A program made the position numbers and the translations under genes. This document shows positions 1 through 64,000 of a DNA stretch of 64,000 nt, one piece after another. Under the pieces are notes generated by a model that was not told the DNA's origin, ran no database searches, and saw nothing but the letters and a program-made list of their open reading frames with translations. The stretch comes from Guillardia theta CCMP2712. Its lineage: Eukaryota > Protista > Cryptophyta. The first letter of the stretch is position 1, and every line of letters begins with the position of its first letter. The stretch covers positions 587,882 through 651,881 of the forward strand of contig NW_005434663.1 of assembly GCF_000315625.1 (NCBI RefSeq). Reading direction: 5' to 3'.

Positions 1-2775
1 AGGGGGGGAAGGGTTGGTTCATCCACGAGAGCCTCAGAATTGTCAGCGTCTCCTCTGCGCTCTCCCTCTCCATCCTCCGCCCTCCCACTCACCTCGAGTA
101 CGGCAGCTCTTCCCTGTTCCTATCCCCCTCTTCGGACTCCCCTGTCCACTCCCCGACGTTTGACGGCTCTCCTCCTCTCTCCTTCTCCATCTTCCCCCTC
201 GTTCGAGGGGTCTCGATCGATCACCAGACCGGAGTCATCCGCGGCTCCCCCTTGGACGGCGAGCCCTTCAGCAACAGCAGGACGAGGAGCAGCCCGAAGA
301 GAGTCCACGTCCTACTCAGCAACCCGGTCGGCAGCGTCAGCAGAGAGATCATCCTCCATGTCATTGACAAGCCCTTCCTCTCCTCCTACACGGAGCCAGA
401 GGTCACCTGCGCCATCGGCATCCTACTCGACCTTCCCATCAAGACTGCCAGGGGCCACAGGCTCAGATTCTCCGTCTCTCCTCCTCTCCCTCCTGGAATT
501 CAGCTGGACAGCCGCACGGGGAGGGTGTTCGGAGCAGCGGAGGCTCCTTTGCGCAGGAGCTGCTTCCTTGTTCGGGCGGAGAACGAAGTCGGGGAGGCGT
601 CGACAAGCTTCTACCTCACCGTCATGGACCCGCCGCTTGCAAGGCAGAGGACGGGGAAGGGCCCCAACACGAGCAAGAAGGTCTCCAGCAAGAGAGCAGA
701 CGCTGCGAGTGGAAGGGCTGAGGCCAGGCAGGAAGGAGGCGGAGGGAGCAGGAGGATAGGAGGCAACAGCAGCCTGCTCGCTCCTGCACCTGCTTCCACT
801 ATCCCATATCTTCCTCCTCCTCAACAGCCTCTTCCCTCCCCTTCCTATCATCCTCATGCCCCTCGTTCGCTCAGATATCGCAGGATGAACAACCTTCTCT
901 TCTGCATGAACGAGCCCATCGCTCCTCTCCTCCCCGTCCTCCGCCACGGCCTCCCTCCCTTCTACTTCTCCGTCGCTCCTCCTCTTCCCCCTGGCATGCT
1001 TCTTGACCAGGAGCACGGGACGATCTCCGGGACCCCTGAGCAAGCGATTCCACTGATGGTCTATCAGGTGACACCATCCTTCCATGCTGCTCCTGCTCCT
1101 GCTCCTGCTCCCTGCTCCTGCTCCCTGCTCCTGCTCCCTGCTCCTGCTCCCTGCTCCTGCTCTTGCTCCGTATACCTTCCATCCATGTGTTTGCGCTATC
1201 CTTTATCTCTGCTCTTCCCCTTGCTCAGCTCCTCCTCATCTTCCCATCCCTGACCAGCTTCAGGTCACGGCAAAGAACAGTTTCGGCACCTGCTCGGCCG
1301 AGCTGGAGCTGGAGGTGCAAGAAAAGCCCTCGCCTCCCTCCTACTCTTCCTGTTACCTCTCCTTCGGCCTCCATCACTTCGCCGAGTACCCGCTGATCGC
1401 TCCCTCCTCGGGGACGCAGCCAGTCGAGATCCACGCGCTGAACGCGCTGCCCCCTGGGATCAGGCTGGAGAAAGACGGCAGGATATGCGGGACGGCGAGC
1501 GTGCTGATGGGGAGGAAAGAGGTTACGGTGGTTGCCTGCAACGCTGCAGGAACGAGCAAGACGAAGATTGAGATCGAGGTCGTGGAGCCCATCACCGACT
1601 TCAGTTACAGGAAGGGGACGAGGACGGGGGATAAGACGCTTTTCTCTTTCCTCTTCTCCTCCCCCTTCGACAGCGACACGCCCACGGTGGGAGGAGGGAC
1701 GGTAGAGGAGTTCCTGCTGCTTGGGGAGCTGCCGGAGGGGATCAGCCTCGACTCTCAGACAGGGAGGATGACGGGGCAAGCGTCGTTCCCGTCGGAAGGA
1801 GGAGAGGTGACGGAGCGGGAGGTCATCATCGTAGCAAGGAACAAGATCAGCGAGCAGCGGGTGCATGCTCGCTACGTCCCCGTCAGCTTCCTCCTCATCC
1901 GCGTCCTGGACCTCTTCACCGCTCGCCCCATCCCCCGCGTCTCGCTCCGCCTTACCTGCCTGTCGGTACAAGACTCCTCCTCCTCTTCCGTCGATCAGGG
2001 CAAGCAGGAGAAAGCTGCGGCTAGCGAGCTCGAAGACTCGGGCTGGCTGACCAGCAGCGCGCAAGGGCACTGCCGGCTGACAGCAAAAGCAGGACGACTG
2101 TACAAGTTGAATGTGGAGAAGTCAGGTCAGGAGGAGGTGGTGGAGGTAAAGGAAACAGAGAGGAGGAGGAGGAGGAGGAGGAGGAGGAGGCTCAGAATGG
2201 AGGTGGGGAGGAGGAGCAGGAGGAGGCTAAGAATGGAAGTGGGGAGGAGGAGCAGGAGGAGGATGTGGAGGTGGATGTGGTGGAGGAGTAGGAAGGGGGA
2301 ATAGGAGGTGAAGGAAGCAGGACGAGGAGGACGAGGAGGACGAGGAGGACGGGTGATTTTCTTGTTCCGTTTCAGGCCTCCAATTGGTGGCAATCGATCG
2401 ATCCGGAAGGAAATTGAAAGCCAGAGAATGTGGCGAGTACGATGATGTAAAGACGGAGGCATCAGCAGAGATGGTAATCAAAATGATCTTTCACCCTTAT
2501 CCTCCCATCTCCTCCTCCCATCTCCTCATTTCCTCTTCCTCCTCCCCTTCCCTCTTCTTTTCCTGTCCTGTACCGTCCTGCCCTGCCTTCTTCCATGCCC
2601 TGCCCTGTCCTCTCCCTTCCTCTTCTTCTCTTCTCTTCCCCCTCCCCTGTCCATCTGTCAACTCATCTTGTTCCACAACTGCACCTTGATGGACTGACAG
2701 GTCACGGACATGCAAGAAGTGCAATTGAGCTATCTGGTGCTGGATCATGTAGACACGGGAGTCTTTTGGATTCAA
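1..2775 (+). CDS. 5'-truncated multi-exon gene: at least 5 He_PIG (putative Ig) repeats, a transthyretin/carboxypeptidase-regulatory-like domain and the start of a YfaP/DUF2135-like domain
   Basis: Repeated motif: GVSIDHQTGVIRGSP, LPPGIQLDSRTGRVFG, LPPGMLLDQEHGTISGTP, LPPGIRLEKDGRICGT, LPEGISLDSQTGRMTG. Then IRVLDLFTARPIPRVSLRL...TSSAQGHCRL...YKLNVEKSG. Further exons 2377-2472 (LVAIDRSG...YDDVKTEASAEM) and 2701-2775, bounded by GT-AG. Confidence 0.75.
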
Positions 2776-2877
2776 GTGAGATATTGCGATGCGATGAGAC
2801 ACTGTGAAGAAAGAACGAAAGACTTGCAACGTGTTTGTTTTTGACTTGCTCTTTGTGATTGTTCCTTTCTAAAGAAC

Positions 2878-2879
2878 GG

Positions 2880-2931
<52 letters not shown>

Positions 2932-2956
2932 GAGGTTGAGGTTGTTGAGGTTGAGG

Positions 2957-2988
<32 letters not shown>

Positions 2989-3090
2989 GGCTGTGGTGGT
3001 AAATTTGTGGTATTGAAGATGATGATTTTCATGTCGATGATTACGATGATCATAAAAGACGATCAGAAACGATGACGATAATGACGATGA

Positions 3091-3131
<41 letters not shown>

Positions 3132-3199
3132 CGATGAGATGATGATGATGATGATGATGATGATGACGACGACGACGACGACGATGACGATGATGATGA
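2878..3199. repeat. (GTT)n and (GAT/GAC)n microsatellites next to an assembly gap
   Basis: Trinucleotide runs visible directly. Confidence 0.95.
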
Positions 3200-3299
3200 N
3201 NNNNNNNNNNNNNNNNNNNNNNNNNNNNNNNNNNNNNNNNNNNNNNNNNNNNNNNNNNNNNNNNNNNNNNNNNNNNNNNNNNNNNNNNNNNNNNNNNNN
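3200..3299. other. Assembly gap of 100 N; others at 11201-11300, 19096-19195 and 20925-21024
   Basis: Runs of n. Confidence 0.99.
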
Positions 3300-3485
3300 C
3301 AGGAAGAGCAAAAAAGACCAAAAACAAAAAAAAAAAGAAAAAAAACCAACTCCCACCCAAGACGCAGGGGCGATCTTCCTGTATTATTTTTTTACCTCCT
3401 CCTGCCTTCCTCCTCCTCCTCCTCCTCCTCCTCCTCCCTCACCTCCTCCTCTTCCCTCCCCTCCTCCTCCTCCCTCGCCATCCCA

Positions 3486-6400
3486 GTCGACAGGCGGAAC
3501 GCGCAGGAGAACTGGTTGGTGGGGGTGATCGACGGGGAGAACGGCATGTTTGTCAAGTTTGCAGCAGAGGATCACTTCGTCCTCGACGCGTTTGTCCTCA
3601 TGCTTCACAGCCAGTGGAAGAAAAGCCTTGAGATCCTCCTCAGCAGCAAGGTCCTTGAACCCCCCGCTCCCCCCCCTGACGTTCTCATCCCCTCCTCCCC
3701 TTGATGTCTCCTCAACCTCCCCTCCCCCTCCGCCCCTCCCTTCCTCCTCCTCCTCCTCCTCCTCTCCCTCCATCACCTCCTCCTGAAGTCCTCTCCTCCT
3801 CCTCCTCCTGAAGTCCCCTCCCCTTCTTCCTCCTGAACTTCCTTCGTCCTCTCCCTTACGTTTCCCACCTCCATAACCTCCTCCTCCCTCTGACGTTTTT
3901 TCCCGCAGCCCCTCTTCCTCGATCACTTCCTCTACCTGGAGAAGGAGGAGACAATCCAGCAGCTGAGGCTGATCATCGCGTCTGCCGACGAAGTGTACGC
4001 GCGAGCTAGGAAGGAGATGGAGCGCAAGATAAAGGACGCCCTCTCCCTCCTCGAGGAGGCCTCCTCCCTCTACGCGTCTGCGGGAGCTCTCTCGTCCTCC
4101 GGCACGGTCTTCTCCCAGTGCGGCAGGGAGTTCGAGGACAGGCTTCCCCTCGTCACGCAGTTCCAGCTCGACGCGTCCAGCACGATCGCCGAGCTCCGCT
4201 CCTCCTGCCTTTCCTCCCTCTCCCTTGCCGCTGACAACTATCGCGCCTACCAGCTCCAGGAGGTGCTCCCTGTGCTGGAGAAGGTGAGGAACGCGGTGGA
4301 GCGGCTGGAGGGGCTGGAGGAGGGGAATGAAGTGAAGGAAAAGGAGGAAGAGCTTGTCCTGCTGTACGAGAGCGCGATGGATCGGGAGAAGCTTCAGAGG
4401 ATGCACCTGGACAAGGCTCAGCTCGCCCTTGCCAAGTCCAACGCAGTGGACGGGAGGACGGCATGGAGGAAGGTGAAAAAGCTGGTGGAGGAGGATGTCG
4501 CTGCGCTCGATCTTCAAGTTCAGCACCCCCTCCTCCCAGAGCTGGAAGACCTCGATGTTGTCATCGTGCGGACGGCGGAGGAGCAGCGGGCGCGAGGGGA
4601 GGAGCTGCTGCAGGAAGCGGAGGAGCAGCTGAGAGGAGGAGATCCCTTTACCTCTCGTGCCACCCTGACGGAGGCGACCGAGTTCTTCGGACGGGCAGGG
4701 CATGACGACGGGGGAGCGAGCGAGCGGCTGAGGGTGGAGGTCAAGGAGGCGATGATGAACATCATGCAAGGGGAGAAGCTACTGTCGGGGGCGCAGGAGC
4801 TGTTCAACAGGAACAGGATCAGGGAGAGCAGGGAGCGGTTAGTGGCCGCCGTCCTCAAGTTCAGGGAAGCTGGGGTGCACAGGGTCGAGAGCCCGAGCAA
4901 CAAGCTGGTCGAGATCGAGAAGCTGGAGCTGGGGATCGAGACCGTGTCTGACAGGCTGCAGGAGGAGGCGAGCTCTCGTCTGGAGCAGGGGGTGCTCTTC
5001 CTGATGATGAGGAGGCTGCAGGAGGCGCAGCAAGCTCATGACCATGCTCGCGCGTCCCTGTCGATCATCTCATCCTCTAAGAACTTCCCGCAGCTGGACT
5101 CCCTGCAGAGGGAGATTGAGGAGGAGTTCAGGAGGGTGACGGAGAGCGTGCAAGCCCGGGTGTCCTCCTGCTACCTCCTCGCCACGGAGGGGAGGGCGCA
5201 GACGGCGTTGGAGCTCATCAAGGAGGCGAGGTACCTCCTCCCGGCCCTGGCGCTCAGGCGGCAGGTGCTGGCGAAAATGCAGCAGATGGTTGGGGAGTGC
5301 GAGACCAACATGCTCGACTGCGAGCAGAAGATGAGGAGCATAACGATGATGATCGGACAGGCAGAGAGGGGGATAGCGAGGAAGCATTCCATGCGGGAGA
5401 GCATCGGAAGGATCATGGTTGTCTTCAAGGAGGCGTTCCCTGCCTTCCCCTGCGGGGAGCTCCCTTCCCCCCCCGATCCTATCCCCTTTCCCTGCACCTC
5501 CCAAGAGGACAAGCGCGATCCCGTGGTCGAGCGCCGAGGAGAGGAGGAGGGGAGGAGTCAGAGCCCGAAGGGGGAGGAGGAGGAGAAGCTGGAAGCAGGA
5601 CACCCATCAGCGCTCCTCCTCTGGCAGGGCATCGCCGCCACCATGAACATGGAGATCCGCTTCCTCGCTGAGAGCTGCGCAGCATGCGACGAGCTCCTCC
5701 TCACAGCCGAGCAGCGGCTGCAGCTCGGGGAGCTGGAGGAGAGCGAGCAGGTGCTGGAGGAAGCGGCCCGGCTGGTCCAGCATGAGAGGATGACGGAGAA
5801 GACGGCGGAGGAGAGGAGGAGATACATCTCAGGGCTGCGGGCGAAGCTGCTGACCTCGCGCTCTCTCTTGGCTACGGCAGAGCTCTGGCTCGCAGAGGGC
5901 AGGAGAGCGGCGAAGAACTTTGAGGTGGCGCGTGCCAGGATGTACCTGTCCTCCTCCATGTCGACCTTCGCCAAGATCGGCTGCCTCGCACGGGCTGAGC
6001 AGGTCGAAGGGCTGCTCTCGAGCCTGGACGAGGTCGCGCTCAAGGGCGCGAGGGACGCAGAGGAGGAGGAGAGGCTTGCGGTCCTCTTCTGCAGGAGCAA
6101 GGACCTTCCCTCTGCCGCCCATCATATCAAGCGTGCAAGGAGCATCCTCGACTCCCTCGGCCTGCACATCAGCCCCGTCCTCCTCTCCCTCGAGGAGGAG
6201 GTGGCGCGAACTACCAGCATGCGCCTCCAGCTCGAAAAGGCCAAGCCCCGGGAGCTCTCGTACCCCCTCCCCGACCTCAGCGCTGCTGCTGGAGAGCTGC
6301 TCGAGTCCTTCCCGCCCCTCCTCAACGGGCTGGACCTGTCGGCCGCCTGCTTCGACCTCTCGCGCCCCTTCCTCTTCTCTTGCCTTCCTTCCCTCCCTGA

Positions 6401-7043
6401 CGGCCTTCAGCTTGACCCCAGCAGCGGCTCCATAGCCGGAACCTGCCTGACTCCCTCGCACGGGGTGTACAAGATCGTGTGCACCTGCAAGCTGGGAACA
6501 GCCAGCGCGCAGCTGAGGGTCACGATCAGCAGCCTCCCAGCTCTATCAGAGGAGGAGGAGGAGGCGAGAGGGAGGGCTAGCTCCCTCGCTCACGCCTACA
6601 AGTTAGCGACCAGCCGTGTCCTCGTCTGCAGGAGGAGGCTCAGCGAAATCCGCAAGCGAGGGCGCGTGCTTCCTCTAGGGAAGCTCCAAAGGCAGGCGGA
6701 AGAGGCAGAAGGCATGACGGCCATCACGGGCGACGTGGAGCATGTGTTGTGGGCGAGGGAGGAGGCTTCTGCCACCAGGAAGAGGTTGAACCACTTTGAG
6801 AAGCTGCAACGGGAGAAGGAGGAAGCAGCGAAAGAGCTTGAGGAGGCACAGGTTGCCAAGTTTCCTCCCTCCCTCCCTCCCTACTCCCTCCTTCCTTAAA
6901 CCCTAAGTTGCTGCTCCCCTTCTTGCTCTCCTTACTTCTCCTGCATGCTCCTGATCGTTCCGCAGGCTCAAGCACGAGAGCTGGAGCTGAAGCTTCGAGA
7001 GGAAAACCAGAACCTCGCGAGGAGCGGAGGGAGGAGGATGTAA
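3486..7043 (+). CDS. Long helical/TPR-like coiled-coil region with one more He_PIG repeat; probably the 3' part of the gene at 1-2775 across the gap
   Basis: Exon from 3486 (ENWLVGVIDGENGMFVKF), then a large exon ~3909-6851 (968-aa ORF) of amphipathic helical repeats containing LPDGLQLDPSSGSIAGT. Last exon 6966-7043 reads AQARELELKL...GGRRM*. Confidence 0.75.
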
Positions 7044-7147
7044 ATTATTCTTCTGTACATTGATGCTAACCATATGATATCGCTCACTTCCCCCTTCCCC
7101 CCCCTTCTCACCCCCTCGTCCTCTCAATTACGCTTCCTGCCTCTCCT

Positions 7148-8356
7148 TCACTGGAGATGTTCCTCAGAAAATTGTTGCCAGGACGCCCACTGCACATCAT
7201 CGTCAATCCAAGGAGGATTAAACCTAAGGGTGGGATAGAGGAGAAGGGTAGGAGGAGGAGGAGGAGGAGGAGGAAGAGAAGTGGTGGAGGAGGAAGAGGA
7301 GGTGGGGGAGGAAGAGAAGTGGTGGTGGAGGAAGAGGAGGTGGGGGAGGGGGAGAATAGTACCTCCTGCTGCTGCATCAGGTAGTTCAGCGCGTACACCT
7401 GAGCTCTCCGTCTTTGCACATCTTCATCCATCATCCTCTTCATCTCGATCTTCTCCGACCTCCGCTTGTCAAGCTGCTCCTTCTCAGCCTGCTGCCTCTC
7501 CTGCTCCTGCACCTTCCTCAACGCTATCCTCTGTAATGCCTTCTGCCGTTCGAGCTCTACATCCACCTGTATCCCCTTCCTCTGCGCTCCTTGATCGCTG
7601 CTGCTGCTGCTGCTGCTGAAGACGATGGTCGACTGCCTCCTCGTCCTATCTCGGATGACATCTGTAGACGGCGCCTTGGAGATCGGCATGCAGTCGATAG
7701 AGAAACCCTTGGCATCGACGTCACCTGCCGTCCTCCTGCCTTGCCCGAAGTTCTGGTTATGATCCTGACTTCGCCCGTATTCCAACACCTCCTTCAGCTT
7801 CGCCACCTTGAACCCGACATTCTTCCTCCCGCTGCCCTGCTCCTGCTGTGCAGTGGCTGGGAGCACCTTCGAGTCTGAGCTTTGCGCGCGTTCAGACAGC
7901 GAGTCAGTCAGCCTCAGCACTTTCCTCTGGTTCTGCATGGAGCTTGACCTCACCATCGCGGTGGGATGCCATGTTTCCTGCCCTGGAAACTTTGCCTGGG
8001 GCCTCCCAACAGCCCTCAGTCCAGATATCATCAAGTGAAGCGCGTCTTCCGGCATGTTCCCTGCGGTGGCGAACCTCCAGACAGGCAAGATGGGATGTGC
8101 AGACCTGGATCCTTCACGCTATGGACGCCATCTCCTCACGTTGATCTTCTTCCCATGGCATACTTCACCATGAACACCTTCCTCCTCGTCATCGTCGCCG
8201 CTCTCCTCTGCCTCCCTCGGAAGCAGCCCACCATACTGCTCAACGGACGAAGGCTGAGCGGGGATGTGGTTACAAGACAGCAAAATGCAACATCACAAGG
8301 CAGCTATTGGTAAATTGCTGCCCCAACAGGGAAACATGGTGAACGGGTCGCACCAT
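7148..8356 (-). CDS. Coiled-coil protein with a C-terminal SVBP/CCDC23-like motif
   Basis: Removing the GT-AG intron 7362..7190 gives the C-terminus ...DVQRRRAQVYALNYLMQQQE|WASWQQFSEEHLQ*. The 5' exon structure and start codon are approximate. Confidence 0.65.
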
Positions 8357-8406
8357 GAACTCGATGGAGAGGAGGGAAGAGGGAGGGATGAGGAAGGGGA
8401 GGCGAA

Positions 8407-8575
8407 GGTAGACAGGTAGACAGGCAGGTAGACAGGCAGGTAGACAGGCAGGCAGGTAGACAGGCAGGTAGACAGGGAGGTAGACAGACAGGTAGACAGG
8501 CAGGTAGACAGACAGGTAGACAGGCAGGTAGACAGACAGGTAGACAGGCAAGTAGACAGGCGAGTAGACAGACAG
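8407..8575. repeat. 12-bp tandem repeat (GGTAGACAGGCA/GGTAGACAGACA)
   Basis: About 13 visible units between divergent genes. It produces the spurious VYLP/STCL ORFs. Confidence 0.95.
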
Positions 8576-8700
8576 GGTTGGCAAGGGAAGGGGGGAGGGA
8601 TCACGCCGGAGAACAAAGAGACGGTGTGAGGGGGCGTGGAGCGGCGGAGGAAGGGAGAGGGCGAAGGAGAGAAACTTGGTGAAGGTTACCAGTCGAGGTC

Positions 8701-10870
8701 ATGCCCTTGAGCCTTCTCCTTGCACTGGCTGTGCTGGCTGCGTGCCTGCCGGGGGTCGAGAACCGAGGGCAGAGCTATCTCGATGTTGCTCTGCAGTGGT
8801 CAAGTCCGGCAAGAATGGCTGGTTCAAGATCGCAGGCCGCGTTTGTGCCCTCCTTGGTCCCTCCTGGCTCTGCCATGCGTCGAGAAGCAGCTTGCAGAGT
8901 CCATGGGAGGGTCACTGTGCAAGCCAGAAGAAAGAAGAGCGAGATCCCGTCGATGCCCGAGGAGCAACTCGACAACTCCACTGCGAGCAAGAAGTCGGGC
9001 AAGAAGCAGGAAAACCCTATCCTCGGTGAGTTCGTAGCCAAGGCGTACGTCCTCCTCCGTGAGGCTGGCGGCAAGGTGAGCCGAAATTCGGCTTGTGAGT
9101 TCGCTCATGGTAATGTAGCTGGAGTCGACCAAGTTTCAGAAGCGATGGCTGTACAACTACCCGACCGACAGCCTTGAGAGGTACGAGGCCGTCAGTTGCT
9201 GAGGAGATTTTCCTTGAGCCCTCTTCAGATACAAGAACGGAAAGAAGATCTCTCTCCGGCAGGTCAGTCCAGTCCTCCTCCTCTCTCTCCTCCTCCTCCT
9301 CCTCCTCCTCCTCCTCCTCCTCCTTGACGCGCTGGCGCAGCTGATGATGCAGTGCGGCGACATCTTTGCGGTGGAGGACGTGCCCAACTCTCGCACGAAG
9401 CTCTTCGTAAGCCTGCTGTTCCCGCCCTCAAGAGCGGCTGACCGCGTCCTCCAAGTGCATCAACGAGCGGAGCCAGGCGCCAGCTGAGAGCAAGAAGTCC
9501 AAGAGGAAGAAGACGTCCCAGCAGGGCCCCGAGGGCGAGTTCACCTGGGTCTCAACGGATGTCAACTGGGCGGAATCGCCGTTTGTAGGGAAGAATCGAG
9601 TGAGACCTTGAGCGATGACGATCGACCCGTCAAGGATGATCGTGTGTGCCAGGTTGATATCCTGCGGGAGTCGGAGCTGAACAAAACCTCTGCTGATCAC
9701 GCAAGGTGACTTGTCGTGCGGAGGCGCTGGGCCGTTTTGAGTGTTGCCCAGGGCGATGCTGAACGGGATGAGGGACGCGCTCTTGCGGGAAGCCGATGGA
9801 GACTTGTGGGGCCGTGAGAGATGCAGGAGGAGGAGATGTTGACATCTGCCTTGTTTTCCTACAGCTACAGCGTGATCGACGATTTCACGGACGAGTCGGA
9901 GGAGACCATCGTAGGGCCTTGCTGCGAGCTGTTCGTAGGGGACGACGCGTATGCGGCGAACGTGATTATGAGCCCTGAGGGGGGTGGGGAGGGGAGATGT
10001 TGGCTGACCTTGAGGACCGCTCCCAGGTGAAGAAGAGCCTGGAGCTGATGGAGCAGTTCAAGAGCCTCGGGCTGACCTTCGGCAACGTCATCACCTACAA
10101 CGCCCTCCTGGAGTCTTGTGCTCTTGCTGCTCGAGACGAGAGCCATGTGTTCGCTGCGACGGCGCTGTCGGTGATTGCAGTCTACCAGGGAAGGAGGGGG
10201 GAGGATGGTGATCTTGGCCAGGTGCTCGATATGATGCGGGAGAACGGAGTGCGGCCGAATGCTGCGACTTATATAGCAAGTGAGTGCCATGAAAACACCG
10301 CTGCTGCCACTTACACGATCTCCCTCCCTTCCTCCCTTCCTCCCTTCCTCCCTTCCTCCCTCCCTCCCTCTCCCTTTGTTCTCCTCCCCTTCTCCTCCAT
10401 TCCCTTAGCCATCAAGGCTTGTGCGAAATCAGGAAGTGGGTTGACCAGCGGCATCTTCAAGGCATTTTCAGTCTTCCAGGTTGATTTCGATCCTCCTCTC
10501 CCATCTTCACACGCCCGCAGGAGATGCAAGATGCTGGCTTCGAACCAGACGAAGATCTCCTCAACTTCATGCTCGACACTTGTATCAAGGTGTCGCTCTG
10601 GTCGCTATCCTGCTCCTCACTGATGGCACCGGCGAAGGAAACTCAGCACAGCAACGGGCTTGCGGTCGAGAAAGGTCTCAAGGTGTTGGAGCTCATGCGA
10701 GAGGTACTGGAAGACTGGGTAGTTGCCATGTCTCACGTTCCTTGCAGATTCCCATCATGCCTGACCCCAGCCGGTTTGTGAACCTCGAGGAGGAGGCGGA
10801 GGATGAGGCGGAGGAGGAGGAGGAGGAGGAGGAGGAGGAGGAGGAGGAGGAGGAGGAGGAGGAGGAGTAG
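8701..10870 (+). CDS. Pentatricopeptide-repeat (PPR) protein with signal peptide and N-terminal LOTUS/OST-HTH-like domain; probably plastid-targeted
   Basis: Hydrophobic N-terminus MPLSLLLALAVLAACLPG, later QAAFVPS. PPR motifs: NVITYNALLESCA, VLDMMRENGVRPNAATY..AIKACAK, MQDAGFEPDEDLLNFMLDTCIK. About 12 exons; the poly-E tail ends at TAG 10868-10870. Confidence 0.8.
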
Positions 10871-11300
10871 GAGGAGGAGGAGGAGGAGGAGGAGGTAGGA
10901 GGAGGAGGAGGAGGAGGAGGAAGAACAAGATCGTGAGAATGCCCACCCGCTATGGGGAGGGGCGGGGCGGGGATGGACTCTTTCATGAGTAGAACGCCGA
11001 CGAAAGGTTCGAAATCCATCTGTTCAGTCCACGTGCATCTGTCGTTCCTACACAAGATGTGACAATGATCCTAATCGTGATGGTGTCACAGGCATTACTG
11101 CTCCTATGGCACCCCCTTGAATTGCAAAGACAGACCAGCTGTTAGCTCGTTCCCACTCATCGCATCCGAGGGATGATACATTACGTGAAGTTGATTGAGC
11201 NNNNNNNNNNNNNNNNNNNNNNNNNNNNNNNNNNNNNNNNNNNNNNNNNNNNNNNNNNNNNNNNNNNNNNNNNNNNNNNNNNNNNNNNNNNNNNNNNNNN

Positions 11301-11900
11301 AAGTCGCCTATAATGGCTTCTTATGTAACGATTCTGTTTCCACTCCCTGGTCTCTAACAACCACGTCGAACTATCTGGGATGACACTCAACTTGTCCTTA
11401 CGTAGGTGTATTACTTGTTTAAAGTATGCATCGGCTCACAGATGTCTTTGCAGTCAGTTGGATCCATAAGTTCTCTGACGATCAGGCCAGGGATTTTACG
11501 GTAACGAGATCCTTGAAACGGCACAGAGCTCACTGGGATACTCTCCAAACATGTGTTTGGGGACCTAGGTACTATAATCAACTCAGCACTGAAGGAGATT
11601 CTTATCCAGGAGGAGGAGGAGTTGGAGGAGGAGGTGGAGGAGGAGGAGGAGGAAGATCGGGATAATGGCCAGCCGCGATGGGGAGGGAAGGGGGGGGGAT
11701 GGGTGGTTGCGAGAGTTGGAGGCGGAGGAGGGCAAGATTCAACTTGTTTCAGGTGTCTGGCGTTTATCTCTTCCATTCCGGAGGAGAGCGAGTGGTGCAA
11801 CTGGTGTCGGGGCAAAGGTGAGAGATATTCGACACATTCCCAAGTGAAGTGAAGGTGTGTGCAGTCGTAGAGCTCATGGAGGAAGCTGGTTTGGACTACA
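11301..11900 (-). CDS. Hypothetical multi-exon protein fragment running into a gap
   Basis: GT-AG joins give ...LHELYDCTHLHFTWECVEYL...HLKQ|VPKHMFGEYP|KNLWIQLTAKTS|DKLSVIPDSSTWLLETREWKQNRY. No family recognised. Confidence 0.4.
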
Positions 11901-12275
11901 ACTACATCCGAGAGGTGAAGTGAGCGCGGCTGGTGCGGCGTGTAAAGGCCTTCCAGGGCATGGAAATCGCGAGGAAAGAGAAGCGTGAATGATCGTTTTA
12001 CCATTGCTCTGATTCGAAGGCACATAAAAATCAGGCGATCAGGTCAGCTACAATCTCCGATTCTACAATTAAATCTTCCTATGGTTATAAAGCTCGACTT
12101 CCAAATCCTTCTGATTCATGTTGAGCGTCGAGGCATCCTGTTTCCTTCAAACTGAATGCGACTACTCGTTTGCATGCCATGGTACTGAAACTGCAAAACT
12201 CATTGCAGCAATCCAGCGAAGCAGTGCTTGAAATCGACGTCACTCTTGGTTTGTTTCCAGGGTAATGAGTTGAGC

Positions 12276-13382
12276 TCAAACACGTCCACCTTCTCTCGCT
12301 GTCGATCTTCTTGTCCTCTTTGACGCACTGGGCAAACTTGCGTTGGGGTCGATGACCTGGAGACCTGTCCTCCGTGAGTTGATTTCCTGCAGCCAAAATC
12401 AACAGCTGTAGGAGGTAGACAAAAAAAACTACCTCCATCTCATTCAGAGTCACTGTCACAGTCGGCGATGAGATCTTGGGGGTGGAGGACTCTGACCTGT
12501 AGCTCTTCTCTACCGAGGGTGTCGGCGACGCCGGCTGCTCCTGCTTGAAGAGACTGCTAGGTAGTCAGATCTACCCTCATCACAAGCTCCGCACCTTCTG
12601 TCATGCTCCGCTATCTCTGGTTCGAATTGAGGCTGGAACACAGGAGAGAAATCTGCTTCCGTTGCCGCGAGCCTGTCAGGATCTGCCTCCTTCACCCGTA
12701 CACTGCATGGCGGAGAGCATCCAAAGGAAGGAGTGTTCTCAGGAGACCCGTACCTCCGCTTGAACCCAGCCTGGGTGCTATTGTCTAGACATGGAGTTCG
12801 TGGGGTTGAAAAGAAGGAGGGGAGGGAATCTTGGGTGATATCCAGAGAACAAGAGCTGTTTGGTAATGACTCTATCACACCTGAAAAGAACTTCTTCCTC
12901 TCGTTCTCCTCGAAGGATTGGAAAAAATTGATCCAAAGCTGCAGAGAAGACTGGACGCTCTTGGTATGTACAACAAATTCTTTGACGTGAGAAAGAAGCT
13001 TCGCGGCATTGTCTGTGGCTCTATTAATGTTGTCGTCAACTTGCTGCAAAAGTCCTGTGACCTGAATGCATTCCTCAGCTTCATATCACAGAGTTCAAGC
13101 AAGGCATGCGGTGACCGAATGGGTCATGTGAATACAATTGCCCGATCGTCCTTATCCTCGTCCTCTTCGTCGTTGTAATTTCCTATTCCTGCTGCTCTTC
13201 CGCACCTACTTCCTTGTTCATCCTGCCTTTGCTCCTTCTTCTTCCTCCTTCCTCTCCTTCTTCTTCCTCCTTCCTCTCCTTCTTCTTTCTGCTTCCTTTC
13301 CTTCTTCTTCCTCCTTCCTCTCTCTCGCCATTACCTTCTGATTCGCTTCCTCCAGCTCGTTCCCCATCGATCCTCCTGACAT
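12276..13382 (-). CDS. ASK1: DASH/Dam1 kinetochore complex subunit Ask1-like protein
   Basis: VTGLLQQVDDNINRATDNAAKLLSHVKEFVVHTKSVQSSLQLWINFFQ fits the Ask1 N-terminal pattern as I recall it (LQEIDxNF...ILPxVxxY...VWxSxxFWKQFF). A long S/T/P-rich tail follows. Exons continue through 12570-12433 and 12388-12276; gene ends are approximate. Confidence 0.65.
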
Positions 13383-13439
13383 GTTGCGGTTTCAAATTTC
13401 GAACTAGCGTGAGGTGCGCTGAATGAGGGGCAACATGGC

Positions 13440-13960
13440 GAGCGGGCCGGGCCCGGGCCGGCGGCGGGGGCGGGCCGCTGCGCCGCCCGGCCGGGCCACG
13501 GTCCCCCAAAGTTAACAGTGATACCTCACATAACCGACGGAGCACAAGTTTCAAGTTTGTTAGACTTGTACTGTGCCAAAGTAAAATGCAGACATCATAT
13601 CGACCGCCGGACGTGACGGTGCTGAGCCTGCATATGCATCACTGACGATGACCTCGGTTCTTCAAGTCCTCTCAGTGCTGCCGCCGCGGTCCGGTGTACT
13701 ACGGTATCGGATTGTCCGGCCGCAAGATCCAATTCGCCGGAATCGCGACACTAAAGCACGCGCAGTGAATATCAGTATCACGGTCCGACGGTCAAAAGTT
13801 CCGAGCGGGAAACAGTGGGCCGGCGTCACGGTCCGCCCCAGACTCTGAGAGCCTTGAACTTCGGAACGATATGGGCGGATCTGGAATGAAAAGATTCAGT
13901 TTGAAGAGCTCGCAGTTTCAGAACTTTTTGAGTATCCAGGAACTTTTAGACGGTTAAAGG
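13440..13960. promoter_or_regulatory. GC-rich CCGG island, candidate bidirectional promoter (similar at 30375-30850, 46370-46850, 52410-53050)
   Basis: Non-coding, rich in GGCCCGGCC, and lies between divergent genes. Recurring short motifs AACTTCGGA and CCGTAC/GTACGG. Confidence 0.4.
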
Positions 13961-14408
13961 TGCAGACAACAAATAGGGGAACAGGAACTTTTTGTGCATC
14001 AAAGACCTTTTAAACAGGCAGCAGAGGATGCGATCATGTCAGTGGCGAAGCAAGCGGAGGGGAGAGCGAGAGCGTGGCGGAGGAGGCGATGGGAGGAGGG
14101 AAAGGAGAAAAAAGTAGGAAGGTTAGAGGACAGACGATTGAGGAGGAAGATGAGCAGAATCTGTCAGCCAGAGACGAGCAAAGTTGATATGCGAGGACTG
14201 CATTGATCAGAAGACAAAGTGCGGGGGGTGTAGTGATCCGATGACATGGTGACGCTCTTGATAGTGGGGGGACTGTTACGCATCTCATCTGCATTGAAAC
14301 CCGTTCGTCCGCTGCGAGTGAGAACTCTTGCTCTTCTTGAAGGGTCGACACTCACTCTGGACCAAGAGCAGAAGTACAGGCTATTTCTTCTCAAGGGAGT
14401 TTTCGAAG

Positions 14409-16492
14409 ATGTCAACTGAAATGGTCAAGTTCAACAGGTAACCCTGCTGCTGCTACTCCTCTCATAGCTCATCCGCACGACCCTTCTGACTTGTCGTCTC
14501 CTCCAGGGCTGACGGAACCGAGGTTCCCGCCTACGCCTCAGCTTCCGGACCCAAGGGAGGGCTGGTAGGGTTTGACTTTGCGACTCGTGGCCGGCTGCCT
14601 TGGCTGATGTTTGAGTTCGCAGATCGTCCTTCAAGGTTCATTCTTGCTGCTGCTGCTTCTTCTCTTGTTCCTGATGCTCCTGCTTTCCTCTTGACGACCT
14701 CGATCTTTGGAACGGCAGAGTGGTGGGGGATCAATGATCAGGTGCTGCTGTCGGGCAGGGAAGGAGAGTCGGGTTGAGATCGCTGATATTCTCTTGCAGA
14801 TCAAGGCAACTGCTACTGACATCGCGGCCAAGTGCGGCGTTCGAGTTGTCATCCCAGATCTGTACAGGTCCAAGGTTGCCTACGAGGTGATGGCAGAGGA
14901 GTCGAAGTTGGAGGAGAGGAATGGTTGTTGGGGGAGAGGGAGAGGATGGAGGGGAGGGAGAGAGGGAGACGAGAAGGGAAAGATGACAAGGGGAAGGGGA
15001 GACGGGGGGGTAAAGAGAGGGAGGGACAACGAGGAAGAGGAAAAAGTGCCTGTTGTTCTTGTTCTTGCTTGATGTTTTGTCTCTCAGGCGGCTGAGGCTC
15101 AGCACTTGATGAGCGGTCTGGACTGGCCAGGAGCCTTGCAGGACGTGAAGGCTGCAGCCACCTGGCTCAAGTCGCAGGGTTGCAGCAAGGTGACGGACAT
15201 ATCGAAGGAGAGGGGAGATGAGGAGGGAGGAGGGGTGGTGGTGGAGGGAGGAGGGGTGGTGGTGGAAGCGGGGAGGGGAGGCGACAGATAGCTAGTGTGT
15301 GAGTGAGAGAAGGAGATGATTGTGAGGATAGTAAGGATGGTTGTTGGGAGGAGGGAGGGAAGAATTTTCGCTCATGTGCAGGAGGGGAGGAGGGAGGATG
15401 ACGTGGCCCTGCAGGTCGGAGTCGTTGGGTTCTGCATGGGAGGAGCGCTCTCCCTCGGAAGCGCCGTCCACCACCCTGAGATCGACGCCTGCATCGCTTT
15501 TTACGGTTGGAACTGGAGGAGAAGTGAGTGGGCAGGATGCGGGTGACGGAGATTGAACAGGATGGAACGACGGCCTTGCCGATGTCAAGGAGATGAAGAA
15601 GCCGGTGCCTCGTCCTCCTCCTGGCCAACTCGTCCTCCTCCTGGCTTCCTATTTCTCCCCTTTCCAGAACTCTCCTCGTTATCCCTCCTCTCTGTTCTCT
15701 CCTTCCTTTGTTATCAGGCTGCTTTCGCTCTCTCGTTCCTGTCCTAGCTTGCCCTGACCTTTCTGTCAGACTCAATGTCACTTCGGACAGAAGGACGAAA
15801 TTAAGGGCTTCTCCGATCCTGAAGCGGTATGGTCACCAAACCTTTCCTGCCGCTAGAGGCTTTCTAGTCCCTTCCTGTAGCTTCACCCCTTATCCTAGGC
15901 TTCTCGTCCCGTCTCTTATCCTCTCCTCCCTTCCTCTGCCCCCCTCTCCTGCTCTCCCCTCCCTTCTGTCTTCTTTTGTGTGCCTAACTTGACGCCTTGT
16001 AGGCGGCAAAGCTCGAGGAGAAGCTCAAGGCCTCCGGCTGTCCGATGGAGTTCTACATGTACGAGACCCAAGGACATGGTGAGCCACGAGGAGGAAGAGA
16101 GTGGTGGTGGAGGAGAGAGGAGGGAAGGGAGAGGAAGAGAGAAGACGGTAGAGTTTTTCAAGTGGAACAGATGGGAGGATGGGCGTATCAAGTTTCGCAG
16201 GCTGACGTCATTGCAGGCTTCATGAACGGAACAGCCTGGGGCAAGGAGATGCAGAAGAAGCTCGGCCGTCCTGAGGTGGAGGACGCGACGATCCTGGTAT
16301 GGGAGAGGGAGGAGAGAGAGAAAGGAGAGGAGATGATGTGTGCGGGCAGCTGGCCATGGACCGCATGAAAGACTTCCTTGCCAAGCACGTGCTGGTGAGA
16401 GACAGGGAGGGAGGAAGGAAAGAAGAAGGGAGGGAGGGAGGGAGGGAGGGAGGAAGGAAAGGAGAAGGGAGCGAGTTGCTGACTAGCTGTGA
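14409..16492 (+). CDS. Dienelactone hydrolase (carboxymethylenebutenolidase) family protein
   Basis: Spliced: ..GLIVLQEWWGINDQIKATA..RVVIPDLYR..LDWPGALQDVKAAATWLK..VGVVGFCMGGALSL..IAFYG..HFGQKD..YETQGHGFMN..AMDRMKDFLAKHVLL*. The Cys-Asp-His triad motifs are intact; about 13 exons. Confidence 0.93.
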
Positions 16493-16515
16493 AGGCTTGA
16501 GCCGGAGGATACGGA

Positions 16516-19500
16516 TCAAGGAATGTTGTCTCCTGCATGTCGTTAAGACCAGAAACTCCTGCTGAGAGAGGAAGTGGAAGTTACCGATGAGTGCCAGGTT
16601 GATAGAAGTGAGTTTGTTGTCGATGATACGAACTTGAGTTGAATCGTCTCCCTTTCCCGCAAGTTCCAACCCGAACCTGTAGGAGTTGCATTACCGCACA
16701 ACACATGGTGGTGGAGTTGACAGGGGTGGGAGAGGAACGAGGAGGAGGTGGGAGAGGGAGGAGGAGAAGGGAAGGAGGGTGAGCAGAGGATGGACGGATG
16801 GAAAGAGGAAGGGAGGGAGGAAGGACCAAAGGAGGAGGGAAGGAGGAGGAGGGATGGGTAATGTGACGGAAGGGGAGGGGAGGAAGGGAAGGAGAACAGA
16901 GAGCATGAGGACGAGACCTCCACTCTCTGCCCTTGAGCTCTGGGAGCTTGTAAGGAGGGAGGTACGTCTCCTTGTTGAGGACAACAGTCATCATCCTTTG
17001 AGTCGGCAACCTGCGATTGAAGCTCAGCGGGACGGGCTGAAGAGCCAACGAAGGAGGAGGAAGCAGAGACGGGAGCAGGGGGATTGGGGAAGAGCGGGAG
17101 GAGCAGAAGGTCAGGACGAGGAGTGGAGGAGTTGGACGGGAGAGGAGCGAGGTAGGAGGAGGAGACTCTTGGTGGTGGTGTTGGGGACGCCGGGAGGATG
17201 CTGGGTCGTCTTACAGGAAGACGCCGACGGTGTCGGGGTATGCCTTCACCTTCACCTTTCCGCTCGCTCCCTTCCAGTCGGCACAGTCCTGCTCCTTGTT
17301 CCTGATTGACATGTTGTTGACGCTGTAGAGGAACCCGTGCTCAGTATCAGAGAGTTCCTTGGACGACTGCGGGAAGTTGCCCCCGTCGAAGAGGAAGACG
17401 CCGATGCGAATGTCCGACTTGACCTTGGCGCAGTTGATCTCGAGGAAGGAGACCTCCTCCTTGGACGCGCTGGGAGAGATGAGGACGGACCCATCGAGCT
17501 GCGTCAGCTCCACCGTCCTCCCGTCTCCTCGGATCTGCATCCCTTCCTTCCTGTAGGCCTTGTCGAACGTCCAGCTGACCTGCTTGATGGGAACCTTGTT
17601 CTCCTCCTCCTCCTGCACCCCCCTGTCCTCGTCGGGGATCGCACGGAAGCTCATTCGCATCCTCGACATCTCGTCCCTCAGCCGATGGATCTCCTCAAGC
17701 TCCTGGTCATGCTTCAGCGCCGCCGGCGCGTACATGCGCATCACGCCGGTGACGAGGAGCTTGGAGCGGATGAGGAGGAGGCCCTCCCTGCCCTGCCTGC
17801 TCGAGGGCCGCAGGAACATCTGCAGGACGTCGACGAGCTGCTCGATGCGGGTCTCGACGTTGACATCGGCGATGGAGTCCTTGAAGAAGAGCTCGTCGGA
17901 GGAGGAGATGAACTTGAGGTCGTTGATGGAGATGCCCCCCGAGGACGAGAGGATCTGCAGCATGACGAACTTGACCACCTTGCGGTCGAAGCGCTGCTCC
18001 ATGTTCGGGAGGATGCAGTCAGTCCAGAGGTCGTCCACTTTCCCGCTCATCGCCCTCAGGTCCTCGTCCACCTTCTCGTACAGCGACAGCTGAGACGCCT
18101 GTGCGCAGAAGAGGGCGAGGAAGAGAGGGCTCCTCCCGTCCTCCTTGCTCACGATCAGCTTCACTTGGGCCGGGCTCACGTTCTCCTTGCCGAAATGCCG
18201 CAGCCATGCTCGGCACACCTTGTCACTCTCCTCCCCATTGTCGAGCAGCGGCAGGCTGATCTCAGGGATTTGAGCCTTGGATACATCGCTCGCAGCGATG
18301 AGGATGAGCTTGCCCTCGGGCCCTCTCCCACCTCCCTCCTGCTCCTCCTCCTGCTCCCTCTTGCTGGTAGACGCCAGCTCGAAGAACTGGCAGAGGAGCT
18401 CCACCTGCGCTGAACCGAGCCCGTCGACGACGAGGAGGAGGGTGTACCCGCTGCGGAGGACGTCGATGAGGACAGTCTTGAACCACTTGAACGTCGTCTG
18501 CGCCGCCTCCTTCCTCTTCAACGCTTCCCTCCCTTGGAGCTGGATAAGGATCTCCATGCCGAGGTAGCGCAGGACGTGCTCGAAGGAGGTGTCGGTCATC
18601 TTGAAGTAGAAGGTTACAAGATTGACGCTGCGGGCACCGGTGGGGGAGGAGGGGGAGAGGAAGTCAGAGGGAGCACTAGAGGTGCCAAGAATGTTGAGCC
18701 TCTTCTGCAGGAAGTTGCAGAGGAAGGACGTTCGCCCCGAGTGCGCGTCCCCTCTGAGGAAGAGAACGTCGGCCGTGGTGGAGGAGGAGAGGGCGCCGGA
18801 GAGCCAGTCGGAGACGCCCTGCATGACTCGCTCCCTGGACCCTCCCTTTGGCATCTCGAAGACGATGGTCATGTCCTCCAGGAACGCCTCCTGCTCCTTG
18901 TGCTCCTTGAAGTGGTTGTCGAAGGGGAAGGAGAGCGGGGGAGGGAAGTATGCTTCAAGCATGTCCTGCAGCCCGATCATGACTGCCCAGCCGAGGTTCT
19001 TGAGGTCGAGCCGGACGCCGCTGGCGGAGACGTTGGCGTGTTTCATCTAGGGAGCGAATTGAGAGAATTGAAGACAAAGGGGGGGGGGGGGCGGGNNNNN
19101 NNNNNNNNNNNNNNNNNNNNNNNNNNNNNNNNNNNNNNNNNNNNNNNNNNNNNNNNNNNNNNNNNNNNNNNNNNNNNNNNNNNNNNNNNNNNNNNGAAGG
19201 AGGGGGTAAATAAATTATAAAAGGGAAATTGATGTACGAGAGACACAGGGGCCTCCAAGAAGAGGGAGGGAGAGAGCCACCGGCACATGGAGGGGGAGAG
19301 GGAGGGAGGGGAGGCAGAAGGGGAAGCGAGCAGGGCAGGCACGACAAGTCTCTCCTTACCTTGTCTCCCTTGGCCTCCTCGTCAAACCTCTTTAGCTCCT
19401 CGTCCTCCACAAGTTCCTGCAGGTTCCTGGGGGGGGGGGGGGAGAACATTCCTCCAGCTTTACCTCGAGCCTCCTCAAGATCTGTTCCTGATTGATGTTG

Positions 19501-22500
19501 CCGTCTGTTCTCTCCTCCATGATGATGTCCTGCCCAGCTCGTAACTACTCTTGCTCCTCCTCTACCCCATGCTCCTCCTCTACCCCATGCTCCACCCCCC
19601 CTCCCTCTCGCCCCCCATGCCATGTCCTTCACACGTAGTACCCGATTCGGCCGACTGTATTGCTCCACGAGCAGCCTCCACCACCTGAGCAGCATCAGGA
19701 GGTAGGAAGGGAGAGTCGTTGGGTCTTCACTTCAGAATCTCCTCCTTTTGCCTCTCCACCTCCTCCGCCGCGCATTCCTTGAGCTTGTTGCGCAAGGAAT
19801 CGATCATGGAGACGATGGAGAAGGTTCTGAACTCATAGGGAGGATCGATGAGATCTGGGCTGTACGTGTAGCACCGTCCTGCTGCGATCTGATACAGACC
19901 GTCAACTCCTGCTCCAGCAAGGCCCCACTTCTCCCCCCCTCCCCACCCACTGCTCCTCACTACTTCTCCTCTGTTTTCTTCATCAGCCGCCTCCTCGTTC
20001 TCTCGCGGCTCGCTCCGCCTCCTTCGCCTTCCCTCCTCCTCCCGTCTCTCGTCTTCCCACCTGCTTCACGTCTTCCTTCAAGTGGTTGACGTTGAACTCT
20101 CCCTCCTTCACGTTGTCGAAGAACGCTTCTGACGCCGACTGCGGCACGTTCTCCTTCCACTCTATCCTCGACGTGAACTCAGGGTCCCGGAGAAAGAAGA
20201 AAGTCTCTGAAGCGAATCTGAGGAAGGCTACTTAGAAGGTGCCACTTCTACTGCCCATTCCTCTGCTTCTTCCTCCCCTCCCCTCCTCCTCTGCCCCCCT
20301 CCCCTACTCTCCCTTCCTCTCCTCCTCCTCACGGTCGTCTGAAGAACGCATGCGCCATCTCAAGTCCGGTCACAGAGTACTGCAGCAGGGGTGAGCGGAC
20401 CTCCCAGCTGGGGCTCTAGACGAACCTGTTGGTACTTCCCATCCATCGTCCATTTGTAGGACTTGCCTGCACACCGAGCATCACAACAGAAGACTTCCTC
20501 CCTGTCCTCCTCTTCTCCTCCTGCTTCCTCCTCCCTGTCCTCCTCTCCTCCTGCTTCCTCCTTGTCCTCCTCCTTCCCCTCGTATTCGTCCTTCCTCGTC
20601 GTCCTCGTCCTCGCCTCTGAACCTTTGCCTTCCTGTTTCTTCCTCCTGCATCCTCCTCCTGTTTCTGCCTCGTTCCTCATCATCTTCCTCCTCCCTCCGT
20701 CCCCTCTGCCTCATCATGCCTGCAACTGTGCGATCTTTCCCCTTGGGAGGAGGATTCCATCCACATCTTTCTCCAAGGAGACCGACGACCTGTCAGGGGT
20801 ACATGAGAAGAGTGTGAGGGAGGAGGAGGAGGTCAAGAAGGAAGGGGGGGTAGTAGGGGGGTTAGAAGGAGGAGGAGAGGATGAGGAGGAGGAGGAGTAG
20901 AGGAGGTGAGAGAAGGGGGGGGTTNNNNNNNNNNNNNNNNNNNNNNNNNNNNNNNNNNNNNNNNNNNNNNNNNNNNNNNNNNNNNNNNNNNNNNNNNNNN
21001 NNNNNNNNNNNNNNNNNNNNNNNNGCTAAGGGAGGAAAACATCAAGATGATCAGGAGCATCATCCCGTGGAGGTGGTGGTGGAGGAGGAGGAGGAGGAGG
21101 AGGAGGAATGCCAGTATGAAGCAGTAGATGAGGAGAATACTTACAAGAGGTACTTGCACCCCGTTGTGTAGTGGTAGAGTACACTCGTCAATCTTCTTGA
21201 GACAGGACAAAATTGTCTTGTTTTCTCTGATGACAGAAGTCAACATGAGGGGAAGGAGGAGGAGAAAAGGAGGAGAAAAGTAGGAGAGGCGGAAAAGGAG
21301 AGGAGAGAAGGAGGAGGGGGAGAAGGGAGGAGAGGGAGGAGGAGAGGGAGGAGGAGGATAGAGGAGTAAAGAGGGAGGCTGAGAGAGGGAGGAGGGGGAG
21401 GAGAGGGAGGGGAGGGAGGGGAGGGAGGGGAGTCAAGAGGAATAAGGGGATGGAGAGGCGGGCGAGGAGGAAGGCTTCACTTGGAATCGTCTTCCGTCAC
21501 CCCTCCCCATCTGAAGTCAATCCAAGAGAAATCGATGCGGCGCCGCGAGCAGGCCTCTCGGAACGCCGGGTAGATGAAGTTGTTGAGGTAGTCCCGCTCG
21601 CAATGCATGTCAGAGAATGTTGACGAGTTGAACACCTGAAAGGAATGTCACCTCGTCTCCCTCAGCTCCTCGACGTCAAATGTTCATCATCATCATCATC
21701 ATCATCTCGTCATCATCATCATCATCGTCATCGTCATCGTCATCGTCATCTACTTCACCTTGATCTGAACTCGCTCCCCGGGTAGGAATGGCTGGAGGAA
21801 GCTTCGCACCAGGGACGCAGACATGAGGACTTGAGAGAGTTGGGGGCACTTGCTTGAGTCCATGAGCTTTTTACTTCGAGCAGTGTGAGCAGCGATCAGA
21901 GCAGGGAAGGGAGGAGAAGCAGAAGGGGAGGGGAAGGGAAGGGTAGGCAAGGGGAGGGGAAGGGCAGGGCAGGGCAGGGCAGGGCAGGGAAGGGAAGGAG
22001 GAGGGAGGCAGGGAGGGAGAGGTCGCACGTGATAGTGTCTTGCAACGTAGTGATGATGGTCTCGTCGATGAAAAGTTCAAGGATGGCGTATGTGCGTCGG
22101 TGGTTGAGTTTGGTGAGGACGACTTGTTTGGAGTCCAGGTTGAGAGCTCTCGCGACCTCTTCGAAGATGCGCTGCTTGAACTCTTCTTCTGATTGCTGTT
22201 GGTAGCAAGACAAGGTTGCATTGTAAGAGTCAAAGTGACAAAAATGCCGATGGGTTGAGAGATTGAGCGTACCAGGCTGTTCTTCATGCTGCAAACCATC
22301 GCAACGACCAAGAAGGTGCTCATGTCCTGGATCACTTTTGAACGGCTCTGCCAGACCCGAATGTCAACGTTGTTCATCATCATCATCATCATCACCATCA
22401 CCATCACCACAACCACCACCATGAACATGACTACCATCATAAGCAGCAGGAGGAAGAATGTTTTGATCATCATCATCGTCATCATATCATCATATGAAAT

Positions 22501-25500
22501 CATTTTCTCCTCTCCCTTCCTCCTACCCTTCCTTTTCCTCTGGCCTCCACTCCTCCTCCTCCTCCTCCTGCTCTTTGAGGGTGTACCAGGTACGGAAGCA
22601 GGCCTTGTTTCCTCTCTTGCAACCTCTTGCAGATCTCCTCGGCCACCAGCCGCAAGTTGATCATCTTCTTCTCTCCCGTCTCCATCCTCCTCACGCGTTC
22701 CATCAGCGACAGCGACAGCTCGACTCGAGCGAAAATCTTCTTCTGCAAGCAAAATTTCACAAGAAAGCCGCGCGCTCAAGGTCAAGATCCGAACATGGTC
22801 AACAGACTTCATCGACGCCTCGTGGATGGGGTTGACGACGCCTTGCGCGACAAGGTCGACCGCCTCTAGCTGAACGACTCTGATGATGACGGACTCTCTG
22901 GAGATAGCGACCTCTTGCTCCCTTCCCACCTCCTCGCACATGTCCATCATCGTCTTGGTGGTCTCCTCCACAAGCTGCTGCGGCCCTTTGCTCTCAGCCT
23001 CGTCGAAGACCGCCAGGTCGAACTCGAGGAACACGTGGGTCTTGTCGATGGCGTCTTGTTTCATGACCCCCATCTGCAGCAATGAGGCAATCTCTGCTAC
23101 CTGTCAACCATCGCAGTCAAGACGATTGTCTTCTTCACCACGGGTCATCCTCCTCCTCCTCCTCCTCCTCCTCCTCCTCCTATCCTCCTCCTCCTCCTAT
23201 CCTCCTCCTCGTTTTCGTCCTCCTCCTCCTCCTCCTCCTCTCCAGCAGCAAGGCACTCTACTTTCCTTCCTCTCACCTGCTTCGACTTCAAGGCATGGAT
23301 CGACTGCGCCCTCGAGATCGTCGACGACACTCTGTCGAACTCATCCACGTTCTTCATCCTCGGCTCCACCAGCATCCTCTTCATCTCCTTGAGCTTCTGC
23401 GCGCTGTCTACGTCCCTATCTACCCTCCTCATCCTCGACAGAAGCTTCTTCAGCGGCAGCCTCTCCCCCTCCCCACTCTCCAGCTTCTCCACGTCGCACT
23501 TGTCCATCATCTCCAGCCTCAGGATGCAGTCGTACACCCGCACGAGGGAGAACTCCTCCCCGCTCTTGTCCGCACACGCCGCACACTCTCCCCTCATCTC
23601 CTCCATCATCTCCGTCGCCCTCCGCTCTATCACATCCAGCTGCGCCTGCGGCAGCTTCTGCGCTATCAGCTGACAGATGCTCACTTGGCCGACCCTCAGG
23701 TCCGCCCGGTGCGTCGTTGCCATCTCCTGCAGGAGGGAGCAAAGCTTGTACAGCTCCTGGGGCACCTGCGATCTTCCCAGCTGGAGGATGGAGGACAGAA
23801 ACTCGTCACAGAACGAGTCCACCCCCATGTGGTCCAGCAGCCGGTGCAGGACGACCGGGTTGTTGAACAGCTCGAGCATCTTCTCGAAGTTCTTCATCTT
23901 CAGCTGGCGGACCGCCAGGTCCACCAGGTGCTTGTCCGGCACGTTGAAGTAAACCTTGAAGGTGTCGTGCTGCAGCGACTGCTCGAGTGCCTTGTTCGCC
24001 GACATGTTCGCCGTGCTCAGCTCGTTCTCCAGCATCAGGTTGTCCCTCGTCTTGAGAGCCTTCAGTCGTCATCCCGTCAGTCGCTTGCAAGGCAGGAGGA
24101 ACAGCAACGACACGTCAAGGCAGGGGAGCAAGGGCAGGGAGCAAGAGCAAGGGCAAGCATCAGTCTCCATCATCGTCAACTGGCACGAGATCGGATCATG
24201 CGAGCAGAAAATACCTTGATGAACTTGTAGATGCTCTCCCTCGCCCTCTTCCTAATGTTCTGACTCGTCATCTTCGTCTCCAGCTTCACACGCTCGAACT
24301 CCGACACGAAACCATCGCGGACAAGAGCGAGTTGAAGCAAAAGAGCCTTCGAACACGTTACCTCTTGTCTGTTTCCTCCTCATCTCCTCCACTTTCTCTT
24401 GAGGGCCATCCTTAATCGCTCAAACCCACTCCCGCACCTCCTTTCCTCCCCCTCCCCACTCTCCTGTCCTGTCCTCTTACCGCGTTCTCTTCCAAGTTTA
24501 GAATCGTCACTCCCTTTGCTGTTCCGCGGTACAACTCCTCATACTCCGACATGCGTTTCCACGATGACGATTGCCGCATGCTTTTGATCGCTTTGCCCCT
24601 TGCAGTGAGCAGGAACTCCTCCTTTCCCTGCAGGAGAAGATGAGAGGAGGGAAGGAGTAGACGGGGAGGGATGAAGGGAGGTAGTCGAGAAATCCGGTTC
24701 GAACATGGTCACCTTGAAAGTGTCTTGCTCTTCTCCATCGATTCTCTTCTCCCATCTCAAGATGACGACATTCTGCTTGACTTCCTTGCTCAAGAACTGC
24801 AGCAAGATCAGCATCGTGTCATGCAGGAGGACCGAGAGGAGAGCGCGAGGGTCTGGGGAGTAGCAGAGGAAACGGGGGCGTAGGTAGGAGGGGAGGTCGG
24901 TAGTGCAAGATCGCAGCAGAGGAGAGAGAAGGGCGGACGAGAACAGTAAGAGGACACGGGGACGTGAAGGGGCTGGGAAGGCACCTGCGGTTTGGGGGGC
25001 TTGGGACGGGAGGTTGTGATTACGGTCCTCCAGCAAGAGACTGAGAGAAGGCGGATGAGATGGAAGGCTCAGCAACAGCGTCGTCGTTACCGATCGTCTC
25101 TCCTCGCTCGTCGCTCAGGACCGCTCTCAGCTTACATACACAAGTTGTTGAGGACAGGACGGGCTGAGACAAGGTGTAAGGGTTGACCGGGGCGTGCTGG
25201 GAGGTGGGAGCTTACTATAGCGATGTTGAAGGTACTCCTGTCTCGACGATCCGTCGTCTCTATCTGATCAAGATTGTCATTCACACGCACACGGATGTTT
25301 GTCAGATGTGCATCGTTGGCACTTAACCCCTTATCTCCTGCCTCCTCCTCCTCCTCACCAGCCATGGCAACAAGACGCAACGGCAGCCTCTGCAGCATGC
25401 TCCCGCCTTACCTTCTCACGGCGACGGACTACCTTCTCAGTCATCTCTGCAGATTCCAACTCGAGGCAATGCACATCTTTTGCCACCGCCTCCTCGAGCA

Positions 25501-28500
25501 CGCAGGTGAGGAAGACGTCGCAGCACGTCACTCGCTCAACAGAAAAGCTTGGCAGGAATGCCTTCATCCACTGTCAGCCTTTCCCCCCCCAGGTCCTCCA
25601 ACATCCCTCACCCGCCGGTTCGACGGCTCCTGCTGCTTCCCGCTAGCACGGTGACCTCCGTCCTCGCCTGAGTCCCCAAGGAGCATGTCGAGCCCCTGGA
25701 AGCTCAGTCACGCTCCCCTCATGGTCTTCTCCTCTTACTGGAGCGCAGATGTCCGTCAACCACAGGGAAGAGGAGGAGTCTTCGTGCCACAGGGACTTGT
25801 TGAGCGTGTGAACGTGCACCATGGTTCTGACTCTGCGGCAAACGGGAGGTCAGGAAGAGAGCAGAAAAGAGGAGGAGAAGAGAGGAGGAGAAGAGAGGAG
25901 AGGAAAGGACGAGAGAAGAAGAGGAGCAGACTTGTTCAGCACGTGACGGTTCTTGATTCCATGCAGCATCGCCTCCCCTTCGTCGAGGAAGGAGTCGTTG
26001 ACGTCGAACACAAAGGGGAAGAGGAGGGGCCTCAGCAACTCCAGACATGCTCTGACCTTCTTGCTGACCGACGGCTCGGCAGCAGACCATCTGAAGGAGC
26101 GGAAGACATCAGCTGGACTCTTGCCGAGCGAGAGCTGGTGCAAGACGTCAAAGGTGACGTGCTCCCCGAATCTGTCAGCAGAGAGGTTGATAACGTAGTC
26201 GACGACTCCCTCCAGGTCAGAGGGAAAGTCGTCGGGCACAGAAAGTTTCGAGTCTTGAAAGAGCACGAACAGAGTCGTCTTGAGGTAGAGAGGTGAGAAA
26301 TACTGAAGAGAAAACAACTCAGCGTCTTCGGAAGAGTCCTCCCCGCACACACCATCTCTTGATTGTTTGCAATCTTGGACAAGGAGCTCATAGCACTCCG
26401 CAAGGACGGAGGAATGCTCCCCTGCACCAACAAAACCATCCAAGTCAGACGAAGATGTAATCTTCCAGGTGTTCTCGGGCTGAGCAAGAGCAAGAAACAA
26501 CAACGCAACACAGCTCGTCTACATCGCATGTCTAGGACATCAACATCATCTCCCATCTGCTCACGTCCGGAAGGGCTTCGGCGACGTTTGCACGCAGCAT
26601 GTGCAGCCTCTCCTTCACGCTGAGCTTGTCCATCCTCGTCACCGACAGTTCGATCCCCTCGCATGTAGCAGTTAGCTCCTGTTACACCATCACGAGTCAC
26701 TTCTCCCTCCTCTCATCTCCACCAGCCCTACATGGAAGCTCAGGATTGGCCCCGATGTCACGATGCAAGAGCCTGGGAGCAGGGAGCAGACCAGGCGGAG
26801 CTTCTCGACTTGCGAGCCCACTGAGCTGCCCAGTCGGTTCGAGGGGCCCAGCAGGGCTGAGACGTCGGTGCTGCCGAGCGACTCTATCATGACAAGCAGT
26901 CGCGGCAGCGGCTGACTCGCCGTCCCTCCGAGCAGCACCTGCTGCAGGTCCTGATAAAGTACCTTGTCCTTCCCCCTCACGTCCAGAATCCACTTCCAGT
27001 GAGGAGGGACTTGCTGATAGGATTCCTTGAAGAAGGCGAACAAGCGCTGCGCAAGCTCCTCCTCCTGCTCCTCAAGTATTCCCGTCTCTTGCACCCCGTT
27101 TGACGTTTTCTGAACCCCGACGGCCTCCAACCCAGCAGCACCCTCCTCCGCGCTCGCCTTCTCCCTCACAATCTGCATTTCGTCGTCAGATCGGTCAGCG
27201 TCACTTCTTGCAACTCACCCGCACCAACTCATCCAATCTCCTAATCATCTCGTCCGTCCTTGCGCCATCGTTGCACACAAGGCAACACGCGTCGAAGAGC
27301 ACATAGTCGATCACCTGGACCAGGTCTAGCCCAGGTCGTCTGAACGCAAAGATTGTGTGTACGGGCTTCTGGCCGTGATCTGATCTGAGGATATTCCTCA
27401 CCACACTAGAGACTACTGAAGTCTTTCCCTCTCCCCCTTCACCCTCCAGGTAGAAGATCATCAGTTGACTGTCGCTGGACTGCTCCAGGACTTGGCTCAA
27501 CATGAGCTTCATGGTTTCATCTTGGATGAGGCCCTTCATAAGGCTGCACGAATGCAGGAGCTTGTCGAGGATGACCTGTTGCCTCTGCAGCTCCTGCACG
27601 TGCTGCTCGTGCCGGTTGTCCCTCCTCGAAATCTCCTGTAACACCCCGCCGCCCAAGCTCCCCGACATCGTCGACCCGCTGTGGTTGGGGGAGGAGGAGT
27701 ACAGGATGTGCTTGTCAAGTATGGCATCACCGTCACACCCCAGCTTCTCTGCAAGCCACCTGACCAGCTCGCCCAGCATGCCCCCAGCACTGACGCGGTG
27801 AGAGAAGAGAAAGCAGCTCCTCTGCAGCAACCCCAGGAGGGCCTCCACCTCCTTCCCCGAGAACCGCTGCGACAGCTCATCCTGCATGCGGGGGGTGAGG
27901 GAGGACGAGAACCAGACCTCGACCCCGTCCCTCATCACCTTGACCTCCTCCTCACTCTTGTACTTGAGGGAGAATGCCCCCCCTGCCCTCATCGCCCTCA
28001 TCACCTGCTCCCCCTGCGCGAACGGAACCCACAAGTCCAGCGTGACTGCCATGTCCTCAGCTGTTTGCTCAATCAGGTCCTGGAACCCCCTGGAGTCGAC
28101 AAACTGCAGCACCCTCCGCTCCCCTCCCTTCCTCTCCCCCCTCCTCGCACCCGCTCGTGAGGCCTCTGGCCTCGGGTGCGAGCTATACCCCGATCGCTCG
28201 CTCTGCCTGCTCATTGCATGTACAATCCGAGCTCCCATACTCTTATGATCGATTTCCGCCATCCTTCCTACGTCCTCCACAAATTCACGAAGGAGCGATT
28301 GAAAGCCCATGGCGCAAGACAACGTTTTCGTCTCCACACGAAGCGTAACGAAGCCTCCATCTTCTCCCTTCGCCCCATACTCGAGCATGTTCACGACTCG
28401 TGACAGCAGGCCCTCAGCCCTCGCTCGCTGACCTTCGCTCAGACAGTTGACCAAACCCGAAGTTTGCGCGCGATCGATCTTCTTTTTCACCTTCAAGAGA

Positions 28501-30096
28501 GTCTCCACCTCCTCCAGACTCACGCTCGCCTCCCCCAGCAGACTGATGAGCTCCGGTCGCTCGCCGTCCACCAAAGTGCGCGTGTTCTTGCTCAGGGAGA
28601 GGTCCGAGCAGGGTTGCTTCAGCTCTTCAATCAGCCTCCTTGCGATCGACAGGCAGTCGCTCGCGTTGGAGGGGGAAGGAGGCCCAGCCTTAGGAGACAC
28701 GCGAGCATCGGGCTTGATAATCACAATCAGGCACAAGGTCAAGTGATCGTCGATAGGATGACTCTCCACTCTGAGGACGAGACGATCAGCAGAGACGAAC
28801 AAGTGGCAAGCAAACTCTTGTCTGATCTGAGCGAGAAGCAGCTCGGGGTTTGAGATCGAGTCATCACAGTCTTGCTTCATGGGGATCAAAACCTTCTTCG
28901 CCTGATTGTCTTGTACCCTGTAGGATTCCAACCAGAGGAGATGGCTATTGACGAACCCATCGAATTCTGTGACTAACGAATCAACTGTGATCGAAAACTG
29001 TGATGTCTTGCATGCTAGCAGAAATTTCTTCGCGGCTGAGCCTTCAAAGCTTCTCCCATTCTTCACTAGGTGTTGTCGGAGCAGAGACAGGTAATTTCTC
29101 CGCGACAGCGCATTGTTCGCATCGTCAGATCGCAGATGGAAGGGCTCATCTCGTACAATGCGGTCAAGAGCCTCCTCGAAACACTGAAAATCCTGCAAGA
29201 TAGACCCGAGGCAGCGCTGGCTCAGCCTTCGCTGCAGGAAGAGCAAGTCCGACAGAACACGGCTGGCAGTAGCTATGAGCCGACCATCGATCAGCGTGAC
29301 GATCACATGGTTGAGATCTTGCATAGACGCAGTTGTCCAGCTCCCGTCCAGCCCTCTGCAGTCAGCATAGAAGCTTTGAGCGCATCTCGCCAGTTGCTCT
29401 CGATGACTAGAAGCTAACAAGTTCTTGACTTGAGTGCAGAGCTTACTTCTTGCCGGCAACCTCAGGCTGTCAAGGGACGGAGGCCTCGCACGGCTCGCCC
29501 ATGGTCTGTTCTGCTCTGTCTTTGGTCGCTTGCGAGGAGCCGTCAACGGCCTCTTTGGAATGCTTTCGGGGTTCATGTCCGGTGTAGGGGACTTCGACTC
29601 ATCCCGGGAACGGGCGATGGGCTCTGCCGACCTGGGTCTTGTGACAATCCCCACGGGCCTGTCGGCCTGCATGTCGACGTTGAAGGGATCAGATGAAGCC
29701 GCTTCATCCTGAGATCAGATCAGAATGTCACGTGGCCGTTTACAAGGATGCTTAAGCACGGCTAGTTTCACCCCTGGGTAATTTCAGGATGAATATGCAT
29801 ATGTGCTGGGAAAATATTGCGAGCAATGCATCGAGTGTGAACAGCTTCATACACCAATCAAGAACACCTCTTCCACACTCTTATCACGGGCATTCGAAAC
29901 ATGGTACCTTCCACGATCGTTCGCGTGGTGTTGGGCAGAAGTCAAGTGACCACAGCGCCAAGGAGCTCAATGGACACAGGGAGGGAGGAGGACATGGAGG
30001 TATTCCACTTTGCTATCCTTACAAGGAACACGGAGAGGGAGAGGAGAAGGATGCGGCCGCCTCCCTTACCTGCTCCAGCGGTATGACAAAGACCAT
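16516..30096 (-). CDS. Giant multi-exon STAND-like protein: NACHT-like NTPase 1 - linker - DUF4062 - NACHT-like NTPase 2 - SPRY
   Basis: The ORFs 27201-29672, 26690-27178, 25850-26503, 24539-25400, 23145-24035, 21871-23082 and 17211-19046 are co-oriented, and most junctions can be joined by GT-AG introns. P-loops: FYLEGEGGEGKTS (~27412-27456) and LFLRGDAHSGRTS (~18721-18768). Walker B: LLLVVDGL. GxP-like motifs: SPLYL and SPLFL. DUF4062: VFNSSTFSDMHCERDYL..WIDFRWG..SCLKKIDEC..VGLLGERCGW. SPRY: WTFD..EINCAK..IRIGV..GFLYS..DTVGVFL. The start is uncertain (29672-30096) and two gaps fall inside. Confidence 0.75.
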
Positions 30097-30887
30097 GGCG
30101 CTGCGATCCGCCCAAGTTGGAAAGGATTAGAACAGGGGTGCCAGAGTTGAGATGGTACTGAAAAGTGATGTGAAAGGTGTAAGGTCGGAACTATACCCTT
30201 TTTAATTAGAGATACACATGAGAAATAGGTAGAGTTTTAGGGAGAGAATCCGGCAGTGGGATAAGAGTACCCGATTAGGGGTGGGGGGTTTCTCCCTCGT
30301 ATCGGTTAGCCGAGGGGACGAGGGTTCGCCACTTAAATGTATTATTACAAGTATATATCTATTTTATGATCGGCAAGTCCGAAAACTATGGACGCCGCCC
30401 GGCGAGAGGCCGCTGGCCGCGGGCCCGGGCCCGGGCAGGGGCCTGAGCGCCGGGCCGGGCGGCATCATGGCACAGCCGGGATGATGATCCGCCTTACGGT
30501 CCAGGCTGGGCCCGCACGGCAGTGTTTGACCCGGTCTCTTTACTACTCGCTACGGTTTACAGTGTTCAAAGTTACCCTCGCCGCCGTGCCGACCGTACCG
30601 TACGGCGGTGCCACGACCGGGTGATCGGACCCGGTAGTCCGTACTGCGGCATACGGTAGCCGCCGGCTGAGCCCAGCGGCCTGCTAGTACTCTCGCGGCG
30701 CGGCGGCCGATTTTTAACTTACTAAGTGTAACTTTGCCAGGCCCGGAGTGAAGCCTGATCAATTCCGGTCGGACTACCAGCCCGACTGAGCACTCAGTGA
30801 CTGTCAGGGCCCGGCCTGGCGGCGGCCCGGCCCGGCCGGTCACGTTTATTTGATCAGCCTGAAATTCTGCTAGTCGAAGGGTCGCGT

Positions 30888-31328
30888 ATGGTTGCCGTGA
30901 TTGTGGATCACAGAGTAAGAGTAGCCGCTGTCGCTGCAGTTGCCGCTTTCTTGCTCGTCTTACTGGGAACAAACTTCATGGATGAAGTTGATGGTGCTGA
31001 ACTGGCTAGGAAGAGCATGTCTGAACCAGTGAACTCTGCTTCTGGACTAGTTCCTGACCGCTTCCCCGCTGGATTGGGCTATACCGCACAAGCAGCAGAG
31101 GACCCTTTTACTGGGAAGCCACTTTTGAGAAGAGATCCGATTCATCCTGGGAAGGTCATACTAACGAGACTGGCGAAATCGCGAAGGGATGCTTACTATG
31201 CATGGTTGAGGCGTCATCGCAAAAACCCTCTCTTCAACAGGTTCGTTCACAACAGCCAAGAAAGTCTCGGGTCTGCATTCTCGATCCATTCGATCTTACA
31301 CGATATATTTGGGACCCCGAAGAAGTGA
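30888..31328 (+). CDS. Small hypothetical protein with N-terminal signal anchor
   Basis: 146-aa ATG ORF just after a GC island, with the hydrophobic stretch VAAVAAVAAFLLVLLG. Confidence 0.6.
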   Translation: MVAVIVDHRVRVAAVAAVAAFLLVLLGTNFMDEVDGAELARKSMSEPVNSASGLVPDRFPAGLGYTAQAAEDPFTGKPLLRRDPIHPGKVILTRLAKSRRDAYYAWLRRHRKNPLFNRFVHNSQESLGSAFSIHSILHDIFGTPKK

Positions 31329-31528
31329 ACATTATGGCTTGAGCCACATGGAGCAGCACAGGTTGTGATACCTATGTAAATTAGTGAAACCAGAATGTCA
31401 TGAGTCTCGTCTTTCCAACTCGATACTTCGGACTCTTTCAAGTTTTGTTTGAAGTCTCGATGTATTATACATTAACCTTTGCACTAGCAAGTTACTTGGA
31501 AATCCTAGAGATTCCCTTACACTTCTCT

Positions 31529-33194
31529 CTATACAGCTGTAGATGCAACTAGTCTCCTGTCTGTGCACGGAAGCACGCATACATCTTGCCCTGCACTCGA
31601 TGTTAGCAACTTCATACAACAAATACATTAAAGTTCATCACCTTCTTTCAAGTCCATTACGTCAATATTCTTATTGACATTCATCAGTTTCTTGACCGTC
31701 GTCTGAAATCGAGCTGCAGAACATCTTCAATACCGAATCATTCAGTCGATCTCAGAGAGTATGTGACCTGCGATCACTACAAGCGTGTCTCCCCTCCGAA
31801 CCTTGTAAATTGAGCCGATCCTAAGCACCACGTCGGAATGCAGCACAGCATTCGGCTGAGGTAGCCAAGGATTCAGATTCCACATCCTGCGCCAATTTCG
31901 ATCCAGATGATACCTGCAGATGCTCAGAACATTTGTTTGCGTGCTCAACAACTTACTGGCGTGCAAGCGATTCTAGAGTCATCCCCTTGTTGATGTAGAT
32001 GGAACAAATCGAAACTGTTATTGACACGCAGGTGACAGCTCCTGGCCCAAGATAACCACTATCCGTGCAGCCGTAGCATAGCCTGATAATCTTTCCATCA
32101 TCCAATGCCGCTTGAGCCTGGTACGTCAACGTGGTTTCCACAGACTTCGTTGTGGTTCCGACGTTCACCACTGCATCCACCGTCAAGCAGTCGCTCAAAC
32201 CACACACATATTGCTGCTCGACTTTTTTGTCAAAGATAGTTGCATTGACAATGTAGACAAGAGGTGTCAAACTTGACTGCGAAGAAGCGTTGATGCTGCA
32301 TGTCATGGTGTGTCCTAACAAGGCCTGTCCTGGAGCAAGGTACACCATGTCGGAAGCAGGTGGGATATACCGCCACATCGGGTTTGTACTTGAGACAGTG
32401 AAGGTAAGTGTATAAGTGTGGACCGGACAAATGTTGATGGCACCCGGCGTTCCGATGACAAACTCCCCCACATGTTGCGCTCCCTGCAGCCCCCGAGTCG
32501 GCATCCACTGGACTTCCCAAGTCTGCGGTGTTGTGCTAGAGACAGTCATCCCGATGGGGACACCAGGATCGACCGTCGCCTGAAATGTCAACGATGTTGA
32601 GAGGGGGAGATTGATTTGAAATTGGATCAATTCGTTGACACTGACACTGTTAACATAAGTGCACTGGGTTTTTCCATCGGCTGTCGTGCAAGAGAATTCC
32701 TTGATATTTGAAAATGGATTCTGTAAATTGGACAGAGAAGAACACTGCACGAATTTGATGCCTAGGTTGTTGCATTCAGGTATCGTGCATGCGGGAGGCT
32801 GAGCTTGATCTTGACTCGAGAACTGGGCAGTTTTCGCACAGGTGGGGACTGTGATGGCGGAAGTTCCTTTCTTGATGTCGGTGACAGAAGCTGCAGGATT
32901 CAAATATGTGCCAATATAAAGAGTTCCAAACATGGGCTCAGCTCTGTACATGTTTGAAATGGTTAAATCGCAGCCATTGGCAGAAGCATCGAGAGCGTCC
33001 GCCGCCTGGAAACCTTGGAGTGCAAAGATGAACAAGAACAGCAAGAAGATGGATGAACTGGGGAAGATGTGTGTAGCGAGGGATGGAGGGTATGATGAGG
33101 AAAGAAGAGAGATTCCTAAGTGAGCGGAGGAGCATCTTGCTGCTTTACGGCGCCGCGGTTTCATATCACGCGGCGCCATAGTGCCAAGAGCCAT
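31529..33194 (-). CDS. Secreted Cys-rich protein with two C-terminal LysM domains
   Basis: Hydrophobic segment IFLLFLFIFALQGFQAADA. Spliced end: CSIYINKGMTLESLARQ|YHLDRNWRRMWNLNP..IYKVRRGDTLVVIA|ARFQTTVKKLMNVN..DLKEG|QDVCVLPC..*, which matches the LysM consensus YxVxxGDTLxxIAxxF...L..G..l.lP. Confidence 0.85.
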
Positions 33195-33768
33195 GGGATG
33201 ATAATGAAGTGGATTTTTGTCAAGGGTTCTATGCCGACAACAACTTCGTTATATTGTTCCAAAATATATTGTCAAATGTTCAAATTTTAATCAAAATGTT
33301 TCTTCACAATTTGATTCGTGAAAATGAACTGGAGGACAATTGGAAAAACGAACATAAATAGGAGAACGATCTTTCAAAACTAGAGAAAAATTTGAAATAT
33401 AAAACTTAAATTTAGCAACAGGACGAAAAATCCCTAAAAAGAATTGGTAAGTTTTGCTGCTCGAAAAACTCTTGATAAGTCGATCATCCCTCTATTTGAC
33501 CTTCATATCTGAAATCTCATCTCGAACCTCCTCCCCGTGGATGGTTTGTGGACCGCGTCCCCACACACACCCAAGTTACGGACCCACCCTTTGCACCACC
33601 CCCAGCTTGACCACCCCCACCTTCAACAAAGCTTTCGACTTGAATACAACCCATCACAACTAACGGTACCCCCTAGCCCCTGGTGATGCAAGGGGTCCAC
33701 CCTGACCCTTCTACGGCAGTTATATTCCGTAACCAACGGTGAAGAGTCACCACCGAGAGACACTCGCC

Positions 33769-33975
33769 ATGCTCGCTAAGCTGTGGAACGCTGCCAGCAA
33801 CGACGCCGTCGGAGGTGCATCTCACAATGCTTTCCACACCAACGCTGCCAAGTCCATCTATGCAGAGTACAGGTCTATGGGAAGCTCCGAGAGGAAGGAC
33901 AAGCTCGCTGCCTCTCGCTGCACTGGGCTCGTGTCTGGGCTCCGCCTTGCTGCTCTCAGCCGCCCGGACTTCTAA
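33769..33975 (+). CDS. Small 68-aa hypothetical protein
   Basis: gccATG start context and C/G-ending biased codons (AAG, AAC, GCC, TAC). Intronless, divergent from the LysM gene. Confidence 0.5.
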   Translation: MLAKLWNAASNDAVGGASHNAFHTNAAKSIYAEYRSMGSSERKDKLAASRCTGLVSGLRLAALSRPDF

Positions 33976-34116
33976 AGCGCTCGTTGCCGGCAGCATTTCA
34001 AGAGCGATTGAGTTCAAGTTTGCTTGATTGGATTTTCTCATTTCCGTGCTCCTGCTCACCAGACAGAAGGCAACATTTTTTTCTCTCTCCCCAAGTCTTT
34101 GATTAAAATGTGATCC

Positions 34117-35261
34117 TCACAAAAAGATGAAGTTGTAGTTCATGGATTTATTGGAGTTCACAGCTGAAAGCTTACATACATATGAAGGGGGAAAGTTAGA
34201 CCTTTCTAGATTTTCTTTGTGGATTTTTAGAGCATTTTTAGAGCATGATCGCGATCTCTTCCGTGTTACGGAGACAAGCCTGAGCATGTGGAGGAATGAT
34301 ATCTGTAACATACCACCCTACCATTTCGCACGTATACCATTCCATATCGGCATTGGATATGGTTTTGGAAACCATCTCGTAGACGGATCTATGCCTAAAA
34401 TGTTGCTCGCCTCTGCAGGATCGACGTCGGTAATGAATCCATCTCCTGTAGAAAATCATTCAGAAGCTAGTCTGATACAATTAGTCTGTATCAAAGTAGA
34501 TCTCTGTGTGAGCAGTTCAGATGAGACTGCTGATGTCTTGTGCTGCATTGTGACAAGATTGGTGGTGGGCATTTCGATGAAGTCCACCACGATCCACGCG
34601 GGATGTACACGAAGGGGCGATGCAAGCGAGACACCGGGCAGCAACATGCACAGGAAGAGGACTCACCTTGATTGACTAGGGCGTAGCCGCTGCTATCGAA
34701 GAAGACGAAGCCCTTGCTGGTCAGGTAGATCTCGAAGTCCTGCTGTTGCTTGTTCGTTAGGAGGATGTGAGGGCCCTTCGGTCGAAACACCCAGCTCCCT
34801 ATCTCAAACGGGTTGCTCCCTATAGGCTTGGCAAAGGAGAGCTTCTTCATCTCCTCTGCCAGGGTCTCGTTGTCCCATTCGGTCAGATTGCCGGTATACC
34901 CCTGGGGCCAGACGGTAACGACGTCGTTGCCGGCCATGTCGTACGTGGTTCTGAACTGTCCTCCGCTCGCTCCCCACAGCTCTATCATGATGAAGGGCGG
35001 CTCTCGGTTCATGAGCATGGTGAGCGTGCTCTCGAGGTCATCCGGCACCGTGTGGATGTCCCAGAACTCTGCTGCGGAGTCGAGCCAGCGATCTGACATG
35101 GATCCTCCGCGCAAGCGCACGACCTCACCCGGACTCGTCGCACAAGATGGACGGGGAACATGCTGGACCATGGAGCTCTCGGCTTCGCCCCATCTCATTG
35201 CGAGGAAGTAGACGAGCATGATCGTGAGCTTAGAGCAAGAGCTTGTCGCTCTTACGAGCAT
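34117..35261 (-). CDS. Hypothetical protein with signal-like leader and RLRGG motif
   Basis: Long first exon (MLVRATSSCSKLTIMLVYFLAM...VVRLRGGSMSDRW...) followed by short GT-AG exons such as ASNILGIDPSTRWFPKPYPMPIWNGIRAKW. The 3' end is approximate. Confidence 0.65.
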
Positions 35262-35511
35262 CGTTGTCAAATAAGAAGGGGATGTTCCAGGTTCAAACAA
35301 GCATTCAGATTGCAGGAATGGAGAGCACGGTGTACCTCTACCTCAGCACATGCCTCCGTCGTGCTCATGCCCTGCCCTGCCTCCCAGACGCGACCCAGCA
35401 TCATATCCCCGACGCCGATCCGCCCCAACATGGCGACACATCTGCCACTGAACCTTTGTTGGCCCTCTTCCCCGCTCATTCCTCCTGACTTGAGTCCCTT
35501 CAAAGAAATCC

Positions 35512-36246
35512 ATGGCGAGGGTGACGGGGACCCTGGCGCTGGTGCTAGCAGGGATGATGGTGGGAGGAGGAGGGAAAGGTGAGGAGTTCGAGCAAGTCTC
35601 AGAATCTCTCTGATTCTTCCCCTTCCTCCTGCCCCCGTCTCCCTCCAGCATCCCTGCTGATGAAAGGGTGCCGATGCTGTTGTGTACTGATTGTGTTGGT
35701 GGCACAGTCGCTAGCTCGAGGGGTGTCGTCAACAACAAGTTCTTCACCTTCACACCCTTAAGCCTGCGATCTGATGGCGAGCGCAAGATGAAGCCATGCT
35801 GTGTCTCATGGCCTGGGGGGACTTACCAGGCCGCGGATGGCACAATCACTGGGTCGGGAGATGAAACCTTCGATGGCAAACTGGTGCCTTCCTGCCTGAG
35901 TCTTGAGGGCTGATCTGATTGACTTCTCCTGCGCAAAAGGTTGTGGACGGGACGAGCGGGTGGATCAGGAGCATCAAGGGATGGACATGTGCACAAAGTT
36001 TCTGTGTCCATGTTGCATCAGGGAATTGGACCATTGCAGACTGCGGAATGAAAGTTGAAGGTGGCAACACGATGCCAGCCGCTATCGTTCAGGTTCATCA
36101 GTGAGATGTTGCCATTCTGTCTGATTCATGAGCAGACAGATCGAGATGCTTCGGTGCTGCTGCAAGACTGCGATTTGAATGGTGCATGGTCTGCTGGTAA
36201 ATGAGTTTATGTTCTATACGTGGAATGGTGGTGGTGATTGAGATGA

Positions 36247-36277
<31 letters not shown>

Positions 36278-37936
36278 GATGATGATGGCGATGATGATGA
36301 TGGCGATGATGATGATGGCGATGATGATGATGGCGATGATGATGATGATGATGATGGCGATGATGATGATGATGATGATGAGGAGGAGGAGGAGGAGGAG
36401 GAGGATGACGAAAATAACGATGATGACGATGATGATGATGATGAGGATGATGATGATGATGAGGAGGAGGAGGAGGATGACGATGATGATGATGAGGATG
36501 ACGATGAGGATGACGATGACGATGACGATGATGATGGCGATGACGATGATGATGATGATCAGATACAGCGGACGACGATGACTTACAGCAACAAATATTT
36601 GGGAAAGACTCTGAAACATCCGTCATCTGCGGCGTTGAGACGCTTGCAGAGTCGTCGTTGGTCGTCAACAGAACAACATTTCAGGCACGAAAGTAGTTTG
36701 TTGTTCTTCTCTTGGTTAGAGGAGATCCAGAACTTGAGAATGGAAGGATAGTCTTTGCGCGTTAGAGGAGATTTTTGTGATGGAGATGGATTCTTCCCTG
36801 ACTCTTGTTTCCTTCCAACAGGGGTTCGCCTTGGGTTGCTCGAGCTCAGCACAGTCTACAGCGACTTGTCTCGGTCAGCCCTGCTACCCTCTGTTCGACG
36901 CTCTCTGACATGTAGCCCAAGCCTCTCGCTTCAAAGACTGTGCCGTCTGTCTCTGCCTGGAGGAGCAGAGCAGGTGCTTGGTTCGAGACTGTCACATGCA
37001 AGCAAAGTTGGGAGCAATCTGCACCAAGACTGAAGATTGCAGATGCGATGTTGATGAGTACAGCCAGTTCGATGGCCCGAAAATCTTTGTTGCCCCCAGT
37101 GCGACGCTGAGCAACCTGCCGGATCTGAACGACTTCCCCCCCCCTGCTGGACTCCAGCAGGTCGCAGAGTCGAGCGGAGCTTTCACCCACTCGCTGCAAG
37201 AGTACGTTGAGAGGGAGGTGATGGCGGCGAAGGATCATGCCGTCGTCACGAAGAACCTCTCGAGCTGGGAGTACGTCGACCTCGTCCTTTCCAAGGTCTC
37301 GGCGAATCTCAGCGAATGTCCGCCCGAACTGCAGGAGAAGCTCGTGAGGAAGTGGGAAGGTGTAGGAGGAGGGAGACCCGGGAATGGATCTGACTCTGCT
37401 TGTCAGAGCTGTTTCTGTCGCCCGTGGACGAGGAGAGGTCAGCGGGGATCCTTGACGGCCTCGCGCCCGAGGACGAACGGTACGTGACATGTTTGACATT
37501 TTGACGTCTCTGCCGCTGGTTGCTGATGAAGGGGAGGAGGGGAGAGAGGAGGGGAGGTGATCTTTCCTCCATAGCTTCCAGCAGTGGAGGAGCGCGTTCA
37601 AGTTGACGTCTTCCCTGCAAAGGCAGATGATTGCCAGCGCGATGCTGGTGAGCGAGGGAGGAGGCGAAGGGAGTTCCTCCTGCTCACTGGCTTCCAGCAC
37701 ATGGACTCCCTCAGGCAGAGAAACGCATCCCGGGATATGGTGCACGAGGAAGAGATCCCACAGCGTGATCTCTACCAGTTGCTACAAGGCAAAGGCAATG
37801 GCGAAGGTAGCCTTCCTTCCCCCTCCCTGTTGACTCCACGAATGCCTCCCTCCTCTCCTCGTTGAAATCCTCCTGTTCTTCTCTTGTCCTTGGTTTCAAA
37901 GATGTTCTCCTCCTGTTCCTGCTCCCCCTCTCCGCT

Positions 37937-38019
<83 letters not shown>

Positions 38020-38541
38020 CTCCCTCCTCAAACAACGGCAGCTGCGGAGGACGGCTTCATCAAGTGGCGTCCCAACAGGAAGTTGAGTGCGAGGGAGGAA
38101 GCGGAGAGGAAGAAGAGAATCTTCTGGTCCACCCTCAAGCTCATCAACGAGACCTCTCCCCACGACCTTCAGCTCGTCAAGTCGCTCTCCTCCTGGTGTG
38201 CTTGAACCTACACTTGCGCCCGCCCACCGTTGCCGCTCACTCCCTCTCCCTTCTTGCCGCTGCTCGTTCTCTTCCTCCTTCCTCCTTCCCTGCCTGCCTG
38301 CCTGCCTCCCTCCCTCCCTCCTTTCCCTGCTCTTTTCCTCCCCCGTCCCTCTTCCCCCGTCCCTTCCTCCTCCCCTTCTTGCTTCACGATCTGATTTGCT
38401 ATTTCCTCGTTTCTCTCTTTCTGCCTTCTTTCAGCCTGATGAATATGACGGACTCCGTCTCCTTCGACGATCCCAAGCGCAATATGCTCACTTCCATTCA
38501 CCACCTGCTCTCCGAATTCAACCAGCTCCGAGGTAACTCAA

Positions 38542-38578
<37 letters not shown>

Positions 38579-39002
38579 GTCAGTCAGTCAGTCAGTCAGT
38601 CAGTCAGTCAGTCAGTCAGTCAGCCAGTCAGCCAGTCAGTCAGCCAGCCAGTCAGTCGCCTCCATGTTTCTCATTGTTCCTCCAGGAGCCTCTCCTGATG
38701 CCGTGGGCGGGGAGGAGGGGCCTGGGCTAGAGGAGCCAGCAAGCAAGAGGACGAGGAAGGAGGAGGAGCTGCCTGCAGGTTGGGTGGAGAGAATCTCCAA
38801 GAGGACGGGAACCAAGTACTTCCTTCACCTCAGCACTGGGAGGTCGCAATGGACAAGGCCGGAGAAGGATGAACGGATACATGCTTCCCTGCCTACTCAT
38901 CCTCCTGTCCCTGCTCCTGTCCTCCGTCCTTCCGTTCCCCTCCACCCTTCTCTTCCTCCTCAAGGTTCCCCTCGTCCTCCACAGGACCCAAAGTTTTATT
39001 AA
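35512..39002 (+). CDS. Multi-exon protein: hydrophobic leader, right-handed beta-helix-like repeats, C-terminal WW domain
   Basis: Leader MARVTGTLALVLAGMMVG. Repeats: CVHVASGNWTIADCGM, SVLLQDCDL, SSLVVNRTTF, CLCLEEQSRCLVRDCHM. WW domain LPAGWVERISKRTGTKYFLHLSTGRSQWTRP at ~38768-38861. Confidence 0.65.
36243..36560. repeat. Intronic (GAT/GAG/GAC)n microsatellite
   Basis: Visible directly; source of the poly-M, poly-I and poly-H ORFs. Confidence 0.95.
37934..38020. repeat. (CTCCTG)n intronic hexamer repeat (also ~1087-1170, 40011-40042, 56299-56340, 56598-56630)
   Basis: Visible directly; source of the PAPAPA/GAGAGA ORFs. Confidence 0.95.
38542..38656. repeat. Compound (CAGA)n(CAGT)n(CAGC) tetranucleotide repeat, intronic
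   Basis: Visible directly. Confidence 0.95.
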
Positions 39003-39058
39003 GAGCAGGAAGAGATTGTTTTCTGCACTTTGAATGGCTTGCACTTGTGAGATCCAAA

Positions 39059-40009
39059 TCAAACTTTCTTCTGCAGCGCGCAGGAGGGCTGTGCCAGGAC
39101 GAGGAAACGAGATTTCACCAAGGAGAGGAGGGGAGAAGGGAGAAGAGAGAGGAGGAGAGGACAGCGGAAAGTTTTTAAGATTTCTTAAGATGAGGATGAG
39201 GAGGATGAGGATGACGGGCAGGAAACATGCTGTGCAAGCAGATGCTGGTGATGACGAGAGGAATAGCCACCCAGGTCATGACGGAGATGCTCTTGTTGTA
39301 GATGAAGCTCTACAGGAAGAAGAGGGGGAGGAGCGGAGGAAGAGAGGAGGGGGGGGGGGGGAGACAAGGGAGAGGGAAGAGGAGAGGAGACAAGAAGCGA
39401 GGGAAGGGAGGAGAGAAGGAGTGAAGGAAGGGAGGAGAGAAGGAATCGGTCAGGTCAGCGCATGAGCGTTGAGTTTAGATCTGTCCAGACCTGCAGGAAG
39501 GTTGTGATCAAGATCCCGAAGATTGTAGCGAATCCCTTCTTGACTCCTCCTCCATACTTGGTCACCTGTCCTCTCCATCAGTCCATCGCTCCTCGCCTTC
39601 TCTTCTCCCTCCTCCACATTCAATCTTCCTTTCCCCGCCACCATGTTTTTCCTCCTCCCCACCCCTCTGCTTTCTGCTCCTCATCTCCTTCCTCCTTCCT
39701 CTCCCCCGCCTTGCCCCCTCTCTCTGGCTCTTGACCTGCCCCACGAAGATGCCGCCCATGGCGTTGGTGAAGACAGGAAGCGAAGTCATTCTCGTCCAAC
39801 CCCCGAAAACTCCTCGAGTTAGCATCGCCTCCCGGTCCTCATCGAACCCCTGCTCAAGCTGTCAGCAGACTCTCCTCCCTTCTCGTTCCAGAGTCCCTGC
39901 CTGCCTGCCTGCCTGCCTGCCTCCCTGCCTGCCTCCCTCCCTCCCTCCCTCCCTCCCTCCCTCCCTCCCTCCCTTCATGAACCCTTCGTTCGTTGCATCT
40001 CTTTCTTTG

Positions 40010-40044
<35 letters not shown>

Positions 40045-41707
40045 CTCTTTCCGACCTCCGGGTAGATGAAAATCAAGGCGGAGAGGGAGATAATGCTGTA
40101 CGTCGCGATCTCCATGGTGTAGAGGTAGCTGTTTCTCTTGCTCCTTTGCAGCGCCACCTGACTCAGCCCTCCTGCCAGCCCTGAGGTGACGGTCAAGGGA
40201 GCGAAGCCGAGCAAGCGAGGAGGAGGAGGAGGAGGAGGACAGGAGGAGTACAGATCAAGGCATAAGATCAGCGACCTGACATGAGACTGGCTCCGAGGAC
40301 GGGTATCACCCCCAACCAGAAGTCATTGTGAATGTCATCCTCGTCGTTAGAGTTGGGGTTCTTCGGCTCGCTGCCATCAGCTTTCAGACCAACGCCTCCG
40401 TCCTCCTTCCCTTTCTTCTTCCTCCTCCCTCTCCTTCGCTCTCCTCTGCTGCTTGTGCTGCTTGCCGGCCCCCAGCCCTCTTCCTCCTCTCTCTTCCTCT
40501 CCTGCGCCACCTGCAGAGCAGAACCGCAGCCACGAAGAGAACAGCGAGAGCCAACACCTGAGGTGAGTTGAGAGGCCATGCCATGCCAAGGCACGCGGAG
40601 CGATGCGAGGAGAGACGAGGGAGCGGGAGGAGGGAGGAGGGGGGAAGACGGAGAAGGGGAGAAGGAGAGGGTAGGTAAGGATCAGAAAAGGATACAGCTG
40701 GCAAGGAGGAGCTAAGAAAAGCGAGAGGGAAAAAACAAGGAAGACGAACTTGCAAGCATACCTGCATGTGCGATTGGCGAATCCCCATCAGCTGATAGAT
40801 AAAGAACGCCATGAAGAGAATTTTCGTCTGTGAGAACCAACAGGTCCGTCAGGAAGCTGACTGGCATGCCGATCTGCTCGCCTATCACCTGATTCAGGAG
40901 ATTGAAGGTCAAGAAGTCCAGGTTCTGATACCCCACCTGCGAGCTCACGTCAGGAGGGTCCCAGAGCTCTCGGAACACCAGTGGCCCTGCATACCTGCGT
41001 CAGGAGGTTCTGAACCGCATAGATCAGCGCAGGGAGGGCGGCAAACTTGAGACTCTCTCTCAGACGGAATCTGCATCCTCATCAGCATGCAGCACAAACG
41101 CAGCACCAGCTCCCTCTCTTGCTTCCTCCCTCGACTCCCTCCTCCCTGCTCTCGCTCCCTCCCTCCCTCCTCCCTCCCTCCTTCACCTCCCACCTCCTCA
41201 ACTCTTCGACGATGGTTGTCGGGTCGAAGATGAGCATCACCACGGCGATCCCGAGCTTCATCAACTGGGCGGAGACGTCGAGGGCAGCACGGTTAGCCTC
41301 CTCTCCTTCACTCCGCTGCTTCTCACCTCCTGCCCGAACACCATCGATGACAGCGTGACGTTCTTTCGATCAATGCATTCTTTGAACAGCAGCGGCTGCG
41401 GCAACAGTCAGCTGATCCGCCCTCCCCGCCACCCCAACCCCCGGTTCCTCCTCTTTCCCTCTTCTCCTTCCCATCCTAACTTCCTCTTCCCCCCTCCTTT
41501 TCCGCCCTCGCTCCCTCGCTCCCCTTTCCAGTTCCCCCGCTCCTCGCTCCCAATCCTCCCCGCAACCCCCCCCCAAAGCGTCACCATGATCTACACAACC
41601 TGAAGGCCGAACTGAAGGGACAGGAGGACCATGAAGAGCGTCGCTCGAAACTCTGAGTTCTCGCTCGCATGCTTCTTGGGCGCCGCAAGTTTGCTTTCCG
41701 TTGCCAT
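39059..41707 (-). CDS. Nucleotide-sugar transporter, SLC35A (CMP-sialic acid/UDP-galactose transporter) family
   Basis: Spliced: FMVLLSLQFGLQPLLFK..VGYQNLDFLTFNLLNQ..TKILFMAFFIYQLMGIRQS..GVIPVLGASLMSG|LAGGLSQVALQRSKRNSYLYTMEIA..GWTRMTSLPVFTNAMGGIFVGQV|TKYGGGVKKGFATIFG..WVAIPLVITSICLHS. The 3' end is approximate. Confidence 0.88.
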
Positions 41708-43042
41708 TCACCTGACGCTAGAATGCAAAACTACAAAAAATGTCACTGTGACTATCCCAGCTGGAATCGCCGACACAGACACATCTCTGCATTCTGGGCG
41801 CATCACAACAACATCACGCGAACGACTCGTGCTGCACTCCCCTGCTCCTCTCACGTCTTCGTCAGGGAGGCGACCATATCAGAATCTCTCTCGTCTGATT
41901 GCTTCCTATGAAATTAGGAGGCAGGGGGCGCTCGTGAAGAAAGCATGACGACGATCGCTGCAGATCCATCTAGAAAATCTGATTGCAGCTTCAACTAGCA
42001 AGGTCTCCACTAATTCTCACAGGGCGATCAATCGATTTTGACCCTCCTTCATTCAGATCCCAAAACCTCCGTCATCCTCCGTTTCAGAAGTGCACATGGT
42101 TTCTAATCCACTCCGCATTCACGTCTTGACTCTCTTGCGTCCTTCTTGATCGAGAAACTCCTTTGATCTCCTGTATTCCGCATCCCCTCCTCCCTCCCTC
42201 CTCTCCTGCTGCACTTGCGATACCACCCTGGGAGCAACATGACTGCCCTAGAACAGTCTCCCCATGTCTGTACTTCAGTTGCTGTTCTTCTCGTCACCAC
42301 GCATCTCTCGTCCTCTCTTGCCTTGCCTTCCCATGTTTCTGCTGTACGCTCCCTCCTTGTCTCCGTTCCTCTCTCCCTCCCTCTCCCTCCTCCCTCCTCT
42401 CCGTACCCGATCATGGATCCTGGGGCCGACCTCAGTAGGCGGTCAGGGGTGGGGGTTCAAAATAGGGGGTAGGGTACTAACAGAACGGGTCATCGTCAAA
42501 GACTATAGTAAAATAGGGGTACTTTCCTGGGGAAATAGGCGGTACATTACTGGAAATGGGTACATACCCCAGTATCAATGATTGGATGGACTTGACAAGG
42601 GGTGGTTTTGAATGAGGACTACCCTACACTTGGTTAAGATTGGAGTAGGGTAGGGTGGCAATGCACTGATAATAGTGACAGAGCTGAAGAGACATGGGAG
42701 GGAGGGAGGGAGGGAGGGAGGGAAGGAGGGAAGGAGGGAGGGAGGGAAGGAGGGAAGGAGGGAGGGAGGGAGGGAAGGGGGAAGCAGAGTAAGCTGAGGA
42801 TGAGAAGAGATACAGATGCGATGATGAAGAAGTGAAGAAGGGACATATTTCGATCCAGAACACCCGAAAGAACCACAAGATAGGAAAACAAAATTTGACG
42901 AGTTGTTGGGAATGATGTTGCTTTGAGGAATGATGTTACTTTTGCAATCCATTGGGGAGAACAAGAGAATTTCATTTCGTTTTTTTGATAAAATGTTTCT
43001 GACATTGTCTGTTCCTCTCCTCTCATCAAAGATCGTCAAAAC

Positions 43043-44006
43043 ATGGCTCCATGGAGGTGTGCGAGTTTGCGGACGAGCAGGTATGGTTGATTGAATCTCG
43101 TGGCGCAGGGGGCAGCTGTTGTTATGTTGCGTCTTGGCATTTCTGCTTCCTCACACGCTCGGAAACGTAAGTCCTGCTAGTACGTTCAACCGCGTGTCTG
43201 ACGGCAAGGTTGACAACCACAGGTCATGAACGAAGCCAAGATCTCGCGGCATCTTCTCCAAGCTGAGAGTCTCGCGAACGCAGGTAAGATCGCCTGCCTT
43301 CCTCTCCTCTCAGCTCGGAGGTTCCAATCAGAAGCCTTGAGCATCCTGTTAGATTCCTCCGCACGCAAACTGACCATTCTCCTCCTCAGGCGGGGTCTGG
43401 CACTACAACGATGCCGCTGCTCCAATGGTGGACGGTGAGTGGGATGATGTGGATTGGATACCTTGGTCTTATGGCTTCATGGTTCTGCCCAGACAAGTCG
43501 ATCAGGATGGCTCGGCAGATGGAGATGGCTGACGCTGGTTCCGATGCTCCCAGCGAGGCGGTAGAGGACGGAGGATGTGCGAGAGAGTGTTGGGTCTCAT
43601 CGCTGCCTACCAGGAGGAGGCTGCTGAGGCAAACGCTGACTACGAGGACCACAAGTGACGCCAGCTGCTAACAGCCTGCTCTGCTGTTGACTCTCCTTCA
43701 GGAAAGTGACCGCCGAGATCGTCAAGAGGATCACAGAGCCTTTCAAGGACAGGAATCCTGTCTACTTCTTGTTAGGTACTCGGCGGCAGGTGTGAGGGTA
43801 TGGAGGTGCCGTTTACCTTTCTGCCATGTAGAGGGCTTCATGGTGTGCGGGGTTGTTATCCTGGGGTTCTGGGTGTCAGAGAGGGTAAGGTGCTCGCTAC
43901 TAGTGTGCTCGGTGATCACTGCTGGCAGTTGTGGTTGAAGCAGAACCTCTCGCTGGCCTCGTTCTGGGACCCAGAGATCGACAAGAGGATGTACCCGCTC
44001 TTCTAG
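43043..44006 (+). CDS. Small type-I membrane protein (signal peptide, acidic ectodomain, one TM, short tail ending YPLF)
   Basis: Nine short exons splice in frame: MAPWR|GQLLLCCVLAFLLPHTLGN|...PVYFLL|EGFMVCGVVILGFWVSER|LWLKQNLSLASFWDPEIDKRMYPLF*. Confidence 0.75.
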
Positions 44007-44632
44007 ACCCTCACGAGCCCAGTGTATGAATTCCTTGTGTGTAAATATACAGTAGCAGATCATCAGCTCTCAAGCTCCTTGTTGGATGAGAATTTTTAAT
44101 AACATTCTTGTACCGGCTTGATTACCTTCGGGCCTATTGCAAGATGTATCACCCAGTGCAGATTCCTAGACGGTCGAGTGCTTCTGCAAACAAACCATCG
44201 TTGCTTGGAATGTCTTGAATGACTTAGTCCTCGAGATCTTTTTCGTGTAAGACTGCTGGCTTGCACGCCTGTTTCAGCTCCAATGGGCTGGAAGAAACTG
44301 AAATTTTGGTTCTGATAATAGAGCTCAAAGATCGCGACATTGGTTGGGGAGCTCACCTTCAACGTGCCGTTCGAAGCCTACCCGATGAGCTCAGTCATCA
44401 GGGTCATGGGCTTCCGGCTCAAGGACCCTTCGTGCAATGCCGAGATGGCAAGGGTACCTTTCACAGCACAGCACAAAATCAAAACATATGGACAAAAATT
44501 CAACAGATATCATAGGGAGAAAAGGGGCGTGCCAAAATTCCCCATGATGCCCACCTCGTCAAATATCGATGAGAACTTGATTGAGTCGAACGCTTAACCA
44601 GTTCTGATTGATTTCACATTCCCGCTGTACAC

Positions 44633-45679
44633 TTAGCTCTTGAATATTCGTTTTGAATAAGCCAAATTGACCACTTCCGCTTTGTTGGACCACAGCACAC
44701 TGCAGACTGCGTCGTAGGCGCGGCGAAGTTCAGCTGACGCATCTTTCGAAGCAAGCATCGCTCGGCTGCTGCAAGTCATGTATCCCTTTCCTGAGCTATA
44801 AATAACTATGGTGATGAACGGGTTCAGAGCAGACTTGATTTTGAGGCCAGCAAAGAACTCAGGCTCATAGGTGACGTTGAAATCTCTGACCAGAAACTGA
44901 AAGGCAGATTCGAGCTTGATACTGATCCCCAGATCAAAGTCCAACTTGCCCATTTCAATTCGAATACCGTTTTCATCAGCGGATTCTAAAATTCCCAGGT
45001 CCAACCTGTCCGGTGCAGACACAGCGTATGACCTTCGTCCAAGCCTGTCCTGAGTGAAGGCGTTGCGAATCCTCATGATAGCTTTGTCTACCACATACAA
45101 CAGCTCCTCATAATTCTTGGCTCCAGATATTGACATCATTCCATTGGAAAAGACAGACACGTTTATCATTCGCTTGACACCTTTGCTCGGCACTTTGATG
45201 AACATGCTCATCATGTTTGACATAGCGCGACGTTTGCGGCTCAAATTCCCTTCGAATCTCAAACGCCCTCGTGGATCAAAAACACAATTTCCACCAGGCA
45301 GCGATTTTGCAAGCACTTCAAGTTTCACAGCGGACTGATTTAACCTTGCACTCGCTGTCATCGTCGAGAACACTAATGAGTCCCTATGGATCCTTTTGGC
45401 GAGTTTCACTCCACGAGCTCGCGAGACCTGGACAGGTTCACTTGATTCCTTCAGCCGATAGCTTTCTGTGCTCTGTGTGCAAGGTTTGCTCGAGCATCTT
45501 CTGTCATCTTCACACGGTGATTGAAATGTGAAGTCACACTTCAAGCCGGGCAGGGCGGAAATGTACGCCTCGTCTGCATGGATCAAATCCTCCTGACATG
45601 TAGTCTTGGTCTTAGACCCCTCTTCAGGTATCCAAGACTGAGTATCCCAGGGATAGGTGGAATAGGTGGGCGAGGACAT
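44633..45679 (-). CDS. Divergent, intronless TATA-box-binding protein (TBP)-like factor
   Basis: Two TBP half-repeats: STMTASARL..VKLEVLA..NVSVFSNGMMSISGAKNYEEL, and DLGISIKLE..VTYEPEFFAGLKIK..NPFITIVIYSSGK..LRRAYDAVCSVL. Confidence 0.85.
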   Translation of the reverse strand: MSSPTYSTYPWDTQSWIPEEGSKTKTTCQEDLIHADEAYISALPGLKCDFTFQSPCEDDRRCSSKPCTQSTESYRLKESSEPVQVSRARGVKLAKRIHRDSLVFSTMTASARLNQSAVKLEVLAKSLPGGNCVFDPRGRLRFEGNLSRKRRAMSNMMSMFIKVPSKGVKRMINVSVFSNGMMSISGAKNYEELLYVVDKAIMRIRNAFTQDRLGRRSYAVSAPDRLDLGILESADENGIRIEMGKLDFDLGISIKLESAFQFLVRDFNVTYEPEFFAGLKIKSALNPFITIVIYSSGKGYMTCSSRAMLASKDASAELRRAYDAVCSVLWSNKAEVVNLAYSKRIFKS

Positions 45680-47589
45680 GTTACCTCAGCCTCTTTGTCG
45701 CAAATACTCTACTTTCAGATACCCATCCGGTTAAACCGAAATTTTGATTCTTCAACTTTATCGACAGGAGCTGGAGTTCAGTTTTAAAATAATCTCTGTA
45801 CCTTAAATACCAGCGGATGCTGACTGAAATGGGAAAACGTCGAGGCTCCAAAGAAAGGGCTGCAAACACAGTGCAAGGATTTTGTGTGGGGAAGCGAAGT
45901 AGTGAGGAGTCGAGAGGGAGGAGACCCAGGGATGGAGGGACCGGAGGCCCAGAGGTGAGTGAAGCAGAGAGGGAGGAGAGGGGAGGACGAGGAGCTAGAG
46001 AGCAAGGGGCTCGTGTCAGGAGCGGGAGCTTCAGCACGGGATCCTCAGTGGAGCCGCATGGCGCGACAGAGGAGAGGCACGTGGACAGGTGGTGAGGAAT
46101 TGGGGGATGCCGGGGGTAGGGGTCATGAAAGTACGGGTATTGGTTCCACATCATGAGTAGTTTGAAATATTTGTAACGATGTTTGAAATATTTTTTGGTC
46201 AATTTTTCAAGTGTAAAAATATATATTGGTAATTTCAAATACTAGATGGGTGGTATGCCAGGGACGACCAAAGCAGCGGAAAGCGCGGGGCAGGCTGTCC
46301 CTGAGGCGGAGTGGGCAGGGAACATGCAGGGGGCTGTCTGTCCCGGATCGGATCCGACTCAGCCTCCGCCGTGACGGTGTGCCGCCCGGCGGCGGCCCGG
46401 CCCGGCCCAGGAGTCACCGGCCGGGCCGCCCGGCCGCCGCAGTCCGGGGAGCGGGCCGGCAGTGTCATCGCACGCCGTGCAAGACGGTTGCCGTCACAGA
46501 TCGGACTCGGACTCCGAGTCCCGGCCCCGGAGTCGGAGCTGCCTCATGAAGAACAAGAAGGCATTGGATATCTTTTTCTTTTGCCGGGCCAGTGACTGTC
46601 ACGCCGGCCCGACCGGGCCCGGGCGATACGCCGGGTCACTGTCCGATTTGACTCAGATCCGATTATAGTACCGCCGGACGCGGCACGGGGGCTGCGGGCG
46701 GCCGCGCACTGCCGCAGGCCGGGCCCGGCCGGGGCCGCTTGCCACGCCCGGCCGGCACCGTTTCAAACTTTCCGACGGCGGGGCTCCGGTGGCACGGTGC
46801 GCCGAAACTAGGAGAGAGACTGAGTTCGGAACATCCGATCCGTTTCCGTTGAAGGCATTTTGTATTTGACTCAGTGAAGCCTTTCAGTACTCAAAGTGAA
46901 GATCTCGGGCAGGCCGCCTGTGCGACACTGGCCGGGCGGCAGTGAGTCCTGCGGCAGGGCCCGCCGGGTGAGGCTGATGATTGTTACATGGAACTTGTAC
47001 AGTGATGGACTAACTCTTTCTCGAGAGCTCTTCCTTACGTCAATTGTAAAACGATTTCAAGTGCCACTGAATAGCACGACACTGTTGAACAATTCGGCCA
47101 GACTCAATACATCAAGAATTTCGCCAAGTCACCTGATGATGACTTCCCGGATCAAACAGAAGCTGAGCTTCATACACTCTCTGCCCACTTCCAGAGATCT
47201 GTCATTTTTCGTGCTTTCTTCACGTTCTGCGCATGAGAGTGAAGAATCCAACTGGTTTACTGCATCGTCAATCAAGATCTTGCAACCGCGCACTTGCTCA
47301 GACGTAACTCGTCGAGCTCGAACAGGAAACCTTCGTTCCGGACCAGGTCTCTTCATATGATCAACTTGCTGATCTCTCACCAAGATCATTCCATTTCTGC
47401 ATGTTCGTCGCAATGCAATGGCCACTATCGGCTGGCAAGCATCCGGGGGGTTGAATACCGCTGAGATCGAAAACATGGTCGTTGTTGTTTTATGCTTCAG
47501 GGAACCCCATTCAGACACTTGTGGCCGCAGAGCGCACACAGAACTGCACCATACGCAGTTAGGGTATTCAACTCCGGGCCAGCATAAAG

Positions 47590-47923
47590 GCTCACCTGAA
47601 AGGAACTTGCCTGAGCCATCACCTTGGTGTGAGATCAGAGCATACCTTGCAACCTCGAGCTCCCTGCTTAGTCGAGCAGCATCTTCCCCTGTTGCATTTC
47701 TGAGCAATTCACTCACAGTTGCCACAGAGAGATTGAGATTCGCCTCCGTCAAATTTCTTTTAGCATGCGCCAACTCCTCTTCGCCTTCAAACTTGGCTAG
47801 CTTAAGCTCCTCTTTTCTCAGCCGCACTTGTGCCTCCGCTGCCTTCTTCTTGTCGCCTTCAAGCTCGGCTAGCCTGAGCTGCTCTTTAACCATGGCTCGC
47901 AAACAGCGAGCCCGCGGCAGCAT
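47590..47923 (-). CDS. Short coiled-coil protein or fragment with internal repeat (KEQLRLAELEG / KEELKLAKFEG)
   Basis: A helical charged exon ends at a donor ag|gtatgc (~47646). The downstream part of the ORF looks non-coding. Confidence 0.45.
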
Positions 47924-48199
47924 GTGGAGACATCAGATGTTCACCGAATATCATCTTGGGAAATTCCTGAGGTGTAGAGATGATGATCCTTGAGGGGTGC
48001 TTCGTACAGTGCGTGAATCTCACGAAAAATCGTTTGGTAAGCGAAGAGCATCAATAATACAAGTGAAAACCACCATCACAGGGATACATTGCAATCGAAA
48101 CCGATGCATGACAGGGAAACTGAGTTGGAGTACATGGATGGAGATTACACACAAGACGACAAGGAATCATCATCTGATGGTGACTGGATTGTTCAAAAA

Positions 48200-49520
48200 G
48201 CCGAACAGTCACCAATGAGCTCAAGAACACATTCACGACGATGTATGTTAGGTTCGCAAGAAACACAGTGCATTTTTGCAGTGAGCTGCTCGATTGCTTG
48301 AAACCACGATGATCCGCAGCACTATCGAATGATAACAAGCAAGTCCAGTGGTTCGTCAAGGGTTCTTCATCCGCTTTTCAAGGAGATGGACATGTTGCAA
48401 ATCACCAAGGTCTATGCCATTTGAACACATGATGCATCATGTAAATATTACTGGTGCAGCAAACATGAGCACTTTGAAGATGCTGATATTCCAGGCCGTA
48501 CAGCATTTATGATGTGGCCACATGTCACATTCTTCGTGGTTAACACAGATACAGCTTCGCCAGGCAAAAGATGGAACGTCGTCAGGATTACAAGGAGGTC
48601 GGTTGTGCTTTTACCCTGATTGAAACGCTTGTAATAAAGATATGATCACCTGAATGTGTAATGCTGTTTATTGATTCACAGTGTTTCTGGTTCGTTTACA
48701 ATCATCGAGTGCTTGCTCTGTTGAAGAAGGCACTCCTCTGTAGAGCCAAATGCGACAAGAACTCTACGGTTGCATGGTAGCATTGCGAACTTTCCAAACA
48801 AGGCAGGATTGATTCGAAGAACATCTCATTTATTGATATCAGATTCATCTGCACATTGTTTCATTTCTGATTAGGTTTCTGCAGCGTTGTGGAAATGTCA
48901 TGACAGAGGAAGAAGTTGCAGTGCAGAAAAATCATCCAACGTCATGAAACATGGAAATGCAATTGCCAATGCACTTGATCATGGATATAGTGATTCATGA
49001 TCAACAACGATGACTTAAAGTCATCTATCCTGGCAGGTAGAGAAATCCTTTGTGCAAACGTCTCTTCATGCATCGTTGAACGGTTGAGTATATGTAAGGC
49101 TTGTCTCTATAGACAAGTGAGGTGCATGAATCCTGACCGTAAGACTAGAAGAATTGAAAGTGAGTGATGATATGAGAACACATATCTAGACAGCCAAGTC
49201 GTATAAGGTACAGCTGGATACAAATTTCTCACAAATCATGCATTCGAGCTCAACGTAACCTACCGCAATTTGAAAGAAGGGTCAATCAGAGTTGATTCTG
49301 TTCAATGGTGCATCCATTTTTAGTTGCTTACCTGTTAATGAAAATTTCATCTTGTCTTCGAAGAATTTTTGCAAGTACACTCGCGGATTGTTTGAACCAA
49401 GGGTGTATATTCCAGTACACGATGGATGATTCAAACCTTGGCCCAACCTGCAGAGTTGAGAAAGAAGCTCGATCATCTCCTACAGGTATTATATGAGATC
49501 TTCATCTGATTTCTATCTCA
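48200..49520 (-). CDS. Possible low-GC multi-exon gene or pseudogene with PH-like fragments
   Basis: Exon-like pieces (RRLHKGFLYL, WNISIFKVLMFAAP, WFQAIEQL) lie downstream of a promoter-like motif cluster at 49690-49790. I could not build a clean spliced model. Confidence 0.25.
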
Positions 49521-49883
49521 GTTGGGTTGGATTCGAAGTCTCTGAATATCAAGGTTCATCCTCGCGAGTCAGGAAGGCACCATCATTTCATTGCCTTACT
49601 TTGGTTTGGCGTGGTCAGTGAGGTGTCCACGCAACCAAATTCAAATCACCCTACCCTTCTTGACAGCAATCAGTGAACTTATCATCGGCGGATCGGAACT
49701 TCGGAATGCCGACACTCAGCACGTGACAGTTCGATTTCACAAACTTTATACTGAACACTCGAACGACTCGATACCGTACCGTTAACTGTAAATCTGTCTA
49801 TCTCTACTGAAGTCTGTCTGTTGCATAATTTCACCCAAGTTGGCTGACTCCGCCGCCCGAGCAACGCTGGACAACCGTTTCGC

Positions 49884-51582
49884 TCAATTCTTGTTGTTCT
49901 TCATCTTTTCCTTCATCTTTGCAATGTTTTCCATCCTCGTTTCGGCGGTAAGCGACAGAATTCGCATGAGATCCAGTCTTTGAGATTCGCTATCCTCGCA
50001 GACGGACAAGAAGTTCTGCAAGCAAGTTAGAACCAAGCTTGCATCCACCTGGACAGGTGTCTCACCGGTACTTTGAGCTCGAAGCAGCGGCAGTCAGTGT
50101 GTGCGACCACATCGCATGCTCTTTTGCAGTCATCGTCGGAGTTCTCCAGCAATTTTCCACACATGGAAATGAAAGCGATCTCGCCAAAGAAGTCGCCTGA
50201 GAAAACATGTCAAAACTACAAGAAGATCAGAGCAGCAAGATTGCTCACCAGTGGAAAGCTCTTGGGCAATTTCACCTCGAAACATTGCATACGCGACTCC
50301 CGTGTCGATGAAGTACATGCTGTCGCCAACAGATCCTTGCTTGACAATGATATCACCAGCCTGGAATTTCACCTGAATTCAAGGAGTCACAAGGGGAAAC
50401 AAAGGATGTTCGCAAAAATACCTCGCGAAGCTTCTTCACAACAATGTTCAATACTTTATAAGACATCCGGCTGAAGAAGGCAAATTGTCTCCATGAGGCT
50501 TTGTACAACTTCACTTCACTCGATGTGCTCTCTGAAACCTGGTCGTTCCCAGCAGCAATGGTTGTGCCCTTCTGTGCAGCTCCATACATTACTAGTGCTC
50601 CAACCCACTTCAATGCGTCAACAGGCTCATTGAAGCAGATCCTGAGAGAGTTGTTAGGATCATCACTCGCATCGACGTTGGTTGAGATGATGACTTCGCA
50701 TGATGCATTGCTAGGAGAGTAGACTTCGAGTTCTTTGACATTCAGTTTTCCCATTTCAATGTCAGCATTTCTTCCATCCATGATCTTCAAGAAGCCATCC
50801 CGCTCAAGAAGGCAGAAGATCTGAATTCCTTCATTCGAGTCTTGCAATGTCTTCATATCAGCCCAGGCGTACAGTTCAGGCAACATCGAGGTCGAGGAAT
50901 TCTGTGACGGGCTGGTGGTAGATTCAGATTGATGTGCCCATTCATTGCATGATGAGTTCATAGTTTCTTCAGCGCAATACTTCTTGTAGAGAGGATCTGG
51001 GGAGGTAGCACGTGGAGACCTGTATCCAAGGAAAGAGCGCTGAAGCTGTCGCCTTAGTTCACCTCTGGTAGAATCGTTGAGGCATCCTTCTTTCTCCCAT
51101 AGTCGCTGCCAGGAAGGCACATCCTCTTCTTCTACTTCAGGCAGGGAATGTGACCTTGCCAAACGTGGTGCCTCCGCCCGCCCACGGCAGTCGTGAACCA
51201 CCTTCTGAGCCCTGTAGATGTCGGACTCAGAACCAGACCTGAACAGCGCAGAAAAAGTGAGTGACCTGCACATGACAGGCAGTGAACTATGAAGATACCT
51301 TGCTCTATGAGCCATTTGGTTGCTTGGCGCCGCAGAAGCAGATCTTGTAAATTGCCTCTCTGAATTGAGAGTGGGCGGTAGTTGAGGTTTCGGCGATTGC
51401 ACTGAAGGTTGCTTGTGGTTTTCAATCTCCTTGGCTCTCCTTCGTGCCATCATCACGCTAGAGAGGACAGACGCTTCTAGCTGGTTGAACTTGTCCTTTC
51501 CTTGGTGCTGCATGTCGAAAACTGAACTCATAGAGTGACTGAACGCCTCTGGTTTGCGCGTCAAGAAATCGCTCCTTGTCAT
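49884..51582 (-). CDS. PH-like domain + cyclic-nucleotide-binding domain protein
   Basis: PH-like: FCLLERDGFLKI..GKLNV..LRICFNEPVDALKWVGAL. cNMP: FFSRM..VKFQAGDIIVKQGSVGDSMYFIDTG..LSTG|DFFGEIAF..KRACDVVAHTDCRCFEL. Stop TGA at 49884-49886. Confidence 0.82.
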
Positions 51583-53345
51583 TGTCAGAATCCGTGTAAG
51601 ATGCTGCTCCTGGAATATGAATGGGAGATACAGATAGGAAGAGGATTGCAAGAGCAGAACACAGGGAGCCGGCCGCGTGTCCTTATGGAAGGATCAAGAG
51701 AGTTTGCGAGATCGAGTGAGAGCGGCTGAGGACGACGTACGACAGAAGAGGAGAGGAGCGGAGGTCAGCAAGTTTCCCCTGCGACTGAAATCGAGCTTTT
51801 TCCTCTTCCAAGTCTCCTTCAGAGAGGGGTGGGGTGATGCAAGGATACATCCCAACCAGTAGGTAGGGTGATGAGGTAAATTAATTGGAAAATAGGGGGT
51901 ACTCATTGGGTCAATGGGGGGTATATATTTTGGGGGGGGTATCTAGTAGGATATAGCAGCACAAAAATATGACACAAGGGTGGTTCACGTGTTGAATCTT
52001 CTTGGACGACCCCTGGACGTATCTACTTGAGGGGGGTGAGGCCCTGGTCGTGCACCGTCTGTCAAGGGTTCAAACAGGGGTCCAGGCAACAATCATGACG
52101 GGTGAAATAAGGGTGGGGTGGAGTAGTATCTCCGATAACTCACGAGATATCAAATGATGACATTTGAGCGCATTTCCTCCGGCAAATAATTTTTTTGAAG
52201 GAACCAAACTCCGGAAATCCAAACGAAAGGGAACTTCTTCGTATTGAAAGATGGTCACATGCCCATCAGCATCGTCAAATTTTCGCTGTCGTCACGATGT
52301 CGCACGTTCCTGGTTGGCTAATGAAACTTTACCACTGCTGATCGCCTCCGAACCGTCGTGCCTTTCCGTCAGGGATATTGTTGAGTAATGATTTTAGATA
52401 TCAGCGACTCCGATCCTCCGAAGGTTTGAAGTCAAGTTCGCCTCGGATTTCAACCTTCGGAAGATCCGGAGACAGAACCACATCTGAGAATCTCTACCTT
52501 AGAGCTGGAGTGCTGCCCTTGGACAACTAAACTGATTTTCAAATCCCAGCACTGGTACTGCCGTACCTGTCAGCCGCGAATCCCGTCAGCCGCAGGGTCC
52601 GATCACCCGCCGGGTCGTGACTACCGGGTGGAATCCGACTCAGTAGTAGTGAGGGCCACCGGGTCCCCGGGCCCGGGTCACCTCCCCGGGCAGACCGGTG
52701 ACCGGCTTTCACTGAAACGGGGGCCGTCAAGTTCAAAGCGGCCGGCGATGTCACATCACATTGAACTCATGATGCCGGGCGGCTCGACGGTCACGGCGTC
52801 GGTCCCGCTCGGAGGGCCGGTAGGACCAGTCATTCTCCCGGGCGCGGCCCCCGGCCACGACGCCGGGGCCGCGCGGCCAGGCGGCCGGTGGCCCCCGGCG
52901 GACATGCCACGCGGAGTGCCGCCGCTCACACTGATCGGGGTGACGGTGATCTTCAACCAAACAGTGCCAGGCGGCAGTGCCAGGGCCGCGCAGTCTGGCC
53001 CGGGCCGGGCCGGGCCCGGCCCCCGCCAGCCCGCCGGGCCGACTGTGGCAGCAAATGTCGTATAAGACAGGAATTACCCGCTGCAAGGGCAGCAGCATTC
53101 TGGAGGCCGACGGCATGCTAGGGGGAGAGGCGGCGGGTGAGGGTTGGGCAGAGGTGGAGAGCGAGAGAGTGTAGAAGGAGGACCAGGAAGATGATCATAA
53201 AGCGGAGTTTGAGGCAAGAGCTGTGTCGAAAACTATGCTGGATGTGCGCTCAACCAGATTCATCGTAAGAAGCATGCGCAGCAAAGTCTGTGAAGAACAT
53301 GCAGGGCATTCGTGAGCGTTAGAGCTCGTGGTACATCTCGACCCG

Positions 53346-55724
53346 ATGAAGCTAGATAGCTCATTTCTCTTTGTCCTCTCTGTCCTCACAATGAGAGCTG
53401 GCCTTAACACGGCGTTCTTCTCACTACCGCTGCCCTTGACGGGAGGTAGTTTTGGTAGGACTTTGAAGCCAATCGCAACAAGGCTGGCAGGGCAACCGCA
53501 CATGACTGTTATGGGGTACAACAGCAAGCCAAGTCGACAGAATGGAATCGCCATCTCCAGGACAAGGAACAAGAAGCGCCATCTCTCCCCGCGGACAAGC
53601 CCCCCCGCTCAACAGAGCGCGACGACGACGAAATCGTCGAAGCAGATCACAAGGAAGCTGAAGCATCTTATCAAAACCGACCCGGGAGAAGCAACGAGAT
53701 ACTTCCATGAGCTGCGCAGCTCAAACCTGGTTGACTCGTATCATTACGCCGTCATGATTGAGGAAGCAGAGGATCTGCCAGGAGCCATGGAGCTCCTGGA
53801 GGAACTGAGGGGGAGGGGCCTGCAAGAGCAGTGTGCGTGCCACAACTCGATATTGAAGAAGATCTGCATGATGGGACAGATGGAGGAGGCAGAGAAGTAC
53901 TTCCTGCGGATGAAGGGAGACGCGAGCATATCCCCCAACTACCGCACCTACTGCCACCTCATCCTGGCGCACAGCGGGAGCAACGAGAGCAGATGCGAGG
54001 AGCTGTTCGAGGAGATGAGGGTTGGGAACCTTTCCTTGGGGTACGGGAGGTGGCAGGAGCTGGTGAAGGATCTTAGGATCAAGATGGAGACGACCAACCT
54101 GCAGGATAAGCTAAGAAGCTCCTTGGAGGGGCCCGTCGGGGAGTTCGAACGGCTCCTCGGGGAGGGACTGGTGGACACCGTGACCTTCAACCTCGTCCTC
54201 AACAGCAGCAAGACGGCAGAGGAGGCAGAGGAGACCTGGAGGAGGCTTCAGCTGATCGACCTGAAGCCTGACGTCACGAGCTACAAGATCTTCCTCAAGA
54301 TCCTGTGCTCCCACCACAAGTTCCAGCAGGTCCAGCGCGCATGTCATTGTGCTGTCTTGCTGTTGCCCTGACTCCCCGTGTGCAGGCGGAGGAAGTGATG
54401 GAGGAGGCGATGCAGAAGCAGCTGGAGAACAACAAGATCTTCACGCGCCTCATCTCGAGCTACAGCGACGCGGGGAGAGGAGGAGACGCGGACAGAATCT
54501 TCCAGCTTGCAAGGGCTCGAGGATTTCTGAAGCAGCATGAAACGTGGGCAGATCGCTAGTCCCCTCCCTCTCCCTCCCTCCCTCCCTCCCTCCCTCCCTC
54601 CCTCCCTCCCTCTCCCTCCCTTCCTCTCCCTCCTTGTCTTTGTCTTCCTTGGACCTCCTCCGTGCTCAGGTAGCTCACAAGTGCTCCAGGTATGAGTCAG
54701 TGGTACGAGGTCTGCAACTGGCAACCTACAAGAAGCTACTGCGATCCCTCATCGAGGTGAAGGAGCGGAGGAAAGGAGGGCGCGACATGAAAATGAAAAT
54801 GGAGGAGCAAGTGGGAGGGACGCAGGCAGGGAGGGAGAGACGGGGGAAGCAGAGAATGGAAGGAGGGGCAAGGAGAGAATGGAAAGAGGGGAGGGAGGGA
54901 GGGTGCGAGGGAGGGAGGGAGAGGGGTGATTGAGAAAGTGATGGTGATGGTGATGGTGATGGTGATGGTGATGAAATGGAGGCGATGGTGATGATTCAGA
55001 CGACTGAAGGACACGTTGTTCATGTTACTGACTTCCTACATGTTTACAAAGATGGAAGATCATAACAGGGCTGTCGATGTTTTGATCCAAATGCTGAAGA
55101 CGGATGTGTTGGACACGTCGTCGATAGACTTGATCCTTTCAGGTCAGATGAGAACATTCCTATATCACCTCTTGTTGCTGCTTCTGCTGCTGCTACGCAT
55201 CACCGTTGTCAACCCATCAACCATGATCAAAGCTGCAATAAGTGCCATTGTTGTCAATCTTCTACATCTCTTGCCGTCCTCTCTGTACTCCTTTGTCACC
55301 ATCTTCATCTCTACCACTCTCAAACTCTTTGTCCCATCTTGTTAGCAGCATCGCCCGACATGAGTTTTGCAGTTCCCGGCACTCACATCGCCTACGACCT
55401 TCTGCTCAAGCTGCAAGCACAGGACATTCAACTTGAGGCGGCGACGACATCCCTACTCCTCAAGGTCTTCATGACAAGTCTACCTCCTCCTCCTCCTCCT
55501 CCTCTTTCTCCTCGTCCACCTCTCCCACCACCACCATCTCCTCCTCCTCCTCCTCCACCACCACCACCACCACCACCTCTCCAACCACCACCATCTCCTG
55601 TCCCCCTCCCCCCCCCCTCCTCCTCCTTCTCCTCCTCCTTTTGAATTTCTCGCAGACTCTTTCACGGAAGAAGTCTCCGCATGAGCTGTCGCAGCTTATT
55701 TCTGCGTTCAAGCATTCGCTGTGA
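53346..55724 (+). CDS. Plastid-targeted PPR protein
   Basis: Signal peptide MKLDSSFLFVLSVLTMRAGLNTA-FF followed by an S/T/R-rich transit peptide. PPR motifs: CHNSILKKICMMGQMEEAEKYFLRMK..ISPNYRTYCHLILAH, DTVTFNLVL, LKPDVTSYKIFLKILC, IFTRLISSYSDAG. The last exon ends ..KHSL*. Confidence 0.88.
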
Positions 55725-56053
55725 GAAGACAAGCTGACGACCTGACGAAGAGTAGGAGAAGCAGGAAGGAGAAGGAGCAGGGGGAAGCAGGAGGAAAGTG
55801 AAGAAGGAAAGCAAGAAAGGAGCGTATGGACTACAGTTGTGAAACCACGGGAACTTCAAGTAGCAAGAACATGCTACAATCGGGAAAAAATCGATCATCA
55901 CTTATTTTCTGCAAACAACAAGAAGAGTATGATACTTCCTTGTTGTCTCTTTTGCAGCTCAAACCGCATCCCCCTCTCCATCTCACCCTCCTCTCCTCAC
56001 CCTCTCACCCCCTCCCTCCTCTCACTCCCCTCCTCCCTCCTCCAGCTCCTACT

Positions 56054-56297
56054 TCAGTATCGTCCGTAGGACGAGTAGCCCCCAAATCCTGGTCGCAGAG
56101 ATCGTTGGACTGCCTGCTTGAACGCGGGAAGGTTGTCCTGACAAACCATCATTCTCTTTCCTCCCCCGTTCCACCTCCTCCCTCCCCCGACAGCCATCGC
56201 ATGCCTACCTTCATCAGCTCTGCTGCTTCCTTGTTGAGCGGGTCTTGAGGGTTTGGCTCCTGAGTAGCAACGTGAGGAGATGATGGAAACAAGAAGC

Positions 56298-56338
<41 letters not shown>

Positions 56339-56596
56339 GGTTAGTGTCGGAGGACACCAGGAGAACAGGAAGTGGGGGAGGGGGAAACAGGGGGGGATGG
56401 GGTCCAAGACGGGGGGGGGGGGGGGGGGGAGGTTGGAGGAGAAGGAGACCAGGAACAAGAAGAAGAGTCCGTTGATGACGGCGCCGATGTCAAGCACTGG
56501 CTTCCACTCGTCACGAAGGATGTTCAAGCAGACCTTGCCCTCCAAGTCGATATTGGGATGAAACACCTGGAAGCTCTAGGTCAGCACGAGAGGGAG

Positions 56597-56632
<36 letters not shown>

Positions 56633-57376
56633 AGAAGCAAGGAGGATACATCAAATATAAGGAGGCGACACAGCACAGCAACGAAAATAGAGAAAGAGCA
56701 TAGCAATGAAAGGGGAGGGAGAGAAAGAGCAAGGGGAGGAGGAGGAGGAGGTATAGGAGGGGGAGGAGGGGGGAGGAGAAGAATGGGGGGAGAACACATC
56801 ACCTTGGTGGTGCAGAGAGTCTTGGGTGGGGAATGGGGATAGTCGGACGGGATCTCAAACTTGAAGCTGAACTTGCCTCCCTTCCAGAAGCCCTGGGGAT
56901 ACAAAAGCATGAGAGGAGGAGCAGCAATAGGAAGGAGGGAAACGAGAGTAGGAGGAAGCGAGCAAGGAGGGAGAAGGGAAACGAGAGCAAGAGGGAGGAG
57001 GGAGGGGAGAGCAAGAGAGAGGAGGGAGGGGAGAGCAGTGCAAGAGGGGTCGACTGATCGACATTCACCTCGTCGGGCATGAGCGTGACATTGAAGTTCA
57101 TGATGTCGTCGGGGTCCGGGAACTCCATCTGGCACCAGGAGTTCTTCTCGATCCCATTCTTGAGATCTGAGCGCGTCAAACTCCGTCAAACGCACAAGGG
57201 GGAGGGAGGGGGCAGGAGGAGGAAGAGGAGGAGGCACGTCGCTGCTAACCTTTCTGGACTCGTCGTTGGGCAGCGGGGATGATCTTTCCTCCAGCCTTGC
57301 TCCCTCCCTCTGCGGACTCACTCGATCCTGCCTTCTGCTCTGCCTTCTCCTGCTTCAGCTTCAACAGGTTCAGCAT
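56054..57376 (-). CDS. UBC12: NEDD8-conjugating E2 enzyme Ubc12
   Basis: N-terminal docking peptide [11 protein letters not shown]. Then [90 protein letters not shown]; 6 exons. Confidence 0.93.
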
Positions 57377-58485
57377 CCTTCCGTCGCTCCTCTCCTGCAA
57401 GGAACCAACGTCAGGGCTGGACGCGTCTCCCGCTCGCTCCGACTCTCGTCTCCTCGTAAGCACTGACGATCGCAACAGGCGCTGCAACTGACTGGTTGCG
57501 GGTGTTGTTCACAATCATCCATCATCCCCAGTATGATATCGCCTCCTTCCTGTTGATGACTTTGCTTTGCATGGAGACAACCACCAAACTCTTCTCTGCT
57601 TCCTACCACCCATCGACATGCTGGAACTTTTCTGCTCTCCTTTCTCCCCCCCCACCCCCATCGCCCCGCTCTTCTCTACTCGTCCTCGTCACACTTCTCC
57701 TCCGTTCCTGTCTCCAGGCTGAAGTTTTGCCCTACCAAACACAACTCTGCTCATCACACACCTAGTACTCATCGTCCTCGTTATAACCCCGATGCTTCCG
57801 TATGACCTGCCCACTCTGCTGCTTCCAACGCTTCCCCTTCTCTGCTGCTCTCCTGCTCCTCTCTCTGTTCATCTCCATGCTCTCCTCTCTGCTCTCCTCC
57901 CTGCTCCGCGTTCTAGTTCTAGCTCTGCTCGTCTTCCTCCCCTCCTCCTTCCCCTTCCTCCTCAGCCATGGTTCGCCTCTTGCTCTGCTGTTTTAGAGGG
58001 GTGACGAGTAAAAGTCCTAAAATACCGCCGAGGTCTGAATGCAGCCTGATTTTCATGCATCAACCAATATTTTTTAATATATAAAGGAAACTATTGAAAT
58101 TTACCAATATTATTTCTAAAGCTCAAACGAAACCAAACAAATTTGGCATTCCGAGGGATTGGACAAGGAGTGCTGGGGGTGGGGGCGGGAGAATGGGCGG
58201 GAGGAGGGGATAGCCATGCTCGGCCTTGTACGGTGGTAACGTAGGACATAAATCCTCTGAACAGCATGAAGTTCCATGCGCTCTCATGAGGGAACGACCC
58301 CACATTGCTCTGATCGATCAAGCTCGTCGCCCCGCTGCATCCTCCCTCACTCCCCACAGCCTCGGCTCCTCTTCCGTCCTCTCCCCACAGACGACATCGA
58401 GCAGCGATGGGAGGAAAAGACATCTTCACTTTCTTTAAACAAAATTCAAGCAATTGTGGGCGTCAACCACGGATCAATATCAAAT

Positions 58486-60428
58486 CTATTTCTTGGCGGC
58501 AGGAGCAGCTTCCGTCTGCCAGGGCGTCAGAGGGAGCAGGAGCGATGGGGGCAGGCTTCACCTTAGCAGCTCCCTTGGCAGCAGGGGCAGGGGCAGCGGC
58601 CTTGGGTGCCTCAACCTGGGCGAGTTAGGGGGGAAGAGGAGGCAGAGGGGCAGCCACCTTAGGGGCCTCCTGCTTCTTAGGGGCCTCCTGTCGTGTTGTC
58701 AGACAGGGAGGGAGGAGGAGGAGGAGGGCACTTGCCTTGGGAGCAGGGGTGAGGCTAGCAAGCTTCTTCTCCTCGGAGGTGACGACGGAAGCCTTCTTGT
58801 CGAACTCACCCTTGAGCTTCGACTGCTCCGACTTGAGCTTCGACTCCTCCTGCTTGATCTTCTTGACCTGCGGGGGGATGTGAGGAAAGGACATCTTGCT
58901 GCCTTGACCTCCAACCTCGTTCTCGATGTTGCCGATGTCATTCAGAAGACGCTCCTGCACCGCATAGAGTCAGGAGACTCTCCTCCTCCGCCCCGCTCTC
59001 CTCCTCTGCGTCTACCTCCTTCTTGAGGTCCTTGGCGCTCTGAGCAGCATCCAGTGCTTTCTCAAGGTCATCGAACTAGAAAAGCGTCAGAGAGGAGTAG
59101 GAGGAAGCAACGAGACGAAGGCGAGAGAGAGAGAGAGAGAACAAGTCATGGCAGGGAGTGAGAGAACAAGTCATGGCAGGGAGTGAGAGAACAAGTCATG
59201 GCAGGGAAGGGGGGTAAGGGAAGGTGTGGATGAAGTTGTGGAGGAAAATAGAGCAACAGACCTTGCTGGTGCTGGAGATCAACCTCTCGGAGAGCTTCTT
59301 GAGCTCGCCAGTCTTCTTGTCAAGAGCCTTCGACGGCTGTAAGGCGCGAGGGGATGCGGAGACACCTGCTCACCTGTTTGGCGCTATTGGCCTCCTTCTT
59401 GGCCTTCTCTACCTTGCCCTTCTGCTCCTTGATCTGCTTGGCCTGCGCAACACCAACTTGGTCAGTTGCAGTCTGCACGAGGGCCAGTCTCGGCTGACCC
59501 GCTTCTCGTCCTCCTGCTTCTTCTTCTCCGCAGCCTTCTTCGCCTCCTCCTTCTGTAGCAGAGAGTCAGCCACGTTGCTGACGTCATCCTGCCCTGTCCA
59601 ACCTTCTTCGCCTCCTCTTTCTTCTTCCTCTCAGCTTCAGCCTGTCACACCGGAAGTCATCAGGCATCTGACAGCTCTAAGAGACGCCATCCTCCACCTT
59701 AGCCTTCTTGATCTCATCCTCGGCTTTCTTCTTGGCCTCCTTTGCCTGCAGCCGTATGACCACAGCGGAGCTCTGCGACAAACAAGATCTCCCACCTTCT
59801 TCTCCTCCTCTCGGAGCTTCCTCTCAGCCTCCTCGCGCGCCTTCTTTTCCTGCGGGCCCACCTTCAGCTTTCAACCCCTCCGCTCAAGAACAGGACCTTC
59901 TCGGCACGGTCCTTCAACTCCTTCTCCAGAGCAGCCCTGCCACATCGGTCAGGCAAGAGCGAGCGCAGCGTCTGGCGGGTCATCACTTGGCAGCCTTGGC
60001 CTTGGCCGCAGCAGCCTGAGCGCGCTTCTCAGCCTCAGCTGCTCTCTGCTCGAAAGTGAGCTCCTTGGCGGGAGCCTGGGCTGCGACGGGGAGCACGGTC
60101 CCAGTGAGGATCGAGGAAGCGACCAAACTGAGGGAGAGGGGTCAGAGCTATCGCTGAGTTCGAGGGAGCATCACAATCCAGAGATGGTGGCGGTTGCCTT
60201 GCGCTTCAAGTTGTCCAGCTGGGAAGAATCCTGAGCAGAGCAGACCACTCTGCGTGACAGGCTGTTGCGGAGCGAGAGAGATCTGGACTCCCTGCGTCGT
60301 CGGTGTGAGACCTCTGGATGGCGACCGCCTCCCACACTCGCTCACCTCAGCACAGGAGCAGGGGAAAAGGCAGTGACGGGGTGGAGGATCGCGAGCGCCG
60401 CAAGGAATGCCAACGACGCCAGCGCCAT
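58486..60428 (-). CDS. K/E/A-rich coiled-coil protein with tripartite (ER signal + plastid transit + thylakoid lumen) presequence
   Basis: MALASLAFLAALAILHPVTA-FSPAPVLR|ESRSLSLRNSLSRR|DSSQLDNLKRKATATISGFLVASSILTGTVLPVAAQA-PAKELTFEQRAAEAEKRAQAAAAKAKAAK... About 16 short exons, mostly phase 0, ending ..EAAPAAKK*. Confidence 0.82.
59135..59207. repeat. 25-bp tandem repeat, about 3 copies (GAGAGAACAAGTCATGGCAGGGAGT), intronic
   Basis: Visible directly; no spacers. Confidence 0.9.
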
Positions 60429-61139
60429 GAAAGTAGAAGCCTTCATTCTGCATCCTAGTCAGCGCATCTCACAAGGCGTTCAAAGTTAGCTCATCCATGA
60501 GATGTCAAGGACAAAAAGAGTCTCGTCACACAGACATGAAAATCACGGCTGTACGAGAGCTATGCTGCTTGTGCGGGTCGCAACGCAAATATCCTATCAG
60601 CTTTCAAGTCCGACCGAGCTACGAATGCGCATCTTCAAAGACGAGGAGTCTACGTGTTCAAACAGAGAGGGTGGGTTTAAAGGTCGAGGCAGGATAATTA
60701 GGAGGGATAATTTCTGCATGAACACTTCCTATCGATGCCCTCCCAATAGGAATGCTATGTTTTCCTTGCGCATCGTCCTCCACTGTCCTGGTCAGCATCC
60801 GATTGCACGTGCTGAGTCGGACAGAAACTCAATCCTATCTAACTGGCCGAAAGTTGTTCAACAACATGAAACGTTTGCTCTGAGGTTCCTCGCCTGGACA
60901 ACCTACTGCTTTCCTGGTGTTGGGAATCACCTTTACCTACCGTGGCCTGCGCAGGTAATCGTGTCTGCACCATCTCTACTTCTTCAAACTCTCCATGTAC
61001 ATGTTGGACTTCCTGATATCCACTCGAAACCATGTCTCAACCTCGTCCTGATCTTCCTCTGCTATCTTCTCTTCCTCCTTCTCCTCGTTGACTCCCGCCC
61101 TCCCACCCTCCTTCATGGATCCGCAATGCATCGGCCACC

Positions 61140-62240
61140 TACACCCCCACCCCCACCCCAACCCAATATCCTACCCCTACCCTTCTGGACTCAATGTACC
61201 CCTCCACTACCCCACCCTTTCAATATCCTAACCCCTACCCTACATGGGAACCCCCGTTCGACAGCAGACAGCACCCACACCAGTGACCCCAGGATCAATA
61301 ATATGTAGTAGAACACCCGTAGTTTGACATGTTGTGGAACCGGGTACTCAGGTTTCAAAATCTCAGCACCGGTTGTTTATTTCACCCACCCCCCTGTCTA
61401 GGCCCTACCTTGTGGAATCCAATACACGGGTGGGGAGAATTCCAGGATCCTAGGGGTGATTGGTACCACCGGTCATCACAGTTTTACAGTGAATCCCCTA
61501 TAGAAACCACCCGTGTGTAACCACCCCCACCTTCATGAATGTGCCTGTCCCACACCTCTTGCATACTGATCTCCGACTGGTGCTGAGGGTCCAGTACCCT
61601 ACCTTGTATCTTTACAAATCTCCAGTACCCTACCCCTTTGTTTGATCGAGGCTTAAGACCAAAGCCCTAGAGTTGCTACATACCATTTATTCATTATTGA
61701 AAGAAATAGATTATGTAAGAGCTTGACCATATGGCTATCCATATTTCGCACCCTGCACTGAGTCAACCAGCATACATTTTTTACCCCACCCAGTAATTAT
61801 CATAGAATAAAAGGACCCTACCCCCTAGTTTCGTCGTCATAAAAAATTTCGCACCCCTTCCCCTCCTTATAAGGGCAGCTCACCCACCCCTGTACAGGTA
61901 CCTCAAACATGGACCCACCATCTGAACATCCATAAGACCATCCATCAGACTACCCATTATTTCTCCATTCAAAGCACCCGTAATACTGGAACAAAACACC
62001 TTACCGACCTACCCCCATGACCAACCCCCTACCCCCACCCTTGGGTCTTCCAAGGCTGGCCTGCCTCAGAGGGCCGGATCGATGACCCGGACCCGCCGAC
62101 GGACCGGGCCCATGAAGACTCGAACATCCCTGAGGCGAGCCTGACCAAATGGCTTGAGTGAAGTTCGGGTGGACCGAGTGCTTTAACCCCACCCCCTCGT
62201 AAACGATGCAAGAGCAGGGAAGAAGGGGTAGGGGTGGCCA
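61140..62240. repeat. Strand-biased GGGTAGGG/CCCTACCC-rich dispersed element (similar patches at 42420-42660, 51825-52130, 30130-30340, 33540-33720)
   Basis: Shared words AAAATAGGGGGTA and GGGGTAGGGTAC; no credible ORF. Confidence 0.45.
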
Positions 62241-62467
62241 CTCCATGTCAAGAGCCTCCGCCGAAAAATGGCGATGATCTGAGAGGAGTCGCATGGACGA
62301 GGAGCGGTCGACCTCGAGCAGACGCGCAGCAGAATCCGCTGAGATTGGGAACTCTCTCCCCCTCCTCCTGGATCACTGACTCACAGGGTTGTACAAGACG
62401 GTGGAACTGTAAGGCTTCCGGAGGAGATTCAATGAGTGGGTGAGCTACAGTGTGGAGGTAATTGAGA

Positions 62468-64000
62468 ATGAGACGCGGTGCTGTCAAGCTGCTCGCCCTG
62501 CAGTTTGCCCTTCTGTCATGTCGGATCTGTGCAGCCATCCTCATGCCAGGCACTCAACTGATTCTTGCCTACGATCCGTCGATTGCGAACCTGTCAACCA
62601 ACATCAACTTGCTGTTTCAAGTTCAAACTGCGGGCCCTGCGACGAAGCTGCAGGGTTTTCTGATGAATTTCTCGGACTCCTCGACCTCTGTGAGCAGAGA
62701 CCTGCATTTCACGGAGGCTTGGAGCTCTCGGAATGCGGCGCCAGCGGGCAACGACACGCTCGCTTCAGTGGACCGCGTCTCCTGGAACAAGCTGACGTAC
62801 GCAATTGAGATTTCTTTCAAGAGGGAGCTTCCTAGTGGGTTCTGGGTGGACATCACCATCTCTTCCTCCAACGGGATCCGCCTCCCCGAGCGAGGGCTGT
62901 TGCAACAGGACTCGAGACTGGTGAACGAAGAAGTGCTTTCCTCTTCCTCGTGCTCGTAACCTTCTTGTGTCAGACGTTCAGCGGCGCCACGTGCATTTCC
63001 CCCGCCGTAGGAAGTTTTCTTGATATCGCCAACCCGACAGAGCTCCGGTAGGGAAGGGAAGGAGGGATGGAGTATCTATGGGAGAGGAAGGAGGGAAGAA
63101 GGAGATGAGGACGAGGAAAAATCGGGCAGGGGAGGAAGAAAAGTTCGACTGCGATGTGTGTCAAGGTATGACGGCATTCTGTTGCCTGCAGGGTGTCTGG
63201 AGATAAACTTGGGCAAATCATCTTCCGTCCTCATTTCCGTATTTTCCCTCAAGACAAGGTTCAGGATTGAGATGGTCTCAATCCTGAAACGAGACTAACA
63301 CCTCTTCTTCTTTCCTTCCCCTTCCCCTTCCCAACCTCCTCCTCTTTCTCCTCCTTCCAGGTCATCATCGACTTGCCGGATTTCTACACAACATCGGAGA
63401 CAAGCGTAGTCACCATAGGGGGCACCACGGAGAGTTGGAGTCTGAGCAAGAGGACACTGACAATACAGTTCAGCTCTACACAGGAGAAGGACGTGCTGCA
63501 GTCCATCTCCGTATGGCCGACCATCTCCATTCCTGTCAACGGGCTGCTATCATCGTCTACTGCCTTGACAATCTCCTGCGATTGTGCGGAAGGACCGGTA
63601 TGAGAACGAGGAGAACGAGGAGGAGGAGGAGGAGGAGGAGGAAGAAGAGTGCAAGGTGGAGGAGGAGTGGAGGGGGAGGACGAGGGGGACGAGGAGGACT
63701 GCAAGGAGGAGGAAGAGGAGGAGTGGAAACCCATCAGGGAACGAACACTTGTGCGAGCCAGCGGGTGATGAGAGATCGGAAATGGAAGAGGAGGAAGTAG
63801 CGTAGAGCTTATGCGCTTGCCCAGGTCACTCCTACCCCCTTCGTGAAGATCCCCGATGTTGTCGGATACATCGCACAGTCAAGCTTGAAGCTCAGCAAGA
63901 GCTCCTGCTTGTTCGACGGTTTCAGGTAGGGCATGTGCGAGAGAGCAGACGAGGGAGTGGGAGGGAGGAAGAGGATGAAGTGGGAGGGATGTAGAAGTGT
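62468..64000 (+). CDS. 3'-truncated secreted/surface protein with ~120-aa beta-rich repeats
   Basis: Signal peptide MRRGAVKLLALQFALLSCRICAA. Repeated unit SWN..TYAIEI..ITISSSNGIRLPERGL / SWS..RTLTIQ..ISVWPTISIPVNGL, in GT-AG exons. Confidence 0.75.

Follow-up and report, generated by a model that had tools for sequence, protein, structure and literature searches.

A predicted protein with two STAND modules around a DUF4062 domain in the cryptophyte Guillardia theta

The minus strand of the analysed window (the whole stretch of 64,000 nucleotides from Guillardia theta CCMP2712) probably carries a single intron-rich nuclear gene of about 13.6 kb, as read through its relatives, in a Guillardia-type cryptophyte. 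The predicted domain order is an N-terminal region, STAND module 1, a fn3-like domain, a helical region, DUF4062, a linker, STAND module 2 and, last, a probable C-terminal SPRY domain (Table 1). Twelve exon anchors on the same strand were colinear with the environmental relatives. The gene was estimated to contain about 20 exons and at least about 3,000 codons. The first-pass annotation had joined at least seven ORFs into one gene of ~13.5 kb; the single gene is supported by the colinear anchors and the canonical splice sites, but the exons are far more than seven. A check of other genomes for the same architecture had also been suggested, and the layout recurs in three environmental relatives.

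Table 1. Predicted features of the locus (window positions; dot, no strand assigned).
Feature	Positions	Strand	Basis
Whole gene model	16516..30096	-	12 colinear anchors to L020, P0040, L016, P0009; canonical splice sites
Putative first coding exon (ATG and 8 further codons; donor GTAAGG follows)	30070..30096	-	Sequence reading; alternative start is ATG at 29672
Large exon up to donor GTGAGT: N-terminal region (~700 aa), strand 1 and P-loop of STAND cassette 1	27219..29708	-	phmmer and HMM vs relatives
Walker A of cassette 1, GEGGEGKT, lysine intact	27420..27443	-	Sequence; fits GxxxxGK[ST]
Exon with cassette 1 Walker B (26898-26872) and sensor-1-like strand; 5' acceptor alternatively 27109	26732..27172	-	By-eye match to relatives; HMM not significant
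Small cassette 1 exon (strand and helix after sensor 1)	26565..26678	-	Acceptor AACAG, donor GTGAGC; weak colinear HMM, E 0.33
Exon with SPLYL (GxP-type motif, 26296-26282) and winged-helix-like part; 3' end approximate	25945..26479	-	Relatives' HMM E 3.9e-4, phmmer 6.2e-5
fn3-like exons, intron-split, approximate	24179..24850	-	Weak colinear matches to relatives' fn3 region
Helical middle region, open frame; coding part stops ahead of Gly/Glu run	23148..24068	-	Relatives' HMM E 0.027, colinear
Open frame; coding part probably ~23103-22530, remainder ATG/GTG microsatellite and low complexity	21874..23103	-	
Pair of exon pieces directly preceding DUF4062; second ends PGERVQIK, then donor GTGAAG	21759..22129	-	HMM E 0.043, 0.021; tblastn with P0009
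DUF4062 exon 1; opens at acceptor TTTCAG, no own ATG before domain	21480..21635	-	TEP1 TIR-like 11gz_A E 1.1e-8; relatives 73% identical, E 1e-31
DUF4062 exon 2 (KKIDEC), ends at donor GTAAGT	21145..21213	-	Match to relatives
Assembly gap 2	20925-21024	.	Inside intron 21144-20790: donor GTAAGT at 21144, acceptor GACAG before 20789
DUF4062 exon 3 (GERCGW), Arg equivalent to TEP1 R976 kept	20718..20789	-	Match to relatives, TEP1 alignment
DUF4062 exon 4 with SVTGLE; Glu 20361-20359 aligned with catalytic E1008 of human TEP1	20341..20409	-	Match to P0009, TEP1 alignment
Linker exons from DUF4062 to cassette 2 (FFFLRD exon 20231-20115, 19882-19733, 19728-19360)	19360..20231	-	blastp P0009, P0005, E 2e-7 to 0.012
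Assembly gap 1	19096-19195	.	Inside intron 19359-19047: donor GTAAGG at 19359, acceptor CCCTAG before 19046
Large exon, 611 codons: cassette 2 (fold ~18911-17688) and first two thirds of SPRY-like domain (from ~17594)	17215..19046	-	AF2, Foldseek, VIA
Last three small exons (17010-16966, 16676-16585, 16532-16516) completing SPRY-like domain; stop TGA 16518-16516	16516..17010	-	Splice sites; relatives' C-termini by eye

The DUF4062 domain, the Walker A motifs and the predicted function

The DUF4062 domain is present and complete before the second cassette, as had been noted earlier; but its coding sequence is spread across four or more short exons, and its detection by Pfam is therefore below the threshold. 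The DUF4062 exon scored 17.1 bits against PF13271 (gathering cut-off 24.7 bits), and the whole-genome scan with this profile gave no match within the window. The unsplit relatives (19.2-23.3 bits) were below the cut-off too. The relative P0009 matched the TIR-like domain of TEP1 (PDB 11gz) at E 4.9e-12. The residue E1008 of TEP1, which is the second Glu of SVTEME, was aligned to the SVTGLE of G. theta. Regarding the active-site Arg equivalents, R976 is kept, R908 is replaced by Ser and R954 probably by Lys, as mapped by alignment and not by structure. The TIR-like fold claimed earlier for DUF4062 has experimental backing (bioRxiv 10.64898/2026.05.01.722283). The same study reported NADase activity for the DUF4062 of TEP1, and found none in vitro for human NWD1, NWD2 and NPHP3 (bioRxiv 10.64898/2026.05.01.722283). 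In 2026, DUF4062 was reported as a TIR-like NADase with roles in the defence of bacteria and in TEP1 of the vault; the G. theta domain might also have an NADase role.

The Walker A lysine of cassette 2 is lost in every member that was read (GDAHSGRT in G. theta, GPGQGCT in P0005, and EPCQGTS in L020), in agreement with the Lys-to-Arg replacement that had been claimed for this P-loop. In cassette 1 the lysine is kept in G. theta; whereas P0040 and P0041, both of the relatives covering this region, have GAGCST without Lys. Therefore, nucleotide hydrolysis is not a conserved feature of the family. A sensor-1 Arg was not evident in the sequences, and together with the lysine losses this suggests that the nucleotide switch may not operate. 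The most likely role of module 2 is that of a scaffold unable to hydrolyse nucleotide, and module 1 may be the sole nucleotide-dependent switch in the G. theta protein.

By analogy with other STAND/TIR proteins, a ligand would bind the C-terminal SPRY-like domain, the sensor supposed in the first-pass annotation, or the fn3, and the STAND modules would then be free to oligomerise; the oligomerisation would gather the TIR-like domains and switch on NAD+ hydrolysis. Such a protein might have an immune role.

A bolder and rather doubtful reading is a small protist double-STAND family in which a competent DUF4062 NADase lies between two homologous modules largely devoid of the P-loop lysine. In this reading, the STAND modules would form a nucleotide-independent assembly scaffold controlling NAD+ cleavage, and the SPRY and fn3 domains would serve in recognition.

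A single gene with another role has a considerable, although less than even, likelihood: the product might serve as a scaffold, structural or housekeeping, in the manner of NPHP3/NWD1 or of TEP1 in the vault; its modules would be pseudo-NTPases, and its TIR-like domain might be inactive. The P-loop lysines missing in the relatives and the inactivity of the human NWD1, NWD2 and NPHP3 would fit such a scaffold. The G. theta gene is also single-copy, and the search of its own genome revealed no close paralogues; whereas immune NLR families are expanded. However, the protein retains the catalytic Glu and the equivalent of R976, the relatives diverge fast outside DUF4062 (25-40% identity between them), and binding domains of the SPRY and fn3 types typically occur in recognition proteins. 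These points argue against such a scaffold, though they are not decisive.

Gene structure and environmental relatives

All of the anchor exons are open, and the junctions inspected were canonical (GT..AG) in every case. Both gene ends proposed in the first-pass annotation (30096 and 16516) are compatible with canonical splice sites, and an acceptor (CTCAG) ahead of 29708 is in frame with the putative first exon. The large exon after it matched the upstream ORF of L020 (phmmer E 1.8e-12). The middle of the gene (about 25900-22500) was matched weakly by the relatives, and the open frame at 21874..23103 gave no significant match to them. The N-terminal region of about 700 residues and the fn3 domain were both absent from the earlier picture of this locus.

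The locus might otherwise consist of two adjacent genes on the same strand, one encoding the N-terminal region, cassette 1 and fn3, and the downstream one encoding a TEP1/NWD1-type protein with DUF4062, cassette 2 and SPRY; the one gene would then be an artefact of ORF reading. The canonical DUF4062-NACHT proteins P0011 and P0008 do start near DUF4062, and the weakly similar middle contains low-complexity runs. However, the first DUF4062 exon lacks an ATG of its own and opens at an acceptor site, and the exon preceding it is homologous to the pre-DUF4062 residues of the relatives. Moreover, the upstream part and DUF4062 share one uninterrupted ORF in three relatives. Cassette 1, fn3 and DUF4062 are encoded in single ORFs of 1,390 aa in P0040 and 1,337 aa in P0041; in L016, an uninterrupted ORF of 1,185 aa comprises the end of cassette 1, fn3 and DUF4062, and cassette 2, the SPRY-like end and the stop lie after it in the same orientation. 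Two separate genes are accordingly unlikely.

The STAND cassettes and the C-terminal domain

The motifs assigned earlier to cassette 2 were all found on the minus strand, including GDAHSGRT (18752-18729), the Walker B LLLVVDGLG (18440-18414) and SPLFL (18131-18117). The AF2 model of the exon had a pLDDT of 72.6, with residues 40-465 confident. Foldseek matched the cassette 2 model with NRC1 (E 1.2e-8); the VIA Z scores of model residues 46-453 were 21.1 with the NRC1 NB-ARC (319 aligned, rmsd 4.3), 18.6 with Apaf-1 and 14.0 with NLRC4. As modelled, cassette 2 is a complete STAND fold (NBD-HD1-WHD). The HMMER search revealed 15 relatives of cassette 2. No window ORF matched NACHT (PF05729, gathering cut-off 26.7 bits) at E <=0.1, and the NACHT scores of the relative P0001 and the distant relative P0011 were 20.9 and 27.8 bits.

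The motifs of cassette 1 (GEGGEGKT, the Walker B LLVMIESLG, and SPLYL) were likewise found on the minus strand as claimed, spread over at least four exons. The P-loop region of the large exon matched the relatives at E 0.011-0.095, and the ESM Atlas assigned this exon to NPHP3_N (0.87). The support for a STAND module is indirect, through the profile of the relatives. This profile aligned with the cassette 2 family over 246 columns (hhalign 96.9%, E 1.9e-10), and the P-loop, Walker B, GxP motif and winged helix were all in register; by this alignment, cassettes 1 and 2 are homologues. The ESM Atlas also grouped cassette 1 with STAND families (0.93-0.96, 167-182 shared features), and the predicted secondary structure of a relative's cassette 1 showed the strand/helix alternation of a P-loop fold. 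These results argue against a protein with a single STAND module, in which GKT and SPLYL would be chance matches in a helical region. Such a protein is quite improbable, although several searches would agree with it: Pfam gave just weak matches at the P-loop (AAA_16 and NPHP3_N, E 0.017-0.07), a window exon of cassette 1 (exon 3) taken by itself gave no match to the cassette 2 profile, the cassette 1 profile found nothing among the PDB sequences, and the AF2 model of the relative's cassette 1 was unreliable (pLDDT 40.7).

The C-terminal SPRY domain named in the first-pass annotation was unconfirmed at the thresholds used. Pfam SPRY (PF00622, gathering cut-off 26.3 bits) had no match in the window, and scored 21 bits (E 3.7e-4) on the C-terminus of the relative P0002. 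The lone match in the PDB profile search was SPRYD3 (E 1.5), the hhalign probability against the SPRY domains of the same genome was 6.7%, and the AF2 pLDDT of this part was <50. A SPRY domain is probable at this end. The fn3 domain (PF00041, gathering cut-off 25 bits) was above the cut-off in P0040 (27.7 bits); in the window it was undetected by Pfam and is represented by weak colinear exon matches.

At gap 1 the relatives P0005 and P0009 are continuous without a large missing block, and at gap 2 the flanks correspond to the abutting P0009 residues 429-433 and those from 434 on. It is very improbable that the locus is a pseudogene in decay or was mis-assembled at its two N gaps: microsatellite runs are present and an in-frame TAA closes the 611-codon frame within the SPRY-like domain, but this TAA is part of a donor (CT/GTAAGA) after which the domain resumes in the next exon, the anchor exons are open and the junctions inspected canonical, and the exons flanking each gap have the correct order and orientation with 0 residues missing relative to the relatives.

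Relationships to known STAND and TIR-like proteins

On its predicted domain order, the protein is a variant of the TEP1/NWD1-type STAND proteins, with a precedent in the tandem NB-ARC NLRs of plants. In TEP1, NWD1, NWD2 and NPHP3, too, DUF4062 immediately precedes a STAND module whose helical/winged-helix part resembles that of Apaf-1, and the position of the catalytic Glu is shared with TEP1. Among the cassette 2 relatives from HMMER are a TEP1-like protein (TROVE, WD40) and a DUF4062-NACHT-HTH_NWD1-TPR protein. In contrast to these four proteins, the G. theta protein has a second STAND module, fn3 and about 700 extra residues upstream of DUF4062, an Arg at the Walker A Lys of the DUF4062-adjacent module, and a SPRY-like end instead of WD40/TPR repeats. 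No repeat sensor (LRR, WD40 or TPR) was found after the STAND module in any exon or relative, and the L016 protein stops just past the SPRY-like domain; the strict definition of an NLR does not apply.

In the teleost NLR-B30.2 (NLR-C) proteins, a PRY/SPRY (B30.2) domain likewise forms the C-terminus after a STAND NTPase, whereas the SPRY of G. theta is sub-threshold; the teleost proteins have one NACHT, LRRs before B30.2 and no DUF4062, and their B30.2 is presumably ligand-binding. The bacterial defence proteins Swarozyc and Evangelion share the TIR-like DUF4062 family, and Swarozyc was reported as an assembly-activated NADase; however, they are bacterial, with other auxiliary domains and without the STAND pair, fn3 and SPRY.

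The first-pass annotation had suggested that the double-NTPase protein could be an undescribed protist immune or signalling architecture. The layout itself is supported, but tandem nucleotide-binding modules are already known in plant NLRs, such as RPP2A (TIR-NB-TIR-NB-LRR), wheat WTN1 (tandem NB-ARC) and rice Pib (bioRxiv 10.1101/2023.04.25.538220, 10.1101/2024.08.30.610185). These also have two STAND nucleotide-binding modules per polypeptide, and RPP2A has a TIR between them; whereas they belong to another STAND clade with another TIR-like family, and the cryptophyte protein has no LRR. No TIR-like domain was detectable ahead of STAND module 1. The tandem modules of plants and the cryptophyte are probably of independent origin, because the plant lineage is unrelated.

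Tandem nucleotide-binding modules would then probably have arisen more than once, and the NLR-like architectures known beyond animals, plants and fungi become more varied. For the control of a DUF4062 NADase by an adjacent STAND module in eukaryotes, the cryptophyte family may offer a natural two-STAND variant. One member keeps an intact P-loop that others have lost, so that the need for nucleotide binding in activation of the enzyme could be tested directly.

Locus and relatives of the predicted gene

In the Guillardia theta assembly (87.1 Mb, 669 contigs), where the window is C11:587882-651881, the minus strand has many stop-free reading frames from about 30.1 to 16.5 kb, the largest of them 29714-27204 (837 codons) and 19046-17214 (611 codons). 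The first-pass annotation had read 16516-30096 as one gene with two P-loop STAND cassettes flanking a DUF4062 domain and with a C-terminal SPRY domain; all the motifs it named were found at the locus by motif reading, and the finding proved real and mostly right. Immediately upstream, on this strand too (31953-33194, minus), is a separate 413-codon frame with an ATG start.

In Pfam searches, the ten longest frames gave weak P-loop signals alone (AAA_16, E 0.017; NPHP3_N, E 0.07). Genome-wide Pfam scans for DUF4062 and SPRY matched loci elsewhere in the genome; the short exons explain why none was hit in the window. Run against PDB sequences with phmmer, the two largest frames gave only noise, and PADLOC and NCBIfam gave no meaningful match. 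Run exhaustively from the 611-codon frame, HMMER retrieved 15 proteins with E <= 0.001, of which seven reached E <= 1e-10. Among the 15 are a protein of Baffinella, several environmental ones, one with the layout DUF4062-NACHT-HTH_NWD1-TPR, and a TEP1-like one that carries TROVE and WD40 domains. Judged by these homologues, cassette 2 is a member of the TEP1/NWD1/NPHP3 branch of the STAND NTPases.

The closest relative of the encoded protein with a named source belongs to the cryptophyte Baffinella frigidus. The locus of P0001 in this species is full of gaps and matched cassette 2 only; its annotated model (MU646590.1:355441-390352) has 559 aa over 14.9 kb, crosses several assembly gaps, and looks like a fragment of a much larger gene. 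The paralogue search of the Guillardia theta genome found no close copies and one weak paralogue on contig C103 (NPHP3_N, 22 bits). This match (2450-7255 of the extracted locus L014), a frame of 1,602 codons, begins with a weak F-box-like sequence, and its NPHP3_N P-loop scores below threshold; it may encode an F-box-STAND protein. Six further DUF4062 loci of this genome pass the Pfam cut-off, each in an open frame (784-4,061 codons). The 4,061-codon frame is on contig C1, and C11:477271 shares its contig with the predicted double-STAND gene, only 110 kb away.

Features of the predicted gene and further DUF4062 loci (E-values for matches to relatives were computed against a small set of window frames)
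Feature	Position	Strand	Match or evidence
N-terminal region (837-codon frame)	29714-27204	minus	E 1.8e-12
P-loop region (same frame)	29714-27204	minus	E 0.011
Cassette 1, GEGGEGKT	27443-27420	minus	
Cassette 1, Walker B-like strand	26898-26872	minus	
Cassette 1, winged-helix part	26518-25853	minus	E 3.9e-4 (phmmer 6.2e-5)
Cassette 1, SPLYL	26296-26282	minus	
Helical middle region	24068-23148	minus	E 0.027
Pre-DUF4062 region	22363-21899	minus	E 0.043
Pre-DUF4062 region	22076-21753	minus	E 0.021
DUF4062 exon 1	21647-21480	minus	E 1e-31
DUF4062 exon 2	21213-21130	minus	blastp E 2.6e-6
DUF4062 exon 3	20792-20484	minus	E 7e-4
Linker	20231-19986	minus	E 2.3e-7
Linker	20065-19730	minus	E 0.012
Cassette 2 (611-codon frame)	19046-17214	minus	E 5e-25
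Cassette 2, GDAHSGRT	18752-18729	minus	
Cassette 2, LLLVVDGLG	18440-18414	minus	
Cassette 2, SPLFL	18131-18117	minus	
SPRY-like continuation exons, stop TGA	17010-16966, 16676-16585, 16532-16516	minus	
Further DUF4062 loci	C11:477271; C87:185607; C49:304089; C35:156520; C160:79242; C1:1005000		Pfam scan

Colinearity and splice junctions

The relatives lie on contigs of environmental assemblies with long uninterrupted ORFs, and these homologues settle the predicted architecture. P0009 (853 aa, locus L015) runs from the pre-DUF4062 region through DUF4062 and the linker to the start of cassette 2. The environmental contig L016 has a 1,185-aa ORF with DUF4062 at its end, then one short intron-like shift, then P0005 (linker and cassette 2), and downstream an ORF with a SPRY-like domain at its end and a stop. 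A search with the L016 ORF revealed P0040 (1,390 aa) and P0041 (1,337 aa, environmental contig L020), each of which contains a P-loop-like cassette, an fn3 domain (27.7 bits in P0040) and DUF4062 in a single ORF. Their cassette has GAGCST instead of GKT, a VLDGLHG Walker B, TPEYL, and a winged-helix-like stretch. On L020, an upstream ORF shares homology with the 837-codon frame over residues 149-216 of the latter (E 1.8e-12), and a downstream ORF carries cassette 2.

Exon-by-exon searches gave matches between the window frames and these relatives with order and strand preserved. The frame 23103-22530 is like the P0009 N-terminus by eye; it had no significant HMM match to the relatives and was therefore left out of the anchors. 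Comparison of the relatives' contigs by tblastx was too noisy for use. The stretch 25900-24100, where a split into two genes had been feared, has weak but colinear matches to the fn3 of the relatives.

The two assembly gaps fall between exons. At 20925-21024, the upstream exon ends at the donor GTAAGT (intron from 21144) and the next exon starts at 20789 after GACAG; P0009 covers the two exons with its residues 429-433 and from 434 on, with nothing missing. The gap 19096-19195 is located between the donor GTAAGG (19359) and the acceptor CCCTAG directly before ATG 19046, so this ATG is internal; the relatives also continue through the junction. A tiny exon might lie inside one of the gaps, although no observation requires it. 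The DUF4062 exon begins at TTTCAG/GTGTTC (slash, exon boundary) without an ATG of its own, and the preceding exon ends at PGERVQIK/GTGAAG, where P0009 has PGER..MK-VFNSS. The TAA ending the 611-codon frame is part of the donor CT/GTAAGA. The proposed start at 30096 is a plausible first coding exon, with ATG and eight codons before the donor GTAAGG, in frame with the acceptor at 29708.

The introns in cassette 1 are short (46 or 109, 53, and 85 nt). Candidate introns as short as 46-53 nt, with canonical GT..AG ends, occur at 27218-27173, 26731-26679 and 16584-16533, in a gene that also has introns of 85-360 nt. Runs of GAT and ATG/GTG triplets, which read as poly-Asp, poly-Met or Met/Val strings, are found at 21700-21679 and 22500-22370 (minus). 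The former lies within the intron 21758-21636; the latter, in a stretch without a match to the relatives, is probably intronic.

Two predicted STAND modules

The AlphaFold2 model of cassette 2 (18-row alignment) had a mean pLDDT of 72.6 and a pTM of 0.66, with residues 40-465 mostly at 80-95. The best Foldseek match was the NB-ARC of NRC1 (E 1.2e-8), followed by Cdc6/ORC, Apaf-1 and CED-4. VIA-align gave Z 21.1 for NRC1 (319/342 residues, rmsd 4.3), 20.1 for NRC2 in the resting state, 18.6 for Apaf-1, 16.9 for MalT, and 14.0 for NLRC4. As modelled, cassette 2 is a complete NBD-HD1-WHD module, which bears out the STAND NTPase fold first read from its motifs, and SPLFL would occupy the place of the GLPL motif of NB-ARC proteins.

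The cassette 1 of the window is split over exons, and therefore the unsplit version of the relatives was used for the profile test. The hhalign comparison of their profile with the cassette 2 family gave a probability of 96.9% (E 1.9e-10) over 246 columns, and the P-loop, Walker B, sensor strand, GxP-type motif and winged helix were all in register; untrimmed alignments detected the shared DUF4062 alone. ESM Atlas placed P0040 residues 60-480 with NPHP3_N, nSTAND and NACHT clusters (0.93-0.96), and the 837-codon frame with the same families (0.87). Exon 3 of the window alone had no hhalign match to profile A1, and the cassette 1 profile found nothing among PDB sequences. AlphaFold2 of a relative's cassette 1 (7-row alignment) gave an unusable model (pLDDT 40.7). 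The STAND fold of cassette 1 is therefore putative, with its homology to the cassette 2 family as indirect support. A search for a degenerate DUF4062 upstream of cassette 1, as expected from duplication of a whole unit, was negative (E 0.58).

The GKT is kept in cassette 1 of Guillardia theta, with Cys at that position in P0040 and P0041. Cassette 2 has Arg in place of the Walker A lysine in Guillardia theta and Cys in P0005; L020 lacks the lysine as well. This loss of P-loop lysines in the relatives argues that at least module 2 is a scaffold rather than an NTPase. Cys replaces the lysine in three of the four P-loops read in environmental relatives (L020 2688-6725, P0040, and L016 3530-5251), as GAGCST in cassette 1 of P0040 and P0041 and GPGQGCT in cassette 2 of P0005; the L020 cassette 2 reads EPCQGTS. 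The recurring Cys may have a meaning beyond simple decay.

DUF4062, the SPRY-like C-terminus and a working model

Against the sequence of the human TEP1 TIR-like domain in its crystal structure, the first DUF4062 exon gave E 1.1e-8 and P0009 gave E 4.9e-12. According to a 2026 preprint, DUF4062 is a TIR-like NADase family; E1008 of TEP1 is catalytic, and R908 and R976 contribute; NWD1, NWD2 and NPHP3 were inactive in vitro (bioRxiv 10.64898/2026.05.01.722283). Numbering by the TEP1 chain 894-1113 puts E1008 at the second Glu in SVTEME. The window reads SVTGLE, which suggests that the catalytic Glu equivalent is kept; the putative R976 equivalent is also kept (in GERCGW), and that of R908 appears to be Ser.

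The C-terminal 170-190 residues of the family show a weak likeness to SPRY. P0002, a relative protein, scored 21 bits against Pfam SPRY, below the cut-off of 26.3; SPRYD3 was the sole match of the region in a PDB profile search (E 1.5); and hhalign against four SPRY domains of the Guillardia theta genome gave E 0.005 but 6.7% probability, in the expected register. The C-terminal SPRY domain of the first-pass annotation is likely, at scores below threshold.

STAND modules are oligomerisation switches. In the likeliest working model, a ligand would be bound at the SPRY-like or fn3 parts, assembly would be mediated by the STAND modules, and DUF4062 would then cleave NAD+. Oligomerisation is an established trigger of TIR NADases, and the concentration dependence of TEP1 suggests it there as well (bioRxiv 10.64898/2026.05.01.722283). 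Some plant NLRs also carry tandem nucleotide-binding modules, for example RPP2A (TIR-NB-TIR-NB-LRR) and WTN1 (tandem NB-ARC) (bioRxiv 10.1101/2023.04.25.538220; 10.1101/2024.08.30.610185). A limited phrase search of the literature turned up no description of a single protein with two NACHT-type modules. The nearest family, TEP1/NWD1/NPHP3, has one STAND module with WD40 or TPR repeats; the predicted double-STAND DUF4062 gene is a variation on this known theme, and the variant itself is new.

Follow-up and report, generated by a model that had tools for sequence, protein, structure and literature searches.

The window analysed here, a stretch of 64,000 nucleotides from Guillardia theta CCMP2712 (contig NW_005434663.1, positions 587,882 to 651,881), carries on its minus strand, to which all features below also belong, a coding sequence (58486..60446) of 16 exons that encodes a protein of 357 aa. 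The reality of this gene, its spliced structure and the anatomy of its leader are confirmed. The gene model was rebuilt from coordinates on the minus strand and then compared with transcript contigs. A 1162-nt contig (run X1) and partial contigs (runs X2 and X4), from three studies, contain all 15 splice joints, 14 of which are identical to the rebuilt model. At the remaining joint the end of intron 9 is shifted by 9 nt, which places the start of exon 10 at 59327 and not 59336; the product is therefore 357 aa instead of 360 aa (corrected coding sequence, 1074 nt). Exons 1-8 lie at 60446-60346, 60291-60175, 60127-59987, 59936-59897, 59849-59796, 59745-59698, 59641-59603 and 59552-59499, and exons 9-16 at 59442-59374, 59327-59262, 59075-59016, 58954-58916, 58867-58736, 58687-58658, 58615-58562 and 58515-58486, the last ending in TAG. 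Exon sizes range from 30 to 140 nt.

An earlier sequence-only reading of this DNA had placed the start at 60428, which is Met7; the first ATG lies at 60446. The last 46-nt intron that it had assumed, with the stop at 58486, is seen in the transcripts, and the exon with the hydrophobic stretch and AQA is in frame in the transcript contigs. Intron 13 (58688..58735) is a GC-AG intron: its 48-nt joint is present in three runs, and a GT-AG placement is impossible within the 3-nt ambiguity of the junction. The 3' UTR under the transcript contigs covers 58413..58485 (contigs end at 58412-58418). The end of the 5' UTR adjoins the ATG at 60447..60449, where the X1 contig has a loose end at 60449. The 12 transcript letters upstream of this point differ from the adjoining DNA, which therefore indicates a 5'-UTR intron with an acceptor at about 60448. 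Exons 3 and 13 are single-copy in their own genome. Tandem duplication was considered as the source of the short K/E exons and rejected, as there is no DNA-level repeat except a 21-nt repeat in exon 13 (2.5 copies) and a minisatellite within an intron.

The sequence-only reading had also suggested high expression, and codon usage does come close to that of highly expressed genes: the Fop of the gene is 0.625, compared with 0.69 for phycoerythrin-alpha plus PsbO and 0.47 for the background. RNA depth, however, is only moderate (contig word depth 6-29), and the sampled 6% of raw RNA run X15 gave one read for the gene. Codon bias is thus the whole basis for the claim of high expression. Because of the moderate RNA depth and the single read in the sampled run, a bulk, stoichiometric antenna scaffold is unlikely.

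The leader and its address

The protein begins with an ER-type signal peptide (aa 1-25; 60372..60446; hydropathy 2.17 over 19 residues) that ends in VTA with Phe at +1. It is followed by a Ser/Arg-rich, transit-peptide-like stretch (aa 26-62; 60207..60371, including intron 1 at 60292-60345) with six Arg against three acidic residues, and then by a putative thylakoid-transfer (lumen) signal (aa 63-91; 60073..60206, including intron 2 at 60128-60174). The latter is built of KRK, a 26-residue uncharged stretch with a 16-residue hydrophobic core, and P-V-A-A-Q-A. These are the three parts that had been read from the letters alone, namely an ER signal ending VTA|F, an S/R-rich transit peptide and KRK plus a hydrophobic stretch plus AQA, and each is present in the transcript-confirmed translation, the last of them in frame.

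The leaders of lumen proteins encoded in the same genome were used for comparison. One of these, phycoerythrin alpha, belongs to a family with at least 23 matches in this genome (87.1 Mb) and none in 14 control genomes, which marks the genome as that of a cryptophyte. The signal-peptide junction of our gene, VTA|F-S-P, corresponds to AAA|F-S-P in phycoerythrin alpha-1, AAA|F-Q-P in PsbO and ASA|F-S-S in PsbU, in that a signal ending in a small residue is followed by Phe at +1 and then, typically, by S/Q-P. Behind the junction the likeness continues: the transit part is short, hydroxylated and basic, and after it come a basic n-region, the hydrophobic core, Pro and an AXA end. The hydropathy of the lumen signal over 19 residues (1.75) is close to that of PsbO (1.72), with 1.33 for PsbU and 1.02-1.65 for phycoerythrin alpha. 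The gene differs from all three in its longer transit part (37 aa), in the Pro that follows AXA and in its passenger, purely a rod that has no folded domain. It has KRK and appears Sec-like, as PsbO does, whereas phycoerythrin alpha and PsbU have a twin arginine and are Tat-like. We classify the lumen signal as probably Sec-type because no twin arginine stands beside its hydrophobic core.

The flanks of the lumen signal are positive on the N side (KRK) and carry a charge of -2 on the C side. Since this fits the positive-inside rule, the C-terminal part would be placed in the lumen. With the shared junction motif, the P..AXA end and the PsbO-like hydropathy, the flank charges make the thylakoid lumen a well-supported address for the three-part leader, as the sequence-only reading had predicted. 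Beyond the lumen signal the translated protein has no second hydrophobic segment.

The same build, a signal peptide with one later hydrophobic segment, would also be found in a type I protein of the ER or the outermost plastid membrane, with the second hydrophobic stretch as stop-transfer anchor after removal of the signal peptide in the ER, and with the rod in the cytosol. We hold this to be very improbable: the hydrophobic stretch has its basic residues in front and not behind, its hydropathy matches a lumen signal and falls well short of the protein's own ER signal (1.75 vs 2.17), and the Phe at +1 and the Ser/Arg-rich stretch fit the plastid-imported proteins of this genome.

Flank charges also bear on a placement in which the hydrophobic segment serves as anchor in the membrane of the thylakoid or of the inner envelope and the rod is stromal; the Lys-rich helix and histone-H1-like Ala/Lys/Pro tail would there bind nucleic acid and tether nucleoids or ribosomes. 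Plant proteins of the MFP1 type are thylakoid-anchored, coiled-coil DNA-binding proteins with a hydrophobic segment after the plastid leader and a long charged helix. Compared by layout, our protein shares with them the plastid leader, the N-terminal hydrophobic segment and the long charged helical part, and its tail has a composition like that of basic DNA-binding tails. The net charge of +23 is in keeping with such a role, and K/E/R-rich single helices can bind DNA, an example being the KER helix of CAF-1 (PMC10335832). Nevertheless, a stromal rod would require the 37-residue N-terminal stretch including KRK to cross the membrane. The flank charges point the opposite way, and an AXA end with Pro at -6 is what cleaved lumen signals have. 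Unlike MFP1, then, this protein has features pointing to the lumen side, and we regard a stromal nucleic-acid tether as improbable.

Processing after AQA is less clear. The residues at -3/-1 are Ala/Ala and that at +1 is Pro; Pro at +1 blocks cleavage by bacterial type I signal peptidase, as enzymes of this type do not cut before Pro. The thylakoidal processing peptidase is itself of the type I kind and is stricter at -3/-1 (PMC3210150). Cleavage after AQA is therefore doubtful, the proposed mature N-terminus is uncertain and a membrane-anchored form is possible. In such a form the uncut signal, whose 26 uncharged residues are enough for a bilayer, would act as a thylakoid membrane anchor: the N-terminus would face the stroma, and the rod would extend into or across the lumen. 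This arrangement is reminiscent of TolA domain II and the proline-rich TonB rod of Gram-negative bacteria, which span the periplasm and in which an N-terminal hydrophobic segment, the anchor, is followed by a long Ala/Lys/Glu helix and an extended Pro/Lys/Glu-rich segment. A protein with the same order of segments could bridge the gap from one membrane to another, and in topology the lumen resembles the periplasm. The hydrophobic core, however, is of 16 residues only and is followed by P-x-x-A-x-A, the textbook ending that the PsbO, PsbU and phycoerythrin alpha signals, which are cleaved, also have, so that the signal looks cleavable, and a cut after V-A-A, two residues earlier, would avoid the Pro. 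Neither TolA C-terminal domain III nor the TonB C-terminal domain found a Pfam or NCBIfam match in any exon; in place of a C-terminal globular domain the protein ends in a low-complexity tail. TolA and TonB, moreover, have known partners of the TolQR/ExbBD type, of which we saw no sign here. On balance we consider an uncut, signal-anchored protein unlikely.

Composition and sections of the putative mature part

The putative mature part comprises 266 aa with a pI of 9.7 and a net charge of +23. It is built from 15 residue types only, without Cys, His, Met, Trp or Tyr, and has no catalytic or pigment-binding features. Nine predicted tryptic peptides reach a length of 7 aa or more, among them residues 266-278 and 250-258. 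Three sections can be told apart. The first is an Ala/Lys/Glu-rich, predicted helical rod (aa 92-221; 59374..60072), of which residues ~119-200 are of ER/K type in their charge pattern and have no heptad seam. It is followed by an amphipathic, heptad-patterned helical region with hydrophobic a/d positions (aa 222-315; 58751..59327), a candidate part for dimerisation or bundling. The third, set apart by its composition, is an Ala/Pro/Lys-rich tail (aa 316-357; 58486..58750 with the stop) of about four x-E-A-P-K units, whose 42 aa include 16 Ala, 8 Pro and 9 Lys+Arg. Both the long K/E/A-rich helix (~225 aa of helix-type sequence) and the APK/APA tail that had been described earlier are thus found in the confirmed translation.

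The description of the helix as a coiled coil held only in part. Residues ~119-200 are 65-79% charged with dense i/i+4 opposite charges; windows starting at 126-175 reach 71-79%, and their i/i+4 pair scores are 15-19 compared with 2-6 elsewhere. In the best heptad register of residues 119-195, only 0-25% of the a/d positions are L/I/V/M/F and 38-62% are charged. The exons that encode this section are of 13-23 aa. A heptad-like pattern is confined to residues ~217-300, some 80 aa, where windows that start at 217-231 and 259-294 have 62-75% hydrophobic residues at a/d (~217-245 and ~259-300). Around 80-100 aa of the rod hence look like an ER/K-type single alpha-helix (SAH) rather than a coiled coil, helicity and the monomer or dimer state being predicted from composition. 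SAH domains are rich in E/K/R, serve as spacers and have often been taken for coiled coils (PMC5347031, PMC4571873, PMC4183817), and those of the ER/K kind are stiff spacers that have often been mis-called in the same way (PMC5347031, PMC4571873, PMC10335832). As in the ER/K helices of myosin VI/X, INCENP and CAF-1 KER, 71-79% of the residues are Glu/Lys/Arg over ~70 residues here, and dense i/i+4 opposite charges occur without a hydrophobic seam. Known SAHs, by contrast, are cytosolic or nuclear, and the predicted helix described here has 14-25% Ala and far more Lys than Arg.

Relatives and known families were sought mostly exon by exon. Pfam and NCBIfam scans of six exon and read-through references gave sub-threshold chance matches only; those in the exon-wise scans, to HMMR_C (E 0.047), Erythro-docking and an aspartate-semialdehyde dehydrogenase model, were discarded. 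In none of the exons did these scans detect an enzyme domain or a domain of another kind; as to enzymes, this agrees with the sequence-only reading. When the 111-aa read-through ORF holding exons 12-14 was searched against representative sequences, in a library without the gene's own product, two matches only were obtained, both to repeat proteins and both artefacts aligned to intron-derived residues. A word-index search with exon 13 returned no candidate in a length window of 61-194 aa, outside which full-length kin would fall. None of the 599 pattern matches in a metagenome contig scan was confirmed, and the best score in an ESM Atlas feature search (0.81) was below the useful level. Exons 3 and 13 had no match in a PDB sequence search at E up to 10, nor did they match the deposited chains of cryptophyte photosystem structures. 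Overall, these single-exon searches, which are weak, found no family, solved structure or relative, and conservation therefore lends no support to a function.

The lack of relatives in exon-wise searches, the 15 residue types, short internal repeats and the moderate RNA depth would all suit a fast-evolving, low-complexity orphan with a genuine leader and no specific structural role, for instance a polyampholyte that buffers charge or crowding. Against this, the three sections have distinct and ordered patterns that are not uniform low complexity. Both the exact splicing of 16 exons and a codon usage approaching that of highly expressed genes speak for selection acting on the product, and we find an orphan of this kind quite improbable.

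A candidate structural role in the lumen

To our knowledge, cryptophytes are the sole algae with a phycobiliprotein antenna packed inside the thylakoid lumen. The lumen is 12.7 ± 2.9 nm wide, with a range of 10-50 nm, and its phycobiliproteins are dense and nearly immobile; no linker, scaffold or other protein that organises them is known (PMC10643455). What orders this phase, links it to the photosystems and fits it to a lumen whose width depends on light is an open question (PMC10643455). Our literature searches gave no example of an SAH or rod protein in a thylakoid lumen, nor of a scaffold in the lumen of cryptophytes; Psb-gamma of cryptophyte photosystem II is a different, membrane-embedded linker.

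The explanation that best covers the observations as a whole is a plastid lumen protein that acts as a structural, polycationic rod or tether, to which we give about an even chance of being right. The signal peptide would bring the protein into the outer compartment, which derives from the ER, and the transit peptide, which begins with Phe and is rich in Ser/Arg, would take it across the inner plastid membranes. The C-terminal 266 residues would then lie in the thylakoid lumen, either free after a cut at or just before AQA or tethered by the uncleaved signal. There, the ER/K-type segment could form a stiff single helix of ~12-19 nm, the amphipathic heptad region could pair two chains, and the Ala-Pro-Lys arm would be extended. 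Such a rod may bind acidic partners, be they phycobiliproteins with their bilin carboxylates, the lumenal faces of photosystems or anionic lipids, and may hold them at a distance comparable to the width of the lumen. Phycoerythrin alpha subunits, taken by themselves, are slightly basic (net 0 to +3), which counts against binding to an acidic partner of this kind.

A structural job appears the most likely function because the mature part has rod elements only, without catalytic or pigment-binding features, and a net charge of +23. The spacer, tether or phycobiliprotein-organiser role put forward in the sequence-only reading is a plausible proposal. Phycobilisome linkers and EPYC1, the linker of Rubisco, offer an analogy, in that they are basic proteins, as this one is (pI 9.7), and it too could organise abundant acidic or multivalent partners. 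It differs from them in that none of the exons searched matched PBS-linker (PF00427) or CpcD (PF01383) in Pfam (E up to 10), in that it has no Cys for a bilin, and in its moderate RNA; partner binding is putative here.

A more specific version, which we regard as doubtful, is that of a ruler or tether. Anchored or dimerised at one end, the rod, a stiff ER/K helix with its Ala-Pro-Lys arm, would set or limit the 10-50 nm width of the lumen, pin the dense phycobiliprotein phase to the membrane through multivalent electrostatic contacts, or do both. If this is true, the lumenal antenna would gain its first organising protein, and thylakoids their first SAH-type spacer. Even without a link to the antenna, the thylakoid lumen would be a compartment new to SAH spacers. 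The gene thus provides a transcript-confirmed candidate, with a predicted lumen address and rod or tether elements only, through which the question of lumen organisation becomes testable. Its 30-140-nt exons and few trypsin-suited peptides are also of a kind that could escape annotation and proteomics.

Transcription and splicing of the rod gene

We placed the exon borders of the rod gene (58486-60446) by coordinates on the minus strand and translated the result, giving an initial model of 16 exons and 15 introns; one intron has 186 nt and the rest have 37-61 nt. All introns in this coordinate model are GT-AG, with a single GC-AG exception. Public RNA runs were mapped to 58300-60600 of the window. 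A 1162-nt transcript contig from run X1 covers 58413-60449 with 15 splice joints, and contigs from two separate studies (X2 and X4) carry the same joints wherever they reach. The absence of 15 introns from the contig is possible only for an RNA-derived form; both transcription of the gene and the proposed splicing are therefore shown. The transcripts set intron 9 at 46 nt, against 37 nt in the model, which moves the start of exon 10 to 59327 and gives a 357-aa product. The final 46-nt intron, through which the sequence-only reading had reached its stop at 58486, is confirmed by the transcripts. Its start at 60428 is an in-frame methionine (Met7), but the first ATG lies at 60446. A cDNA without the hydrophobic/AQA exon frame, which would have counted against that reading, was not seen: X1 and X4 both join exons 1-3 in frame.

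The GC-AG intron is intron 13 (58688-58735, minus strand; donor AAG/GCAAGT), with an identical 48-nt joint in three runs. The X1 contig extends 12 letters upstream of 60449 that mismatch the adjoining DNA, with a CAG acceptor at 60450-60448. These unmatched letters make it likely that the 5' UTR holds an intron. Intron 10 (59076-59261) reaches 186 nt, the others being 42-61 nt, because it contains a minisatellite (59131-59207; 25-nt unit x3.1, 98% identity), which adjoins (GA)9. Introns 12, 13 and 14 (48, 48 and 42 nt; 58625-58960, minus strand) are all multiples of three and stop-free, so that exons 12-14 form one 111-aa read-through ORF and a retained intron would keep the frame. None was retained in the contigs seen, where all three are spliced. 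A Leu/Ser/Phe-rich antisense ORF of 336 aa (59224-60234, plus strand) lies opposite the K/E/A-rich exons. We rejected it as a gene, since it only mirrors the AAG/GAG/GCC codons of those exons, although it could mislead ORF-based annotation. The flanking genes, an intron-split ubiquitin-conjugating enzyme (56054-57321, minus strand; UQ_con E 3.6e-10 and 1.8e-6) and a PPR-repeat protein (53328-54371, plus strand; PPR_2 E 3.1e-9), are both unrelated to the rod protein.

Leader and predicted address

In the assembly (87.1 Mb, 669 contigs) the phycoerythrin alpha family of cryptophyte type has at least 23 matches, all above the curated cut-off, and none was found in 14 of 14 control genomes, which identifies a cryptophyte nuclear genome. 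We compared the leader with those of genuine lumen proteins of this genome, read straight from their loci (hydropathy window 19 aa). Phycoerythrin alpha-1 has AAA/F-S-P, a twin arginine, the end V-P-A-Q-A and a hydropathy of 1.02-1.65; PsbU has ASA/F-S-S, a twin arginine, A-L-A-N-A and 1.33; PsbO has AAA/F-Q-P, a Lys-type (Sec-like) signal, A-A-N-A and 1.72. The rod protein has VTA/F-S-P, with 37 Ser/Arg-rich residues after the junction, then a Sec-like KRK and 26 uncharged residues including a 16-residue hydrophobic core, ending P-V-A-A-Q-A before P-A-K-E. Its lumen-signal hydropathy (1.75) equals that of PsbO and is well under that of its own ER signal (2.17). With no twin arginine beside the core, the lumen signal is Sec-type by sequence. 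Two PsbU-like genes occur in the genome (C32:489743-492859 and C9:962272-965415), both with a twin-arginine lumen signal ending A-N-A, then E-I-D-Y.

The hydrophobic stretch is flanked by KRK on its N side and a net charge of -2 on its C side; by the positive-inside rule, the N side would stay in the stroma and the C-terminal part would cross. A second hydrophobic segment is absent from the rod protein, which rules out loop insertion as for CFoII or PsbW. The thylakoid-lumen address proposed by the sequence-only reading is thus well supported, as a prediction, by the leader comparison within the genome. It is possible that the product is instead a type I membrane protein of the ER; a C-terminal part facing the lumen, soluble or anchored, is the probable arrangement.

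A proline immediately follows AQA, and bacterial type I signal peptidase is not known to cut before proline. The thylakoidal peptidase is of the type I kind, with stricter needs at -3/-1 (PMC3210150), so the cut may instead fall after V-A-A, two residues before the end of AQA, or may fail altogether. An uncleaved lumen signal would keep the protein anchored with its rod in the lumen.

Sections of the putative mature part

The putative mature part has 266 aa (29.4 kDa, pI 9.7), of which 79 are basic and 56 acidic; a stromal nucleic-acid tether is a possible alternative to the lumen-facing rod. Cys, His, Met, Trp and Tyr are all missing from these 266 aa, so that neither a cysteine for bilin attachment nor a metal or redox motif is present. 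Sliding-window analysis delimited three sections. Residues 92-221 have an Ala-rich start, after which ~119-200 are 65-79% charged, with dense i/i+4 opposite charges; even in the best heptad register, no more than 25% of a/d positions are hydrophobic. This stretch bears the sequence signature of an ER/K single alpha-helix, a stiff spacer commonly mis-called a coiled coil (PMC5347031, PMC4571873, PMC4183817). Residues ~217-300 include two blocks where 62-75% of a/d positions are hydrophobic, as would suit a pairing or bundle region. The tail, residues 316-357, is of Ala/Pro/Lys type, carries about four x-E-A-P-K units and is predicted to be extended. The "coiled-coil rod" originally proposed thus fits ~217-300 but not ~119-200; a single helix leading into a short coiled coil, with an extended arm at the end, would be the better description of the protein.

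Relatives were searched exon by exon or read-through by read-through in libraries without the gene's own product. Pfam and NCBIfam scans of these queries were blank, in agreement with the claimed lack of an enzyme domain. No relative was found by word-index search with a single-exon query, in the metagenome scan, by features in the Atlas or, using exon queries, among PDB sequences. The only two matches of the 111-aa read-through ORF in an exhaustive representative search were artefacts aligned to intron-derived residues. Exons 3 and 13, the two searched within their own genome, are single-copy there. These blanks carry little weight because the queries were of 44-111 aa and biased in composition; an orphan protein without a specific role is possible.

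Possible role and expression

Because the passenger consists only of rod elements, a structural spacer or tether would be the most economical reading. At 0.15 nm per residue the predicted helix would measure about 12 nm (119-200) or about 19 nm (98-221). In cryptophytes the lumen measures 12.7 +/- 2.9 nm across in Hemiselmis, while reported widths span 10-50 nm and are greater under low light; phycobiliproteins pack it densely and are almost immobile, and no organiser of this phase is known (PMC10643455). For now the match between these ranges is a numerical coincidence, and a specific link of the rod protein to phycobiliproteins or lumen width is rather unlikely. Psb-gamma in photosystem II structures is a different, membrane-embedded linker (PMC11169493), and the main text of the Guillardia antenna proteomics considers alpha and beta subunits only (PMC5784005). 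We found no literature report of a lumenal single helix or lumen scaffold. Overall, the features described in the sequence-only reading were confirmed with small corrections; what would be new is a lumen-targeted protein with a rod of single-alpha-helix type as its passenger, both elements being of known kinds.

High expression had also been proposed from codon bias. Codon usage is indeed near that of the phycoerythrin-alpha/PsbO set (Fop 0.625 versus 0.69, and 0.47 for long window ORFs as a crude background), but high abundance is not seen in the RNA. Transcript contig word depths were 6-29, and one read mapped in the sampled 6% of raw run X15, where short exons hamper the placing of 60-nt reads. 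We read expression as moderate, which counts against a scaffold present in bulk and in stoichiometric amounts, whereas a sub-stoichiometric tether would still be compatible with it.
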